Under the pieces are notes generated by a model. It did no database searches. It was not told the origin of the DNA and saw only the letters and a program-made list of their open reading frames with translations. Below, piece after piece: positions 1 through 53,337 of a stretch of DNA of 53,337 nt (positions are counted from its first letter, which is position 1; each line of letters starts with the position of its first letter). The stretch covers positions 1 to 53,337 of IMG/VR virus record IMGVR_UViG_3300032892_000071. The stretch is one strand, 5' to 3'. Source of the stretch: a virus. Lineage: Duplodnaviria; Caudoviricetes. A program made the position numbers and the translations under genes.

Positions 1-90
1 GGCCGGCGTGGGTCCAGGCCCGGAAATGCCCGCAGGAATGGTTCCGCCCCCGCCCCTGAAACCACCCAGTTCGACAATGGGAGGCGGCCC

Positions 91-3000
91 GTGGCGCAGC
101 AGTACTTCTACACCTCCGACGCCGTCCAGACGTCCCTGTCCGCGTCCCTCGGCGCCGTCTCGGCGCCGTCCACCGGGCAGACGGTGCAGGTCGCGTCGAT
201 CGCCGGGTGGCCCACCCAGTTCCCGGCGCCGATGCTGCTCGAGTGGGGCACCGTCAACCAGGAACGGGTCACGCTGACGCAGGCGGCGACCGGCAGCGGG
301 CCGTACACGTTCGCGAACTGTATCCGCGGTGATGACGGCACCGCGGCGCCGGCGCACACCGCCGGGGCGCAGGTCAACCATGGCGTGTCGGCCCGGGATT
401 TCTTCCAGATCGCACCGGTCTACAACGTGTGCGCCTACGGCGCCGACCCCACCGGGGTCAGCACGACATCCGACGCAGGCATCCAGGCAGCTTTGAACGC
501 CTGCTCGGCCGCAGGCGGCGGCACCGTCTACCTGGCACCCGGCCTGTACCAGATCTCCCAGACACTGCAAATCCACTCGGACACCACACTGCGGGGCGCG
601 GGGATGGGCGCCACCACAATCCGGTCAAAAAACAACTGGTCACCCACCCAGGTTGACGCCATAACCGGCGCCTGCATCCTCGCGTCGTACGGCAACACGA
701 CGGCGTCGCGGATAACCGTCGCCGACATGACCCTGGACGGCAACGAAAGCAACAACCTGACAATCCCGTCCTGGGCGGCTTCTTCCCCGGAGTGCTCACC
801 TGTCGGCATCGGCTACACGGACGACTTGTTCGTCCAGGACATCGAAGTCATCAATAGCGTCGGGCGCGCGATCTACCTGACGTCATGCACGCATTTCAGC
901 GTGACCGGCTGCCGTGTCGTGACGGGACAGGTCTACGTCGGGTTCAACCAGCAGGACGGCATACACGTGCTGAACTGCCAGTACGGCGTCATCAGCGGCA
1001 ACAACGTAGATACCGGCACGATCACCAACGCCGGGCAGGGCGTTGGGGACGACGGCATAGCGATGCGGCAGTACATCAGCTCAGCAGACTTGGTGAGCGA
1101 CGTCACGGTGACGGGCAACGTGATCCGGTCGGCCACGCGCGGGATAACGATGGACCTGGGCGGCGGCGGCGAACACAACATCACGATCTCGGGTAACGAC
1201 ATTTACGGGACCAACAACGACGGCATCAGGCTCGACTACATAATCAACCCGTCTACCACGGTGACCAACGTCGCGATCACCGGGAACACGATGTCGAACA
1301 TCGGCGCGATCAACGGCGGGGCTGTCTCCATAAACGGTCCAGAAACTTCGGCCACTGCCGGCTGGCACGACTGGGTGATCTCCGGTAACACCGTCTCCAG
1401 CATCCTCAACACCAGCGTCGGGATCTACGCGATGAACGGCTCCATGCTGGTGTGCACAGGCAACGTCCTCGACGGCCTGTCCTGCGTCAAAGGCATCCAG
1501 GTCGGCGACATCGGCACGACCTCCTGGCCGGTCACGAACTTCCAGGTGACCGGCAACACGGTCAACTTGTCGGCGTCGGCGCAGACGGCGGTGTACGGGA
1601 TCGCCGTCTACGATTCGTCCACCGGCTGCGTCACCGGTAACACGCTGATCGGGAACTCCTCCGCAGGGTCGGCCGGGGTGCGGGTAGCGAGCGTCGACAC
1701 CGCCTGCACCGGTGTCGCCGTCGACGGCAACACCATGACGGGTTTCGCGACCGGGATCACCGAGGACAACGCCGGGGCGCAGCCGGACTACAACACTTAC
1801 ACCTCAAACAACACGCACGGCTGCACCGCCGGGGTGAACGCCACAGGGGCGCACAGCACGGTGTCTGGGAACAGCGGCCAGATCGCACTGGTCTACAACG
1901 TGTGCGCCTACGGCGCCGACCCCACCGGCACGGCCAATTCGACGGCGGCGATCCAGGCCGCGATCAACGCCGCGCACACGTCCGCCGCCGCAGGCGGGAC
2001 CGTTTCCTTCCCCCCGGGCACGTTCGAGATCTCGTCCACGCTGACTCTCTACCCGAACGTCGATCTCACCGGAGCCGGCTCGGGGGCGACGGTCATCAGC
2101 CAGACGTCTACGTCGGCGAACGGGATCAGCGCAGTCGACTTGCAGTCGAACACGCTGTCGGGGTTCACTCTCAACGGGCCCGGGTCGGGCACCGGTATCG
2201 GGTTCAGCTCGGCGCTGTCGGCGAACCCGGCGCAGGGGAACCTGAACTTCACCGACGTGCAGGCCCAGAGTTTCGGCTCCCACGGGTTCGACATCCAGAA
2301 CGCGATCGCGTCCCGGTTTGAGTGCGTCCAGTCCACCACGAACGGCGGTCACGGGTTCTACATCCGGGGCACCACCTCGGGCGCGTCGGGCACGTCGTGC
2401 ACGTTCGTGTCGTGCTACGCGAACACGAACAACCTGATCGGGTTCTGGATCTACAACATGACGTACTGCGCGCTTGACGCATGCGCGGCGGATACCTGCG
2501 GCGTCGGCTACCAGATCGACAGCTGCCAGGGCGTCGCCCTCACCGCGTGCGGCGCGGAGGGGATCGTCGCGAAGAACGGCTACGACGGCACCTCGTTCAA
2601 GGTCACAGGCTCGTTCGGGGTCACGCTTAACACCTGCTGGACGTATCAGAACGATGCGGTCGCGTTCTGGGTCACCAGCGGTTCCACGTCCGTGTGCCTG
2701 ATCGCCCCGTACGAGAACAGCCCGCTCGGCGGGGCGACCGCGTCGGTGAAAACGGATGCGGGCACAATGTCGACGATCATCGGCGTGCAGAACGCGACCG
2801 CGACCGCGCTCACCTCCAACACCTATAACGAGCTGAACGACGGCACCACCGGGGAGTGGACCGTCGCGGGCACCGGTTACCTGTCCACGACCAACGTCTA
2901 CGGCAACCTGAACGTGGCGACCGCCGGCAGCGGGCTGCAGGTGGCGGAGGGGTCGAACGCGAAGCAGGGCACCGCCGTTCTCAACGGCACCACCGCGGTC

Positions 3001-3180
3001 GTGGTGTCCAACACCTCGGTCACCGCCAGCTCGCGGATTTTCCTGACGATCAACACGCCCGGCGGTACTCCCGCCAGCCCGTACGTGTTCGCCAGGTCGG
3101 CGGGGACGAGCTTCAGCATCAAGTCGACGGGGGCGTCGGACACCAGCACCGTCGCGTACGAGATTTTCGAACCCGGGTAA
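91..3180 (+). CDS. tailspike/fibre-like virion protein with two tandem right-handed beta-helix (pectate-lyase-like) domains
   Basis: GGGAGG RBS before GTG 91; two 'VYNVCAYGADPTG...AIQAAxNA...GGTV' pectate_lyase_3-type starts; many 'I(T/S)GN' beta-helix rungs; short C-terminal beta domain. Confidence 0.8.
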   Translation: MAQQYFYTSDAVQTSLSASLGAVSAPSTGQTVQVASIAGWPTQFPAPMLLEWGTVNQERVTLTQAATGSGPYTFANCIRGDDGTAAPAHTAGAQVNHGVSARDFFQIAPVYNVCAYGADPTGVSTTSDAGIQAALNACSAAGGGTVYLAPGLYQISQTLQIHSDTTLRGAGMGATTIRSKNNWSPTQVDAITGACILASYGNTTASRITVADMTLDGNESNNLTIPSWAASSPECSPVGIGYTDDLFVQDIEVINSVGRAIYLTSCTHFSVTGCRVVTGQVYVGFNQQDGIHVLNCQYGVISGNNVDTGTITNAGQGVGDDGIAMRQYISSADLVSDVTVTGNVIRSATRGITMDLGGGGEHNITISGNDIYGTNNDGIRLDYIINPSTTVTNVAITGNTMSNIGAINGGAVSINGPETSATAGWHDWVISGNTVSSILNTSVGIYAMNGSMLVCTGNVLDGLSCVKGIQVGDIGTTSWPVTNFQVTGNTVNLSASAQTAVYGIAVYDSSTGCVTGNTLIGNSSAGSAGVRVASVDTACTGVAVDGNTMTGFATGITEDNAGAQPDYNTYTSNNTHGCTAGVNATGAHSTVSGNSGQIALVYNVCAYGADPTGTANSTAAIQAAINAAHTSAAAGGTVSFPPGTFEISSTLTLYPNVDLTGAGSGATVISQTSTSANGISAVDLQSNTLSGFTLNGPGSGTGIGFSSALSANPAQGNLNFTDVQAQSFGSHGFDIQNAIASRFECVQSTTNGGHGFYIRGTTSGASGTSCTFVSCYANTNNLIGFWIYNMTYCALDACAADTCGVGYQIDSCQGVALTACGAEGIVAKNGYDGTSFKVTGSFGVTLNTCWTYQNDAVAFWVTSGSTSVCLIAPYENSPLGGATASVKTDAGTMSTIIGVQNATATALTSNTYNELNDGTTGEWTVAGTGYLSTTNVYGNLNVATAGSGLQVAEGSNAKQGTAVLNGTTAVVVSNTSVTASSRIFLTINTPGGTPASPYVFARSAGTSFSIKSTGASDTSTVAYEIFEPG
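405..1928 (+). repeat. 51-bp direct repeat pair (405-455 and 1878-1928) at the start of each beta-helix domain
   Basis: CCAGATCGCAC(C/T)GGTCTACAACGTGTGCGCCTACGGCGCCGACCCCACCGG, one mismatch, offset 1473 nt (in frame). Confidence 0.9.
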
Positions 3181-3223
3181 GCAGGCCGGGTCGCGCCCGC
3201 CCGCCGGAATGATTCCGGCGCCG

Positions 3224-3997
3224 CTAGCGGGGCCTTTTCACCAGGAGCCTGTGCCGCTCACGGTGACACTCGTCACAGAGTGAGATTAGGTTCGACGGGT
3301 CGTTGTTGAACTTGTTTGTGTCGATGTGGTGGACATGCAGGCCGGTGCCCCAATGGGTTCGCTGTTTGCCGCAGTCCCGGCAGGTCCACTTATCGCGGTA
3401 CCGGATGTTCCGGGAAATCCGTTTCCACTCGGGCGCGTAGTCCCATTCAGCTACGCCTCCTTTCCACGCCGGGTTCAGCGGGCCGGCCTGCCGCCCGATA
3501 TGGGCGTCTGACATGTCCCGCCGCTTGATGCCGAGCAAGTCCATGTAGTAGAAGATGGTCTGTATGGTCACGTCATGCTCGGCCGCTATCTCGGCTAGCG
3601 TGCGCCGTTTGCCGACGTATTGCTCGTAGAGCCACGCTTCCTGCTTGTACGGCGCGGCCGGATGGTAGTGCCCTGTCACGTAACGGTTCCAGCGGTTCTT
3701 GCGCCGGTTCCACGCGGTTCGCTCTCCGCACCCGCAGGTGCAGGCAGGGGCATCTGATACCGGAACGTTCTTGACTGGCTTGCATGCTTTTCCGCCCGAA
3801 TGCGATTCCCGCGCGGAGCGGATTTCCACACCCCGCAGCCGCAGCCATCGGTAGAGAGTCTGCGGCCGTACGCCGTAGTCGCGTGCTATTATTACCGTTC
3901 CTTCCCATGTTCCATCCGGCAGCCTGGTCGTATAGCGTCTGACGATCTCGTCGACCTGCGCAGGCGTGAGTTTTCGGCGACGTTCTCCAGTAAGCAT
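3224..3997 (-). CDS. free-standing HNH homing endonuclease with N-terminal HTH-like repeats
   Basis: C-terminal CRDC...LHVHHIDTNKFNNDPSNLISLCDECH HNH motif; NPAWKGG motif; antisense to the operon. Confidence 0.85.
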   Translation of the reverse strand: MLTGERRRKLTPAQVDEIVRRYTTRLPDGTWEGTVIIARDYGVRPQTLYRWLRLRGVEIRSARESHSGGKACKPVKNVPVSDAPACTCGCGERTAWNRRKNRWNRYVTGHYHPAAPYKQEAWLYEQYVGKRRTLAEIAAEHDVTIQTIFYYMDLLGIKRRDMSDAHIGRQAGPLNPAWKGGVAEWDYAPEWKRISRNIRYRDKWTCRDCGKQRTHWGTGLHVHHIDTNKFNNDPSNLISLCDECHRERHRLLVKRPR

Positions 3998-4054
3998 TAA
4001 TACATACTAGTGCACCATGCTTTAAAGTGTGGCGCAAAGGAGGTGGTGCTGGGA

Positions 4055-5750
4055 GTGAAGATGTTGATAAACTCCAATTTACGCCCCTTTTCTTAAGACC
4101 GGCTACGGTATTCAGACGGCGCAGCTGGTGCGGAGGCTCACCAAAGCCGGGCACGAGGTGTCCATCAGCTCGCCGTACTCGTTTTTCGGGAACGCGTTCA
4201 ACTGGGAAGGCCACACCGTCCTCCCCGGCGGCCTCGACGCCTTCGGCTCCGATGTCATCGACGCCCACTACCGCTACGTGAACGCGGACCTCCTCATCAC
4301 CTTGTGCGACGTGTTCGCCATGGACGCCAAAAAACTCAAAGGACTCAACGTCGCGCACTGGATGCCCGTCGACTCCAACCCGCTCGGCGCGATGGACAAA
4401 ATCAAGCTTGAGCAGTCCGGCGGCACCCCAATCGCGTTCAGCAGGTTCGGTGAGGACAAACTCCGCGAAGCAGGCTGGGAACCTCTCTACGCCCCCCACG
4501 GCATCGACACCGCAGTGTTCAAGCCCCCCGCCGACCGGGACAAGCTGCGGGAAGACATGGGCATCAGCGCGAACACCTTCCTCATCGGCGTCTGCGCGAT
4601 CAACAAGGACGCCGGTAACCGGAAAGCGCTGCCGGAGCAGATGCTTGCGTTCGCCCGGTTCCACAACCGGCACCCCAACAGCAGGCTCGTCATCCACTCG
4701 GTGATCAACGCGAAGCAGATCGGCGGGATCAACCTCCAGTCCATCGCCGGGAGCCTCGGCATCGCCGACGCGGTCATGTTCCCCGACCAGCACGCCTACA
4801 CGTGCGGGCTGATCGGCGAAGAGTCGATGGTGGAATGGTTCGGCTGCCTCGACCTGTACTCCGGCTGCTCCCTCGCCGAAGGGTTCGGCCTGCCGTCCCT
4901 CGAGGCGCAAGCCTGCGGCGTGCCCGTCGTCGTCACCGACGGGTCCGCGATGTCGGAACTGTGCGGGCCGGGATGGAAAGTCAAAGGCGAACCGTACTGG
5001 TCACCAGGGCACGAGGCGTGGTGGATCCGCCCTTCCGTCAAAGGGATCCTCGACGCCTACGAGGAGGCGTACGAGGCGTGGCCGCTGGACAGCACACGTT
5101 CCAAAGCGGCCCGCGAGTTCGCCCTCCAGTACGACGCCGACGCGGTGTTCGATCAGTACTGGCGGCCGGTCCTGCGCCAGCTGGAGCAGATGGTGGAAAG
5201 CGCCGCGGTGTCGCGGGCGCCGAAGACCGCGACCGACTTGCAGGCCGACTACGAGGACCGCTGGTCACGGCCGTCGGACATGCAGCATTACATGCCGATC
5301 CTCCACGAGACCGCGCTGCGGTTCCCGGACGTCCAGGTCACCGAGCTCGGTGTCCGCGGCGGCGAGTCGACGTCCGCGTTCCTCGCCGCCGCCGAGAAGG
5401 TGGACGGGCACGTGTGGTCCGTCGACGTGGAGGAGCCGAAGGTCCCCGGCTACTGGGCCCGGACCGGCCGGTGGGAACTCACCGTCGCCGACGACCTCGA
5501 CGTCGAGCCGAAACTCTGCGACGTGCTGTTCATCGACACATCCCACGAGTACGAGCACACTTTGGCGGAGCTGCGGAAGTTCGTCCCGGCGGTGCTGCCC
5601 GGCGGGGTGGTCCTGTGCCACGACACGCTGAACTGGCCCGGCGACGGCGTCGCCAGAGCCCTCGACACCTACTGCGCCGAGGAGGGCCTGGAGTGGGAGG
5701 AGATCGGGCACGGCCGCTACGGCCTGGGCCGGATCACCATCCCCGGCTAG
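4055..5750 (+). CDS. GT4-type glycosyltransferase fused to a class I SAM methyltransferase; apparent frameshift near 4079-4082
   Basis: PHGID and EGFGLPSLEAQACGVPVV GT-B motifs; C-terminal ELGVRGGES...LFIDTSHEYE...GGVVLCHD; N-terminus MKMLINSN (4055) is out of frame with APFLKTGYG (4083). Confidence 0.8.
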
Positions 5751-6769
5751 ATCGCCCCCGCCCGGATGGCCTGCTCCACCCACGGGATGACCTCGTCCAG
5801 CATCGCGCTGAGCGTCGTCGTGGCCCTGAACCCGAGGACCGTGCGGGCCTTCAGCGTCGACGGGACGCGGCGCTGCACGTCGTGGGCGAACGGCGGGTCG
5901 GACACGTAGCGCAGCGGCACCGGGCCTTTGACCTTCGCCCAGATCAGCGCGGCCAGCTCGAGGACCGTTGTGCCGGCGGCGGTGGCGAGGTTGAAGTCGT
6001 CCCCGCTGCGGGGGTGCTCCATCGCGGCCACGACGCCGTTGGCGAGGTCACCGCCGTAGGTGTAGTGCCGCACCTGCGACCCGTCGCCGAGGATGTGCAA
6101 AGGGTCCTGCCCTTTCAGGACCTTCTGCGCGAGGTCGGGGACGACGTGGGACATGGCGAGTTTCACGTTGCCGGACATGACGTCCGCGCCGCCGAGCGCC
6201 CGCTGTTCCCCTACGCCGACGCAGTTGAACGGCCGCACGATCGTGTACGGCAGCCCGTACTGTTCCCACGCGGCGCGGGCGAAGTACTCGACCGCCAGTT
6301 TCTGGAAACCGTAGGAGGACAGCGGCGGCGGGATCGCCAGCTCCGACCCCTCCGTGGAGGGCCAGCTGGTGGCGGACTCGTACACCATCGACGACGACAG
6401 CCAGGTGACTTTCCGCAGCCTGCCGCGGCGGCGGGCGTGGATGGCGGCGTCGCAGGTGGCGGCGGTGATCCGCTCGTTGGCGGCCATCAGGTCGTACGGG
6501 TAGGCGTGGAAGTAGGAAATCCCGCCGATCTTCGCCGCGCCGGCGATGATGTGGTCCGCTTCGGACGCGAGGGCCTGCATCGTCGCGGGGTCGGCGGCGT
6601 CGCCTTCGACGAGGCGGTACCGCGGGTGCGTGTCGTAGGACTTTGTAACCGGCCCGTACTTGGACAGGTCGTCGAGGCCGGTCACCTCGTAGCCGCGGTG
6701 GAGGAGTTCGGCGACGATGTAGCCGCCGATGAACCCGGCGGCGCCGGTCACCAGCACCCGGACGCTCAA
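5747..6769 (-). CDS. NAD-dependent nucleotide-sugar epimerase/dehydratase (extended SDR)
   Basis: VLVTGAAGFIG, SSSMVY, YGFQK (YxxxK), RPFNCVG; TTG start at 6769 overlaps the upstream TGA. Confidence 0.88.
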   Translation of the reverse strand: MSVRVLVTGAAGFIGGYIVAELLHRGYEVTGLDDLSKYGPVTKSYDTHPRYRLVEGDAADPATMQALASEADHIIAGAAKIGGISYFHAYPYDLMAANERITAATCDAAIHARRRGRLRKVTWLSSSMVYESATSWPSTEGSELAIPPPLSSYGFQKLAVEYFARAAWEQYGLPYTIVRPFNCVGVGEQRALGGADVMSGNVKLAMSHVVPDLAQKVLKGQDPLHILGDGSQVRHYTYGGDLANGVVAAMEHPRSGDDFNLATAAGTTVLELAALIWAKVKGPVPLRYVSDPPFAHDVQRRVPSTLKARTVLGFRATTTLSAMLDEVIPWVEQAIRAGAI

Positions 6770-7941
6770 ATCAGGGTCCCTTGCCCGCGGAGGCCCCAGA
6801 TGTCGATGACCGGCTTGGTGGTTTCGGTGTCGGCGTACTGCGGGTGCGGCGCGCCGATGATGAGCAGGTCGGCGAGTTCGAGGACGGTGGCGAGCGGCAG
6901 CAGCGTGTCGTCTTTCACGTAGGGGTCGGTGCGGACGACGGCGCACCCGGCGGTCTCGAGCTGCCGCTGCAGCTCGGCGGCGAGGCTGGACCGGGGGTCG
7001 TCGCTGCCTGCTTTGAACGCGGTGCCGAGGATCCCGACCGTCATGCGGTTCAGGCCGTACCGTTTCGCGGCGCGGGCGGCGACGTAGGCGGGCATGCCCT
7101 TGTTGACGGCGACCGCGACGAGCCCGAGCCAGAAGGTGCGGCCGCCGCCGGCGTACGCGGTGAGCATCTTGGTGTCTTTCGGCAGGCACGGCCCCGCGGT
7201 GAACCCGGCCGGTGGCAGGTCGGCGGCGCGGGGGTAGTCCTGGGTGACGGCGCGGCGGATCTGCTCAAAGTCTAGGCCCGCGTCTGAGGCGATCTGGAAG
7301 AACTGGTTCGCGGCGGCGAACTTGAGGTACCGCCAGGCGTTGGTGAACAGTTTCGCCAGCTCCGCTTCCGGGGGGCGGACGTGGATGATGCGGTGCGTGA
7401 GCTGCCGGAACAGTTTTTCGGCCCGCTGGGCGGCGCCGGGGGTGACGCCGCCGATGATCTGCGGCAGGCGGGGCAGTTCGCCCATGGCGCGGCCTTCGGC
7501 GATCCGTTCCGGGCAGCACGCCACGTCCATCGCCCACAGGTGGGCGAACCGTTCGGTTGTGCCGGGGGCGACGGTGGACCGCAGCACCAGCAGCTGCCCG
7601 CCGGGCAGCAGGCGGGAGCGGCAGCCGGCCAGCGCCGTGAACGGGTCGAGCTTGCCTTCGGCGGCGCCGATCGCGACGATCACATGCTCGGCGCCTTCGA
7701 TGACCGCGGGGTCGGCTGACAGGGTCAGGCGGCCCGCAGTCAGGGCCCGGCGGAGGGCTTCTTCCGCTCCGGCTTCGCGGAACGGCATCCGGCCCGCGGC
7801 GACTTGGCTGACGGCGGCTGTGTCGGTGTCGTAGACGGCGACCTGCAGCCCCCGGTCGGCGAACGCGACCGCGAGGGGGAGGCCGACGTGGCCGCAGCCG
7901 CCGATGACGGCGACGTCGCGGGCCCATCTGGTGTCCGGCAT
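6766..7941 (-). CDS. UDP-glucose/GDP-mannose/UDP-ManNAc dehydrogenase family
   Basis: GGCGHVGLP, LRSTVAPGTT, CPERIAEG, AELAKLFTN, GPCLPKD (catalytic Cys), GTAFKAGSDDPRSS. Confidence 0.9.
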   Translation of the reverse strand: MPDTRWARDVAVIGGCGHVGLPLAVAFADRGLQVAVYDTDTAAVSQVAAGRMPFREAGAEEALRRALTAGRLTLSADPAVIEGAEHVIVAIGAAEGKLDPFTALAGCRSRLLPGGQLLVLRSTVAPGTTERFAHLWAMDVACCPERIAEGRAMGELPRLPQIIGGVTPGAAQRAEKLFRQLTHRIIHVRPPEAELAKLFTNAWRYLKFAAANQFFQIASDAGLDFEQIRRAVTQDYPRAADLPPAGFTAGPCLPKDTKMLTAYAGGGRTFWLGLVAVAVNKGMPAYVAARAAKRYGLNRMTVGILGTAFKAGSDDPRSSLAAELQRQLETAGCAVVRTDPYVKDDTLLPLATVLELADLLIIGAPHPQYADTETTKPVIDIWGLRGQGTLI

Positions 7942-7972
7942 GGAAAGAGAGCCTAGCTAGTGACTGATCCTG

Positions 7973-8668
7973 ATGCGTGATCTGCTTGTTGTGGTCCCGT
8001 CGCGGGGCAGGCCGGGGAACGTGGCCCGGCTGGTGCGGGCGGTCGCCGCCACGTCGCAGGCGCGGACCGACGTCGTGTTCGGTTTCGACGACGACGACCC
8101 GTCGCTGCGCAAGTCGGCGCTGGCAGCGGTGTCGGCGGACGTGCAGGTGAAAGTCGTGACCGGGCCGCGGCGGGGCCTGGCGGAGTGGACGAATGTTCTC
8201 GCGCTGGCCGCCGCGGATTTCTACCCGGCGCTGGCGTCGTTCGGGGACGACCACGTGCCGCAGACCCCCGGCTGGGACAAGCTGCTCCTCGACGCGATCG
8301 AAGGCATGGGCGGGACCGGGATCTCCTACCCGAACGACCAGGTCCGCGCCGACGTGTGCGAGGCGTGGGTCATGTCGTCCGGCATTGTGCGGGCGCTCGG
8401 CTGGATGTGCGAACCCAGCCTCGCGCACTGGTATGTCGACAACGTGATCCACGACCTGGGCACCCGCGCCGGGTGCCTGCAGTACCTGCCGGATGTGATC
8501 GTGCGGCACAACCATCCCGCTGCCGGGCGCGGCCAGTTCGACAAGACGTATTTCGACGCGTACGAGGGCCTGCATGATGACCGCCGCGCGTACGAGGCGT
8601 GGTGCGCCACCCGCCGCAGCGCCGACGTGGCGAAGGTGCGGGCGCTCCGCGGGAAAGCCCGGGCGTAG
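7973..8668 (+). CDS. GT-A (GT2-like) glycosyltransferase
   Basis: VVVPSRGRP start, GDDH DxD-like motif, HWYVDN, late HNH motif. Confidence 0.75.
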   Translation: MRDLLVVVPSRGRPGNVARLVRAVAATSQARTDVVFGFDDDDPSLRKSALAAVSADVQVKVVTGPRRGLAEWTNVLALAAADFYPALASFGDDHVPQTPGWDKLLLDAIEGMGGTGISYPNDQVRADVCEAWVMSSGIVRALGWMCEPSLAHWYVDNVIHDLGTRAGCLQYLPDVIVRHNHPAAGRGQFDKTYFDAYEGLHDDRRAYEAWCATRRSADVAKVRALRGKARA

Positions 8669-8669
8669 G

Positions 8670-10040
8670 TTGTTCGGCGGATTCGCGCTCGGGCCGTGGC
8701 GGCAATGCAACGCCGTCACGCCCGTGGTCACCGCGACCGAGACCGGGCCCGGCATCCAGGACGGGATCGCGCTCACAGTCACCGTGCTCAACGGCGCGGC
8801 GATTACGGTCAGCGGGCCGACATACCAGTCGTCATTCACGGCCGGCGCGGCAGGTTCAGCGAACGCCGCCGCCCCGGCCGAAGTGACGCTCATCCCGCAA
8901 GGCACCGGGTCGCTCATCTACGGGGCGGTCAACCGCATCAACATGGCATCCGCATGGACACCCGCCGCCGGCACGGTCTTCAGCCAGAACGTCGCCGACA
9001 CGGTTAACGGCGCCTCCTACGGCACATTCCGCAGCGGCACCGGCACGGCGCCCACCCTGGCCGCCTCCTATCCGGTGTACGACATCAGCGCAGACGCGGC
9101 GTCGCTGGTCACCGGCTCGTTCACCCCGTCCGCCGGGGACATCCTGGTCGTCAAGGTCCTGACACCCGGCGATACGGCCCGGCCGTCCGGGCCGCCGTCC
9201 GGCGGCGGCCTGGCCTACACGCAGCAAGTCTGGGACGACCCGTCCGCATGGGCCTACGCCAGCATCTGGACATCCTCGCCGGTCGGGTCCTCGCCGTCGG
9301 CGATGACGGTGACGGTGCCGTTCACCGGATCCATCGAGCAGCATTCGATGGTGGTGGAACGATGGTCCGGGGCGCAGATCGCGACAGTGCCGAACACGGA
9401 CGACGATCGGATGACCACTGCTGCCGCCACTCAGATCAGCGCCCAGCCGTCATCGGCGGTCTCGTGGTGCGAAGTAGACTACAACGCCGTTGATGGCAGC
9501 GGGCGCACCTACGCGACGACGTCGGCGACCCCCGCCGAGGACGGGTACACCTACACCGCTGCGGTCTACACGGCCTATTACGCCACCCAGATGGCCGCCG
9601 CGGGAACGATCCAGAACTTTGGCGTCACCTCCCCCAGCGTGGGCGTTAAGGACACCGCCCTCGGGATCGAGATCCTGGGCGTTCTCAGCGGCGGCACCAC
9701 GACAGCAGGCACCCCGGTCACCGTCGGGGCTACCGACGGTGACGGCGCGGGCGGCGCCTACGGCGGTGTCGCCGCCGTCGAAATCCCCGCTACTGGTGTC
9801 TTGTCGCAGGACCTGTCAACGCCGTCGCCCGTGATCAACTTTTCGGACATCACCGTGTCGACGGGCCGGTTCTGCCCGCCGATGGGCTCGCTGCTCGTCG
9901 CAACGGTGGCCACCGCCGGCGGCACGGGCGTGAGCGTGACCGATGACAACGGGATGCTGTCCTGGCGGGAACTGTCCCGTCAGGCGTCCGGCATGTCCGG
10001 CTACGCCGGGGTGTGGGGCGCCGTTGTCGTCTGCGGCTGA
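8670..10040 (+). CDS. virion beta-sandwich protein, paralogue of the N-terminal part of tail protein 42713-44647
   Basis: TTG start just after the GT stop; shares GS(L/V)(I/V)YGA, NVADTVN, PPxGSLLVA and GY(A/V)GVW blocks with 42713. Confidence 0.6.
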   Translation: MFGGFALGPWRQCNAVTPVVTATETGPGIQDGIALTVTVLNGAAITVSGPTYQSSFTAGAAGSANAAAPAEVTLIPQGTGSLIYGAVNRINMASAWTPAAGTVFSQNVADTVNGASYGTFRSGTGTAPTLAASYPVYDISADAASLVTGSFTPSAGDILVVKVLTPGDTARPSGPPSGGGLAYTQQVWDDPSAWAYASIWTSSPVGSSPSAMTVTVPFTGSIEQHSMVVERWSGAQIATVPNTDDDRMTTAAATQISAQPSSAVSWCEVDYNAVDGSGRTYATTSATPAEDGYTYTAAVYTAYYATQMAAAGTIQNFGVTSPSVGVKDTALGIEILGVLSGGTTTAGTPVTVGATDGDGAGGAYGGVAAVEIPATGVLSQDLSTPSPVINFSDITVSTGRFCPPMGSLLVATVATAGGTGVSVTDDNGMLSWRELSRQASGMSGYAGVWGAVVVCG

Positions 10041-10060
10041 AAGGGGGAGGCGTGCGGCCT

Positions 10061-11821
10061 GTGCTGAACCCGGTGTGGATAGCGTCCCTGCAGCCGGTTT
10101 TCCTCAACCCGTCGATGTCACCGGCTGCCATCCAGGCGATCGTATCCGCCGCACCTCCTGGGGCGAAGTTCCTGTTCCTGCCCGGCACCTATGCGAACGT
10201 GTCGATCGTCCCGCAGCCCGGGCAGCTATTCGACGGCGACGGGCAGGGCGCGATCCTCGACGGCGGCAGCACCACGCCGTACGCGTTCCACTCCACGACG
10301 GCCACCGGGGTCACCATCCAGGGCCTGGTCATTCAGCACTATGACCCGCCGGAGTACAACGGCGCTGTCTACTCCTATGGCACGAACGGCTGGGTGATAC
10401 AGAACAACCACATCACGGCCAACTCGACCGTCGGGATCACCACCTACAGCGGTGTGCAGGTCCTGAACAACCTCATCGACCACAATGGCCAGGAGGGTTT
10501 CTCGGCGCAGGGCAGCGGCGTCTTGTACCAGGGCAACGAGGTTGCCTTCAACAATCCGGCCCTGATGTACGACATGACCGTCGAGGCGGGCGGCGGGAAA
10601 GCCTACGCGACGACCAGCGCCACCTTCCAGAACAACTACGTGCACGACAACGGCGGCAACGGCATCTGGTTCGACACCAGCAACATCTACGCCACCATCA
10701 CCGGTAACAGGTGCATCAACAACTCGGCCGCCGGGATCTTCTACGAGATCAGCTACGACGCGGCGATCACAAACAACACGTGCACTAGCAACGGGATGCC
10801 GTCGTCGCCGGGCGGCGGGGAGCGCCTCGGCTGGTTCTGGGACGCCGGTATCCAGCTGCGCCGCTCGGGCGCCCTCACCCCCGCGTCCCCGCTGATCATC
10901 TCCGGGAACACGGTCTCCGGGAACTACAACGGCATCACGCTCATCGAGAACCCGCCGACGCAGGCCCCTGGCGAGTACGGCCCGTGCACGGTGCAGAACG
11001 TCCTGGTGAAGAACAACACGGTTGCGATGACCCAGGGCGTGACCGGCCTCGCGCAGGACGGCGAGGGCGACGCGGTGTTCTCGCAGAACAACCACTTCAC
11101 CGGCAACACCTACCAGGTCGGCTACGAAGGCAACTTCGCCCACCCCGATGACACCTATTCGTCCGGATGGTTCGGCTGGCTGGATGCCTATACGACAAGC
11201 CTGGCCACCTGGCAGGGCTACGGCAACGACACGACCGGCAGCTTGTCGCAGCTCGCCACCGTCCCGTACCGGCTGTTCCCCGTCACTAGCGGCCCGTCCG
11301 CGTCGGGTGTTTCCGGTTCGTGGACCCTCGGCGTGTCGTTCACCGTCACCCAGCCCGGGCAGCACCTGCAGGGCTACTGGTGGTGGGTCGCCGACACGGC
11401 GCAGAACACCGCCCCGGCAAGTTTCGCGCTGTGGATATCGACGGGCACCGGCGCAGGCACTTACGTCGCCGGCTCGCTGCTGACGTCGGGGACGCTGGCG
11501 GCCGGCTGGAACTACGTCCCGTACGGCACGGGGATCTCGCTGACGCCGGGGACGGTGTACCGGGCGGTGATCGGCGTCACCAACGGCGCGTTCACCAACA
11601 GCTTCAGCTACACCCCCGGCTACTACTCCTCCGGCAGTGACGGGGCGAACGGGTTCGTCAATGGCCCGCTGCTCGGCTACTCCGGCTCGGCCGGAGTGAC
11701 GAACGTGGCACCGTACGACGGGCAGAACACCTACTACAACGCTGGCGGCGACGATCCCACCGTCAGTTACCCGTCGGGCTCGTCCGGGTCGAACTACTGG
11801 CTCGACGTCCAGGTCGGCTGA
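10061..11821 (+). CDS. right-handed beta-helix protein with C-terminal DUF4082-like domain
   Basis: GGGGGAGG RBS; NNYVHDNGGNGIWFD, GIFYEIS rungs; C-terminal GVSFTV...GWNYV...LTPGTVY...NYWLDV. Confidence 0.7.
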   Translation: MLNPVWIASLQPVFLNPSMSPAAIQAIVSAAPPGAKFLFLPGTYANVSIVPQPGQLFDGDGQGAILDGGSTTPYAFHSTTATGVTIQGLVIQHYDPPEYNGAVYSYGTNGWVIQNNHITANSTVGITTYSGVQVLNNLIDHNGQEGFSAQGSGVLYQGNEVAFNNPALMYDMTVEAGGGKAYATTSATFQNNYVHDNGGNGIWFDTSNIYATITGNRCINNSAAGIFYEISYDAAITNNTCTSNGMPSSPGGGERLGWFWDAGIQLRRSGALTPASPLIISGNTVSGNYNGITLIENPPTQAPGEYGPCTVQNVLVKNNTVAMTQGVTGLAQDGEGDAVFSQNNHFTGNTYQVGYEGNFAHPDDTYSSGWFGWLDAYTTSLATWQGYGNDTTGSLSQLATVPYRLFPVTSGPSASGVSGSWTLGVSFTVTQPGQHLQGYWWWVADTAQNTAPASFALWISTGTGAGTYVAGSLLTSGTLAAGWNYVPYGTGISLTPGTVYRAVIGVTNGAFTNSFSYTPGYYSSGSDGANGFVNGPLLGYSGSAGVTNVAPYDGQNTYYNAGGDDPTVSYPSGSSGSNYWLDVQVG

Positions 11822-11858
11822 GCCGCACATACCCGCGTCTAGGTGAGGATGAAATGTC

Positions 11859-12146
11859 ATGTCGGTAGGCAGCCAGGCGACAACGGCAACGGTGAATAAC
11901 ATCCTGACCAGCTACGCAGTCACGCTGCGGAACAACTGCCAGCAGATCAGCAACTTCAACCAGTTCGTGTCTGATCTCGGGACTGCCGGGCTGGAAGCGA
12001 TCGGCTTCGCCGCCGCCGACGCGGCCAGCGTGATCAGCTTCGCCGCGATCCTGAACACCATGGCCGCCCTGTTCTTCGGCACCGCGACGCAGGCGACCGA
12101 GTACAACTTCAGCAATGCTCTGGCACCGCTGTACGCCGGGCAGTAA
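11859..12146 (+). CDS. small hypothetical (probable virion) protein
   Basis: GAGGA RBS, 95-aa ORF with GC3-biased codons, co-oriented with the operon. Confidence 0.6.
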   Translation: MSVGSQATTATVNNILTSYAVTLRNNCQQISNFNQFVSDLGTAGLEAIGFAAADAASVISFAAILNTMAALFFGTATQATEYNFSNALAPLYAGQ

Positions 12147-12212
12147 ACGCGCCGCACTCCAGCCTAGTTACCGGGATGTGATGCCGTCCTAGCCGTCGGG
12201 ATGTGATGCCGG

Positions 12213-13661
12213 ATGGCCGTGGCATACGATAACGTCGGCCCTTCGGCGAGCGGCCAGACCGCCACCACCGGCACCACGCTGAGCTGGTCACACGACGTCC
12301 TGGCCAGCGGCGCCGGCAGCAACAACGTGCTCTTCGCCCTTGTCGCGATCGGCTCCAACCTCACCGACGCGGCCTACACGGTCAGCGTCACCTACGGCGG
12401 CTCCGCCATGACACAGGTCGGGCCGTACGTGCACGCCAACAACGCCACCACAGGCTTCATCAGCTTGTGGAAAATCGCCCTGGGCTCAACCAGCGGCACC
12501 CAGACCGTCGCCGTGACAACCGGCGGCACAACATCGGGTGACATCGACCTGTCCGGCGGCTCCATCTCGTTCAGCGGCGCCGACCAGACCACCATCTGCA
12601 ACAGTCCCTACCTGGCCATGGGCACTGCGGACGGCACCAGCTCGTCGGTCACGGTCTCCGCGAACACCAGCGGCAACATGATCGCCGCGTTCCAGGGCTG
12701 CGGCAGCGGCGGCCAGGCCATCTCGTCCGGCACCAGCAGGTTCATCGCTAACATCGGCAGCTCCGGGATGGGTGCCTGCTCTTCCTCGGCGGGCGCGACA
12801 GCGGCGGCAACGGGCAGCCCGGTCACGGTGTCGTGGACGCAGACCAGTGACGGCTGGAGCGCCATGGCCGTCGAGGTCCTGCCGCCCTTCACCGGGATCC
12901 ACCCGATCGGCAACCCGGCGTGCAACACCGTCGCAGCCGCATCCGTAACCGGCACCTGGGGCAGCGGGCAGACCCGGACGGCGGGCAACCTGCTGGTGGC
13001 GGCAGTAAGCTCGGCCATCGCCACCGCCCCCGTCGGGGCGACCGCTAACTCGGGCAGCTGGTCACAGGCCGTAGGCCATGGCATAGAAGAACCCAACTCC
13101 GCCTCGGCCACCGTGCGCACCGCGATCTGGACCCTGACGGCCATCGGCAACGACGGGGCGCCGACGTTCACCTCATCCAGCGCCACCGCCATGAGCTGCA
13201 CGCTGTTCGAGCTGAACGGCGCCAGCACCACAACGCCCATAGACACCTCCAACGTCTACGGGTCCGGCGCTTCGAGCGCGACGCTGGCGGCGGCGAGTTT
13301 CACCGTCACCACCTCGGGCAACGTCGCTGCCGCAGGCGAGTACGCCGTAGCAATCTTCGCCCAGGAGCGGGCGTCCGCGAAGCTGTACTTCACCGACAGC
13401 GGCACCGGCGGCTATTTCGGCAAGTTCCACAACGGGGAAGCCGCTGCGGCGATCCTGAACACCTACGTCGGCGCCGCGCTCAGCCCGCCCAGCGGCGCCG
13501 CGCTCAACGACAAAGGCCAGTTCTCCACCGACACGACCGCGTTCGGCGCCGCCATTGTCGCCGTCTTCGCGGTCGCCCCCACCACCCTCGGCGCTCTGCC
13601 GCAGCCGCCGCCCCGCCCGGTCCTCCAGCACCTGCCGCCCCGCCGGGCGATCGTAGGCTGA
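12213..13661 (+). CDS. Ser/Thr/Gly/Ala-rich virion protein with two beta-sandwich domains and a C-terminal Pro/Arg repeat half-unit
   Basis: second domain (GTWGSGQTRTAGNLLVA...DGAPTF...MSCTLFELNG) matches 32680-33675; ends GALPQPPPRPVLQHLPPRRAIVG. Confidence 0.65.
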   Translation: MAVAYDNVGPSASGQTATTGTTLSWSHDVLASGAGSNNVLFALVAIGSNLTDAAYTVSVTYGGSAMTQVGPYVHANNATTGFISLWKIALGSTSGTQTVAVTTGGTTSGDIDLSGGSISFSGADQTTICNSPYLAMGTADGTSSSVTVSANTSGNMIAAFQGCGSGGQAISSGTSRFIANIGSSGMGACSSSAGATAAATGSPVTVSWTQTSDGWSAMAVEVLPPFTGIHPIGNPACNTVAAASVTGTWGSGQTRTAGNLLVAAVSSAIATAPVGATANSGSWSQAVGHGIEEPNSASATVRTAIWTLTAIGNDGAPTFTSSSATAMSCTLFELNGASTTTPIDTSNVYGSGASSATLAAASFTVTTSGNVAAAGEYAVAIFAQERASAKLYFTDSGTGGYFGKFHNGEAAAAILNTYVGAALSPPSGAALNDKGQFSTDTTAFGAAIVAVFAVAPTTLGALPQPPPRPVLQHLPPRRAIVG

Positions 13662-13662
13662 C

Positions 13663-16600
13663 GTGCCTATTCTGCCGGGTGAGCATGTAGGCGGTGTCGG
13701 CGGCGGTATCGCCTCCAGCATCGTCACACCACTCGGGAGCCTCGGCCCGCCTAGGCCGTTCGTCGCCCGGAACCGCCCGCTCCCGACCCGCGCCGTCACC
13801 GGCCACGGCAGCACAGGGGACATCCCCGGGACCCTGCTGCCGTACTACCAGATCAGCGGCACCGGCCGCGGCGGCGGCGGTATCGCGTCCCTCACGGTCA
13901 CCCCGGCGACCCCGCCTGCCGTCACGATGGAGCAGCGGCCCCCGTACATGCGGGCCCGGACCCAGTCCCGGGCGAAGATCGGCCCACTGAACACGATCTC
14001 CACCGGCGACGGGATCGCCTCACAGATCACGACCCCGCTCGGCAAGGTGGGGCCACCTAGGCCGTTCGTGGCCCGCAACCCGCTGCGCGCCCGGGCGCGG
14101 CTCGGGAACAGCGTCCAGCCGGGCGACGGTATCGCCGCACCGGGCCCCCCGCTCGGCGCGCCGTCGAGGCCCAGGCCGTTCGTGTGGCGCAGCCCCCTGG
14201 CCGCCCGGGGGCGTGCCGCCGGCGCCGGGCGCTTCAGCGTCCCGATGTGGACGCTGGCCGACGACTTCTCCAACCCGGCCACCCTCACCACAATCTGGGG
14301 GCACTCGGCCGGCGGCACCACCATCTCCGGCGGCGCCGCGAACATCCCCGTCGGCGGCGGCGAGTCAACCCTGTCCCCGAACATCGGCGGACATTGGGAC
14401 CTCACCGGCACCTACATGTACGCGAAGGTCACACCGGTCGTCGGGACCGGCGCCCAGACCTTCATGATCGACTACGTTGACCAGAACAACCAGCTTTACT
14501 TCGCCGTCTCCAGCGGGCAGATCTCCGCCACCATCGTCGAACGCGGCGTCACGACCTTTTCCGGCTACGTCACCTACAACCCGGCCGCGCACCAGTGGTG
14601 GCGGATCCGCGAGCAGGCCGGAACGCTGTACTTCGACACCTCCGGCGACGGTAACCTCTGGGCGAACTTCTGGACCACCACCTACACGGTCCAGGTGTCG
14701 TCGCGGATCCCGTTCTTCAGCTGCACCACCACCGGCGTCACCGGCACCAGCCTCGTCGACAACTTCAACGTCCCGCCGCTGACACCAGGGCCGTCCAGGC
14801 CGCCCGCGACGTGGACGGGTGCCCTAGGTTTGCGGCGTGCCCCGCGCCGCGCGTGGGCGGGTGGCAGCTACGGGCCGTACGGCGGCATAGCCGGGCCGCA
14901 GCCCGCTGCTGCGGCGGCCCGTCTTGTAGCGCGCCCGTTCGTTGCCCGTAACCGGGTCCCGGCGCGGGCGCGGCTGGGCCCGCGTGGCGGGGCGGGGGCC
15001 GGTGTCGCCTCGCCGGTTGTCACGCCGCTCGGATACCCTCCCGCGCTCGCTCCCCGGCCGGTCGTCGTTCACCTGCCGCCGCACCGCGCGAAAGTCGGCC
15101 CCGGCACCTACGTCGCGTCCGGCCGCGCCGGGGTGCAGACGCCGCTCGGGTTCCAGCAGCAGCCGCCGCCGCGCCCGGTCATCCAGCATGTCCCGCCGCA
15201 CCGCGCGCACCTCGGCCCGCTCGGGCTGGCTGCGGGCGGTGTTCCCAGCGCCGTCAGCACGCCGCTGGGTTCACCGTCGCAGCCAGCCCCCCGCCCGGTC
15301 ATCCGGCATGTGCCGCCGCGGCGGGCGTGGGTCGGCGGCAGCTACGGCCCGTACGGCGGCATCGAAGCCCAGATCCCGGTCACCCTCGGCGCGGCGGCCC
15401 GGCCCAGGCCGTTCGTGTTCCGCTCACCCGCCCCCGCGCGGGCCCGGCTCGGGAACAACCTGCAGACCGGCGACGGCGTCGCCTCCCAGGTCGTCACCCC
15501 CCTCGGCGTCCCATCCCGGGCGAAGCCGTTCGTATGGCGCAGCCCGGCGCCGATGCGGGGGAAAGCTGGCCAGCGCGGCGCCCCGGCAGGCGGTGTCGCC
15601 AGCCGCGTCATCACACCGCTCGGCACGCCTAGCCGGCCGAAGCCGTTCACCGCCCGGAACCCGGTACCAGCGCGGGCCCGGCTCGGTAACAACCTGGCCT
15701 GCGGCGACGGCCAGCCCTACCCGGCGATCTACGCGCCGCTCGGCGCGACCGGCATCTACGGCCTGCCGGGGCCGGTCACCCGGCCGATCTCCTACCGGCC
15801 CAGCATCATCCTCGGCGCGCTACCGCAGCCGCCGCCGCGCCCGGTCATCGTCCATGTGCCGCCGCACCGGGCCCGTTCCGGCTCGCGTGGCCTGCCAGGT
15901 GCCGGCATCGCGTCCCGGATCGTCACGCCGCTGGGGTCGCTCGGCCCGCCACGGCCGTTCGTGTACCGCAGCCCCCTGCCGCCGCACCCGGCATGGGCGC
16001 GTCTCGGCCCCCGCAGCGCCCCCGCCGGCGGGATCGCAAGCCGCATCGTCACACCCCTCGGCACGGTAGGGCCACCCAAGCCGTTTATCTTCCGGTCACC
16101 GCTGCCCGCCAGGGCCCGGCTCGGGAACAACCTCCAGCTAGGCGGCGGCTACGCCTCCGCCGTCGTCACCCCGCTGGGATCGCCCAGCCGGCCCAGGCCG
16201 TTCATCTTCCGCTCCCCGGCACCAGCCCGCGCGCGGCTCGGGAATAACCTCCAGCCAGGCGACGGCCAGGCCGTACCTGCCGTCACGGTCACCGCCGCGG
16301 CCTACCAGCGGCCACCGGTCCAGGTAAAGCGCCCAGTCCCGGCCCGGGCGCTGTGGCGTGGTTACGCCAGCGCCGTCGTCACGCCGCTCGGCACCTCCAG
16401 CCGGCTGCGGCCGTTCGTTTTCCGGTCGCCTGCGCCTGCCCGGGCACGGGTCGGAAGAAATCTTCAGCCAGGCGGTGGCTACGCCAGCTACGCCGTCACC
16501 CCGCTGGGCGCGCCGCCATCACCCGCGCCACGCCCAGCCATCCAGCACCTGCCGCCGCATAGGGCGCATCTCGGCCCGCTCGGGCTAGCCGCCGCCGGCT

Positions 16601-18669
16601 ACGCATCCCAGGTCATCACCCCGCTCGGGATCCCATCCCGGCCGGAACCGGGCTGGGTGTTCCGGTCCCCGGCACCCGCCAGGGCACGCACCGGCGCACG
16701 CTGGCAGGCCGCATCCGGCTACGCCTCCCATGTCGTCACCCCCCTCGGCACGCCGCCGAGGCCCGAACCGGGCTGGATCTTCCGCAGCCCGGCTCCCGCA
16801 CGGGCCCGGCTGGGAACCCGCCCCGCACCCGCCGGCGGCGTCGCATCCCAGGTCGTCACCCCCCTCGGCGCGATCCCGCCGCCGCAGCCGGCTGCCTTCC
16901 GCCGCCCCGCCCCGGCCAGGGCCATCTGGCGCGGGATCACCGGGCTCCCGCCGCGGGTCACCGCCTATCAGCGGCCACCCGCCCAAGTCCGCCGGCCGTC
17001 ACCTGCGCGGGCCCTATGGCGTGGCCTGGCGGTCGCCGCCGTCTCAATCGGTGTCACCGTCGCCCAGCGCCCGGCGCCGCAGGTCCGGCGCCCGGTGCCC
17101 GCACGCGCCAAGCTCGGCCCGCAAGGCGCCACCGCAGGCGGTATCGCCAGCGCGGTTATCACCCCGCTCGGGTCACTCCCGGCGCCGCGTAAGGTCCCGC
17201 TGTTCCCGCCGCACATCACCCGCGCCCGCATCGGCTGGAGCACCGTCGCAGGCGGCATTGCCTCGCCCATCGTCACGCCGCTCGGCAGTCTCCCGCCGCC
17301 GCGTAAAGTCCCACTCTTCCCCCCGAAGATAACCAGGGCGCGGGTTGGGCACGGCACCATCGCAGGCGGGATCACAGAGCCCTACCTGATCCCCACGCCG
17401 CAGGCGTATCAGCGGCCCGCCCCGCACATCAAGCGCCCCGCTCCAGCGCGAGGACAGGCAGGCCCGCGCGGGCCAGCCGGCGCCGGCATCGCCTCCCAAA
17501 TCATCACGCCGCTCGGCACCCCGTCGCGGCCAAAGCCGTTCGTCTTCCGCAGCCCGGCACCAGCACGGGGCCGGTTCGGCGCAGGCATCGCCTCCCGGAT
17601 CGTCACCCCGCTCGGGAGCCTCGGGGCACCCCGGCCGTTCGTGTTCCGCTCACCCGCCCCCGCGCGAGCCCGTCTCGGGAACAACGTTGCCGCAGGTGAC
17701 GGGTTCGCCGGGCCCGCCAATGCGGCCGTCACCGCCTACCAGCGCCCACCAGCCCAGGTACGCCGCCCGTCACCTGCCCGCGCTACCTGGCACGGCCAAG
17801 TCGGCCCGGCTCCGGCAGCCGCAGTCACCGCATACCAGCGGACCGCGCCGCAGATCCGGCGCCCGGCACCGGCCCGCGCGCTATGGCGGCACGTCACCGG
17901 GATCCCGCCGGTGGTCACCGCATACCAGCGGACCGCGCCGCAGGTACGCCGCCTAACTCCAGCGCGTGCGCTGTGGCGCGGCGCAGGAGCAGCAGCAACC
18001 CCGCCGGTGGTCACCACCCGGCAGCGGCCCGCGCCGCAGGTCCGCCGCCCTGTCCCGGCGCGGGCGCTATGGCGTGGCTACGCCAGCCGGATCGTCACCC
18101 CCCTCGGCCAGGCCGGCCCGCCGCGGCCGTTCGTATTCCGCTCCCCCGCCCCGGCGCGGGCGCTCTGGCACGGCGCAGCAGTACCAGCCCCGCCGCCGGT
18201 TATCACCGCCCGGCAGCGGCCCGCCCCCCAGATCCGCCGCCCGGCCCCAGCCCGCGCCCGCCTCGGCCCATCAGGCACGACCTCCGCCGGGATCGCCTCA
18301 GCCGTCATCACCCCCATCGGCTACCCCCAGCCGAAGATCACCCCGTTCGTGTGGCGGTCCCCGCTCCACGCAAACGCTCGCCTCGGCCCCCGCGGATCCG
18401 CCGCAGGCGGGATCAACGGCACCCCGCTCATCGCCCCGCTGCCGCCGCAGCCGCCGCTGTTCTGGACCGTCACCGCAGCCCAGCCGCTCACCGTCACCGC
18501 CGCCCCGGCTGTCCCGCTCGCCATCACCATCAACCCGGCGGCGCCGATGACAGCCGACGTGTCCCCCAGCGGCGAACACCTGCCACCCCCCGGGCAGCAG
18601 CACATCCCCGCAGAACCCGAAGTGACCCTGAACCCGGAACTACCGCCGCCCCTCGGGCAGCCGACATGA
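13663..18669 (+). CDS. 1668-aa Pro/Arg-rich repeat protein with one embedded globular beta domain
   Basis: 5-kb open frame; about 20 'VTPLG'-type units plus 'AYQRP..Q(V/I)RRP' units; non-repetitive aromatic-rich domain at about 14245-14775. Confidence 0.75.
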   Translation: MPILPGEHVGGVGGGIASSIVTPLGSLGPPRPFVARNRPLPTRAVTGHGSTGDIPGTLLPYYQISGTGRGGGGIASLTVTPATPPAVTMEQRPPYMRARTQSRAKIGPLNTISTGDGIASQITTPLGKVGPPRPFVARNPLRARARLGNSVQPGDGIAAPGPPLGAPSRPRPFVWRSPLAARGRAAGAGRFSVPMWTLADDFSNPATLTTIWGHSAGGTTISGGAANIPVGGGESTLSPNIGGHWDLTGTYMYAKVTPVVGTGAQTFMIDYVDQNNQLYFAVSSGQISATIVERGVTTFSGYVTYNPAAHQWWRIREQAGTLYFDTSGDGNLWANFWTTTYTVQVSSRIPFFSCTTTGVTGTSLVDNFNVPPLTPGPSRPPATWTGALGLRRAPRRAWAGGSYGPYGGIAGPQPAAAAARLVARPFVARNRVPARARLGPRGGAGAGVASPVVTPLGYPPALAPRPVVVHLPPHRAKVGPGTYVASGRAGVQTPLGFQQQPPPRPVIQHVPPHRAHLGPLGLAAGGVPSAVSTPLGSPSQPAPRPVIRHVPPRRAWVGGSYGPYGGIEAQIPVTLGAAARPRPFVFRSPAPARARLGNNLQTGDGVASQVVTPLGVPSRAKPFVWRSPAPMRGKAGQRGAPAGGVASRVITPLGTPSRPKPFTARNPVPARARLGNNLACGDGQPYPAIYAPLGATGIYGLPGPVTRPISYRPSIILGALPQPPPRPVIVHVPPHRARSGSRGLPGAGIASRIVTPLGSLGPPRPFVYRSPLPPHPAWARLGPRSAPAGGIASRIVTPLGTVGPPKPFIFRSPLPARARLGNNLQLGGGYASAVVTPLGSPSRPRPFIFRSPAPARARLGNNLQPGDGQAVPAVTVTAAAYQRPPVQVKRPVPARALWRGYASAVVTPLGTSSRLRPFVFRSPAPARARVGRNLQPGGGYASYAVTPLGAPPSPAPRPAIQHLPPHRAHLGPLGLAAAGYASQVITPLGIPSRPEPGWVFRSPAPARARTGARWQAASGYASHVVTPLGTPPRPEPGWIFRSPAPARARLGTRPAPAGGVASQVVTPLGAIPPPQPAAFRRPAPARAIWRGITGLPPRVTAYQRPPAQVRRPSPARALWRGLAVAAVSIGVTVAQRPAPQVRRPVPARAKLGPQGATAGGIASAVITPLGSLPAPRKVPLFPPHITRARIGWSTVAGGIASPIVTPLGSLPPPRKVPLFPPKITRARVGHGTIAGGITEPYLIPTPQAYQRPAPHIKRPAPARGQAGPRGPAGAGIASQIITPLGTPSRPKPFVFRSPAPARGRFGAGIASRIVTPLGSLGAPRPFVFRSPAPARARLGNNVAAGDGFAGPANAAVTAYQRPPAQVRRPSPARATWHGQVGPAPAAAVTAYQRTAPQIRRPAPARALWRHVTGIPPVVTAYQRTAPQVRRLTPARALWRGAGAAATPPVVTTRQRPAPQVRRPVPARALWRGYASRIVTPLGQAGPPRPFVFRSPAPARALWHGAAVPAPPPVITARQRPAPQIRRPAPARARLGPSGTTSAGIASAVITPIGYPQPKITPFVWRSPLHANARLGPRGSAAGGINGTPLIAPLPPQPPLFWTVTAAQPLTVTAAPAVPLAITINPAAPMTADVSPSGEHLPPPGQQHIPAEPEVTLNPELPPPLGQPT

Positions 18670-18697
18670 ACAACCCGATACCCCGCCGAGGAGGCGT

Positions 18698-21301
18698 GTG
18701 GCCGCGACATTGACCGCCGAGCAGGAACTCACGTACGCCTCGTTTCCCATCGAAAAGGTTGAGCACACCGCCGACGGCGACCTGCTGGTCTTCGGCAAAG
18801 CCACCGACGGCACCGTCGACTCGGACGAGCAGATCGTCGACCCCGCCTGGTCACAAAAGGCCCTCGCCGACTGGCTGGAGACCGGCGGGAACGTCCGCGT
18901 CCAGCACCAGGCGCAGCGCGACCCGGCCGGGAAAGGCGTCGGAGTCGAGTTCACCCCTGACGGGCATTTCGTCAAGGCCCTCATCGTGGAACCGGTCGCG
19001 AAACGCCTCGTCGAGAAAGGCGTCCTCCGCGCCTACAGCGTGGGCATCTCCCGCCCGGTGATCGAGCGGGACGTCACCGGCAAGGCCAGAGGCGGCCTCA
19101 TCAAGGGCGGAGTCCTGTCCGAGCTGTCCCTGGTGGACAGGCCCGCGAACGGGAACTGCAGCTTCCAGCTGGTCAAGTCCGCCGATGACGGCACCGCCGA
19201 GTTCACCGGCAAGGTGTACGGCGCGGACGGCTTCCTCGCTAAGGCCGCCGCGGATGAGCGGATCACGTCGACGGTGTCGTTCTCCCCGGCGGACATGGCG
19301 AAGCTGCTGACGTTGCGCGCGGAGCTGGAGAAGACCAGCAGCAACGGCAAGCCAGGCGACGGCGACGATGACGGCGATGACGGCGAGCCGGACAGCGATG
19401 ACAGCGACGGCGGAGCCGGCGGCAAGGACGACACCGCCGGTGATGAAAGCGACGTCGAGGCCGACGTCGATGACGCCGACGACGACAGCAAAACCGCCGA
19501 ACCAGACACTGTGAAAGGCGACCTGTCCGCCAAGGACCGCGACGCCCTCCCCGCCTCAAGCTTCGCCTACATCGACTCCCAAGGCGGGAAGCACCTCCCC
19601 GTCCACGACGAAGGGCACGTCCGTTCCGCGCTCGGCCGGTTCAACCAGACCCAGTTCGAAGGCGGCAAAGCGAAACGGAAAGCCGCGAAGAAAATCCTGT
19701 CCCGGGCCAGGTCGATGGGCATCGACGTGTCCGGTGACTCGGCGGTCGCGCAGGCGGCGAAGAAGACCGCCAAACCCGCCGCAGCGAAGACAGCGGGGGA
19801 GAAGTGCGGCACCTGCAACGGCACCGGGAAAATCATGGACGGGCACCGTAAATGCCCCGACTGCGGCGCCGACGGCACCATCGAGCCCGGCGACGAAGGC
19901 GCGAAGGCCGCGGAAGCCGACGTGGCTAAGGCCGGGTCGAAAGCGTGCACGGGGTGCGGGAAGAACTACCACTCCGACTCCCCGGCGAAGTTCTGCGAAA
20001 GCTGCGGGAAGAAACTCCCCGCCGCCGAGAAAGCCGCCAAACCGACCGTCGATGCCGGCGCGATAGGTGAGCACACCGCTCCGGTGCCTGCGCACCGCGA
20101 ACCCGACGGCGACGAGCAGACCGGCCAGGAGCAGTTCGAGAAAGACGCCGGTATCCCCACCGTCTCAGACGCGCCCCTTGAAGTGAAAGCCGCCCGCCGC
20201 CGCGCCCAGATCGGCGCCGGCACCGGCGAGGCGGTCCTGCATGATCTGCTGTGCCCCGCCTACTCCGCGAAGGTCCTCGGCGACACCTACCCGTGGCTCG
20301 GGGATGTCCGCGACGCCGTCGACATCGGCTACTGGCGGCAGAAGGCTGTCGACTCCGCCGCCGGCGCCCCCCTCGAGGAGGCCAGGGCGGCGGCGGACAT
20401 GTGGCGGCACGCCGAAACGTTGAAAGAGTCCGGCCCCGCCGACCTCGCCGACCTCCACGCCGAGATGCACAAGGCGTTCACCGACGCCAACCCCGGCCCT
20501 GGGCATCCGCTGACGCCCGGCGACATGCAAGCCGGCCGGTACAACCGGCCGCTCATCACCGCCGGCCATGAACGCCCGTCCACCGGCTACACCGTAGGCA
20601 AGCCGGACGTCACGATCCCGTCGGGGACACCGGACGCGTCGCAGTACACCCGCGGGCCCGTCACCGCCGGCCACGAACGGCCCGCCCCCTCCAGCGAACC
20701 CGGCTCCAACAGCAAGGTCCCGCCGCCCGCACCGGCCGGGCAGGTCGGGCGGACATTCTACACCAACGCGTCCCGCGACTCCGCCCGCTCCGCGATGGCC
20801 TCCATGCACGACCACATCGCGCAAACGTTCCCCGACCTGTGCCCCATGTCATCCAAGACCGCCCAGCCGCCGGTGATCGAGGCGGAGCCCGACGTCACCA
20901 AGAACGCTGAGCCAGCCAAGCCCAAGAAAATCAAGAAGGTTAAGGCTTCCGCCGTCACCAAAGCGGCGGTAGAAGGCGCCATCACCGGCCCAGACCTGAC
21001 CAAGCAGATCGGCGATCTGCAAGCAGAGCTCGCCAAATCGCGGCGCGACTACGACGAACTCCGCACCCAGGTCGAAGAGATGGCAGCGGCACCGGACCCG
21101 CGGTACGCCCCCTTCAAAGGCGTCATGTCCGGCTACCCGCCAGCCCGGCAGGCGGAGCCTGCCAGCGCAGTACAAAAAGCAGCCAACGCAGCGCAATCAA
21201 CACTGCTCGACGACCTCAACAAAACATGGCGCTACGACCCGGATCCGGCAGCCCGCGAAAACGCCTACGCGGCGATCCGCAAAATCCTGGGCCTCCCATA
21301 G
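18698..21301 (+). CDS. prohead (capsid maturation) protease fused to scaffold-like region with zinc-finger motifs
   Basis: HK97-type protease motifs (NVRVQH, GVLRAYSVG, ELSLVDRPAN); acidic linker; CxxCxGxG/CxxC pairs; C-terminal coiled coil; directly upstream of the capsid gene. Confidence 0.8.
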   Translation: MAATLTAEQELTYASFPIEKVEHTADGDLLVFGKATDGTVDSDEQIVDPAWSQKALADWLETGGNVRVQHQAQRDPAGKGVGVEFTPDGHFVKALIVEPVAKRLVEKGVLRAYSVGISRPVIERDVTGKARGGLIKGGVLSELSLVDRPANGNCSFQLVKSADDGTAEFTGKVYGADGFLAKAAADERITSTVSFSPADMAKLLTLRAELEKTSSNGKPGDGDDDGDDGEPDSDDSDGGAGGKDDTAGDESDVEADVDDADDDSKTAEPDTVKGDLSAKDRDALPASSFAYIDSQGGKHLPVHDEGHVRSALGRFNQTQFEGGKAKRKAAKKILSRARSMGIDVSGDSAVAQAAKKTAKPAAAKTAGEKCGTCNGTGKIMDGHRKCPDCGADGTIEPGDEGAKAAEADVAKAGSKACTGCGKNYHSDSPAKFCESCGKKLPAAEKAAKPTVDAGAIGEHTAPVPAHREPDGDEQTGQEQFEKDAGIPTVSDAPLEVKAARRRAQIGAGTGEAVLHDLLCPAYSAKVLGDTYPWLGDVRDAVDIGYWRQKAVDSAAGAPLEEARAAADMWRHAETLKESGPADLADLHAEMHKAFTDANPGPGHPLTPGDMQAGRYNRPLITAGHERPSTGYTVGKPDVTIPSGTPDASQYTRGPVTAGHERPAPSSEPGSNSKVPPPAPAGQVGRTFYTNASRDSARSAMASMHDHIAQTFPDLCPMSSKTAQPPVIEAEPDVTKNAEPAKPKKIKKVKASAVTKAAVEGAITGPDLTKQIGDLQAELAKSRRDYDELRTQVEEMAAAPDPRYAPFKGVMSGYPPARQAEPASAVQKAANAAQSTLLDDLNKTWRYDPDPAARENAYAAIRKILGLP

Positions 21302-21342
21302 CGCCACCCAGCAACCCCCGCGAGGGGTTCGATAGGAGGCGT

Positions 21343-24300
21343 GTGGCAACCACCACCGCACCCCCGGCCACCGACATCGCGTCCGCCGCAGGCGGCGTGT
21401 TCGAGCAGGCCCCAGCAGAAACCGCCGGAGCACGCGGCCCCGGCGACGTCATCAAAGCCCGCATGCCCAACATGGTCAAAGGCGCCGGCTACATCGGCCC
21501 CGGCGGCAACACCCCCGTCACCGACCAAGCCGAAATCGCCACCCGCACCCACTCCGCCACCATGGCCCTGCGCACCGAAACGTGGCGCGGGTACAACGCC
21601 AAACACGACGTCGTCAATAAGGGCTTCGACCAGGGGTTCCTGAACCAGTTCGGCCGGCTGAAAGCCGCGCTGACGATGCCGTCGGTGCAGGAGCAGGTCG
21701 CCCAGCTTGTGGGGGGGCTCCCCGGCGGCGCGGACGCGGTGAAGTCGTTCACCGCGGGGAACCTCGGGATCGGAACCGTCAACTAGGCGGCCTCACCCGG
21801 CGACGGGTGAGTGAATAACCACGAGAATTGCTGGGACACCCGTACCACCTGGTCACGCCACAGCGTGGCGCGAAAGCGCGAGCGCGACGGCTTGAGAAGC
21901 GGGCCAGAAGGGGCAATCAGCAGCCGAGGGCCTAAAGGCGCATGCCCAAGGTCAAGGTTCAGAGACTCTGTACGTGGGGTCTGGTAAAGTTAAATGGTAT
22001 GACCCGGAAAACGTTGCTCAGTGACGCCGACAAGCGGGAGATCGCAGGGCAGTACGCCAATGGGGCAGGCATCGTGCAGCTTGCCCGCGCGTACTCTTGC
22101 CGGACTAGCCAGATCAACTCGGCCATTGAGGCGAGCGGTACAGCACGCAAGATGCTGACTGCTAGCACGCCCATCGAGTGTCGTCTCCACGACGCGCTCA
22201 AGGCCGCAGGGATCGGCTTCACCACTCAGAAACGCCTAGTCGGCCGGTATGTGGTGGACATCAGCATCCATCAGGCGCCGGTTGTCATTGAGGCAGACGG
22301 AGCCCGGCACCACGCCGGTACCAAAGCCCAGGAACGGGACACGCTACGAGACGCGGCACATGAAGCCGCCGGATACCGCATGTTCCGCTTCAGCGGCAGC
22401 GAGATCAACGCCGACGCGGTGAAGTGCATCCAGAAACTGATAGACGCTTGCGGGCTGGTTCCCGACAAGGAACCCGTTTACGACATCCGCACGAAGTTCA
22501 GCGGCGCCGACCATCCTCGCCATGTCGGCATGTATGAGCTGACCTGCGGCTACTGCGGCGAAACGTTCCTCAACCGGCGGTCGAAGAGGATGTACTGCTC
22601 CCACGAGCACTACATTCTCGGCGTTCAGAAGGGGAAGCCGAAGAGCGCGGAGGTTCGTGCGGCGCTGGCTGAGTCCAACAGGCGCCGCGTATGGACCGAT
22701 GAGGCTCGTGCGAAAGTAAGCGCGTCTCGCGTGGGAAAGCCCACCACAAAGGGGCGTCCCAAGAGTGCCGAGCACCGCGCGAAGATCAGTGCAGCGCTGA
22801 CGGGCCAACGTCAGAGTGATGAGACCCGTGCCAAGAAAAGCGCATCTCATCGCGGCAAGACGATGGATGAGCCAACCCGCGCGAAGATCAGCGCAGCGCT
22901 GACAGGCCGCAAGCGTTCAAACCAGACCAAGATAGAGTCCGAGCCTGCGTGAGAACGCAGGAGCTACCCAGAAATGAGGTAGCCCGCGGTCATCCCTGAT
23001 CGCGAGTAACAACACTGCTCCGGTCTCGTCCCGTTCGATCTCCTTGCACCATCCCGCCTTAGTTAGATAGGGCCGCCGCGCCGTGAGGCGCGGATGAAAA
23101 CTCCGAGAATTGCTGGAAAGCCCGTGCCACCTGCCTGTGCCACAACGTGAGGCGAAAGCCTGAGCGTGACGGCCCGAGAAACCGGCAGAAGGGGTAATCA
23201 GCAGCCGAGCCCGCCTGGCCCCGCGCCGACGGGAAGGTTCACAGACCATGCACGGAGCACCCCTGGTGGGGTGAAGATATGGCCGGGCCTCACGTCGAGA
23301 GCGTGAGAGGCAGACAGCAATGATCTGCCCCACTGTCAAAACGGACAGTTGGTAACAAGCAGCGCATCTACCCCGTATATACAGTATTTCGTAACAAGCT
23401 GCCTAGGCCGCAAGGCCAGGGCACCATGCGCCAAGAACGCGTCATCACCGGCATCTCCGGATCACAAACCGGCGGCCAGGGCGTCGTCGACATCTCCATC
23501 CCAGAACTCGTCAACGCGACCGGCGGCGGGCTGTCGTCGTCGGCGAACTGGCCCAACAACCTGCCAGGCACCGGCGCGCAAACCGAAGTTAATCTCGCTG
23601 TCCCGTACCGTTTCTTCGGCCTTACGGAATCACTGTCGTGGCTGGCGCAGTTCGCCGGCCAAGGCTTCGAAGACATTTCCGCCCTAAACTAACCTGGGGC
23701 CCAGCGTGGTGACGCGCTGGTGAATAACCCTGCTGTATCGGTGAAAGCCCTTCGCCCCGAGGTGATATTCTCGGAACCATGGGTAACGCCGAGGCAACCC
23801 GGCCCGCAGCCGGAGAGTCCGTAGAGGCCATACGCAGGGGATCTGACGAGCTGGAACACCCTGATGCGGACTGCGGCGCTCGCCTCCCAGCGAGTAGCAA
23901 AGTGATTAACACGCCGCATGAGGCACTGTTCCATCAAGCACTACTCCGCGCCCGCCTTAGCTTTGAGACACAGACACATCCTGCTGGCGACAGGTGGGAA
24001 GCGGACATTGAGCTACGCCAAACGCCCATCATCATCGAGGTCACAAACAGCCCCGGACAGACGCGCAACGCTGACAGATACCGGCGCAAGACGGAAGCCT
24101 TCCAGGCTGCCGGGTACCGGGTCTACTGGTTCAGCAACCATATGGCGCGGACCAATGCCGATGCTTGCGTGCAACGGGTGATGAGAGAGAACGGGCTCAC
24201 GCCAGAGGCGGCACCGGCCGTCCTGATCCGGCCTAACCGGATCGGTCATGTGAGGGAACTTAACCCGAACTGGGGCGGCGGCCCGCAGGCGACCGCATGT

Positions 24301-26390
24301 GAGCAGTGCGGCGAGCTTGTCATCGCGGGTAAGCGGAACGGTGGCAAGCGTGCACGGTTCTGTAGTTCGAAGTGCTACGGGAAGTGGATGCACGAGCATC
24401 CTGAGACGGTCAACAATAAGCGCACCATGCCTGATATGCCCGATCTAGCTGACCGGTACGACTCGGGGATGTCTGCGCAGCAGGTTGCCGCCTCCTACGG
24501 CGTGAGCCGCTCCTACGTCATGCATGAGATGCGCAGGCGCGGCATCGCTCTCCGTCCTTCTGGCGGGTACCGTCCGCGGGGCGGCTTCTACCAGAGCGGT
24601 GATCTTCCCGGCTCGTGAAACGTCAGATCATGACATGGTCCGACCCGCATTCGATGACAAAGGTGCGGAGCTAGGCGGAACAGAAACGGCCTAGCCCGTT
24701 GTCCGGCCCGAAACTGGACAACGAGTAACAAAAGTGGGCAAATCTCATATTGCTACAGGAAATGATGCTGGGTTGAGATCATCTTTGCCCAGCCTAAACC
24801 GCGAGAATTGCTGGGACACCCGTGTCACCTGCTCGCACCACAGCGTGGGGCGAAAGCCCGAGCGCGACGGTCCGAGAAGCGAGCAGCAGGGGTAATCAGC
24901 AGCCGAGCCCGCCTGGACCGCATTGCGGCACCGACGGGATGGTTCAGAGACCATGTACGCGGCACCTCACCGAGGTGAAGATATGGCCCGGCCTCACGTG
25001 AGAGCGTGAGAGGCGCGCAGAAATGACGCGCCCGCTCGCCTGCCCGATGGGCGAGAGGTAACAGCGCGGAAGAGTACATGCTGCTCGCTGGGACGTCGCA
25101 GACGCTGCGGCCACCGACTTTGGTGTCGGCGAACACCCGGATACCAGGATCGAACGAGACCGCTGTCAACTCGTCGAATTACGTGTCGATCGGGGTGACC
25201 GCCACCAACTACTACGGTGAGACGGTCTGCTCGACGGTGCTTGACCCGGCGGTCACCAACAACACGTACGTGATCGACCTGACGGTGACGTTGCCGCCTG
25301 GCGCGCTGCAGTGGAACGTGTATGCGCTTACGCAGGCGGGCACTAACACGGTCGCGTCGACGCTGACGAAGGTGGCGTCGGGTATCGGCGGGTCGAAGTA
25401 CACGCTGCAGGGCACGATCCCCACTGTGCAGGTCTCGGGTGGGGCGCCGCCGTCGTCGGACACCTCTACGGGTGCCTCAACCCGGATGGAAGGGATCATC
25501 CCCACTCTGACCGGCCAGTCGGCGAACGCCGGGGTGTACCCCTCCACCTGGCAGGGCGGGTACATTAACCAGTCCGTCGGTACCCACCTCAGCTACAACA
25601 CGATCTACACGGCGCTGGACGCGTTGTGGGAGTCGGCGACCGGTTCCACCAGCCCGGGTGCGTTCCGTGCGGACCCGGCGGAGCTGGTCGGCGACGGCGG
25701 CGACATCATGCGCCTGTCGAATGATGTGATCTCCCAGGGGGCGGCGACGAACTACCGGCTGTTCCTCGACCAGCCCGACGTCGCCGGCGTCCGAGTCGGC
25801 GCTGCGGTGTCGGAATTCCAGAACCCGATCACCCGGTCCATCCTCAAACTGGTGGTCCATCCCTGGTTCACGCAGGGCACCGCGATCCTCATGTCGTACC
25901 AGCTGCCGCAGACGTGGACCAACGTCGCCAACGCGTGGGAAATGACCTGCGTACAAGACTACGCGAGCATTGCTTGGCCGGTTATCGACGCTTCGTTCAG
26001 GTACTCCATCAACAGCGTTCAGTTCTCGCTGAACTGAATAGGTGGCGCGGCAGGGTGACCTGCCGTGGAAAACTGCACTGTTCGGGGAACCCCTCCGCTA
26101 GCCGGGGAATCCCGAGCTTCGGCGATGCCTGCTGGAGTGTAGAGACTGTATGTGCGGGCTCTGTCATGGACGGCCGCCTGGGGCATCACAGGCGTACGGC
26201 CGCAGAGCATGAGACAGTCCGGTCTGCACCGATGGGAAAGGTGCAGAGGCTGGCAGAAATGACCAGCCCGCCCGCCATCCGGCGGGAGGTAACAGATCGC
26301 TTTCTCTATGGTGCCCTGGTCGCAAGCGCGCCTTTCTACTCGGGGATCTTGCAGGGGCTTCAAGTAAGTGACACTACACCCTACAGTTGA
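21343..26390 (+). CDS. major capsid protein, spliced: join(21343-21779,23018-23059,23365-23685,24737-24773,25069-26009,26300-26390), 622 aa
   Basis: exon sum 437+42+321+37+941+91=1869 nt=623 codons; junctions read GIGT-V-SGLVPFDLLAPSR-L-IYPVYTVFRNKLPR...EDISA-L-ANLILLQEMMLG-EEYML...FRYS-I-FLYGALV; position after the protease. Confidence 0.88.
21780..23017 (+). ncRNA. group I intron 1 (1238 nt) in capsid gene, endonuclease ORF in P8 loop
   Basis: P AATTGCTGG 21826, Q AATCAGCAG 21915, R GTTCAGAGACT 21957, S AAGATAGAGTCC 22929; P1 CCGU|C/GGCGG; P3 CCACG/CGTGG; P8 GGTCTGGT/ACCAGACC; terminal G 23017. Confidence 0.92.
21999..22952 (+). CDS. intron-encoded homing endonuclease: Vsr/DUF559-like nuclease + zinc finger + NUMOD3 repeats
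   Basis: YVVDI...VIEADGARHH...RD...GYRMFRF; CGYC..YCS; repeated SAEHRAKISAALTG; 3' end overlaps the S element. Confidence 0.8.
   Translation: MTRKTLLSDADKREIAGQYANGAGIVQLARAYSCRTSQINSAIEASGTARKMLTASTPIECRLHDALKAAGIGFTTQKRLVGRYVVDISIHQAPVVIEADGARHHAGTKAQERDTLRDAAHEAAGYRMFRFSGSEINADAVKCIQKLIDACGLVPDKEPVYDIRTKFSGADHPRHVGMYELTCGYCGETFLNRRSKRMYCSHEHYILGVQKGKPKSAEVRAALAESNRRRVWTDEARAKVSASRVGKPTTKGRPKSAEHRAKISAALTGQRQSDETRAKKSASHRGKTMDEPTRAKISAALTGRKRSNQTKIESEPA
23060..23364 (+). ncRNA. group I intron 2 (305 nt, no ORF)
   Basis: P 23108, Q 23196, R GTTCACAGACCA 23237, S AAGATATGGCCG 23274; P1 GCCU|UA/UAGGGC; P3 CTCCG/CGGAG; P10 UAGAU/AUCUA; terminal G 23364. Confidence 0.9.
23686..24736 (+). ncRNA. 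group I intron 3 (1051 nt) with endonuclease ORF
   Basis: P1 GCCCU|A/UGGGGC; P3 CCCTGC/GCAGGG; R GTAGAGGCCA 23821; P8 GATCTGACG/CGTCAGATC around the ORF body; P7 3' strand TGGTCC 24636; terminal G 24736. Confidence 0.9.
23779..24618 (+). CDS. intron-encoded homing endonuclease: Vsr/DUF559-like nuclease + zinc finger + C-terminal HTH
   Basis: TPHEALF...WEADI...IIIEV...GYRVYWF; NPNW; CEQC..FCSSKC; SAQQVAASYGVS HTH; alternative start GTG 23902. Confidence 0.75.
   Translation: MGNAEATRPAAGESVEAIRRGSDELEHPDADCGARLPASSKVINTPHEALFHQALLRARLSFETQTHPAGDRWEADIELRQTPIIIEVTNSPGQTRNADRYRRKTEAFQAAGYRVYWFSNHMARTNADACVQRVMRENGLTPEAAPAVLIRPNRIGHVRELNPNWGGGPQATACEQCGELVIAGKRNGGKRARFCSSKCYGKWMHEHPETVNNKRTMPDMPDLADRYDSGMSAQQVAASYGVSRSYVMHEMRRRGIALRPSGGYRPRGGFYQSGDLPGS
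24774..25068 (+). ncRNA. group I intron 4 (295 nt, no ORF)
   Basis: 7-bp P1 GCUGGGU|/GCCCAGC; P 24806, Q 24894, R GTTCAGAGACCA 24942, S AAGATATGGCCC 24978; P3 CCGCG/CGCGG; P10 UCUUU/GAAGA; terminal G 25068. Confidence 0.92.
26010..26299 (+). ncRNA. group I intron 5 (290 nt, no ORF)
   Basis: P1 CCAU|C/GGUGG with a hairpin in the loop; P3 CTGCAC/GTGCGG; Q AATCCCGAG 26108; P7 GAGACTG/CAGTCC; terminal G 26299. Confidence 0.9.
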
Positions 26391-26395
26391 CCGTT

Positions 26396-27202
26396 TTATC
26401 CCGTAATGTCCAGTTCGATTTGGCTGGATTGCGGGAGCCTCTTGCGGGCCAGTCCGGGCACGTCGCGGTGCAGCCACGCATCGAGTGCCCGGACTGGGCT
26501 GCCGCTCGCCACGATCGACCATGCGGCGTTGTGCCGCGTGTCCTGGTACGGGCCGCCGACCTTGACGCCCGTATGTGCCTTGATGCGGCCCTGCATCACC
26601 TGAAGGAACGCCAGGGTGCCGGACACGACCGCCCAGCGGTACGGCGGTTCCTGTCGCAGGCTGCCGTCGCCGTCGAAGTAGCCGCAGAGATAGCTGCCTT
26701 CCAGCTCGGGTGGCACGTCCTCAGGCCAGCGGGTGATGAGGCTTTTGCGGTGTATGACGCCGTGGCTGGCGAGGTCCGCGACCAGGCCGGGGGCGCTGAC
26801 CATGAACCTGGCCATCGGGGTTGTTCGGGTCCGGTAATGCGAGATCCGGGCACCGGGCGCGATGTGGTCACGTGCTAGTTCCACCAGGCAGATGTCTTTC
26901 TCATGCAGCTCCAGCTTGAGCTGCCCGGCCTTCGACATTGAGCCATCTGCCGCGAGCAGCCCCAGCAGGTACGCCTTAACCGGCGTATCGATGACCTGGA
27001 AGTAGCCGGGAATGAGCGAGTTGAAGCCCGCCCGGTGCAGGGATGTCAATCCCTCGATCTTGGCTCGCTGATATATGGCGCTGTAGGACCGGCCGAGCTT
27101 CTCTGCGATCAGCCTGGCCGGCAACTTCGTGTAGTTCTCGTGCAGGTAGGCGAGTTCCTCCGTCGTCCATGGAGCCGCCCAGTAGCCCTCTTTAGTTCTC
27201 AC
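26396..27202 (-). CDS. free-standing double-motif LAGLIDADG homing endonuclease with N-terminal Myb/HTH-like segment
   Basis: AYLLGLLAADGS and SYLCGYFDGDGS motifs; WTTEELAYL...IAEKLGRS; converges on the capsid stop. Confidence 0.85.
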   Translation of the reverse strand: MRTKEGYWAAPWTTEELAYLHENYTKLPARLIAEKLGRSYSAIYQRAKIEGLTSLHRAGFNSLIPGYFQVIDTPVKAYLLGLLAADGSMSKAGQLKLELHEKDICLVELARDHIAPGARISHYRTRTTPMARFMVSAPGLVADLASHGVIHRKSLITRWPEDVPPELEGSYLCGYFDGDGSLRQEPPYRWAVVSGTLAFLQVMQGRIKAHTGVKVGGPYQDTRHNAAWSIVASGSPVRALDAWLHRDVPGLARKRLPQSSQIELDITG

Positions 27203-27242
27203 AAGCAGATTCTATACGGCATGCCAAGAGAAAGGGCCCATC

Positions 27243-27533
27243 ATGGCCATTTATGCGGGTGGCCCCGGCTACCAGAAGTCAACGATCGGCAGCAGCATCG
27301 GCACCGTCTACAGCCTGGCCGGAGTGACTAACCCTTACAACATGACCGTTGTCAACACCGGCTCAGCGGTCGTGTACCTCGGCACCAACGCAGTCACGGC
27401 GGCGACGGGGATCCCGCTGGCGTCGGGCGGGCAGCTCACCATCCAGGGCCCGGCGATCGCCCTGTGGGGCATCACCGCTTCGGGGACCGCCTACGTGGAG
27501 GCCGGGCTGTCTACTGTGGCGGCGGTGGACTGA
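27243..27533 (+). CDS. small virion (head decoration-like) protein, paralogue family A
   Basis: NTGSAVVYLG...VT..TGIPL motif shared with 28121, 28611, 28882. Confidence 0.6.
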   Translation: MAIYAGGPGYQKSTIGSSIGTVYSLAGVTNPYNMTVVNTGSAVVYLGTNAVTAATGIPLASGGQLTIQGPAIALWGITASGTAYVEAGLSTVAAVD

Positions 27534-27536
27534 CCG

Positions 27537-27800
27537 ATGACTGATTCGGGTGGGCCGCAGCCTGCGTGGCAGCGGGAACCTGTCGGCCCTGCGTCGGGTT
27601 CCGTGGCCCTGGTGGCGGGGTCGGCGACGGTGTACACGTCGGCGGTGTCGCCTGGTTCAGGGATTCAGCTGACCACGCAGGAGCCAGGTGGTGTGCTCGG
27701 GTCGCATTATGTGGCCGAGACCACGCCAGGGGTGTCGTTTGTTATCGGGTCCACGTCGCCGTCGGATACGTCGACGGTGGCGTGGCAGCTCACCGGCTGA
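27537..27800 (+). CDS. small virion protein, paralogue family B (homologous to the C-terminal domain of 91-3180)
   Basis: IQLT.Q.PGG...YV....GVSFVIGSTSPSDTSTVAW. Confidence 0.65.
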   Translation: MTDSGGPQPAWQREPVGPASGSVALVAGSATVYTSAVSPGSGIQLTTQEPGGVLGSHYVAETTPGVSFVIGSTSPSDTSTVAWQLTG

Positions 27801-27816
27801 GGGAAGGGGCCTGATC

Positions 27817-28119
27817 GTGGCGTACAACTGCACCGGCCTCGGGGCGATGAATTTCGCTGTCGCTGAGGGCGGCACCAGCGACTACCAGGGCCTCGCGGTC
27901 CTGGGCACTGTCCCGGCAGCTGGCCAGGTGACCGTTGCTACTGATGCGGCGCTGGAAGACAATATCCGGATTTTTCTCACGGTCCAGTCGGCTGGCACGG
28001 GCACTGTCGGCGCGCTGTACGTGTCGACGGTCGATAACAGCGCCGGGACGTTCACGATCGCCTCGACGTCTACGACAGACGTGAGCACGGTCGCTTGGCT
28101 GATCACAGGGAGCTGCTGA
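27817..28119 (+). CDS. small virion protein, paralogue family B
   Basis: GAAGGGG RBS, GTG 27817; RIFLT...LYV...GTFTIAST..DVSTVAW. Confidence 0.65.
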   Translation: MAYNCTGLGAMNFAVAEGGTSDYQGLAVLGTVPAAGQVTVATDAALEDNIRIFLTVQSAGTGTVGALYVSTVDNSAGTFTIASTSTTDVSTVAWLITGSC

Positions 28120-28120
28120 G

Positions 28121-28606
28121 ATGGCAACCATTCATACCCCGGTCACCGGGGCCCCGGCGCTGATCTACAGCCCGTCAGCGTCGGGTACGCCGCATGTGAC
28201 GGTCATCAACGAGGGCCCTTCTGCTGTCTACATCGGGCGGGCTGGAGTGACGTCCAGCAGCGGGATGCCGTTGCAGCCACAGCAGGAGCTGTCGCTGCCG
28301 TTCGCGCCGGCCGCGCTGTACGCCGTGGCCAGTGTGGCGTCAGCCGGCACGACCATCAACACGAATCTGGCTTTCAACAGCGGCGGGACGCAGCTGACGT
28401 TCGGCAGCAACTTCTACTCGGCGGCGGTGAACAACACGCAGGCGCAGATCGGGTCGGGCAGCAGCGCCGAGGTGGTGACCATCACCGCCGGCGGGGGCAC
28501 GGGAACGCTGACGGTGTCGGCGCTCGCCTATGACCACCGGACGGCGTCGCCGGTCGGGCCGGTCACACCGGCCGGGTCGGCGGTGCATACCGAGGCGGCG
28601 TGCTGA
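28121..28606 (+). CDS. virion protein, paralogue family A
   Basis: NEGPSAVYIG...VT.SSGMPL; abuts the previous gene. Confidence 0.6.
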   Translation: MATIHTPVTGAPALIYSPSASGTPHVTVINEGPSAVYIGRAGVTSSSGMPLQPQQELSLPFAPAALYAVASVASAGTTINTNLAFNSGGTQLTFGSNFYSAAVNNTQAQIGSGSSAEVVTITAGGGTGTLTVSALAYDHRTASPVGPVTPAGSAVHTEAAC

Positions 28607-28610
28607 CGGG

Positions 28611-28877
28611 ATGGCGATCTCCGCTCAGTTCACGGTGACCGCGGCGGCGCAGCCGCTCATCATGGCGCCGCCGGGGCCGCAGCCGGGGCCGGTCGGCTGG
28701 TGGTACATCACCAACGGCGCCGCTGTCATCTACCTCGGCGGGCCCGGTGTGACCGTCTCGTCCGGCGCGGCCGTGGCCGCGTCGGCGACGCTGTCGGGGT
28801 TCCTGTGGCCGGGTGACGTGATCTGGGCGGTGTCGGCGGGGAGCTCGACGGTTGGCGTGCTGAGAACCGGGAGCTGA
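28611..28877 (+). CDS. small virion protein, paralogue family A
   Basis: ATG 28611; NGAAVIYLGGPGVT..SG..V...LSGFLWPGD. Confidence 0.6.
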   Translation: MAISAQFTVTAAAQPLIMAPPGPQPGPVGWWYITNGAAVIYLGGPGVTVSSGAAVAASATLSGFLWPGDVIWAVSAGSSTVGVLRTGS

Positions 28878-28881
28878 CCCG

Positions 28882-29367
28882 GTGGCCCTTTCGGTGTCGC
28901 CGGTGCTTGTCGGGAACGCCCAGCCGGCTTGCGTTCTCGCCCAGGCGCCTGTCTCGCCCGGGCAGGGGCCGGAAGTGTATGTCCGGCTGACCGTCGGCAT
29001 CGTCCCGGTGTATCTCGGCGGCCCGGGCGTGACCTGGCAGAACGGGGTCCAGGTCGCGGCCGGTGCGGTGTGGACGGGGTACCTGTTCGCCGGTGAGAAG
29101 TTGTGCGCGGTCACGCAGGCTGGGACGTCGCTGGTGAATGTGCTGTTCACCGGTTCCGCGTTCTCGGCGGGCGGCGGCGCGATGCTGGGTTCCTTCCAGC
29201 CGACGATCACCCCGTTTGTGTTTCGTTCCCCTGCGCGGGCCCGGGGCCGGGTCGGTCATGGGGTGGTGCAGGCGGGGCCGTCGGCGCCCCACCCGCCGCC
29301 GTACCCGTACCTTGTCGCCGGAACCGGCACGGCAGGCGGCGGTATCGCCAACCACTGGAACGGCTGA
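28882..29367 (+). CDS. virion protein, paralogue family A with a C-terminal Pro/Arg repeat unit
   Basis: VYLGGPGVT..NG.QV...TGYLFAGE; tail ITPFVFRSPARARGRVG...GGIA. Confidence 0.6.
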   Translation: MALSVSPVLVGNAQPACVLAQAPVSPGQGPEVYVRLTVGIVPVYLGGPGVTWQNGVQVAAGAVWTGYLFAGEKLCAVTQAGTSLVNVLFTGSAFSAGGGAMLGSFQPTITPFVFRSPARARGRVGHGVVQAGPSAPHPPPYPYLVAGTGTAGGGIANHWNG

Positions 29368-29379
29368 AAAGGGGCACCG

Positions 29380-29652
29380 ATGGCACGAGTCGAGCTTCCT
29401 GGTGGCTGCTACGGCCTGGAATGCGCGGACGGCACCAAGTACACCGCTGACCCGGGCGGCCATATCGACGTGTCGGACCGGCACGCCGCCGCGATCAAAA
29501 GCTCGCAGCATGGGCAGACCGGGATGCTGTCCGCGTCGAAGGCGTACCACCTCGGCACCAAAGGTGGCCGGCGCTGCCCCCGGTGCCGGTTCCTCGCCCA
29601 GGTATGGGCGGCTGACTGCCCCCACTGCGGGGCTGCGACCGAAACGGAGTAA
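29380..29652 (+). CDS. small protein with C-terminal zinc ribbon
   Basis: AAGGGG RBS; CPRC...CPHC. Confidence 0.6.
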   Translation: MARVELPGGCYGLECADGTKYTADPGGHIDVSDRHAAAIKSSQHGQTGMLSASKAYHLGTKGGRRCPRCRFLAQVWAADCPHCGAATETE

Positions 29653-29655
29653 CTC

Positions 29656-30270
29656 ATGACGCTTTACGCGAGGTCGGACCTGACCTCGGTGATCATCTCT
29701 GCTGGGAGCGGAGGGTGCGGCACCAGCCACGCCCGACCCGTGACCGCGGGGGCCCCCGCCAAGGTGTGGCAGCTGCGCTGCCCCCAGTGTGAGACCGTCC
29801 TGAAAGGCAGCGACCTGTGGGCCGGGACCGTCGCGGACATCCCCGAGACCCCCGATGAGACCCGGATCCGTGAGGATTACGAGAAACGCGGCGCGAAAGA
29901 CCAGGACCACATGGTCGCGCTCGCCCTGGGGAAGCTGGCCGGGGTTGATGTGCCGGAGTCTTTGACCCGTGTCGTGTCCGGGGCGCAGCCGCACATCCCC
30001 GGGACGCTGCCATGCGCGGGCGGGCATCCGAACCCGGCCGGGGTGAAGTTCTGCGGCGAGTGCGGGACGCCGATGCACCAGCCGGCCGTGCCTGATGAGG
30101 ACGCCGCCCCCCGGCCGCAGGCCGGGCCTGCGGCCGGCGAGGCAGCGGGCCCGGATCTGTCGGCGCTCGGGTACAGCGAGCTGCGGCGCCTGGCGGTGTC
30201 ACGGGGCCTGCCGGGTGCCGGCACCAAAGCCAAGCTGCTGGCGCGGCTGCAGGAGGCCGCCGCAGCATGA
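29656..30270 (+). CDS. zinc-ribbon protein with C-terminal SAP/Rho-N-like helix-extension-helix domain
   Basis: GGAG RBS; CPQC, KFCGECG; LSALGYSELRRLAVSRGLPGAGTKAKLLARL. Confidence 0.65.
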   Translation: MTLYARSDLTSVIISAGSGGCGTSHARPVTAGAPAKVWQLRCPQCETVLKGSDLWAGTVADIPETPDETRIREDYEKRGAKDQDHMVALALGKLAGVDVPESLTRVVSGAQPHIPGTLPCAGGHPNPAGVKFCGECGTPMHQPAVPDEDAAPRPQAGPAAGEAAGPDLSALGYSELRRLAVSRGLPGAGTKAKLLARLQEAAAA

Positions 30271-30291
30271 CCTGCGGGTGCTAGGCGGCGT

Positions 30292-30504
30292 GTGAGGCGG
30301 CGCACTGGAGGCCACGCCGGGCTGTGCGCCCTGTGCGGCGGCCCGCAGCGCCGCCGGTCCGCGCGTAAGTCGGAGCCTGTCGCGGACTGCGGCCTGTGCA
30401 TGGAACCGGTGTGCGAACGGCATGTGCGGTGGGACACCGACAGCAACCGGAACGTGTGCACCCGCTGCGCCCGCGAGTTCGGCCTGACCGTAACCAAAGG
30501 CTGA
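30292..30504 (+). CDS. small Cys-rich zinc-finger protein
   Basis: CALC, CGLC, CERH, CTRC in 70 aa; fills the gap in the operon. Confidence 0.5.
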   Translation: MRRRTGGHAGLCALCGGPQRRRSARKSEPVADCGLCMEPVCERHVRWDTDSNRNVCTRCAREFGLTVTKG

Positions 30505-30521
30505 TGCGGGGGTGATGCCAG

Positions 30522-31466
30522 GTGCCCGTCGCCGGCCCGGGAACTCCCTACGTGACCCCGGAACTGCTCCTCGCCGCTCCTACCGGGATCTCGTGGGCGA
30601 CGATCCCGTCACGCAACGCCACCCCGGCGCAGCAGCAAGCCGAGCAGCTGAACCTGTGCATGCGCGCCACCGCGATGGTCGACGCCTACTGCAACCAGGT
30701 TTTGCGCGCCACCATCGACGTGGAGACGCTGCGGGGGCCGGGGTTCCGGCTCACCTCCGGCGGGAACGGCAACGCCAGGGCGGTCCTGTCCCGGTGGCCG
30801 GTCACGCAGGTCCTCGCTGGGCAGGTCGCCGTGAACTCGCTGCCCTACCAGTGGACGGCGATCCCGGCGCAGTACATGGCACCGGAGGTCCCGCCGATCG
30901 GGGTGTACGGCACCTCCGCGCCCTCGTCCGCGGCGGACGGGGGGCAGGCGATCCAGATCGGCGGCAGCTATGTCAGCTGGCTGAACGGCCGCGGCGGGTA
31001 TGTGCTGCAGGTGACCTACCTGAACGGGTGGCCGCATGCGGGGCTGACCGCCCCAGCGGCTGCTGGGGCGGAGGAGTTGCAGGTGGATGACTGCACCGGG
31101 TGGGCGCCGGTCACAGTGGGGGGGCAGGGCGCGGCTGGGACGGTTTTCGACTCCGGCGCCCAGGAACTTGTCACGTGCACGGCCGCGTCGGCGGTGTCGG
31201 GCCCGGGGACGTTGACGCTGGCGTCGCCGCTGGTGTACGCGCACACGCCGGGTGTGGGCCCGGGGGTGGGGATCGTGGTGTCGGCGCTGCCGCAGCAGAT
31301 CCAGTGGGCGGCGATTAACTTCGCTGCCGCGCAGGCCCTCACGAGGGGCGCGACGTCGACGACGGTGCAGACGATGGGCGGGCAGGCCGGCGGCGGCGGG
31401 AAAGGCCCCGAGGACCTGGCCGGGGAGGCGGAGCTGTTCTGCCACCCCTTCCGCAGGTCCATATAA
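30522..31466 (+). CDS. head-tail adaptor (connector)-like protein
   Basis: YVTPELL...RATAMVDAYCNQ...TYLNGW...LPQQIQWAAI...PFRR pattern typical of gp6/gp15-type adaptors; position. Confidence 0.7.
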   Translation: MPVAGPGTPYVTPELLLAAPTGISWATIPSRNATPAQQQAEQLNLCMRATAMVDAYCNQVLRATIDVETLRGPGFRLTSGGNGNARAVLSRWPVTQVLAGQVAVNSLPYQWTAIPAQYMAPEVPPIGVYGTSAPSSAADGGQAIQIGGSYVSWLNGRGGYVLQVTYLNGWPHAGLTAPAAAGAEELQVDDCTGWAPVTVGGQGAAGTVFDSGAQELVTCTAASAVSGPGTLTLASPLVYAHTPGVGPGVGIVVSALPQQIQWAAINFAAAQALTRGATSTTVQTMGGQAGGGGKGPEDLAGEAELFCHPFRRSI

Positions 31467-31507
31467 CCGTCTAACACACTTGGCCGGTGTGATCGGGTGG
31501 TGGCCGT

Positions 31508-32143
31508 GTGGCGGTGAAGAAGAAGGGGCAAGAGAAATGCCCCGCACCGAAAACCCGCCGCGAATCCGCCGCCGAGAAGAAAAAAGCCGCAGCTAAACGC
31601 CGCGCCGACGCGGCGAAGAAACGCGCCGCCGCCACCAGCAAGCACAAGACCGCCGCGCCGAAGAAACCGGCCGCGGCGAAGGCCCCCGCGAAACACCCCA
31701 AGGCCCCCGCGGTCAAGAAGAAGCCGAAGAAGCTGACCGCGAAGCAGCTCGCCGCGGACAAGGCCAACGCGAAGAAGTGGGCCGCCGCCGCACACGCGAA
31801 AGCGTCAGCGTCGGCGAAGAAACGCGCGAGCGCGACAGCGAAACGGGCCGCTGCGAAGACCCGCGCCGCCAAGCACAAGACGGCGCGGGAAGCGAGCAAG
31901 CGGACCAGGACGGTGCATGCCGCGCACAAGGCGTGCATCGTCGCGCACAAGCACGCCGGCGCGCACGTCCACGGCGGCAAGCACATCAAGAAGATCACCA
32001 AGATCGCGAGCTTGAAGGTGAAGCCGACGGCGAAGCAGATAGCGGAGCGGAAACGGTGGGCCGCGGCCGGCACCGCCGCCGCCCACGCGAAAGCGGTGGC
32101 CCGGCACGAGGCCCTCGGCCTGCCGCCGCTGAAAGGCTGGTGA
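31508..32143 (+). CDS. Lys/Ala-rich histone H1-like basic protein
   Basis: KKKAAAKRR, KKPAAAKAPAK runs; two KxTAKQ(L/I)A...KxWAAA repeats; few acidic residues. Confidence 0.65.
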   Translation: MAVKKKGQEKCPAPKTRRESAAEKKKAAAKRRADAAKKRAAATSKHKTAAPKKPAAAKAPAKHPKAPAVKKKPKKLTAKQLAADKANAKKWAAAAHAKASASAKKRASATAKRAAAKTRAAKHKTAREASKRTRTVHAAHKACIVAHKHAGAHVHGGKHIKKITKIASLKVKPTAKQIAERKRWAAAGTAAAHAKAVARHEALGLPPLKGW

Positions 32144-32150
32144 GCTGCCC

Positions 32151-32654
32151 GTGCCCGGCGTCAACGCGGTCCAGACGTACCTGCATGGGCTCCTCGACGG
32201 TGTCCCGGTCCCCTCGAGCGCCGGGCCGCTGCAGGCGTTCATCGAGCCGCCGAACCCGCTCACCGACACCCTTAACCCCGGCGTGTACGTGTGGGACTCC
32301 CTCGGCCCCGAAAAACGCCGCGCCATGCCCCGCGGTAACGTCCTCGCCGGCACCGCCGGATGGAAAGAGATCGACCACACCGCTCACCTGTGGGTGATCT
32401 GGTTCGGGGAGGACACCGACCCCGACTCCGACACCGCGTTCCCCAGCGTGATCGACACGATCACGCAGACGCTCCGCAGCTCCGCGGACCCGGCCGTCAT
32501 CACCGACCCCGAGACGGGGCTGATCTCCTACCTGATCGACGTCGGCGAGAAAATCAACACCGACTACCCGCCGGTGAAAGCTGTCGCGGACCAGCGGTAC
32601 CTGCGGTACGACGCCCAGTTCTCGCTGCCGATCCTCGAACTGTTCCAAGCGTGA
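32151..32654 (+). CDS. neck/tail-terminator-like protein
   Basis: 167 aa, acidic, position between adaptor and tail tube. Confidence 0.5.
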   Translation: MPGVNAVQTYLHGLLDGVPVPSSAGPLQAFIEPPNPLTDTLNPGVYVWDSLGPEKRRAMPRGNVLAGTAGWKEIDHTAHLWVIWFGEDTDPDSDTAFPSVIDTITQTLRSSADPAVITDPETGLISYLIDVGEKINTDYPPVKAVADQRYLRYDAQFSLPILELFQA

Positions 32655-32679
32655 CCGCTCTAGCCCCGCTGGGAGGCGT

Positions 32680-33675
32680 GTGGCGACCTACCCGTATCTC
32701 GGGACAGTCCCGAAGCTCTACCCGCAATACCTCAACGCCGCCGGGCAGCCGCTGTGGGCGATACCTGGCGGCACCTACACCATGACCGCGGTAGCCGGGG
32801 ACGGCGCCGACATATCCGGTGCTATCCCGCCGACCGACGGCCACTGGGGGGCGGCGAGCGGCGCCGTGACCGGTTTCTGGCCCGCCGTCACCCAGGTCGG
32901 CACACCCTCAACGGCCGTGCAGACGACCGGGGCGGCGAACGGCTCAGTCCAGGGCACATGGTCCGCAGGCCAGCCCAGGTCAGCCGGTGACCTGCTCATC
33001 GCCTGCGTCACCGCCTACGGCGACGGCGGGATCGGCACCACCGGGCTCACCGAAACATCCGGCACCTGGGCCCGGCTCGGCTACGCCGTCAACTACGGCA
33101 CCGTCGCCGCGATCTTCGCGAAAGTAGCCGGCGGCGGTGACGGCGCGCCGACGTTCGGCTGCCTCATGAACGGCACCGTCGCCACCACCCGGATGAGCTG
33201 CTACCTGATCGAGCTGACCGGCCTGTACCTGGACAGCTCATCGGTGACCACCACCATCTCGAACACGCTCACCACCGGCACGTCGACCATCACCACCACG
33301 AACCCGGTCGCCTACGCCACCTCCTACGCGATCGCCCTGTGGAACATGGAATCGGCGTCCGGCACCCCGACATGGGCGGCGGCGTCGTCGTGGACGAACG
33401 TGTCAGGCTCCCCCGCGACCGCCGGCGTCAGCCACCCGTTCGTCGACATCTACGCGGCGCCGCCGGTCACGGCGCTGACAGAAGCCCCGTCGATGACCGT
33501 GGCCACCCCGACACGGCAGGCCGCGGTCCTCGCGGTCATCGCGCCGATCACCACCCTCTACACCATGCACGGAGCAGGTGACCCGGGCTCCGCAGGCGAA
33601 CCACCGGGCGAGACAGCCAGCGAGCCAGCCTGGGCTACGGCGGCTGGGACAGAAGTGGAGCAGGGCATTGGCTAA
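32680..33675 (+). CDS. tail-associated beta-sandwich protein (paralogue of 12213 second domain)
   Basis: GGAGG RBS; GTWSAGQPRSAGDLLIA...DGAPTF...MSCYLIELTG. Confidence 0.6.
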   Translation: MATYPYLGTVPKLYPQYLNAAGQPLWAIPGGTYTMTAVAGDGADISGAIPPTDGHWGAASGAVTGFWPAVTQVGTPSTAVQTTGAANGSVQGTWSAGQPRSAGDLLIACVTAYGDGGIGTTGLTETSGTWARLGYAVNYGTVAAIFAKVAGGGDGAPTFGCLMNGTVATTRMSCYLIELTGLYLDSSSVTTTISNTLTTGTSTITTTNPVAYATSYAIALWNMESASGTPTWAAASSWTNVSGSPATAGVSHPFVDIYAAPPVTALTEAPSMTVATPTRQAAVLAVIAPITTLYTMHGAGDPGSAGEPPGETASEPAWATAAGTEVEQGIG

Positions 33676-34918
33676 CGCGCCGCACGTCTACCCGGTCACC
33701 AGGCGGTTCATCGGCTGGGGCCCCGAACTGAACCCCGGCACCGCCGTCGTGCCGACCGTCACCGTGCCGATGACAACATTCACCCCCGTCGACAAGATCA
33801 CCTATCTGCATGATGCCGCGTGGCGTAACGCCATGGCCGGCCTCTACAACCTGATCCCCGGCCCGATCATCGCGGACCTGTCCATGGGCGGCCCGTTCTT
33901 CTCCGACACCTACCCGTACCTGCTGAACAACATCCTCGGCGACTACTACGTGTCCGCCATGTCGAACCAAGGCGCGTCGGTGACCTCGGTCGCGGCGTAC
34001 CCGGCGGGAACAACAGCCATCACGCTCACCAGCGGCACCCTGACCCTCAACACGCCCTACCTGTTCTACCTCGGCGACGACTCAGGCCCCGCCGAGGTGA
34101 TCACCCCCACCGCGGGCAGCCTCACCGGCCCCTACACGCTGAACCGGCCGCTGTACTACGCGCACACCATCACCTCCACCCTGACCGCCTCCACCGTCAA
34201 CTCGCTCTACACCCACAACTTCGCCCTGCTGAACTCCGGCACCGGCGCCGGCGGCGCCGCGAACGCCCAGCCCGTCACCCACACCATCACCGACTACACC
34301 GGAGTCCCCGCCACCTCCGGCGCCCGCCAGTACGCCTTCGGCTGCCTATCCGAAACGTCACTGACCGGCACCTCCACCGCGCTGATCCTGTGGGACGCGA
34401 AAGCGATGGGCCTCGGCTCAGTCATCGCCGCGAACGCGCCCACCGCCGCGATCTCCCCCGTCGTGCCGCAGGCCGCGTGGACCACCACCGTCGCCTTCGC
34501 CGGATCGCAAGTGTTCAACGTCTCCGAATGGAAACTCCAGATCACCCGCAAACTTGAGCCGATCTGGACCGACCAAGGGCAGCAAAGCCCCTACGCGATC
34601 CCCCGCGGCGAGCTCACCGCCCAGTGCAACTTCCTGTTCGACCCCGCGCTCGACGAATCACAGTTCCTGTACTACCTGAACAACACCCAGCCGACGCTGC
34701 AGATAACCGCCGCGAACGGCCTCCCCGGCGTCAAAGCGTCAACGCTCACGATCAGCGCCCAGATCGCCGGGTTCGACACCGCCGCCATCGACGACAAGAA
34801 AACAGTGTTCGGCTTCGACCAGCAGGCGCTGCTGATCGCGAACACGACCAACGCCGGTATCTCCGGGGGGTTCTCCCCGCTGGCCGTCACCATCCAGAAC
34901 GCAACCCCCTCTTACTGA
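33668..34918 (+). CDS. major tail (tube) protein
   Basis: TTG 33668 after GGAG; IGWGPE..PGTAV N-terminus; immediately upstream of chaperone and tape measure. Confidence 0.75.
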   Translation: MANAPHVYPVTRRFIGWGPELNPGTAVVPTVTVPMTTFTPVDKITYLHDAAWRNAMAGLYNLIPGPIIADLSMGGPFFSDTYPYLLNNILGDYYVSAMSNQGASVTSVAAYPAGTTAITLTSGTLTLNTPYLFYLGDDSGPAEVITPTAGSLTGPYTLNRPLYYAHTITSTLTASTVNSLYTHNFALLNSGTGAGGAANAQPVTHTITDYTGVPATSGARQYAFGCLSETSLTGTSTALILWDAKAMGLGSVIAANAPTAAISPVVPQAAWTTTVAFAGSQVFNVSEWKLQITRKLEPIWTDQGQQSPYAIPRGELTAQCNFLFDPALDESQFLYYLNNTQPTLQITAANGLPGVKASTLTISAQIAGFDTAAIDDKKTVFGFDQQALLIANTTNAGISGGFSPLAVTIQNATPSY

Positions 34919-34940
34919 CCTTGCTGAGGAGCCGCTCAAG

Positions 34941-35327
34941 ATGAATGTCGCGCTGCCGTCCGGCTGCAAAGCCGAACTGCGGGACCAGATCCTCGCCGGG
35001 GACAAACGCGCCGCCAACGCCGCCATCGAAGTCCACATGGACGCCGACGGCGGCCGTGTCGTGTCCGTGTCCATGACCGACAACGTCAAATACGCGCTCC
35101 TGACCCGGCTGATCGTGTCCTGGGACATCGGCCAGCCCGTACCCAGCCAGGTCGTCGACCCGGTCGGGCTGCTCGACTCGCTGCCCCTCGACGACCTTGA
35201 GGCGCTCGACGAGGCGGTGGACCCCCTCTACCGGCGGATCATGGGCATCAAAGACGGCAAGGATGACGGCCCAAAACCGAAGGCGAAGAAAGTCATCTCC
35301 GGCAGCGCTTCACCGACTACTTCCTAG
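34941..35327 (+). CDS. tail assembly chaperone (gpG-like)
   Basis: GAGGAG RBS; LIVSWD...LDSLPLDDLEAL; slippery site near the 3' end. Confidence 0.8.
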   Translation: MNVALPSGCKAELRDQILAGDKRAANAAIEVHMDADGGRVVSVSMTDNVKYALLTRLIVSWDIGQPVPSQVVDPVGLLDSLPLDDLEALDEAVDPLYRRIMGIKDGKDDGPKPKAKKVISGSASPTTS

Positions 35328-35569
35328 GCCGGCCCGGCGCTCCGCGCCCGTGTGAGCCGCATCTCATCGACTGGTTCCTGGGGGCGCAAAGGTTCCACTG
35401 GACGCCGGAGCAGTGCGATGCGCTGCCGCTGGAGTTCGCGGAGCTGCTGCCGGCGATGGCAGCCGGGTGGGACACCGCGGTCGAACGGGCGTCGCGGCAT
35501 CATCAACGGCCGACGGAGATGGCCCCGGACCCGGGCAGGCCGAGGTTCACCGGCGGCATGGCAGGCTGA
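35270..35569 (+). CDS. -1 programmed-frameshift extension (gpGT-like), slippery site C CCA AAA at 35270-35276
   Basis: X XXY YYZ heptamer in the correct phase; -1 frame open to TGA 35567-35569 encoding ...FHWTPEQCDALPLE... Confidence 0.8.
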   Translation, partial: PKTEGEESHLRQRFTDYFLGRPGAPRPCEPHLIDWFLGAQRFHWTPEQCDALPLEFAELLPAMAAGWDTAVERASRHHQRPTEMAPDPGRPRFTGGMAG

Positions 35570-35580
35570 ACGGGAGGCGT

Positions 35581-35997
35581 GTGGCTGGCGATCTGTCCGA
35601 CGTGGTGGTCAACCTGCAAGCCCTCGAAGGCCGCGGCCCCGCCGTGGCGGTAGCCGCCGCGACCGCGATGGGTGCGCTGATGGTCGCCGAAACGATGAAC
35701 ACCCTGTCGTCGACGTCGTCGTCTCCGTCGGAGCCGGGGACACCGCCCGCGATCGTCACCGGGCAGTTGCGGCGCAGCGTGAAAGCGGAACCGGCGGAGG
35801 TGAGCGGCACGTCGGCGTCGGTGACGGTCGGCGCGACGACCGTGTACGCGCGGATTCAGGAACTCGGCGGGGACGCCGGGGTCGACCACTCCGCGCATCT
35901 GCCGCCGCGGCCGTACCTGGCGCCGACGATTGAGCGGATCCGGCCCGCCTTGCATGACGTCGCGGTCGCCGCCGCGGCGGCGGTGCTGGGCGCCTAG
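35581..35997 (+). CDS. HK97 gp10-like tail completion protein
   Basis: PGTPPAIVTGQLRRSV, YARIQELGG, LPPRPYLAP motifs. Confidence 0.8.
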   Translation: MAGDLSDVVVNLQALEGRGPAVAVAAATAMGALMVAETMNTLSSTSSSPSEPGTPPAIVTGQLRRSVKAEPAEVSGTSASVTVGATTVYARIQELGGDAGVDHSAHLPPRPYLAPTIERIRPALHDVAVAAAAAVLGA

Positions 35998-36002
35998 CCG
36001 CC

Positions 36003-39000
36003 ATGGCTGGCGACACGCAGCTCCCGCCAGCCGTCCAGACGTTCATCGCTGACACGGAGGAGTGGATCGCCGGGATCGAGGAGGCGGTCGAATCCACCCA
36101 GGAGTTGGTCGACGCCGCGGCGGAGATCACGGGCGCCGCGGATGAGATGTCCGCTTCGATGGGGGAGTCGGCGGGGGCCGTCGCCGAGGCGACGGAAGGG
36201 ATGGGCGCTGCGGCGGACGCCGCCGCAGCGCAGGTCACGGCCGCCACGGATGACATAACCGGGGCGACGGAACGGATGGGCGCGGCCGCGGACACGGCGG
36301 CCGGGCAGGTCACCACGGCGTCCGAGCAGGTCTCGGCGAGCGCGGATGCGATGGCGGCCGCCACCGATTCGGCTGCGGCCGGGGTCGAGGGCGCCTACGA
36401 GAAGATCGGCACGGCGGCGGAGACCGGCGCCGCGGGTCTCGGCGCCGCCGACACGAAAGTCACCGAGGGTGCCGAGGCGATGGTCACGTCGGTTAACTCG
36501 GCTGCGGCCGGGGTTGAGGGCGCCTACGAGCGGATCGGCACGGCGGCGGAGACCGGTGCCGCCGGTCTCGGCGCCGCCGACACGAAAGTCACCGCCGGCG
36601 CGGAGGAGATGGTCTCCGCCACGAACACCGCCGCCGCGGGGGTCGAGGCAGGGTACGCGAAGATGGGGACCGCCGCAGAGGAAGGCGCGGCGGGGATGGC
36701 TTCCGCGGACGCGAAGGTGACCGCGGGCGCGGCCGAGTCCGCCGAGGCGGTCGAAGCGGGCGCGGCGAAACAGTCAGCCGCGGTGGAGGAAAGCGCCGCC
36801 AAGTCTGACACCGCCGGTGAGGCAGCGGTCGGGCTCGGGTCGAAGATGAAAACCGCCGCCCTGGGTCTCGGTGTCGCCGCAGCCGCGTCGGTGAAGATGG
36901 CGTCGGATTTCCAGGAGATGGGCACCCAGCTGGTCACGGGCGCCGGTGAGACCGACAAGAACCTGCAGATGGTGCAGAACGGGATCCTGCAGCTGTCGGT
37001 GTCGACAGGCACGTCGGTGAAGCAGCTTGAGGCCGGCATGTACATGATCGAGTCGGCGGGGGATCACGGCGCGCAGGGCCTCGACGTGCTGAAGGCCGCG
37101 GCGGAGGGCGCGAAAACCGGCAACGCGGACCTGGGGTCGGTCGCGAACGCGGTCACGAGCGCGCTGAACGCCTACCACGAGCCCGCGTCGGCGGCGGCCG
37201 CGGTGACGTCTGAGCTGGTGGAGACGGTCGCGTCGGGTAAGACGCACATGGATGACCTGGCGAAGTCGCTGGGTTCGGTGCTGCCGGTCGCGGCGTCGGC
37301 GCATATTTCGCTGGCGCAGGTCGGCGGGGCGATGGCGACGATGACGGACCAGGGTGTCACGGCGCGGCGGGCGGCGCAGAACCTCGCGAACATGATCCGG
37401 TCGCTGGAGTCGCCGAGCACGGCGGCGGCGGCGGAGATGCAGTCCCTCGGCCTGAACGCGAACACGGTCAGCACCCACCTGGGGTCTGAGGGCCTGACCG
37501 GGACGATGAACGAGCTGACCGAGGCGATCCTGAAGAACACCAAGGGCGGCATGGTCCTGGTCGGGGACATGAACGCCATGACCCCCGCGTCGAAAAGCCT
37601 GGCCGAGGGGATCCTGGCGGGGAAGGTCTCCACCAATGACCTGACGACCGCGGTGAAGGGGCTGACGCCGCAGCAGGCCGCGCTGGTGACATCGTTCGCT
37701 AAGACCGCGTCCGGCGCGACCGGGCTGAAGCAGACGTTCGACGGGGCGATGAAGACGATGACCGGCGGGGCGACCGGGCTGAACGTGGCGCTGGAGCTTG
37801 GCGGTAAGCAGGCGGGCGTGTTCCAGGGCAACGTGAAGGCGATCGGCGGGGCGGCGGCAACAGCCGGCGGCAGCGTGCAGGGGTTCGCTAAGACGCAGCA
37901 GGATTTCAATTTCAAGCTGGAGCAGGCGAAGAACGCGGCCGAGGCGGTGTCGTACTCCCTCGGTGACGCGCTGCTGCCGGCGGCGACGAAGGTGATGGGG
38001 GTCATCGCCGACTTCGGCGGGTGGCTGGCGAAGAACCAGGCTGCGGCGGTCGCGCTGGCCGCGGTCATCGGCGGCACCCTGTCGGTCATCATCGGCGGCA
38101 AAATGATCTCCAGTATCAAGGATGCCGTCGACGCGTTCAAAATGCTCGCTGACAGCGAACTTGTCCAGGCCGCGGCGTCCAAGGTGGCGGCGGCTGCGCA
38201 GTGGCTGCTGGACGCGGCGATGGACGCGAACCCGATCGGGCTGGTTGTTATCGCGATCGCGGCGCTGGTCGCCGGAATCATCTACGCCTACACGCACTTC
38301 AAAACGTTCCGCGACGCGATCAACGACGTCGGCAGGGCGATCGCGACGGTGTTCGACTGGGTTAAATCGCACTGGCAGCTGATCCTCGGCATCCTGACCG
38401 GCCCGATCGGCGCCGCCGTGATCTTCATAGTCGCGCACTGGAAGCAGATCCAGGCCGACGCGGCGGCGGCGTGGAACGCGATCGTCGCGTTCCTCAAGGG
38501 CGTCTGGACCACGATCACGTCAGATATTTCAACCGCGTGGAACGCGATCGTCACCTGGTTCAAAACCCTGTGGAACGGCTGGGTCACGTTCGTCAACACG
38601 ACCTTGAACACGATCAAGACGGACCTGAGCAACGCCTGGACCGCGATCACGTCCGCAGTCCAGACCGCGTGGAACGCGATCGTCACCTGGTTCAAAACCC
38701 TGTGGAACGGCTGGGTCACGTTCGTCAACACGACGCTCACCACTATCGAGAACGCGCTGAAGGCCGCCTGGACGGCGGTCACGACAGCGATCCAGACCGC
38801 ATGGAACGCGATCACCGCCTGGTTCAAGACATGGTGGACGACCCTGACGGCAGCGTTCACCGCCGCCTACACGCTGATCGAGAACAACCTGAAGCAGGCG
38901 TGGACCGATGTCGCCACAGCCGCGACAAACGCATGGAACACGATCAAGACTGATATTGAGAACATCGTCAAGACGATCGCCACCGACATGGTGACCCTCG

Positions 39001-39524
39001 GGAAAAACATCGTCACCGGGCTGATCAACGGGATCACGTCGATGGTCTCCACCCTGACCAGCACCATGACCAGCCTCGGGTCGTCCGCCCTCAGCGCCCT
39101 GAAATCCGCGATCGGGTCACTGTCCCCGTCGGTGCGGTTCCACGAGGAAGGCCGGAACATCGTCCTCGGCCTGATCGGCGGCATCGGCGCGATCAAGCCC
39201 CAGGTGATCAACGCGATGCGTTACCTCGCGCTGGACATGGGCAACGCGTTCCGCGGCGGCTACAGCTTCGGCGGCGGCGGGTTCGGGCAGGGCGGCTGGG
39301 GGCAAGGCGGCGGGGGCGGCGGCTGGGGGCAGGGCGGCTGGGGCGGCGGCTGGGGATGGGGCGCGGCACCCGTCCCCGGCGGCGCCGCGCAAGGCGTCAC
39401 CATCAACGTCCAAGGCTCCGTCCTCGCCGAGAAAGAACTCCAGCAGATCATGCAGCAAGGGGTTCTGCGGTACACCCGCCGTAACCAGGGCAACGGGCTG
39501 TTCCTCGCCGGACGGCAGTCCTAG
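36003..39524 (+). CDS. tape measure protein
   Basis: 1173 aa Ala-rich; TP901-like core; ANPIGLVVIAIAALVAG; 11-periodic Trp repeats; SLSPSVRF. Confidence 0.92.
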   Translation: MAGDTQLPPAVQTFIADTEEWIAGIEEAVESTQELVDAAAEITGAADEMSASMGESAGAVAEATEGMGAAADAAAAQVTAATDDITGATERMGAAADTAAGQVTTASEQVSASADAMAAATDSAAAGVEGAYEKIGTAAETGAAGLGAADTKVTEGAEAMVTSVNSAAAGVEGAYERIGTAAETGAAGLGAADTKVTAGAEEMVSATNTAAAGVEAGYAKMGTAAEEGAAGMASADAKVTAGAAESAEAVEAGAAKQSAAVEESAAKSDTAGEAAVGLGSKMKTAALGLGVAAAASVKMASDFQEMGTQLVTGAGETDKNLQMVQNGILQLSVSTGTSVKQLEAGMYMIESAGDHGAQGLDVLKAAAEGAKTGNADLGSVANAVTSALNAYHEPASAAAAVTSELVETVASGKTHMDDLAKSLGSVLPVAASAHISLAQVGGAMATMTDQGVTARRAAQNLANMIRSLESPSTAAAAEMQSLGLNANTVSTHLGSEGLTGTMNELTEAILKNTKGGMVLVGDMNAMTPASKSLAEGILAGKVSTNDLTTAVKGLTPQQAALVTSFAKTASGATGLKQTFDGAMKTMTGGATGLNVALELGGKQAGVFQGNVKAIGGAAATAGGSVQGFAKTQQDFNFKLEQAKNAAEAVSYSLGDALLPAATKVMGVIADFGGWLAKNQAAAVALAAVIGGTLSVIIGGKMISSIKDAVDAFKMLADSELVQAAASKVAAAAQWLLDAAMDANPIGLVVIAIAALVAGIIYAYTHFKTFRDAINDVGRAIATVFDWVKSHWQLILGILTGPIGAAVIFIVAHWKQIQADAAAAWNAIVAFLKGVWTTITSDISTAWNAIVTWFKTLWNGWVTFVNTTLNTIKTDLSNAWTAITSAVQTAWNAIVTWFKTLWNGWVTFVNTTLTTIENALKAAWTAVTTAIQTAWNAITAWFKTWWTTLTAAFTAAYTLIENNLKQAWTDVATAATNAWNTIKTDIENIVKTIATDMVTLGKNIVTGLINGITSMVSTLTSTMTSLGSSALSALKSAIGSLSPSVRFHEEGRNIVLGLIGGIGAIKPQVINAMRYLALDMGNAFRGGYSFGGGGFGQGGWGQGGGGGGWGQGGWGGGWGWGAAPVPGGAAQGVTINVQGSVLAEKELQQIMQQGVLRYTRRNQGNGLFLAGRQS

Positions 39525-39527
39525 GCG

Positions 39528-42500
39528 ATGTCGGTCACCACCGCGTTCGCGCTGCGCCGCAACTACACCGGCAGCGTCTACGGCGGCACCCCCACATGGC
39601 TGCAGTTCCAGGTCCCCACCATGCGGGTCCGCGACCGCCCCCGCCCCCGGGCCCTGCTCGGGAACAACCTGGCCTGCGGCGACGGGATCACCGGGCCAGC
39701 CAACACCGCCAGCCCCGCCGTGCAGGCGGTGAACACCTGGACATCGACGTTCGTCCCGCAAGGCGCGACCCCGAACGCCTACACCACCACCGTCACCCCC
39801 AGCACCGCCTGCCAGAACATCACCGTCGCCAACTCCGACGGGAACTGGCTCATCGCCTACCTGGCGTGGGACTCCGCGAACTTCGCCGCCCAGCCCATGT
39901 CCCCCTCCGTCGGCGACGACGCGCATAACCTGTGGGAACCGCTCGGCACCGCACTCACCACATCCCTGTGCTCGGTCACCATCTGGGCCGCCCCCGCAGC
40001 CCGCCCCGCGCAGACGGTGTACGTGTCAGCGAACGCGGCGACCACCGTCCGCGCCGCCGTCATCCAGGAGTTCACCGGCCTCGCAGCCGGGCTCGCCGTC
40101 ACCGGATACCAGTCGGCGGCCGTGTCCGGCACCGCCCAGGCCGCCGCCACCGCCGCCCTCCCCGCACCGCCGGCGGCGGCGCTGGTGCTGACCTGCGGCG
40201 CGTACGACAACGCCGCCTACTCCACCACCGCGGTCCTCACCGGCGGCGGGTGGAACACCCCCGTCAATCTGCCGTCGCAGAACACCGGCTACGGCTACGA
40301 CCTGATCCTGGGCACCTCCTGGCAGGTCACCACCGGCGCCGCCACCGCCAGGTGGCAGCCAGCCGCCGCCGGGAACGGCACAAGCCTCGACGTCACCGCC
40401 GTCACCGCCGGGGTCCTCACCGCCCAGCCGCCACCCGCGCAACTGTCCGCGAACTGGCCGCTGATCCAGCTGCAGGCCGCGCTAGGCACCGCCGGCGGCG
40501 GCCCAGCCGGGCAGAACACACCCCCCGACCAGAGGATCTGGGCCGACATCTCCGGCCGGCTGCTGTCATGGGACGAGACCCGCGGCGCCCAGTACGAGCT
40601 CGACCAGATCCAGGCCGCGCAGGTCAACGCGCAGCTCGACAACCACGACGGGGCGCTCACCCCCCGCCCCCCGTGGGCGATCACCGCCACCGGTAACTCC
40701 GCGAACGCGACCACGATCACCGTGTCCGTCCCGGACGCGGCGCAGGTCACCGTCTCCGACTGGTTCCAGATCTACCCCACGTCGCAGACCTACCCGTACA
40801 GCGGCGCCGGGACCCCGCAGGCGGCGGTGTTCCAGGTCACCGCAGTCAACACGGCCACCGGGCTCGTCACCTTCACCCCCGCAGCCGCGTCGCCGCCGGT
40901 GACCGGGAACGTGGCGCAGTCCGGGTCGCTGGCCCCGGTGCCGCTCGGGCAGGTCACCTCATACGTCCCCGTCCGGCTCCTGCACACCTGGAACGGCCGC
41001 ACGTCGGTCAGCTTCGGCGGGTACTCCGAACGGTGGCCGCAGGACTGGAACCCCGACTCGTGGTGGCAGCAGTCCCACGCGATATTCACCGACGTCTGGT
41101 CCCTGATCAACGGGCAGATGCGGACCATCGGGCAGGCTGAGATCCTCAACGACGGGCCGGTCGCGTACTGGCCCCTCGGCGATGACAACGGCACCGCCGC
41201 CGCGCCGACCCTCGCCGCGGCGAACATCGCCGCCACCAGCTACGGGCAGCTCATCGTCCGGCAGTCCAAATACGGCACCGGCGGCGCCACCTACTCGTTC
41301 GGGTCGTCCTCCGGCACCGGGGCCCCATCCGGGTCGAACACGTGGCGGCAGCAAGGGCTGGCCGCGACCGAAACCAGCCAGGGTTACACCCTGTTCTTCC
41401 AGCCCGCCTCCCCGTACCAGCCGCTGCCGCTGACCATCACCGGCTGGTTCGAGGTCGACGCGGCGGCGCCGTCCGGGCCGGTGCTGATGTCGGTGAAGTC
41501 GTTCGCCGGGCCGATCGCGCAGGTCTCCATCGCCGCGGAAACCGGCTACCTGACGTTCTCCTGGTGGGACAGGTTCTCCGGGCAGCAGTTCGAGATCACC
41601 GTGAACGCCTCCCAGAACTGGGGCAACGGCACCTGGTTCATGGTCACCATGCAGCTGACCCAGTCCAGCTGGGACGTCATCATCAACGGCGGCCTCGACC
41701 TCGGCCTGAACGGCATCGCGGACCTGCCCCCGTACTGGGGGTGGGTGTCCTTCTGCGGGCAGGCCGACGCGAACTACAGCGGCTACATGTACAACGGCGG
41801 CGTCGCCCACTGCGCCCTGTTCAACTACCTCGTGTCGCCGCTGCGGGTCCTGACCGAGTACCTGGCGACCGCGGGGGCGCTCGCCGAAACCCCAGGCGTC
41901 AACGTGTCCGGCGACACCTGCGGCCGGCGCATCGAGCGGCTGCTCGAGGCCGGCGGCTACACCGGCCCGAAATGCGTCGACGTGACCTCCACGACGGACA
42001 ACCCGAACCTGACCGTCCCCGCGACCGACACCTCCGGGCAGCAGGCGTCCGCAGCGGTGCAGGCCGTCTCCGAATCCGACGGCGGGGTCCTGTTCATCGC
42101 CGGCGACGGGAACCTGTTCTACCGCTCCGCCGCCGCGAACTACTGCCGCCCAGCCGCCTGGACCCTCGGCGAGCTCACCTCCGCCGGGGAGATCCCCTAC
42201 CTGCCCGACGCGTCGCTCGATTTCGACCCGACGCACATCGCGAACGACATCTCCCTGCAGCAGCTCGGCGGGCCGGTCATCACGCCCGGGTCGGCGCTGT
42301 CCCCGTTCATCGCCGCGTCGAAGGCCCAGTTCGGTGACATCACCTACACCCCGACGGTCTACCTGGCGGACACCCAGAAGGTCACCGACCTGGCGAACTG
42401 GGTCGCGCAGACGCAGGGCGCCCCGGCGATGCGGGTCTACCAGGTCACCGTAGACGCGGCGAAAACAGTCGCCGCGTGGCCGATGGTGCTGCACGCCGAC

Positions 42501-42716
42501 ATCGGCGACGTCGTCATCTTCCACCGCCGGAACCCGAACATGGGACCACCCGTGATCACCCTCACGACGATCATCATTAAGTTGCAGCGGTCCCTGACCT
42601 GGTCGTCCGGCACCGGCACCCTGAAACTGGTGCTGTCGCCCTACTACGCTGCGGCGCTGTCGACGAACTCCGCCACCTACGGGTACCCGAACGGCACGGT
42701 GAGGCTGGCGCGATGA
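39528..42716 (+). CDS. large tail-tip/minor tail protein with LamG-like domain
   Basis: follows tape measure; LDNHDGALTP, GPVAYWPLGD, ESDGGVLFIAGDGNLFYR. Confidence 0.75.
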   Translation: MSVTTAFALRRNYTGSVYGGTPTWLQFQVPTMRVRDRPRPRALLGNNLACGDGITGPANTASPAVQAVNTWTSTFVPQGATPNAYTTTVTPSTACQNITVANSDGNWLIAYLAWDSANFAAQPMSPSVGDDAHNLWEPLGTALTTSLCSVTIWAAPAARPAQTVYVSANAATTVRAAVIQEFTGLAAGLAVTGYQSAAVSGTAQAAATAALPAPPAAALVLTCGAYDNAAYSTTAVLTGGGWNTPVNLPSQNTGYGYDLILGTSWQVTTGAATARWQPAAAGNGTSLDVTAVTAGVLTAQPPPAQLSANWPLIQLQAALGTAGGGPAGQNTPPDQRIWADISGRLLSWDETRGAQYELDQIQAAQVNAQLDNHDGALTPRPPWAITATGNSANATTITVSVPDAAQVTVSDWFQIYPTSQTYPYSGAGTPQAAVFQVTAVNTATGLVTFTPAAASPPVTGNVAQSGSLAPVPLGQVTSYVPVRLLHTWNGRTSVSFGGYSERWPQDWNPDSWWQQSHAIFTDVWSLINGQMRTIGQAEILNDGPVAYWPLGDDNGTAAAPTLAAANIAATSYGQLIVRQSKYGTGGATYSFGSSSGTGAPSGSNTWRQQGLAATETSQGYTLFFQPASPYQPLPLTITGWFEVDAAAPSGPVLMSVKSFAGPIAQVSIAAETGYLTFSWWDRFSGQQFEITVNASQNWGNGTWFMVTMQLTQSSWDVIINGGLDLGLNGIADLPPYWGWVSFCGQADANYSGYMYNGGVAHCALFNYLVSPLRVLTEYLATAGALAETPGVNVSGDTCGRRIERLLEAGGYTGPKCVDVTSTTDNPNLTVPATDTSGQQASAAVQAVSESDGGVLFIAGDGNLFYRSAAANYCRPAAWTLGELTSAGEIPYLPDASLDFDPTHIANDISLQQLGGPVITPGSALSPFIAASKAQFGDITYTPTVYLADTQKVTDLANWVAQTQGAPAMRVYQVTVDAAKTVAAWPMVLHADIGDVVIFHRRNPNMGPPVITLTTIIIKLQRSLTWSSGTGTLKLVLSPYYAAALSTNSATYGYPNGTVRLAR

Positions 42717-44647
42717 CCGAGACGACGTCGCTCGGCGCGGTGCCGGTGGAGATCGAGGTCACCTGCACCCAGACCGGCGGGATCGCGGTCCGGACCGGGA
42801 TGCTGATGCGGGTCCTGGTCCTCGACAACTGCGCCTCCTACACCGATCAGGCGGACGCCGCCGTCGCGTCGGTGTCCGGGCGGACCACCGCGACGCAGGA
42901 CTTCTGCCAGGGGTACATCACCCCCACCGAGGCCGGGTCCGTCGTCTACGGCGCCGCGTTCGGGTACCGCAACGGCTCGTTCTCGGTCGACTCCGCCTCC
43001 ACGGAGATCGACAACGTGGCTGACACGGTCAACCTTTGCCAGTACCTGACCGCGCAGTCGTCGGCACCGACGGTGTCCCCCCCGGCGCAGATCATTTTCG
43101 GCTGGTCGACGTCGCCGTCGGAGACCGGCGGGATCGCGATGTGCGAGATCCTGCCGGCCACGGACGTGTTCACCGGGAACCCGATGACGATCACCGTGGA
43201 CGCGTCGTCGCCGGATGTGGCGACGTCGACCACGTCGATCGACGTCACCACCGTGTCGTTCTCCCCGCCGCCGGGATCTTTGCTGGTCGCGCTCGTGTCG
43301 GCGGACTCCTCCACCGGGACCAACTCGAACACCGTCTCGGTCACGTCGAACGTTGTGGGCGTGAACGCGGCGACGACGACCGCGCCGATCTGGTCTCAGG
43401 CTGTGTTCGGGAACACCCCGGGCTGCGGCTACGTCGGGGTGTGGGTGTCGTACATCCCGGTCGGCGCGGTGCCGATCGCGGCCGGCACCTACCCTGGGCC
43501 GCCGGACGGGATGCACACCTGGAGCCTCACCACACCTGAAGTGATCACGGTGGCGATTTTGCGGAACGACATCACCGCCGCCGCGTGGTGGCTGTCCGCG
43601 CCGCCTTTGTACTCCGGGCAGCAGGCGGTCTACCCCCAGGAAATCAGTTCCGGCAACGACCAGGTGATCTATCTTGACACCACCGTCAACGACCCGCTGA
43701 ACGAAGGCTCCGAAGCGGACGGGGCCGGGGTGTTCGGCGCCTACTCCGGCTGGTACCTGGCGTTCGGGATGGTGTCATTCGACGCCGCGTCCGCCAGCAA
43801 AGACTTCGCAGCCGGGATCGGCGCGCAGCAGTTCGGGAACATCACCGTCGTCCACGGCCAGACATGCCCGTCGAACCCGGGCTACATCACGCTGCTGATC
43901 ACCTGTGACATGCAGCCGCTGAACACCTACGCGTCCGACAACATGGCGCTGTGGGGCTACCAGGACGCCGGGTCCGTGTTCACATACGTGTACGGCCTGT
44001 CCACCAGCCAGCTGTACGGGCCGCAGAACAGTCTCGCGCCGACGTTCAACATGCTGTACGCGGCGCGCATGAGCCCCCCCGCGGGCTGGGCGTCGTCGCT
44101 GCCCGTCCCCGCCGGGACAGCGTTCTCGGACACGACGCAGATCACCGGCGCGTTCATGAACGCCGCGATCCGGGACACCGTCAACTTCCTCCAGTACCCG
44201 CCGGTGTGCCGCCTGCAGCTCACTTCCACGATCCAGATCGCGTCGGCAGTGTTCCCCGCCGGCACCGCGGTCACGTTCTCCACGGCGCAGATCCTCGGGC
44301 GCAACTCCGACACCTACGGCGGCTGGAACGGCGCGACCCGGTACACCTTCCCGGCCGCGGGGCTTTATTACGTGTACGGGCAGGTCGCGTTCCTCAACAA
44401 CACCACCGGAACCGACCGTGCCTGCGGGCTGCGGGTGTCCGCGGGCACGACCCAGTGGGGGTCGACGGAGGCGTCGGCGAACGACTCCACCGGCCACGTG
44501 TCCGTCGCGGTGCAGATGATCCGCGCCACCGCGGGCCAGTACGTGGAGCTGATCGGCTACAGCAACGCGACGACCACGGGGGGGATCAGCATCGGCGGCA
44601 ACGGCGAATCAAACACCACCATGATCATAATGTGGGTTGCGAAATGA
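42713..44647 (+). CDS. minor tail protein
   Basis: ATGA overlap; MNAAIRDTVNFLQYPP, RYTFPAAGLYYVYGQV fibre-like C-terminal domain. Confidence 0.7.
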   Translation: MTETTSLGAVPVEIEVTCTQTGGIAVRTGMLMRVLVLDNCASYTDQADAAVASVSGRTTATQDFCQGYITPTEAGSVVYGAAFGYRNGSFSVDSASTEIDNVADTVNLCQYLTAQSSAPTVSPPAQIIFGWSTSPSETGGIAMCEILPATDVFTGNPMTITVDASSPDVATSTTSIDVTTVSFSPPPGSLLVALVSADSSTGTNSNTVSVTSNVVGVNAATTTAPIWSQAVFGNTPGCGYVGVWVSYIPVGAVPIAAGTYPGPPDGMHTWSLTTPEVITVAILRNDITAAAWWLSAPPLYSGQQAVYPQEISSGNDQVIYLDTTVNDPLNEGSEADGAGVFGAYSGWYLAFGMVSFDAASASKDFAAGIGAQQFGNITVVHGQTCPSNPGYITLLITCDMQPLNTYASDNMALWGYQDAGSVFTYVYGLSTSQLYGPQNSLAPTFNMLYAARMSPPAGWASSLPVPAGTAFSDTTQITGAFMNAAIRDTVNFLQYPPVCRLQLTSTIQIASAVFPAGTAVTFSTAQILGRNSDTYGGWNGATRYTFPAAGLYYVYGQVAFLNNTTGTDRACGLRVSAGTTQWGSTEASANDSTGHVSVAVQMIRATAGQYVELIGYSNATTTGGISIGGNGESNTTMIIMWVAK

Positions 44648-44661
44648 GCGGGGGCTGACTG

Positions 44662-45333
44662 GTGCCGCCGGCCATGAGAACCATCATCCGGGAGAAACGG
44701 GCCAACATCTCCTACGCCACCTCCGTCAACTGGTGCGGCTACGTGGAGACAGTCAACGCGCCCTACACCAGCGTGTCCGCGACGTGGACGCAGCCGACGA
44801 CGTCGGGTAGCTCATCGAGCTCGGCGGCCGCGTTCTGGGTCGGGTTCGACGGCTGGGCCGGCAGCGGCATGGGGGCGGTCGAGCAGTGCGGCACCCAGGC
44901 CGCCGGAGCCGGCGGCACCGGCGTCTGGTACGAGCTGTACCCCACCGGCGAGGTCGACTACTCCACGTCCGCGTACCCGCTCGCCGCCGGGGACGTCATC
45001 ACCGCCGGCGTCTCGTTCAACGGCACCTACCTCGACCTGGCGCTCACCGACACGACGAAGGGGTGGACGTACACGGTGCAGAAAGGGATCCGGGCCGCAG
45101 AGATCGAGCAAGGCTCCGACTTTATCGGCTTCTCCTCCGCCGAGATCATCGTCGAGGACTACCTCCTCGGGCATCTGTACGACTTCGGCACGGTCACCTT
45201 CACCGGCATCACCCCCACCATGACCGCCCCGATCGCCGTCACCTGCGTCAACGCCACCAGCTCCGACATCGAAATGTCACCCGGCAGCCTGTCGAACGGC
45301 TCGTTCACCGTCACCTGGCTCGCCTCCAGCTGA
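44662..45333 (+). CDS. G1 family glutamic peptidase (eqolisin-like)
   Basis: SVNWCGY, SVSATWTQP, FWVGFDG, EQCGT (catalytic Gln), WYELYP, SAEIIVED (catalytic Glu), DFGTVTF. Confidence 0.8.
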   Translation: MPPAMRTIIREKRANISYATSVNWCGYVETVNAPYTSVSATWTQPTTSGSSSSSAAAFWVGFDGWAGSGMGAVEQCGTQAAGAGGTGVWYELYPTGEVDYSTSAYPLAAGDVITAGVSFNGTYLDLALTDTTKGWTYTVQKGIRAAEIEQGSDFIGFSSAEIIVEDYLLGHLYDFGTVTFTGITPTMTAPIAVTCVNATSSDIEMSPGSLSNGSFTVTWLASS

Positions 45334-46589
45334 TGACGTTCCTCGGCTCCAGCGTCCAGACCTCCGGGGCGGCCGCCACCACCAACTACCTGATCATCTA
45401 CCCGCCGCCGTACGAGCCCGGCAACATCCTTATCATGGCCGCGATCGGCGGCGGCTCATCCACCGGCAGCATCTACGCAAGCCCCCCGATCCAGTGGACG
45501 GCCCTGTCCGCGTCCGACGCAGTCCTGGGAGTCTTCTACAAGGTCGCGCAGCCGATCGAGACGGCCTACTACCTGCCGTTCTCCGGGCAGTGCATGGCCG
45601 CCGCCGTCATCGTCGCATACCCCGCCTCGACGATCCCGTCGAGCCTGTTCGCGTCCAGTTCCGCCGGGGTCGTCACCTACACGCCTGCCCTTCCGGCGGG
45701 GGTCACGGCAACCGAAACCGTCGTCATGATCACCGCGAATCAGGTGTCATCGAAGTCCCCGATCGACAGCGGCGTCTACCAGGCCGCCGAAAACATCGGC
45801 CTCCCCGGCGGGTGGGCGGAACGGGTCCCCGCGTTCGGGTCCGGCATCGGCGGCGGCTCCGGCCTCACCGACTACGCCGTCAACGCCGGCGTCTCCGACT
45901 GCCTCGGCACCCCCCCAGCCGCGACCGTCACCTCCGCCGCCACCTCCGACTTCTTCACCGGCTTCGTCGTCTTGTCCCCCACCGGCGTCCCCCCGCCACC
46001 GCCGCCTGCCCCGGCGACAGTCGTCCCCCCGCCCGCCGGCGGCCCGCAGTTCACCGCCGGGTCCACCCCGCACGGCACCGCCGGGCTGGGCGACCAGTAC
46101 GCCAACCTCACCTACCTCATCTCCGGATCGTTCAGCTTCCTCGCCTCCAAGGCGGTGTTCCGCGGCACCCAGTCCGTCTCCTCCCAGTCGCTGTCCGCAT
46201 CAGTCGTGTCGAACCCGATCACCCTCGACACAGTGCTCGAGGACCCGTACGGGGGGTGGACGGGGTCGCCGTGGTACTACTGGATGCCGCCGCAGGGCGT
46301 GTCCGGCTGGTTCCTGTGCACCGGGAACGTGTTCACCGCCGCGCCGGCGACAGCGAACGCGGTGAACCCGCTGGTCGCCACCAACGGCGCCGACAACTAC
46401 GCCGGGTCTTTGACGTCGAACCCGTCGGTGTCCCACGGCTGCGGCCGGCCGGTGATCGCGCTGGTGTACCTCCTCGGCGGCGTCAACCTCGTACAGCTGC
46501 AGGCGGTCCTCGCGGGCGGCGCGAACCTCGCCACCTCTATCACAGCAGGCCAGAACAGCCACCTTGAGGTCTGCTGGGTGAGCAGCTGA
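45333..46589 (+). CDS. minor tail protein
   Basis: TGATG overlap at 45333; poly-Pro linker; LDTVLEDPYGGW resembles LDTTVNDP in 42713. Confidence 0.65.
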   Translation: MTFLGSSVQTSGAAATTNYLIIYPPPYEPGNILIMAAIGGGSSTGSIYASPPIQWTALSASDAVLGVFYKVAQPIETAYYLPFSGQCMAAAVIVAYPASTIPSSLFASSSAGVVTYTPALPAGVTATETVVMITANQVSSKSPIDSGVYQAAENIGLPGGWAERVPAFGSGIGGGSGLTDYAVNAGVSDCLGTPPAATVTSAATSDFFTGFVVLSPTGVPPPPPPAPATVVPPPAGGPQFTAGSTPHGTAGLGDQYANLTYLISGSFSFLASKAVFRGTQSVSSQSLSASVVSNPITLDTVLEDPYGGWTGSPWYYWMPPQGVSGWFLCTGNVFTAAPATANAVNPLVATNGADNYAGSLTSNPSVSHGCGRPVIALVYLLGGVNLVQLQAVLAGGANLATSITAGQNSHLEVCWVSS

Positions 46590-46975
46590 TGCATGCCCTG
46601 CGGCGAGTCGGCCGCCGCGGCGCCGCGCTGGCGGTCCTCGCCGCCGTCGACGTGTGCTACGGCACCGCGCTCCTCGCCGGCCACACCGCCGCCGCGACAG
46701 CCGCAGTCATGGTGATGCCGCTGCACCTGTGGGGCTGGGTGTGGATCGGCGCCGCCGCGGTCCTGGCGGCCGGTGTGCCTCTAACCGACGACAGGTGGCA
46801 CTACGGGTTCGCGGCGCTGTTCAAAACGTTCTGGGCGCTGCTGATCGCCTGGCACTGGCTGGCGCACCGCGAACACGGCGGCTGGGGCGCCGCGATGGCG
46901 TGGCTCGGCCTCGCCGCGCTGGTCCTGCTTATCTCCGGCTGGCCCGAGCCGCCCCGGCCCGCAGCGCCGCCGTGA
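46589..46975 (+). CDS. multi-pass membrane protein (holin-like)
   Basis: about four hydrophobic segments; TGATG overlap; start of lysis region. Confidence 0.6.
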   Translation: MHALRRVGRRGAALAVLAAVDVCYGTALLAGHTAAATAAVMVMPLHLWGWVWIGAAAVLAAGVPLTDDRWHYGFAALFKTFWALLIAWHWLAHREHGGWGAAMAWLGLAALVLLISGWPEPPRPAAPP

Positions 46976-47277
46976 CGGCCGGGCCCGGATGGGACAGCGT
47001 CATCATCGGCCTCGCGTCCCTGTCCATCGCCGGCCTCGCCTACACCTCGTCGGGCCGCGCCCGCACCGCCGGGGCCCGCACCGGCCACACGGCCGTCGAA
47101 GCGCAGGCGTGGGACCGCGCCCGCCTCGTCTACGAGAACGCGCTCCGCCAGCAGGAACACCAGATCGCCGCGCTGAACGAGAAAGTTGCCGCGCTGGAGG
47201 CCCGGACCGGGATGCTGGAGACGGTGATCCGCGATGCGGGCCTGCCCGTCCCCCCCAGCCCGGGCCAGGCCGGTTAG
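46972..47277 (+). CDS. single-TM coiled-coil lysis-region protein
   Basis: GTGA overlap; VIIGLASLSIAGLAY then heptad coiled coil. Confidence 0.55.
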   Translation: MTAGPGWDSVIIGLASLSIAGLAYTSSGRARTAGARTGHTAVEAQAWDRARLVYENALRQQEHQIAALNEKVAALEARTGMLETVIRDAGLPVPPSPGQAG

Positions 47278-47406
47278 GCGGGCGGCGGGGCGTGCCGCCC
47301 TCGCCGCAGCCGCGGCCGTCACCTGGTGGCGGCGGCGCCACACCAACATCGACGCGATCATGTGGCGGTCGTGGTACGACCCGGACCGCGGCAGGGGGGA
47401 CAACGG

Positions 47407-47880
47407 TTGAGCATCTACAAATACCGGCCGCACCCCCACATCCAGGCCCGCCAAAAAAAAGGCCCAGTGAAAATCGCCGACCAGCACCCGCACGGCACCG
47501 CCTTCGCCAGGTTCAACGCACGGCTCGGCCTGAAAATCACCCTGCTGATCGGGACGATGGGCTGCGCCTACATCTTCGCCGTGGTCGCGCTCATATCGCT
47601 GCCGTCAGCGATCAGGACACACGACGTGATCGTCATCGTGGCGTGGGTGGCGCAGACCTTCTTCCAGTTGGTGCTGCTGCCGGTCATCATCGTCGGGCAG
47701 AACCTTCAGGGCGCTGCGGCGGACAAACGCGCCCAGCAAACCTTCGACGACGCCGAGACGATCCTCGCGGAGTGCGTTGAGCTGCAGAAACATCTCCAAA
47801 ACCAGGACGACCTGCTCCTGGCGCACCAGGAACGGCTCGGCGCGCTGATCCTGGCGAGCGAGAAACGGCGAATGCCGTGA
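47407..47880 (+). CDS. DUF1003-like membrane protein
   Basis: AGGGGGA RBS, TTG 47407; GTMGCAYIF...QLVLLPVIIVGQNLQ..AADKRA. Confidence 0.6.
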   Translation: MSIYKYRPHPHIQARQKKGPVKIADQHPHGTAFARFNARLGLKITLLIGTMGCAYIFAVVALISLPSAIRTHDVIVIVAWVAQTFFQLVLLPVIIVGQNLQGAAADKRAQQTFDDAETILAECVELQKHLQNQDDLLLAHQERLGALILASEKRRMP

Positions 47881-48639
47881 TCAAAGGATCGCGAGTTGCT
47901 CCCCTCCCGGCCACACGCCGTCTCGCTTCGCGCTATTGCACCCCATATGAGCCGCACGTAGGTTCGATCGCTCGCCAGTCCCGCCTTGCGAGAGTGGAAT
48001 AACGTGGTCGATTGATGCTGACATCGAATCTGGATACTTTATTTTCGGATTGATCCGCTTCTGGCATAGGGAGCACCGGAACTTCTGCTCCTGTAATAGC
48101 TCGGCAATGTATACCGTGTCAGCCGGAACGCCGCGCTGACGTGCGCGTCTTCTCCGGCCTCTAGCTGACACCTTCTCTGGATTCGCCCGCGCCCAGGCCC
48201 GCCGCATCTCCGCCCGGCGTTCCGGGTTCGCCCGAGCCCACGCCCGCGTCCGCTGTCTCGCCCTAGTGCGCGCCTCAGCGTCTTGACGTGCTTGCCACTC
48301 CGACCGTATGCGGTCCCGGTTCGCTACGTACCACGCTGCCTTGCGGGCAGCCTCATGCTCGGCATTCGCCTGGGCATACGCGCGTTTCCTCGCTGCGATG
48401 GCTTCCTTATTCGCTGCTCGGTGCTGCCGCCGCTGCTCAGTTATGCGCTCTCGATTGGCGAGCGCCCACTCCCGCGCCTGAATGATCGCCTGTTCCCGGT
48501 TCTCCGCATACTGCTTCTTACGACGCGCCTTTCTACGACGTTCTTTGCATTCAGTGGAACATGTCATAGCTACATGACCGCCGCCTGGACGGGCCGGTAT
48601 CCTAGTTCCACATTCCGCGCAGATTCCCGCACTGGCCAC
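47881..48639 (-). CDS. free-standing HNH endonuclease
   Basis: CSLC...SIDHVIPLSQGGTGERSNLRAAHMGCNSAK; N-terminal CAEC..CSTEC; W..ANPE/ANRE repeats; start uncertain (48639, 48648 or 48669). Confidence 0.85.
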   Translation of the reverse strand: MASAGICAECGTRIPARPGGGHVAMTCSTECKERRRKARRKKQYAENREQAIIQAREWALANRERITEQRRQHRAANKEAIAARKRAYAQANAEHEAARKAAWYVANRDRIRSEWQARQDAEARTRARQRTRAWARANPERRAEMRRAWARANPEKVSARGRRRRARQRGVPADTVYIAELLQEQKFRCSLCQKRINPKIKYPDSMSASIDHVIPLSQGGTGERSNLRAAHMGCNSAKRDGVWPGGEQLAIL

Positions 48640-48662
48640 GACATCCATTCTAGGAGGTGCCA

Positions 48663-49376
48663 GTGACACTTGTTATGTACGACTCCGTAGATTTGACGGC
48701 ACTGCCTGGTGACGGCCTTTATTTCGCGGGGTACGTGGACGGCGCGTGGGTCACCGAGCCGATGCTGCGGGCCCGCTACCCCCGCGCGCACATCCTGTCG
48801 ATCGCCGTGTTCGCCGGCGACGACGCCGAATGCCTCGACGTCGAACCCGGGGACGCCACCGCCGCCCAGGTCCCGGCGTGGGTGGCGCGGCAGCAGGCCC
48901 GCGGCATCCACCGCCCGGTGGTCTACACCAGCGCCGGCAACGTCAACGCCGTCCTGCGCGTACTGCAGGCGGCCGGGACCGGCCGTTCCGGGGTGCGGAT
49001 CTGGTCCGCGCACTACGGCTGCGGGGAACACATCTGCGGCCCGGCCACGTGCGGCTACATCGACCCCGGCGGGCAGGTGGTGGCCGCGTGCGACGGCACC
49101 CAGTGGACCAACCAGGCGCTCGGCCGGAACCTGGACGAGTCCGTCCTCCTCGACGATTTCTTCGGCGCCCCTGCCCCGTCACCGGCACCTGCGGAGGCTG
49201 ACATGCCCGGCATCTGGAAGCAGATCATCTCGGTTACGCCGACGTTCGCCGCAGGTGTCATCGGCGGCTGGACCATGGTGGGCATCGGCGAGGACGGGGC
49301 TCTGTGGACGGTGTCGAAGCAGGGCGGCACGTGGACAAAACCTGAGCGTATCGACAGCATCGACATCCGCGCCTAG
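48663..49376 (+). CDS. endolysin, GH25-like muramidase fold
   Basis: AGGAGG RBS; CLDVEPGD, RPVVYTS, WSAHY, TQWT, LDES. Confidence 0.7.
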   Translation: MTLVMYDSVDLTALPGDGLYFAGYVDGAWVTEPMLRARYPRAHILSIAVFAGDDAECLDVEPGDATAAQVPAWVARQQARGIHRPVVYTSAGNVNAVLRVLQAAGTGRSGVRIWSAHYGCGEHICGPATCGYIDPGGQVVAACDGTQWTNQALGRNLDESVLLDDFFGAPAPSPAPAEADMPGIWKQIISVTPTFAAGVIGGWTMVGIGEDGALWTVSKQGGTWTKPERIDSIDIRA

Positions 49377-49474
49377 GTGTATCGACAGCATCGGAATCCG
49401 CGCCTGACCTGCGGTTTTAAAGTTTCCGGCAGTTTTCTGCAATTCGGCGCCCTCAAATGTTAGGGAAGTTGCAC

Positions 49475-50383
49475 ATGGTCGAGTTCCGGTCCGGATGGCT
49501 CCCGTCCGACCCGCGTGTCCCACGCGCCCACTTCGGCTGGCACCTCACCGGCGCCGCGCCCCCTGCCAGCGCAGGCTGGTACAGCGCGGTCCCAGCCTGG
49601 GGGATGCTGCTCAACGACCAGCTTGGTGACTGCGTCGGCGCCGGGATCGGCCACACCGTCGACGCGTACTCCTACTACGGGCAGGGCACCGAGGACACCG
49701 TCACCGACGCGCAGGTCCTCGCCCAGTACGAGCGGGTCGGCGGCTACGTCCCCGGGAACCCGAACAGCGACCAGGGTGAGGACATCCAGTCCGCGCTGGC
49801 CGACTGGACCGCGAACCCGATGGCCGGCGTCGAAATCCAGGCGTACGCGCAGGCTGCCGTGGACGACACCGAAGAGATCCAAACCGCCGTCGCCGAGCTC
49901 GGCGCCGTGCTGATCGGGGTGAACTTCCCGAACTCGGCGATGACCCAGTTCAACGACGGGCAGCCGTGGACGGTGGTCGCCTACGACGGCGGCATCGCCG
50001 GCGGGCACTGCGTGCCGCTGCTCGGCTACGACGCCACGAGCCTGTACTGCGTCACCTGGGGCAAGGTGCAGGCCATGACATACGGCTGGTACGCGAAGTA
50101 CTGCGAGGAGGCGTGGGTTCCAGTTTCGAGCGAGTGGGTGTCTGCGACCTCGGGTAATGACCCGGCGGGGGTGGACCTGGCGGGCCTGGGCGCGGAGTAT
50201 GCGGCGGTCACGGGGGGCGTCAACCCGTTCCCGGGCCCAGCGCCCACCCCGACCCCGACTCCTACGCCGACCCCGACTCCTACGCCTACGCCGTCCCCGG
50301 CGGAGATCTGCACCGAGATCGCAGCCTCGTTCACGTCACTCGCTAACTGGTTCGCCAGCCAGCCCCCCGCCAGCCTGCGCTAG
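49475..50383 (+). CDS. papain-like cysteine peptidase with PT-repeat linker
   Basis: NDQLGDC (Cys), GGHCV (His), VTWG; long (PT)n run; alternative start 49457. Confidence 0.7.
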   Translation: MVEFRSGWLPSDPRVPRAHFGWHLTGAAPPASAGWYSAVPAWGMLLNDQLGDCVGAGIGHTVDAYSYYGQGTEDTVTDAQVLAQYERVGGYVPGNPNSDQGEDIQSALADWTANPMAGVEIQAYAQAAVDDTEEIQTAVAELGAVLIGVNFPNSAMTQFNDGQPWTVVAYDGGIAGGHCVPLLGYDATSLYCVTWGKVQAMTYGWYAKYCEEAWVPVSSEWVSATSGNDPAGVDLAGLGAEYAAVTGGVNPFPGPAPTPTPTPTPTPTPTPTPSPAEICTEIAASFTSLANWFASQPPASLR

Positions 50384-50427
50384 AATCGCCGCAGCCCCTC
50401 TCCCGGGGCATGCTCAGCCGCTTCAGC

Positions 50428-50477
50428 AAAAAAGAGCCCTCCCTGTCCGCACTCGCGGGCCGGGAGGGCTCTTTTTT
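50428..50477. terminator. bidirectional intrinsic terminator
   Basis: A6-GAGCCCTCCC...GGGAGGGCTC-T6 between convergent gene blocks. Confidence 0.9.
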
Positions 50478-50478
50478 G

Positions 50479-50661
50479 TCATCTCCGGGGACCGGTGACC
50501 AGCCCCGCGCAGCGCGGGCAGAGCCACCTCACGCCCACCTGGTGCGTCACCCACGACGACCGGCAGATGTGGCACCGCCTGCCCCCGTAGCCGACCAGCC
50601 GCCACATGCGTGCCAGCAGCCTAGACACCACCGTTATGCGTGCCAGCAGCCGGAACATCAT
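50479..50661 (-). CDS. small zinc-finger protein
   Basis: GAGGGG RBS; CHIC...CPRC; duplicated RLLAR; ends at the terminator. Confidence 0.45.
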   Translation of the reverse strand: MMFRLLARITVVSRLLARMWRLVGYGGRRCHICRSSWVTHQVGVRWLCPRCAGLVTGPRR

Positions 50662-50746
50662 CGTTCCCCTCGACTTTCAAGGACTGGGCCGCGCGGCCCC
50701 TGGGATTCCCCTACGCCCCCCTGCGGGGCCGCGCGGCGTCAGCCGG

Positions 50747-51328
50747 CTACGGAATGTAGGGGGTGGTTGCGCCCAGGGACGGGTAGCAGATTCCCGTCTC
50801 ACCGTTGACGTACAGGTAGCCCTCGTCAGTCCACGGGTTGGGCACCCGGTACCAGGAGATGCCGGACACGACGCGGTACACCGCGGACGGGTAGGCGTAC
50901 GGGTAGACCAGCCCTTCGGTGGTGTCGCAGCCGCAGGTGGTGAGGGTCAGCCGCGGCAGTCCGATCCGGTAGATCGGCAGCCGGGGGCGTGGCAGGCCGA
51001 TACCGCAGCCGCAGCTGGTGATGGGCAGCCTCGGCAGCCCGGGCCGGTAGATCGGCAGGCCGGGGTGGTAGATCGAGATGCCGGTGCCGCATCCGCAGCT
51101 GGTGATGGGCAGCCTCGGCAGCCCCGGGCGTGGCAGGACCGGCCTCGGCAGAACGGGCCGTGGCAGGACGGGCCGTGGCAGGCCGGGGGCGGTGCATGCG
51201 GTGAGCGTAGGCGCGGTACACGCCGGCGCGGCGGGCGCGGCCGAGGCGGCACCCGCGCCGAGCGCGACGACACCGGCGGCAGCCAGCGGCGTCACGACGA
51301 CGGCAGCGAGCCGTGAGAGCTTGAACAT
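50747..51328 (-). CDS. secreted Pro/Cys repeat protein
   Basis: GAGGA RBS; signal peptide ending AASA; PRPVL x3 and GLPRLxxTxCGC x3. Confidence 0.65.
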   Translation of the reverse strand: MFKLSRLAAVVVTPLAAAGVVALGAGAASAAPAAPACTAPTLTACTAPGLPRPVLPRPVLPRPVLPRPGLPRLPITSCGCGTGISIYHPGLPIYRPGLPRLPITSCGCGIGLPRPRLPIYRIGLPRLTLTTCGCDTTEGLVYPYAYPSAVYRVVSGISWYRVPNPWTDEGYLYVNGETGICYPSLGATTPYIP

Positions 51329-51377
51329 CGAAACGTTCCTCGTTTCCTGGGGTTGAAGGGACTCAGGGCCGGGGGTG

Positions 51378-51584
51378 TCAGTGGTCGCGGACCCAGTGGC
51401 AGACCCGGACCCACTCGACGTGGTGGTGCCGGTGAATCTTCTCCCAGTGGCAGACGAGCCGGGGATGGTCCTGGCCGCCGCCGGGGTGGTGCGCGGGTGA
51501 GGCCATCGCCGGCGCCGCGCCGGCCGCGACCACGCCCAGCCCCATCACGGCGGCGCCGATCCACTTAGTCAGACGATTGCGCAC
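51378..51584 (-). CDS. small secreted His/Trp-rich protein
   Basis: AAGGAG RBS; signal peptide ending AMA; VCHW...HRHHH...VCHW. Confidence 0.6.
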   Translation of the reverse strand: MRNRLTKWIGAAVMGLGVVAAGAAPAMASPAHHPGGGQDHPRLVCHWEKIHRHHHVEWVRVCHWVRDH

Positions 51585-51673
51585 GACTCTCCTTTTTGAT
51601 CAAGGCTTTTGCTGGGCCGCATCTGCGGCCCAGCAAAAGGACGCGCGAGCCCCGCGAAAGGTTTACCCGCGCC

Positions 51674-52126
51674 TCATCTTTCCACTGCGACCCGGTAGTA
51701 CGCCGACGGCTCCCAATAGCGCCCGGTCCGCGACCAGCCCGCCGGCTGCCCCGGCCGGTACGCGGAGAACACCACATCCCCCGCATCGACCAGCGCCACA
51801 TGATCCGGCGCCGACGCGGGGCCGAAGAACACCAGGTCCCCCTGCCGGGCCTGCGACCGGGTGATCCGCACCAGGTCGCGGCTGCCGGCCATGCCGTAGG
51901 TGTCGCGCGGCAACACGACCCCCGCGTGGAGGTAGGCGGCGTAGACGAGCCCGGAACAGTCGAAAGCGGCCGGCCCGTCAGCACCCCACTGGAACGGCTT
52001 ACCGGCCTGCCCGACCGCGAACTGGTACGCCACCTGTCCGGGGCTCGGCGCGGCGGCGCGGGCCGGGCCCGCGAACACCGCCACCGCCAGCGCAGCCGCG
52101 GCCACGGCGGCGGCCCGGGACGCCAT
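51674..52126 (-). CDS. secreted NlpC/P60 peptidoglycan peptidase
   Basis: GKPFQWGADGPAAFDCSGLV, GDLVFF, HVAL; ATG overlaps the upstream TGA; signal peptide. Confidence 0.9.
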   Translation of the reverse strand: MASRAAAVAAAALAVAVFAGPARAAAPSPGQVAYQFAVGQAGKPFQWGADGPAAFDCSGLVYAAYLHAGVVLPRDTYGMAGSRDLVRITRSQARQGDLVFFGPASAPDHVALVDAGDVVFSAYRPGQPAGWSRTGRYWEPSAYYRVAVER

Positions 52127-52875
52127 CAGCAGTCCCCGGCCGTGGTCCAGGCACCCCAGTTCGTGCCGTCGCCCGACATCCGGACCGCGGCAGAGGCGCT
52201 GACCGCCGGGTCGAGCGCGGCCGGGTCGTCGTGCTCCTGCCACAGGCCGTAGTCGGTGGTGGGGGAGACCGCGCCGGGGTTGCCGCCGGACTCGTGCTCG
52301 GCGATGCACGCCGCGTGCGGCGCGGCCGCCGCAGAGCCACCCTCGGACATCCAGATCCGCTCGAGCGCGGCCTCGGAGAACATGCCGCCAGAGCTGGTGA
52401 ACGTGGCCCGCTGGTGCTGCTGCGGCACGTGCGCGGCCATAGCCACCCGCAGCGGCGCCGGCGGCGGAGGGGGCGGGGGCGGCCAGGCCCGGTAGGACAC
52501 CGGATGGCGCCGCGGCAGTTGCAGTATCCGGCCCGCCTCGAGCAGCCCGGGGTCCGCGCCGACCCGGGCGCGGTTGACATGCCACAGCCACGGCCACGCG
52601 GCCGTGTGGCCGTAGAACCGCTGGGAGATGGCCGCCAGCGTGTCGCCGGGGCGCACCACGTAGACGCGCGCACCGGGACTGGCGGGCGCGGGTGCCTGCG
52701 CCGCCGCGGCCGGGGTCACGATCTGGGTGGCGTGGCCGCCGCCGGCGGTTGCGGCTACGGTCAGCGCGGCGGCCGCCGCAGCAACGGGTGCCGTCTTCAC
52801 CGCGATCCGCGCGCACCGGGCTACGGGGGAGGGGGCGGCGTGACGGCCGCCGGGTTTTTGTTGTCGGCTCAACAA
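52126..52875 (-). CDS. LysM-domain lytic transglycosylase (Rpf/SLT-like)
   Basis: GRHA N-terminus, hydrophobic segment, YVVRPGDTLAAIS LysM, CIAEHESGGNP...YGLWQ. Confidence 0.8.
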   Translation of the reverse strand: MLSRQQKPGGRHAAPSPVARCARIAVKTAPVAAAAAALTVAATAGGGHATQIVTPAAAAQAPAPASPGARVYVVRPGDTLAAISQRFYGHTAAWPWLWHVNRARVGADPGLLEAGRILQLPRRHPVSYRAWPPPPPPPPAPLRVAMAAHVPQQHQRATFTSSGGMFSEAALERIWMSEGGSAAAAPHAACIAEHESGGNPGAVSPTTDYGLWQEHDDPAALDPAVSASAAVRMSGDGTNWGAWTTAGDC

Positions 52876-52992
52876 GGTTCCTGACGCTGGAACGGTGCCC
52901 GCCTACCGGCTGCCCACGGGTGGGTGCTTCCGGCGGGCCTGATCCAGCCAGAGTGCCAACAGCACACGCGGTCACGTGGCGGAATCGTGCAA

Positions 52993-53226
52993 CTACCGCA
53001 ACGCGCCGGCCGTGCTGGCCGGATCGTCAGACCAGTAGCGCGGATCCACCGCCACCGAGAAAACACCGACCGTCTCCGGATCACCGCAGGAACAGATGAA
53101 GCAATTGTGCTCGGCATGCCTGTGGTGTCCCTCATGGCGGGGCGCCTCTGCCGCGTCGGCGCATTGTTCTTCAGCCGCTTCTGCTGCCGCCCGGCCCGCC
53201 GCCCGCTGGTTCGCTCTGGCAGCCAT
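52993..53226 (-). CDS. small hypothetical protein
   Basis: purine-rich GGGAAGAA before ATG 53226; His/Cys cluster. Confidence 0.35.
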   Translation of the reverse strand: MAARANQRAAGRAAAEAAEEQCADAAEAPRHEGHHRHAEHNCFICSCGDPETVGVFSVAVDPRYWSDDPASTAGALR

Positions 53227-53286
53227 CCGTTCTTCCCAAGTGCTCAAGCTGATGCCTCCTCGGCACCTCCGGAATGCCGCCCAAGA

Positions 53287-53314
53287 GCGTTGGATAATCA
53301 CTGTTATCCAACGC
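53287..53314. promoter_or_regulatory. 28-bp 11-6-11 inverted repeat (recombinase site or operator)
   Basis: GCGTTGGATAA-TCACTG-TTATCCAACGC, perfect arms. Confidence 0.55.
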
Positions 53315-53337
53315 ACATGACTATGTCAGCGGTCCTC

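What the first reader, a model, noticed from the sequence alone, without database searches (positions are those of the whole stretch)
21343..26390. Major capsid gene split by five group I introns into six exons, including 42-nt and 37-nt micro-exons
Seen: five inserts, each with P/Q/R/S-type core motifs and covarying P3 helices (CCACG/CGTGG, CTCCG/CGGAG, CCCTGC/GCAGGG, CCGCG/CGCGG, CTGCAC/GTGCGG), a P1 with a U-G pair at the 5' junction and a terminal G. Removing 21780-23017, 23060-23364, 23686-24736, 24774-25068 and 26010-26299 gives one 1869-nt ORF (622 aa). Established: phage group I introns are mostly described in nucleotide-metabolism, polymerase, terminase and lysin genes, usually one to three per gene. 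Inference: the most abundant virion protein needs five self-splicing events, and 3179 of the 5048 nt of the locus are intronic. Ordinary gene callers would miss the capsid.
Basis: partly seen in the sequence, partly recalled or inferred. Interest (0 to 1): 0.95.

Follow-up and report, generated by a model that had tools for sequence, protein, structure and literature searches.

The report
Five-intron phage capsid gene
The major capsid gene of an uncultured soil or wetland actinophage is cut into six pieces by five group I introns, more than I found reported for any phage gene, and related phages carry from none to about nine such introns in the same gene.

Summary
Removing 21780-23017, 23060-23364, 23686-24736, 24774-25068 and 26010-26299 joins six exons into an 1869-nt ORF of 622 aa with one terminal stop.

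- **Colinearity:** the joined protein aligns with hundreds of uninterrupted 570-630-aa homologues. None of 40 homologues has a gap that comes from a junction.
- **Intron evidence:** all five inserts follow a U, end in G and form a P1 helix with a U·G pair. Rfam RF00028 hits two of them just under threshold. A covariance model built from relatives finds all five and nothing else in the 53 kb. Covariation is strong: 94% of cells paired against 70-79% when shuffled, 0/500 shuffles as high.
- **Homing endonucleases:** introns 1 and 3 carry endonuclease ORFs in their P8 loops.
- **Capsid identity:** an intron-less homologue, 78% identical, folds as an HK97-type capsid protein.
- **Selection:** the exons are under purifying selection, dN/dS 0.15.
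- **Relatives:** 21 of 80 related capsid loci carry such introns, up to about nine per gene.

Splicing itself is not shown, because no RNA data were available. I found no published phage gene with more than three group I introns.

The parts
21333..21345 (+). Shine-Dalgarno-like GGAGG (21335-21339) and GTG start codon (21343-21345) of the capsid gene
   Evidence: Read directly from the sequence. Residue 1 of homologue P0001 aligns to 21343.
21343..21779 (+). Exon 1 (437 nt, aa 1-146). It encodes the helical N-terminal part.
   Evidence: tblastn P0001 residues 1-153, E 9e-66. The helical character comes from the model's secondary structure.
21780..23017 (+). Intron 1 (1238 nt), a type A group I intron with a homing-endonuclease ORF in its P8 loop.
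- P1: 21776-21779 with 21787-21790
- P3: 21819-21823 with 21973-21977
- P7: 21964-21969 with 22934-22939
- P8: 21978-21984 with 22922-22928
- Terminal G: 23017
   Evidence: - The helices pair perfectly across the 940-nt loop.
- Model R1 hits the 3' part, 22826-23022, at 49.3 bits (E 2e-14), and the 5' part, 21771-21858, at E 0.007.
- The 5' core is 79% identical to intron 2.
21999..22952 (+). Endonuclease ORF encoded in intron 1. The ORF is open from 21942, but the first in-frame ATG inside the P8 loop is 21999. Its last codons overlap the P8 3' strand, the P7 3' strand and P9.
   Evidence: - Pfam DUF559 E 1.9e-13, 50.6 bits against a cut-off of 20.6.
- Pfam MTES_1575 restriction-endonuclease family, 38.6 bits against a cut-off of 38.2.
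- Pfam NUMOD3 E 3e-11.
- PHROG homing endonuclease, phrog_314.
- Start candidates.
23018..23059 (+). Exon 2, a 42-nt micro-exon encoding (S)GLVPFDLLAPSR
   Evidence: tblastn E 1e-4 to 2e-3 in 6 of 6 homologues. The segment is invariant in the family alignment. pN 0.036 against pS 0.52 versus L083.
23060..23364 (+). Intron 2 (305 nt), a type A group I intron with no ORF
   Evidence: - RF00028 full-length match, 49.0 bits, E 2e-10, with the U·G pair at 23059.
- R1: 67.8 bits, E 3e-20.
- Covariation in alignment A4.
- A 5-bp P10 candidate.
23365..23685 (+). Exon 3 (321 nt, aa 160-267)
   Evidence: tblastn E 1e-51, 85% identity. It hits phrog_13692 positions 51-134.
23686..24736 (+). Intron 3 (1051 nt), a type B group I intron with an ORF in its P8 loop.
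- P1: 23681-23685 with 23696-23700
- P3: 23728-23733 with 23834-23839
- P7: 23826-23831 with 24635-24640
- P8: 23840-23847 with 24622-24629
- Terminal G: 24736
   Evidence: Helices. R1 hits the 5' part, 23680-23910, at 42.2 bits, and the 3' part, 24565-24741, at 38.9 bits.
23902..24618 (+). ORF encoded in intron 3. It is open from 23779, and the first in-frame start inside the P8 loop is GTG 23902. It is probably a degenerate or divergent homing endonuclease with a helix-turn-helix domain.
   Evidence: Only sub-threshold Pfam matches: DUF559 at 17.6 bits against a cut-off of 20.6, and helix-turn-helix families. Weak PHROG HNH-endonuclease matches, E 1e-3.
24737..24773 (+). Exon 4, a 37-nt micro-exon encoding (L)ANLILLQEMMLG. 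This is part of the long helix at residues 262-284 of the model.
   Evidence: tblastn in 6 of 6 homologues. Junction alignment. pN 0.000 against pS 0.25. Helix.
24774..25068 (+). Intron 4 (295 nt), a type A group I intron with no ORF. P1 is 7 bp, 24767-24773 with 24787-24793. P10 is 5 bp, 25069-25073 with 24782-24786.
   Evidence: RF00028 at 48.2 bits, E 3.6e-10. R1 at 63.6 bits. P1 and P10. The in-frame TGA is the intron's first codon.
25069..26009 (+). Exon 5 (941 nt, aa 280-593)
   Evidence: tblastn E 6e-142. It hits phrog_13692 positions 230-467, E 6e-27. It recovered 488 longer homologues.
26010..26299 (+). Intron 5 (290 nt), a type B group I intron with no ORF. P1 pairs CCAU (26006-26009) with GUGG (26042-26045).
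   Evidence: It is a member of alignment A3. The RNAalifold consensus has 70 pairs, 58 with compensatory changes. In A3, 94.2% of cells are paired. The same intron sits at the same site in L083.
26300..26390 (+). Exon 6 (91 nt, aa 593-622, plus TGA stop at 26388-26390)
   Evidence: tblastn 79-97% identity, E 1e-9 to 8e-12.

Best explanation
The locus is the HK97-fold major capsid gene of an uncultured siphovirus-like phage of Actinomycetota. Five group I introns interrupt it.

**Two intron lineages.**
- Type A comprises introns 1, 2 and 4. Their cores are about 80% identical and they have a long P5 extension.
- Type B comprises introns 3 and 5. They have a short P4-P6 domain and a long P8.
- Both types share the same 3' module: P9, then P9.1 with an AGAAAUGA loop, then P9.2, then GUAACA, then the terminal G.

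**How it should work.** This part is inferred from the established group I mechanism.
1. The roughly 5-kb late transcript folds into five ribozymes.
2. Each ribozyme docks its own 5' exon end on its own guide sequence, forming P1 with a U·G pair.
3. An external guanosine cleaves after that U.
4. The freed exon attacks after the terminal G.
5. The six exons are ligated into an 1869-nt mRNA for a 622-aa capsid protein.

In-frame stop codons lie 1-5 nt inside introns 1-4 and 26 nt inside intron 5. They would release any ribosome that runs into unspliced RNA.

**Origin and spread.** Introns 1 and 3 carry endonuclease ORFs in their P8 loops. Such endonucleases would spread an intron into intron-less capsid alleles by homing. 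The three ORF-less introns are dependent on others or are relics.

**What is shown and what is inferred.**
- Shown here: exon and intron anatomy, RNA structure with covariation, colinearity with uninterrupted homologues, capsid fold, purifying selection, and family-wide spread.
- Inferred: actual splicing, whether it is fully autocatalytic, and endonuclease activity.
For: **Joined ORF and colinearity.**
- The exons join to 622 aa with one stop.
- 6 of 6 homologues map as six colinear pieces.
- 40 of 40 homologues have no junction-derived gap.
- The joined protein is 77.6% identical to the uninterrupted P0001.

**A natural intron-less allele.** The closest locus, L083 (522 of 622 aa identical), has continuous DNA across junctions 1 and 2. 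It aligns to the joined exons without a gap.

**Splice-site rules.** U before the intron, G at its end and a U·G P1 hold in 5 of 5 introns.

**RNA family and structure.**
- RF00028 gives full-length matches to introns 2 and 4, E 2e-10 and 3.6e-10.
- Model R1 was built from 11 type B introns, only one of them from the window. It finds all five inserts and has no other hit below E 0.01 in the 53,337 bases.
- Type B alignment: 76 pairs, 94.2% of cells paired against 69.5% shuffled (0/500) and 32-37% when slid. 61 pairs have double changes.
- Type A alignment: 74 pairs, 94.5% against 79.4% shuffled (0/500). 40 pairs have double changes.
- P7 and P8 pair perfectly across the ORF-bearing loops of introns 1 and 3.

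**Endonuclease.** The intron 1 ORF matches DUF559 and NUMOD3 above Pfam cut-offs.

**Capsid identity.**
- AlphaFold model of P0001: pLDDT 80.6, pTM 0.72.
- Top PDB matches are phage capsids: Pa223 at E 9e-12, then SPO1, SU10, D3, T5 and HK97. TM-score by target reaches 0.68.
- BFVD matches are major capsid proteins.
- The gene lies between a protease/scaffold-like ORF and the tail genes, upstream of the tape measure gene at 36003-39524.

**Selection.** dN/dS is 0.15 over 615 codons against L083, and the micro-exons are conserved.

**Relatives.** In 80 related loci (1.135 Mb), all 61 R1 hits lie on the capsid strand, inside or abutting the capsid gene.
Against: - There is no RNA evidence. No RNA run holding the locus was listed, so splicing is untested.
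- Rfam at its curated threshold reports nothing. Introns 2 and 4 fall 1-2 bits short. Introns 1, 3 and 5 are not hit at E up to 10.
- P1 is only 4 bp in introns 1, 2 and 5.
- A P10 helix is found for introns 2 and 4 only.
- The intron 3 ORF matches endonuclease families only below cut-off.
- Three tandem introns with similar cores, flanking 42-nt and 37-nt exons, invite exon skipping. Skipping is documented for tandem phage introns (passages read in PMC11878797). The efficiency needed for a capsid protein is therefore not assured.
- The capsid fold was tested on a homologue, not on the joined protein. No Pfam capsid family matches P0001.
- The record is a metagenome contig with estimated completeness of 42%. 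Viability of this phage is unknown.
- The most intron-rich relative, L080, contains an unexplained 57-nt insert with an in-frame stop. Some invaded genes may therefore be decaying.
Confidence: 0.9

Rival explanations
1. The inserts are genuine group I introns, but the gene is not expressed as a working capsid. It is a decaying capsid gene in a defective or cryptic element, in which some introns no longer splice or mis-splice, for example by exon skipping over the micro-exons.
For: - The contig is estimated to be 42% complete and is of unknown viability.
- The intron 3 ORF looks degenerate.
- Relative L080 has a 57-nt insert with an in-frame stop.
- Exon skipping by tandem group I introns is documented in phages (passages in PMC11878797).
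Against: - All six exons are intact and in frame, with one terminal stop.
- dN/dS is 0.15, and the micro-exons are conserved at the protein level: pN is 0.036 and 0.000.
- The ribozyme helices keep 94% pairing through compensatory changes. This indicates continuing selection for folding.
- Each intron has its own guide sequence matching its own exon.
Confidence: 0.06
2. The arrangement is an assembly artefact. Repeated intron cores from several co-occurring phages were stitched into one chimeric contig, so no single genome carries all five introns.
For: - Introns 1, 2 and 4 share about 80% identical cores.
- Depth over those cores is 2-3 times that of the flanks in four wetland runs. Many contigs join exon ends to other introns.
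- Logan contigs break inside the intron cores (table 8).
Against: - Error-free contigs from run X1 bridge several junctions: exon 1, intron 1, exon 2 and the start of intron 2 (20800-23168). Also intron 2 into exon 3 (23191-23461), exon 3 through intron 3 and exon 4 into intron 4 (23432-24811), and intron 4 into exon 5 (24937-25776).
- A contig from run X2 bridges intron 5 into exon 6 (26247-26416). These runs may be the source sample, so they are not independent.
- Related loci from other records independently show 3 to about 9 introns in one capsid gene.
- The exons of the window form one coherent protein.
Confidence: 0.03
3. The inserts are removed at the protein level as inteins, or they belong to another class of intervening element such as group II introns or bulge-helix-bulge introns.
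For: Inteins are common in actinophage structural and replication genes (abstracts listed).
Against: - Every insert has a stop codon in the exon frame, 1-26 nt after its start. Read-through as an intein is therefore impossible.
- Four of the five junctions split a codon.
- The RNA matches the group I family and its topology.
- No group II or other intron family was reported by Rfam.
Confidence: 0.01

Closest known systems
Group I intron in the major capsid gene of mycobacteriophage LittleE (Cluster J). Pope et al. 2013, PMC3706429, passages read.
   Same: - It is an actinophage major capsid gene interrupted by an intron.
- It has a U at the exon end and a G at the intron end.
- The intron carries a homing-endonuclease ORF.
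- A related ORF-less copy sits in another structural gene.
- Splicing was shown by RT-PCR and N-terminal sequencing.
   Different: - LittleE has one intron, and its endonuclease lies on the opposite strand. The window has five introns, two with same-strand ORFs in P8, and two micro-exons.
- I did not test for sequence similarity to that capsid or intron.
- The paper calls the intron type "most likely group I" without a covariation analysis.
Staphylococcus phage Twort, a single gene (orf142) with three group I introns. Landthaler and Shub 1999. I saw only the title, in the reference list of PMC11878797; the details are recalled.
   Same: Several self-splicing group I introns lie in tandem in one phage protein-coding gene. 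Exon skipping is a known consequence.
   Different: - Twort has three introns, not five.
- It is a low-GC Firmicute phage.
- Its introns are of subgroup IA2 (recalled).
- I did not check what orf142 encodes.
Bastillevirinae introns. Weglewska et al. 2025, PMC11878797, passages read.
   Same: - Genes are split by two or three group I introns.
- Most introns carry a nuclease ORF in a loop.
- A small internal exon lies between two introns.
- Exon skipping was seen in a terminase.
   Different: - The host genes are DNA polymerase, terminase and nucleotide-metabolism genes. The word 'capsid' does not occur in the paper's text (0 occurrences).
- The maximum is three introns per gene.
Faustovirus E12 major capsid gene. 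Cherif Louazani et al. 2018, PMC6247863, passages read.
   Same: - A viral major capsid gene is shredded into many exons, as short as 13 nt.
- There are 12 introns, of which five are group I and two carry homing endonucleases.
   Different: - It is a eukaryotic giant virus with a different capsid fold. My recollection is a double jelly-roll; this was not tested.
- Seven of its introns are spliceosome-like.
- It is AT-rich.
- Its splicing is shown by RNA-seq.
Jug jumbo phages. Sci Adv 2026, PMC12880540, passages read.
   Same: - Phage genomes are riddled with group I introns and homing endonucleases, which fragment essential genes.
- Splicing is supported by metatranscriptome reads for 37 of 76 predicted introns.
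   Different: - About 18.5 small introns are spread over many genes of a 360-400-kb genome.
- terL is split into two or three fragments.
- No multi-intron capsid gene is described in the passages I read.

Membership tests
Group I catalytic intron (Rfam RF00028) | Conserved core of paired regions P3-P9, with P4-P6 nested in P3 and P7 forming a pseudoknot | tested here: met
   - The RNAalifold consensus gives P2, P3, P4-P6, P8, P9, P9.1 and P9.2 for both types.
- P7 was added by hand and covaries.
- For introns 1 and 3, P3, P7 and P8 pair 5-8 of 5-8 positions across the ORF loops.
Group I catalytic intron (Rfam RF00028) | 5' splice site after a U that forms a U·G wobble in P1 with an internal guide sequence | tested here: met
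   5 of 5 introns, with P1 of 4-7 bp. The cmscan alignment places the U·G at 23059 for intron 2.
Group I catalytic intron (Rfam RF00028) | [quoted passage not shown] | tested here: met
   5 of 5 end in G at the only junction that restores the conserved peptide.
Group I catalytic intron (Rfam RF00028) | Score at or above the curated Rfam gathering threshold (50 bits) | tested here: not met
   There are 0 hits at gathering threshold. Introns 2 and 4 score 49.0 and 48.2 bits, E 2e-10 and 3.6e-10. Introns 1, 3 and 5 are not reported at E up to 10. The two with ORFs are split by roughly 0.8-0.9-kb loops.
Group I catalytic intron (Rfam RF00028) | Compensatory base changes that maintain the helices among homologous introns | tested here: met
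   - Type B: 61 of 76 pairs have double changes, and 0/500 shuffles reach the observed values.
- Type A: 40 of 74 pairs, also 0/500.
- Slid controls pair 32-38% of cells.
Group I catalytic intron (Rfam RF00028) | Self-splicing by two transesterifications started by an external guanosine | not testable with these tools
   This needs in vitro transcription and splicing, or cDNA. No RNA run was listed.
Group I intron subgroup (IA, IB, IC, ID, IE) | Subgroup-specific peripheral elements and a match to the GISSD subgroup models | not tested
   Subgroup models were not available. I only describe two local types, A and B.
HK97-fold major capsid protein | Three-dimensional fold similar to solved HK97-type capsid proteins | tested here: met
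   - The test used intron-less homologue P0001, which is 77.6% identical to the joined protein. The joined protein could not be submitted.
- Model quality: pLDDT 80.6.
- Foldseek against PDB gives 105 matches with E at most 0.001. All top-listed rows are phage capsids or an encapsulin. HK97 itself (1ohg_A) scores E 3.8e-5, TM by target 0.67.
HK97-fold major capsid protein | Sequence membership in a curated capsid family (Pfam Phage_capsid, SU10_MCP and the like) | tested here: not met
   - The exons and P0001 match no Pfam family.
- 3 of 71 family members match SU10_MCP weakly, best E 0.0011.
- The PHROG hit is phrog_13692, 'unknown function'.
- PDB sequence searches found nothing relevant.
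HK97-fold major capsid protein | Position in the head-assembly module, after the protease/scaffold gene and before the head-tail and tail genes | tested here: inconclusive
   The upstream 867-aa ORF has only a weak protease match, phrog_9427 at E 5e-4. The tape measure gene lies downstream at 36003-39524. Portal and terminase genes were not identified.
DUF559 / Vsr-like PD-(D/E)XK endonuclease with NUMOD3 (intron 1 ORF) | Pfam match above the curated cut-off | tested here: met
   PF04480 at 50.6 bits against a cut-off of 20.6. PF18741 at 38.6 against 38.2. PF07460 at 43.5 against 20.4. Catalytic residues and cleavage were not examined.
Homing endonuclease (intron 3 ORF) | Match to a known endonuclease family above cut-off | tested here: not met
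   DUF559 at 17.6 bits against a cut-off of 20.6. Helix-turn-helix families fall below cut-off. PHROG HNH endonuclease matches are at E 1e-3 to 3e-3.

The most novel reading that the evidence does not exclude
This HK97-fold capsid family of actinophages is a previously undescribed hot spot for group I introns.

**The pattern.**
- There are more than a dozen distinct insertion sites.
- Individual genes carry from zero to about nine introns.
- Closely spaced alternative sites are occupied in different relatives.
- In these loci the introns are confined to the capsid gene.

**The boldest reading.** This is not mere parasitism.
- The intron-borne endonucleases may act as weapons that cut the intron-less capsid alleles of co-infecting relatives. 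This would be interference competition of the kind reported for the ΦPA3 intron endonuclease, which I saw only as a search listing and abstract start.
- The need for five ribozymes to fold would make capsid production depend on the physiological state of the cell.
Probability: 0.3. Interest if true: 0.85.

Novelty: new variant of a known kind. Interest (0 to 1): 0.75.

Why it matters
**Demand on splicing.** A capsid protein is needed in hundreds of copies per virion. Here its mRNA exists only after five separate RNA-catalysed splicing events, two of which flank exons of 42 and 37 nt. If the phage is viable, tandem group I splicing in bacteria can be far more efficient and accurate than the few studied cases suggest.

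**A natural test set.**
- It contains two intron lineages, three near-identical cores with different guide sequences, and relatives with zero to about nine introns.
- It could be used to study guide-sequence specificity, exon skipping, intron spread within one gene, and competition between phages mediated by homing endonucleases.

**Practical consequence.**
- Gene callers break such capsid genes into fragments.
- Public protein sets already hold many fragments that start at these exon boundaries.
- Capsid-based detection and classification of soil actinophages will therefore miss or mis-size them.

**Limits on the claim that this is not in print.**
- It rests on eight full-text searches.
- The searched library lacks most subscription journals.
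- Supplementary tables of the papers read were not available to me.

Tried and rejected
- **Rfam at gathering threshold:** no hit in the window. In E-value mode only two of the five inserts were hit.
- **First structure prediction:** the shallow alignment A1 gave pLDDT 49 and was discarded.
- **Sequence searches against PDB:** profiles A1 and A2 gave only chance-level hits.
- **Pfam on the exons:** nothing.
- **megablast of 18000-30000 against deposited phage genomes:** no match. tblastn of exon 5 found only Thermoanaerobacterium phage THSA-485A, at 27.5% identity, annotated as hypothetical protein.
- **RNA evidence:** no RNA holder was listed by the look-up of sequencing runs.
- **Read laying on four DNA runs of wetland metagenomes:**
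  - It showed no clean intron-less joint.
  - The joints listed are mostly contigs of related phages that carry other introns at the same or nearby sites.
  - I could not use them to date or order insertions.
- **P10 helices:** found for introns 2 and 4 only.
- **Insertion sites and conservation:**
  - The test is only modestly positive.
  - Mean conservation at the sites is 0.526 against 0.419 overall.
  - 866 of 20,000 random sets of five sites score as high.
- **Full exon reconstruction of L080:**
  - It failed at two junctions.
  - It exposed a 57-nt insert with an in-frame stop.
  - I therefore give "about nine" introns for L080, from the count of 3' modules, not a verified ORF.
  - That count uses a crude motif test and probably over-counts L008 and L041 by one each.
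- **Intein and group II readings:** rejected. See the rival explanations.

Full report
**What is in the sequence**

The window is a linear IMG/VR virus record of 53,337 bases, with estimated completeness of 42%. Between 21343 and 26390 on the + strand, standard ORF listing shows only fragments. These are a 186-aa ORF ending at 21786, an 88-aa ORF at 23426-23692 and a 319-aa ORF at 25078-26037. Two unrelated ORFs of 336 and 279 aa lie between them.

The start is a GTG at 21343, a few bases after a GGAGG motif.

**Colinearity with uninterrupted genes**

- A protein search with exon 5 alone, restricted to longer proteins, returned 488 hits at E up to 0.001. The 120 listed are 572-626 aa long and 60-71% identical over 98-100% of the exon. 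A few come from NCBI Streptomyces genomes and are named only 'hypothetical protein'.
- tblastn of six of these against the window gives six colinear pieces in every case, and every residue of the homologue is accounted for. P0001 maps as 1-153, 147-178, 161-265, 266-305, 278-590 and 591-619.
- In a MAFFT alignment of the joined protein with 40 homologues, none has a gap within 8 residues of junctions 2-5. The one gap column at junction 1 is an insertion private to P0001.
- Identity to P0001 is 77.6%.
- The two micro-exons encode segments that are invariant or nearly so in the family.
- Exons 3 and 5 hit the same PHROG, phrog_13692 (function unknown), at colinear profile positions 51-134 and 230-467.

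**A natural intron-less allele, and selection**

The closest related locus, L083, matches 522 of 622 residues after splicing.

- Its DNA is continuous across the window's junctions 1 and 2. It aligns to the joined exons without a gap.
- It has its own introns at sites 4 and 5, and one 9 nt downstream of the window's site 3.
- Over 615 aligned codons, pS is 0.473 and pN is 0.105, giving dN/dS of 0.15.
- Exon 2 has pN 0.036 against pS 0.52. Exon 4 has pN 0 against pS 0.25.

The split gene is therefore evolving as a coding gene.

**The inserts are group I introns**

Splice-site rules:
- All five inserts follow a U and end in G.
- All five can form a P1 of 4-7 bp, with a U·G pair at the splice site. 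Each uses a different guide sequence.

Rfam:
- At gathering threshold Rfam finds nothing.
- In E-value mode RF00028 gives full-length matches to intron 2 (49.0 bits, E 2e-10) and intron 4 (48.2 bits, E 3.6e-10), against a cut-off of 50.
- The alignment places the P1 U·G exactly at 23059.
- Introns 1, 3 and 5 were not reported.

Two intron types among relatives:
- I collected ORF-less introns from related capsid loci. Their boundaries were set by the peptide alignment plus the U/G rule.
- They fall into two types.
- Type A comprises window introns 2 and 4, plus intron 1 by 79% identity of its 5' core to intron 2. It has a long P5 extension and a short P8.
- Type B comprises window intron 5, plus intron 3 by model match. 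It has a short P4-P6 domain and a long P8.
- Both share the same 3' module: P9, then P9.1 with an AGAAAUGA loop, then P9.2, then GUAACA, then G.

Covariation:
- RNAalifold on the 11 type B introns predicts the canonical nested topology. It gives 70 pairs, 58 with compensatory changes.
- With P7 added as a pseudoknot, 94.2% of 833 cells are paired, against 69.5% in shuffles (0/500) and 32-37% when partners are slid. 61 of 76 pairs show changes on both sides.
- The 6 type A introns give 94.5% against 79.4% (0/500) and 32-38% slid. 40 of 74 pairs have double changes.
- Both structures were derived from these same alignments, which favours them somewhat. The slid controls and the double changes are nevertheless far apart.

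Covariance model R1:
- R1 was built from the type B set, in which only intron 5 comes from the window. Searching the whole window gave these hits:

| Insert | Region hit | Bits | E-value |
|---|---|---|---|
| Intron 5 | 26026-26305 | 277.7 | 5.7e-86 |
| Intron 2 | 23054-23368 | 67.8 | 3.3e-20 |
| Intron 4 | 24884-25074 | 63.6 | 6.9e-19 |
| Intron 1, 3' part | 22826-23022 | 49.3 | 2.1e-14 |
| Intron 1, 5' part | 21771-21858 | 12.5 | 0.0073 |
| Intron 3, 5' part | 23680-23910 | 42.2 | 3.6e-12 |
| Intron 3, 3' part | 24565-24741 | 38.9 | 3.8e-11 |

- Nothing else in the window scores below E 0.01.
This is as expected, because the model includes 6 nt of 3' exon.

Introns 1 and 3:
- The core is closed across the ORF-bearing insert by perfect long-range helices.
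- Intron 1: P7 is 21964-21969 with 22934-22939, and P8 is 21978-21984 with 22922-22928.
- Intron 3: P7 is 23826-23831 with 24635-24640, and P8 is 23840-23847 with 24622-24629.
- The ORFs therefore sit in the P8 loops.

Other features:
- A P10 helix of 5 bp exists for introns 2 and 4 only.
- In-frame stop codons begin 5, 5, 5, 1 and 26 nt after the five 5' splice sites. This excludes inteins.

**Intron ORFs**

- The intron 1 ORF matches DUF559, the MTES_1575 restriction-endonuclease family and NUMOD3 above Pfam cut-offs. It also matches PHROG homing endonucleases.
- Its first in-frame ATG inside the P8 loop is 21999. Its last codons overlap the P8 3' strand, the P7 3' strand and P9.
- The intron 3 ORF has only sub-threshold matches, to DUF559 and helix-turn-helix families. 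It may be degenerate.

**The gene is a capsid gene**

- No Pfam family matches the exons or P0001. Sequence searches of the PDB were empty.
- A protein-atlas look-up pointed to clusters in which 15% of members carry SU10_MCP. 3 of 71 diverse family members match that Pfam family weakly.
- The fold settled the question.
- With 71 diverse relatives drawn from a profile search of 1.84 billion representatives (777 hits at E up to 0.001), the model of P0001 reached pLDDT 80.6 and pTM 0.72.
- Foldseek against the PDB returns phage capsid proteins at the top: Pa223 at E 9.4e-12, then SPO1, SU10, D3, T5 and HK97 at E 3.8e-5. TM-scores normalised by the target reach 0.68.
- BFVD returns annotated major capsid proteins.
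- The joined window protein itself could not be submitted, so this rests on a 78%-identical natural homologue.
- Gene order agrees with a capsid gene. A large upstream ORF has a weak protease match, and the tape measure gene lies downstream.
- By the model's secondary structure, introns 3 and 4 interrupt the coding region of the long helix at residues 262-284. Calling this the spine helix is my inference.

**The window in its family**

- By tblastn, 18 of 80 related IMG/VR loci have the capsid gene split by inserts longer than 100 nt. A more sensitive mapping shows up to nine exon pieces, in L080.
- R1 searched over the 80 loci (1,135,082 bases) gives 61 hits in 21 loci. All are on the capsid strand.
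- 51 hits lie inside the capsid HSP span. The other 10 abut it where the terminal exons are too short for tblastn.
- There is therefore no hit in up to 8 kb of flanking genes on either side.
- Counting hits that contain the 3' module gives about 9 introns in L080, 6-7 in L041, 5 in L070 and L072 (two loci with identical hit patterns), 3 in L013 and L083, and 1-2 elsewhere. This is a crude count, and L080's ORF integrity is not established.
- Insertion sites differ between loci and sometimes lie only 9-11 nt apart.
- The window's five sites lie in above-average conserved segments. The test is only modestly significant, with 866 of 20,000 random sets as high.
- The representative search returned many short proteins that begin at exon boundaries, for example at profile position 278. 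This is what gene callers produce from such loci.
- The type A core is not specific to this capsid family. A two-motif pattern found at least 116 stretches in IMG/VR, at which point the scan reached its limit.
- Only 13 of the 80 loci I examined from that scan have the motif in or next to this capsid family.
- I scanned 10 upstream exons from the other loci. Two matched other major head protein families, one a DnaB-like helicase and one an endonuclease. Six matched nothing.

**Host and habitat**

- The DNA is held by wetland metagenome runs.
- Relatives of the capsid occur in Streptomyces and Actinoallomurus genomes.
- G+C is 58-73% across the region.
- An actinobacterial host is inferred, not shown.

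**Literature**

I read passages, not whole papers.

- Pope et al. 2013 describe one spliced intron in the LittleE capsid gene and one in a BAKA tail gene, and cite an intron in the Tuc2009 capsid gene.
[quoted passage not shown] The word 'capsid' does not occur in its text. [quoted passage not shown]
- Jug phages average 18.5 introns per genome, with terL split into two or three fragments.
- The Faustovirus E12 capsid gene has 13 exons and 12 introns, five of them group I.
- Searches for four to seven group I introns together with 'bacteriophage' found no phage gene with that many. The one phage hit was five introns spread over a Staphylococcus phage genome.
- Searches combining group I introns with capsid and Streptomyces phage, actinobacteriophage or HK97 found nothing like this locus.
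- The library lacks most subscription journals, and supplements were closed. An earlier report cannot be excluded.

**Verdict**

- The introns themselves are members of a known class. Single introns in phage capsid genes are already known.
- What is new is the density and the family-wide pattern. Five introns (about nine in a relative) lie in the most highly expressed structural gene. There are micro-exons and two intron lineages. In these loci the introns are confined to the capsid gene.
- The untested link is splicing itself.

Noticed in passing
window 26396-27202 (- strand): A free-standing 268-aa LAGLIDADG-type endonuclease ORF starts 6 nt after the capsid stop, on the opposite strand.
- It matches Pfam LAGLIDADG_3 at 24.0 bits against a cut-off of 22.5, and phrog_4645 'endonuclease' at E 1.3e-30.
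- It has an N-terminal helix-turn-helix-like match.
- R1 finds no intron around it.
- It may target the capsid region of relatives.
   Followed up: partly
L080:4840-9941: This low-GC relative (43-53% G+C in the intron hits) has about nine intron 3' modules in its capsid gene.
- It also has a 57-nt insert at about 5554-5610, with an in-frame stop and a P2-like hairpin, between 'VPFDL' and 'APSRLI'.
- One junction has no terminal G that restores the peptide.
- This may be an intron remnant, a decaying gene, or a splice variant I could not resolve.
   Followed up: partly
L086-L165 (IMG/VR loci from the pattern scan): The type A intron core (two conserved motifs 65-95 nt apart) occurs in at least 116 viral stretches. 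Only 13 of 80 examined have it in or next to this capsid family. Among the others, the sampled upstream exons include two other major head protein families (L112, L115) and a DnaB-like helicase (L141).
   Followed up: partly
window 23010-23230 and 24778-24998 (read laying bins): Summed contig depth over the type A intron cores is 2-3 times that of the flanks in all four wetland runs. Contigs join exon ends to different introns, for example 24774 followed by 27 other letters and then a core like 23104. Co-occurring relatives therefore carry other introns at the same sites.
   Followed up: no
L083:6630-7714 versus window 23680-24773: The closest relative carries its ORF-bearing intron 9 nt downstream of the window's site 3, so its micro-exon is 28 nt rather than 37 nt. 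It has no introns at sites 1 and 2. Neighbouring sites in one conserved stretch are used by different introns.
   Followed up: yes
window 18698-21301 (+): An 867-aa ORF lies directly upstream of the capsid gene.
- It has a weak N-terminal head-maturation-protease match (phrog_9427, E 5e-4).
- It has a long acidic, low-complexity middle and several CxxC pairs.
- It may be a protease-scaffold fusion. No family was assigned.
   Followed up: no
window 13663-18669 (+): A 1668-aa ORF in the head module has only one weak PHROG match of unknown function (phrog_14065, E 8e-10). Portal and terminase genes were not identified among the ORFs tested.
   Followed up: no
proteins P0133-P0270: Many short public 'proteins' of this family begin or end at the exon boundaries, at profile positions 156-165, 273 and 278. 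They are probably gene-caller fragments of intron-split capsid genes in other metagenomes.
   Followed up: no

What the first reader, a model, noticed from the sequence alone, without database searches (positions are those of the whole stretch)
21780..26299. Two intron lineages sharing one 3' architecture; introns 1, 2 and 4 look like a locally spread family
Seen: introns 1/2/4 share GAGAATTGCTGG, an extended P5 region with a GCGAAAGC hairpin and AATCAGCAGCCGAG, and 2 and 4 also match through P6-P9. Introns 3/5 have a compact different core (CTGT(A)TCGGxGAA...CCGAG...GTAGAG). All five end with a CAG(A/C)AA-containing stem, a hairpin and GTAACA-N5-7-G. Each has an in-frame stop soon after the 5' splice site (TAG 21784, TAG 23064, TAA 23690, TGA 24774, TGA 26035). 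Inference: ectopic spread of related ribozymes into one gene, a conserved GUAAC 3'-splice element, and stops that keep ribosomes off the ribozyme core.
Basis: partly seen in the sequence, partly recalled or inferred. Interest (0 to 1): 0.7.

Follow-up and report, generated by a model that had tools for sequence, protein, structure and literature searches.

The report
Five group I introns, one capsid gene
A probable capsid gene of a high-GC soil phage is cut into six pieces by five self-splicing group I introns of a widespread phage and bacterial intron family, so the shared 3' end is a family trait and not a local invention.

Summary
Gene 21343-26390 (+) is split by five insertions: 21780-23017, 23060-23364, 23686-24736, 24774-25068 and 26010-26299. 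Each follows a U and ends in G. Removing them gives one 622-codon frame like uninterrupted 600-625 aa homologues. Introns 1, 2 and 4 share one ribozyme core (type A) and introns 3 and 5 another (type B). Covariation supports a group I fold for both.

The window's type A introns are not each other's closest kin (AU p 0.0004 and 0.0075). Intron 4 groups with same-site introns of other phages. Cores in unrelated capsid genes are as close to introns 2 and 4 (85-86%) as those two are to each other (83%).

The 3' domain also occurs in the published Cluster J mycobacteriophage introns, in 80 of 80 sampled IMG/VR loci and in 74 of 80 bacterial-genome loci. GUAACA is also seen in the Twort introns.

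Early in-frame stops are real, but they are a textbook feature.

What is notable is the hotspot: at least 23 insertion sites in this one gene family.

The parts
21343..21779 (+). Exon 1 of the ~622-aa capsid-like gene (GTG start)
   Evidence: tblastn of P0001, P0002 and P0013; the spliced frame is open
21780..23017 (+). Intron 1, type A, 1238 nt. An endonuclease ORF (in-frame ATG 21999, stop 22952) sits in the P8 loop, and its 3' end overlaps P8', J8/7, P7' and P9.
   Evidence: core nhmmer hit; RF00028 partial 17.7 bits; ORF Pfam DUF559 50.6 bits and NUMOD3 43.5 bits
23018..23059 (+). Exon 2 (42 nt)
23060..23364 (+). Intron 2, type A, 305 nt, no ORF
   Evidence: RF00028 49.0 bits, E 1.6e-10
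23365..23685 (+). Exon 3
23686..24736 (+). Intron 3, type B (sub-lineage B1), 1051 nt. An endonuclease-like ORF ends at 24618 in the P8 loop; its start is uncertain.
   Evidence: the ORF is homologous to the intron 1 ORF (30% identity, E 3e-17)
24737..24773 (+). Exon 4 (37 nt)
24774..25068 (+). Intron 4, type A, 295 nt, no P2, 7-bp P1
   Evidence: RF00028 48.2 bits, E 2.8e-10; groups with the site-277 introns of L049 and L044
25069..26009 (+). Exon 5
26010..26299 (+). Intron 5, type B (sub-lineage B2), 290 nt
   Evidence: 90% identical to the same-site intron of L049
26300..26390 (+). Exon 6 with stop codon
22929..23017 (+). 3' domain of intron 1 (J8/7, P7', P9, P9.1, P9.2, GUAACA, P9.0', terminal G)
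   Evidence: Model R1 79.6 bits
23274..23364 (+). 3' domain of intron 2 (P9.1 loop is GCAA)
   Evidence: R1 67.0 bits
24627..24736 (+). 3' domain of intron 3
   Evidence: R1 53.2 bits
24978..25068 (+). 3' domain of intron 4
   Evidence: R1 77.1 bits
26205..26299 (+). 3' domain of intron 5
   Evidence: R1 81.1 bits

Best explanation
The window is a high-GC tailed-phage contig. Gene 21343-26390 lies between a protease/scaffold-like gene and the tail genes and is probably the major capsid gene. It carries five self-splicing group I introns.

Each intron is removed from the mRNA by the usual two transesterifications:
- The last exon base U pairs with a G of the internal guide (P1).
- The last intron base G docks in P7, positioned by a 2-bp P9.0 between J7/9 and the two bases before that G.

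Three introns (1, 2, 4) have a core with an extended P5abc-like arm (type A). Two (3, 5) have a compact P4-P6 (type B, in two sub-lineages).

All five share one 3' domain: P9, then P9.1 (6 bp, a bulged A, two conserved pairs, a GNRA loop), then variable P9.2, then the invariant single-stranded GUAACA, then P9.0 and the terminal G. This domain is inherited family architecture. It is shared with the Cluster J mycobacteriophage introns and with hundreds of phage and bacterial introns. GUAACA most likely acts as a structured linker that places the terminal G; this step is inferred.

Introns 1 and 3 carry related Vsr-like (DUF559) endonuclease genes in the P8 loop that presumably drive homing (inferred).

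The five introns arrived independently, or by transfer among phages, at separate sites of a gene that is an intron hotspot in this phage clade. They did not arise by recent duplication inside this genome.

An early in-frame stop in each intron ends translation before the ribozyme core. This is a known feature.
For: Borders and frame:
- All five introns follow a U and end in G. The spliced CDS is 1869 nt with one terminal stop and is colinear with uninterrupted 600-625 aa homologues.

Group I identity:
- RF00028 gives E 1.6e-10 and 2.8e-10 for introns 2 and 4.
- The consensus fold of 10 type A introns recovers P3-P9.1, with 43 of 66 pairs compensated.
- The consensus fold of 11 type B introns including BAKA has 56 of 73 pairs compensated.

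3' domain:
- 99.5% of 429 cells are paired, with 134 compensatory cells against 38 in shuffles (0 of 500 shuffles reach this); slid controls give 19-38%.
- P9.0 has both pairs formed in 25 of 33 introns, against a shuffle mean of 9.2 and a maximum of 17 in 5000 shuffles.

Family context:
- Model R1 finds 42 hits in the window plus 46 related loci, LittleE and BAKA.
- The BAKA tail-gene intron ends with the same module. Its splicing was shown experimentally by Pope et al. 2013 (PMC3706429, section 19 read).
- R1 hits all 80 IMG/VR loci sampled by pattern (112 hits, GC 0.28-0.65) and 74 of 80 bacterial-genome loci.
- Downstream exons of those IMG/VR hits belong to many unrelated genes.

Not local spread:
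- Trees and AU tests.

Hotspot:
- 35 introns with exact borders occupy 22 sites, plus site 617.1.
- In five whole contigs of 78-147 kb, all 14 R1 hits lie in this gene.
Against: - No RNA data: no RNA run holds the sequence, so splicing of these five introns is inferred and not shown.
- RF00028 scores (49.0 and 48.2 bits) fall just under Rfam's gathering score of 50. Introns 3 and 5 give no Rfam hit at E<=10.
- The capsid identity of the host gene rests on gene order and a language-model lead. Pfam and PHROGs give no named family and the AlphaFold model was poor (pLDDT 46.5).
- The trees rest on 158-319 columns of structured RNA whose paired sites are not independent, and most inner branches are weakly supported.
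- The wide surveys used a pattern that contains GTAACA, so they show spread of the module, not its frequency among all group I introns.
Confidence: 0.85

Rival explanations
1. One reading: introns 1, 2 and 4 are a family that multiplied recently within this genome by ectopic insertion (for example reverse splicing or illegitimate homing) into new sites of the same gene.
For: The three share 72-83% core identity and exact 12- and 14-mers. All sit in one gene. Type A introns occupy at least 12 different sites in this gene family, so ectopic movement has happened at some time.
Against: The AU test rejects introns 1+2+4 as a clade (p 0.0004) and introns 2+4 (p 0.0075). Intron 4 is nearest to the same-site intron of L049 (85-87%). 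Intron 1 is nearest to introns of L132, L044 and L048 (82-85%). Intron 2 is nearest to introns of L097, L092 and L025 (84-85%), against 83% to intron 4.
Confidence: 0.08
2. The shared 3' end is not only common descent. The terminal module (P9.1, P9.2, tail) has been exchanged between type A and type B introns by recombination or gene conversion among introns living in the same gene.
For: On the P9.1-to-end columns the A/B label changes 11 times and an A clade is rejected (AU p 0.0067). On the J8/7-P9 columns it changes 4 times and an A clade is not rejected (p 0.30). Both tail subtypes (G-GUAACAG...CG and A-GUAACAA...UG) occur in both core types. The three introns of L049, of different core types, carry an identical P9.1 hairpin. 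L049_B_s267 has a type A-like P9.
Against: The segment is short. P9.2 is poorly aligned and paired columns are not independent, so the test is rough. Identical P9.1 hairpins within one genome were seen only in L049, out of 9 multi-intron loci inspected.
Confidence: 0.35
3. GUAACA is itself the 3' splice-site recognition element, rather than a linker.
For: UAACA is invariant in 33 of 33 aligned 3' domains and the preceding G is present in 32 of 33. It always lies 4-8 nt before the terminal G. It is left unpaired in both consensus folds. It is also seen at the aligned end of the Twort matches.
Against: An invariant element cannot tell one intron's 3' end from another's in a gene with five of them. 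The covarying P9.0 does vary between introns. One family member, L044/L045 site 277, has no P9.1, P9.2 or GUAACA, though whether it functions is uncertain. No partner sequence was found.
Confidence: 0.25
4. The gene is a decayed pseudogene, or the insertions are inteins or non-splicing mobile DNA.
For: None beyond the fragmentation itself.
Against: Every insertion has an in-frame stop, so none can be an intein. Excision at U...G restores a complete conserved frame. The insertions fold as group I ribozymes with covariation. Related introns are known to splice.
Confidence: 0.02

Closest known systems
Cluster J mycobacteriophage introns (LittleE capsid gene gp13; BAKA and Optimus tail gene). Pope et al. 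2013, PMC3706429.
   Same: High-GC actinophage structural genes. Same 3' domain: blastn 88% over P7'-P9-P9.1, and R1 gives 69.9 bits for BAKA and 52.5 bits for LittleE. BAKA ends with the CAGAAAUGA hairpin, a small hairpin and AGUAACA-N4-G. BAKA aligns with type B throughout. U before and G at the end of the intron. Splicing was shown by RT-PCR and by protein sequencing (section 19 read).
   Different: One intron per gene there, five here. Different host genes. The LittleE endonuclease gene lies on the opposite strand inside P9.2, whereas here the ORFs are on the sense strand in P8. The paper calls the intron type 'unclear' and describes no structure.
Staphylococcus phage Twort orf142, with three group I introns in one gene (Landthaler and Shub 1999, recalled, not read)
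   Same: Several related group I introns in one phage gene separated by short exons. The Twort matches to R1 end in GUAACA + 5 nt + G.
   Different: R1 scores only 19-21 bits and there is no P9.1 hairpin. Twort introns are filed as IA2 with P7.1/P7.2 (recalled), which the window's introns lack. The record's annotation gives no splice coordinates, so I could not confirm that the aligned G is the splice site.
Intron-rich phage genomes (crAss-like and Jug phages; PMC12880540, passages read)
   Same: Many group I introns and homing endonucleases interrupt essential phage genes. Some genes are split into several fragments.
   Different: There the introns are spread over many genes (18.5 per genome on average). 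Here all detected introns sit in one gene.
T4 td, nrdB and nrdD introns, and the general rules for phage group I introns (Edgell, Chalamcharla and Belfort 2011, PMC3073962)
   Same: An in-frame stop right after the 5' splice site. The endonuclease ORF sits in a peripheral loop and its end runs into the core ('core creep'). One T4 match has a P9 nearly identical to some type A P9 stems.
   Different: T4 scores 20.6 bits with R1 and has no GUAACA at the aligned end.

Membership tests
Group I intron | 5' exon ends in U that can form a G.U pair with an internal guide sequence (P1) | tested here: met
   All five introns follow a U. By inspection, the guide segments GCGG, GGGC, GGGGC, GCCCAGC and GUGG pair with the last 4-7 exon bases.
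Group I intron | Last intron nucleotide is G | tested here: met
   5 of 5 in the window. 34 of 35 in the exact-border set; the exception is L044 site 277.
Group I intron | Conserved core helices P3-P9 supported by covariation | tested here: met
   Type A: 43 of 66 predicted pairs compensated. Type B: 56 of 73. P9 and P9.1: 99.5% of cells paired. P7 is a pseudoknot that I assigned by eye only.
Group I intron (Rfam RF00028) | Score at or above the gathering threshold of 50 bits | tested here: not met
   Intron 2 scores 49.0, intron 4 scores 48.2 and intron 1 scores 17.7 (partial). Introns 3 and 5 give no hit at E<=10. The E-values of 1e-10 still argue for homology.
Group I intron | Guanosine-dependent self-splicing | not testable with these tools
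   No RNA holder was listed. Splicing is shown only for the related Cluster J introns.
Cluster J mycobacteriophage-type introns | Shared 3' domain sequence and structure | tested here: met
Subgroup IA2 (Twort/T4 type) | P7.1/P7.2 helices between P3' and P8 (definition recalled) | tested here: not met
   In both consensus folds P8 follows P3' directly. I therefore do not file the introns as IA2. The subgroup is left unassigned because no subgroup models were available.
Homing endonuclease (Vsr-like PD-(D/E)XK, DUF559) | Nuclease domain above the Pfam cut-off, inside an intron | tested here: met
   Intron 1 ORF: PF04480 50.6 bits (cut-off 20.6) and NUMOD3 43.5 bits (cut-off 20.4). The intron 3 ORF scores only 17.6 bits but is homologous to the intron 1 ORF (E 3e-17). 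Cleavage activity was not tested.
Major capsid protein (host gene) | Match to a capsid family or an HK97-like fold | tested here: inconclusive
   No Pfam match. PHROG 13692 is 'unknown function'. AlphaFold pLDDT 46.5. ESM Atlas neighbours are named major capsid protein at 0.97. The position between a protease-like gene and the tail genes fits a capsid gene.

The most novel reading that the evidence does not exclude
The P9.1(GNRA, bulged A)-P9.2-GUAACA-P9.0 terminal domain may be an undescribed signature of a very large class of phage and bacterial group I introns that preferentially colonise phage structural genes, above all major capsid genes. In this actinophage clade the capsid gene is a standing battleground: at least 23 insertion sites, up to 6 introns per gene and none elsewhere in 78-147 kb genomes. 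Ribozyme lineages there may swap terminal modules by recombination. GUAACA would then be a new essential tertiary element for docking the terminal G.
Probability: 0.25. Interest if true: 0.6.

Novelty: new member of a known kind. Interest (0 to 1): 0.5.

Why it matters
- Annotation: gene callers split this essential gene into fragments. Recognising the introns restores a 622-aa protein, and the same holds for 17 of 47 related contigs.
- Intron biology: one gene family with at least 23 group I intron sites, two ribozyme types (both found at one identical site) and related endonucleases is a rich natural data set. It can address how introns choose and change sites and why capsid genes are favoured.
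- RNA structure: an invariant single-stranded hexamer next to the 3' splice site, conserved from 28% to 65% GC, is a clear target for mutagenesis and for mapping onto solved ribozyme structures.
- Practical use: compact (~290 nt) high-GC self-splicing introns that work in tandem could serve as parts for RNA engineering.

Tried and rejected
- Rfam at gathering threshold gave no hit.
- Megablast of the whole region and blastn of intron 4 against isolated phages gave nothing. The protein scan of genome contigs gave nothing. tblastn against phages gave only a 27.5% Thermoanaerobacterium phage hit.
- The AlphaFold model of the host protein was too poor (pLDDT 46.5) for a fold search. PDB sequence searches of the host protein and of the intron 1 ORF gave nothing useful.
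- My first collection pattern was one base out of register. It returned 15 stretches, of which 4 loci were true by R1. I corrected it.
- No RNA holder was listed.
- The DNA contigs of four wetland runs are fragmentary. They break inside the shared intron sequence and gave no clean joint at my intron borders, so they are not used as evidence.
- I tested whether P9.0 serves as an 'address' that stops exon skipping between neighbouring introns. The upstream J7/9 is compatible with the downstream tail in 5 of 18 adjacent pairs, against 239 of 924 (26%) between-locus pairs. There is no depletion.
- I looked by eye for a partner of GUAACA in loops and junctions and found none. Both consensus folds leave it unpaired.
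- The open-access search for 'GUAACA' with 'group I intron' returned 4 papers, none on this element by title or abstract. Closed journals, such as the one holding the Twort structure paper, could not be searched, and supplements were not seen.
- The Twort record's annotation gives no splice coordinates.
Full report
WHAT IS THERE

The window is a 53-kb IMG/VR virus record with high GC. It carries tail genes: a tape measure at 36.0-39.5 kb, and minor tail and tail fibre genes. Between an 867-aa gene with a weak head-protease match and the tail genes lies a gene that looks fragmented.

Uninterrupted homologues of 600-625 aa are common (512 proteins at E<=0.001, 120 listed). tblastn of three of them maps six colinear pieces in the window. 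I then required a U before each insertion and a G as its last base. This gives introns at 21780-23017, 23060-23364, 23686-24736, 24774-25068 and 26010-26299. The spliced CDS is 1869 nt with a single terminal stop.

THE OBSERVATION

The five in-frame stops are at the stated coordinates, 4, 4, 4, 0 and 25 nt after the 5' splice sites. There are two small corrections. The spacer after GTAACA is 4-6 nt, not 5-7. Intron 5 starts at 26010.

ARE THEY GROUP I INTRONS?

- Introns 2 and 4 match RF00028 over its full length (49.0 and 48.2 bits, E about 1e-10), just under the curated 50 bits. Intron 1 matches in part. Introns 3 and 5 do not match.
- Independent support comes from relatives. 47 IMG/VR loci encode the same protein. 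17 of them carry insertions and 30 do not.
- A consensus fold of 10 ORF-less type A introns recovers P3, P4, P5, a P5abc-like arm with a GAAA loop, P6, P8, P9 and P9.1. 43 of 66 pairs are kept through double changes.
- Eleven type B introns, including the BAKA intron, give P2, P3, P4, P5, P6, P8, P9, P9.1 and P9.2, with 56 of 73 pairs compensated.
- I assigned P7 by eye.
- P8 follows P3' directly, so the P7.1/P7.2 helices of subgroup IA (definition recalled) are absent. I leave the subgroup open.

THE 3' DOMAIN

Aligning 33 3' domains shows the following order:
- J8/7 and P7';
- a G followed by two bases;
- P9, with a GNRA loop in most type A introns and a 9-nt GAUGGNAAA loop in most type B introns;
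- an A;
- P9.1, then a C;
- a variable hairpin P9.2;
- a purine, then GUAACA;
- 1-4 bases, then two bases, then the terminal G.

A 6-bp stem is followed by two further pairs, C-G and A-U. The A-U pair is replaced by G-C in 3 sequences, which is a compensatory change. These pairs close a GAAA tetraloop (GCAA in intron 2, GUAA elsewhere). An unpaired A sits on the 3' side.

P9 and P9.1 are strongly supported. 99.5% of 429 cells are paired. There are 134 compensatory cells against 38 in shuffles (0 of 500 shuffles reach this), and slid registers give 19-38%.

The two bases after the J7/9 G covary with the two bases before the terminal G. Both pairs form in 25 of 33 introns, with at least eight pair combinations. 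The shuffle mean is 9.2 and the maximum is 17 in 5000 shuffles. This is the classical P9.0. It is the variable, intron-specific element that, with the terminal G, specifies the 3' splice site.

UAACA is invariant in 33 of 33 and unpaired in both consensus folds. Its role is not shown by anything here. I infer that it is a structured linker between P9.2 and P9.0.

HOW GENERAL IS THE DOMAIN?

- blastn of intron 5 hits 30 Cluster J mycobacteriophages at 88% over P7'-P9-P9.1.
- The BAKA tail-gene intron ends with the same hairpins and AGUAACA-N4-G.
- In LittleE an endonuclease gene on the other strand sits inside P9.2.
- Pope et al. 2013 showed splicing of both by RT-PCR, and for LittleE also by N-terminal protein sequencing. 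They called the type "unclear" and described no structure (section 19 read).
- A covariance model of the domain (R1) finds 42 hits in the window, 46 related loci, LittleE and BAKA. All are on the coding strand and none is in the 30 uninterrupted loci.
All 80 loci returned carry R1 hits (112 hits, GC 0.28-0.65, contigs up to 394 kb).
- The same scan of one genome per prokaryote species stopped at 120 stretches. 74 of 80 loci are confirmed by R1. The record titles name Actinomycetota, Bacillota, Acidobacteriota, Chloroflexota, Planctomycetota, Patescibacteria, Gemmatimonadota, Cyanobacteria, Proteobacteria and one archaeal MAG contig.
- T4 and Twort give only about 20-bit matches and SPO1 gives none. 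The Twort matches nevertheless end in GUAACA + 5 nt + G. I could not check the Twort splice site from the annotation.

These surveys used a pattern that contains GTAACA. They therefore prove wide spread, not frequency.

WHICH GENES CARRY SUCH INTRONS?

Of the 112 IMG/VR hits, 84 had a downstream open frame of at least 45 aa; the other 28 were dropped. PHROGs named 49 of the 84:
- 25 major head proteins, from several unrelated PHROG families;
- 9 tape measure proteins;
- 4 ribonucleotide reductases;
- 4 RtcB ligases;
- 3 major tail proteins;
- 2 portal proteins;
- 1 terminase;
- 1 member of the window's own family.
The remaining 35 had no match. The sample is truncated and not random, but capsid genes clearly recur.

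LOCAL SPREAD?

I fixed exact borders for 35 introns: 5 in the window and 30 in 14 loci. They occupy 22 distinct codon positions. A further site, two codons before the stop, occurs in L026 and L044.

Site sharing:
- Intron 1's site is shared with L020 and L026.
- Intron 4's site is shared with L013, L044 and L049.
- Intron 5's site is shared with L044, L049 and L050.
- The sites of introns 2 and 3 are unique so far.

In the type A tree:
- Intron 4 groups with the site-277 introns of L049 and L044 (93/99).
- Intron 2 groups with an intron at site 587 of L026 (97/93).
- Intron 1 lies in the other half of the tree.
- The AU test rejects introns 1+2+4 as one clade (p 0.0004) and introns 2+4 (p 0.0075).
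- It does not reject a clade of all site-277 introns (p 0.48).

Adding type A cores from other loci changes nothing. Intron 2 is 85% identical to an intron in a PHROG-1357 capsid gene (L097), against 83% to intron 4. Intron 4 is 88%, 87% and 86% identical to introns of L121, L049 and L119/L097. For that tree I dropped L135 (same contig as L049), L095 (same score as L092) and three weak hits.

Type B splits (98/95) into a mostly ORF-bearing group that holds intron 3 and a small-intron group that holds intron 5. Intron 5 is 90% identical to the same-site intron of L049.

The family has clearly moved between sites and genes. The window's copies, however, are not a recent local burst.

A HOTSPOT

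- R1 finds 5 introns in the window, 6 in L026 and 5 in L044. L044 also has one further intron without the module.
- In five whole contigs of 78-147 kb (84-100% complete), all 14 hits lie in this one gene.
- In the 53-kb window the five introns are the only hits.
- One site (163, phase 2) holds a type A intron in L048 and a type B intron in L008.

MODULE EXCHANGE

On the P9.1-to-end columns the A/B label changes 11 times and an A clade is rejected (p 0.0067). On the J8/7-P9 columns it changes 4 times and an A clade is not rejected. The three L049 introns share an identical P9.1. This fits recombination between co-resident introns, but the segment is short and the test is rough.

STOPS

The first in-frame stop lies within 12 nt of the 5' splice site in 22 of 35 introns, against 14 of 70 for the two other frames (Fisher p 2e-5). 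It lies within 30 nt in 30 of 35 against 31 of 70 (p 5e-5). Edgell et al. 2011 state that most group I introns have such a stop to keep ribosomes out of the structured RNA (passage read). The inference is sound but not new.

ENDONUCLEASES

The intron 1 ORF (in-frame ATG at 21999) has a Vsr-like DUF559 nuclease domain and NUMOD3 repeats. It lies in the P8 loop. Its last codons run through P8', J8/7, P7' and into P9 (read), which is the "core creep" described in the same review. The intron 3 ORF is its homologue (30% identity over 161 aa, E 3e-17) with a helix-turn-helix tail. Related endonucleases therefore ride in both ribozyme types.

LIMITS

- No RNA evidence exists for this phage.
- The capsid identity of the host gene is inferred.
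- No subgroup models or RNA 3-D tools were available.
- Supplements of the papers were closed.
- My search for prior description of GUAACA covers open-access text only.

VERDICT

These are new members of a known kind: group I introns of the actinophage Cluster J type. The case is notable for the number of introns per gene, for the density of insertion sites in one gene family, and for exposing a widely conserved 3' domain that, as far as my searches reach, has not been described.

Noticed in passing
window 26396-27202 (-): A 268-aa LAGLIDADG-type endonuclease ORF lies on the opposite strand and starts 6 nt after the capsid-like gene's stop. Pfam LAGLIDADG_3 scores 24.0 bits and PHROG 4645 'endonuclease' gives E 1e-30. 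It looks like a free-standing homing endonuclease beside the intron hotspot.
   Followed up: partly
L026:9914-10187 and L044:9634-9907 (approximate): A type B intron splits the gene only two codons before its stop. The exon ends ...CCGT and the next exon is AC TCN TGA. This adds a 23rd site, 617 phase 1.
   Followed up: partly
L044:7744-7991 (identical in L045): A 248-nt type A intron at site 277 stops right after P9. It has no P9.1, P9.2 or GUAACA. The best protein-guided 3' border does not end in G, and the nearest G-ending border would delete an invariant Glu. It is either a natural minimal variant or a decaying copy.
   Followed up: partly
L049:7630, 7942, 9170: The three introns of the closest relative (types B, A, B) carry an identical 21-nt P9.1 hairpin. 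This suggests gene conversion between introns of one gene.
   Followed up: no
L008:6736 and L048:6373: The same codon position (site 163, phase 2) is occupied by a type B intron in one phage and a type A intron in another.
   Followed up: no
L075:5359-6496 and L077:7942-11002: Two unrelated IMG/VR contigs each hold four R1 matches. In L075 (hit GC 0.41-0.46) they are packed within 1.1 kb, so multi-intron genes with very short exons also occur outside the high-GC clade.
   Followed up: no
L206-L285 (genome contigs): The same 3' domain occurs in genomes and MAGs of many bacterial phyla and on one Methanosarcinales MAG contig (L229, 75.1 bits). I did not check whether these sit in prophages or in cellular genes.
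   Followed up: no
window 21300-26400 in runs X1-X4: Wetland metagenome contigs break inside the shared intron sequences. Their loose ends show co-occurring relatives with other intron/site combinations, for example an intron 5-like 3' end followed by the exon that starts at site 258.
   Followed up: partly
window 18698-21301 (+): The upstream 867-aa ORF combines a weak N-terminal head-protease match (PHROG 9427, E 5e-4) with a long acidic, low-complexity middle and CxxC pairs. It may be a fused protease/scaffold.
   Followed up: no
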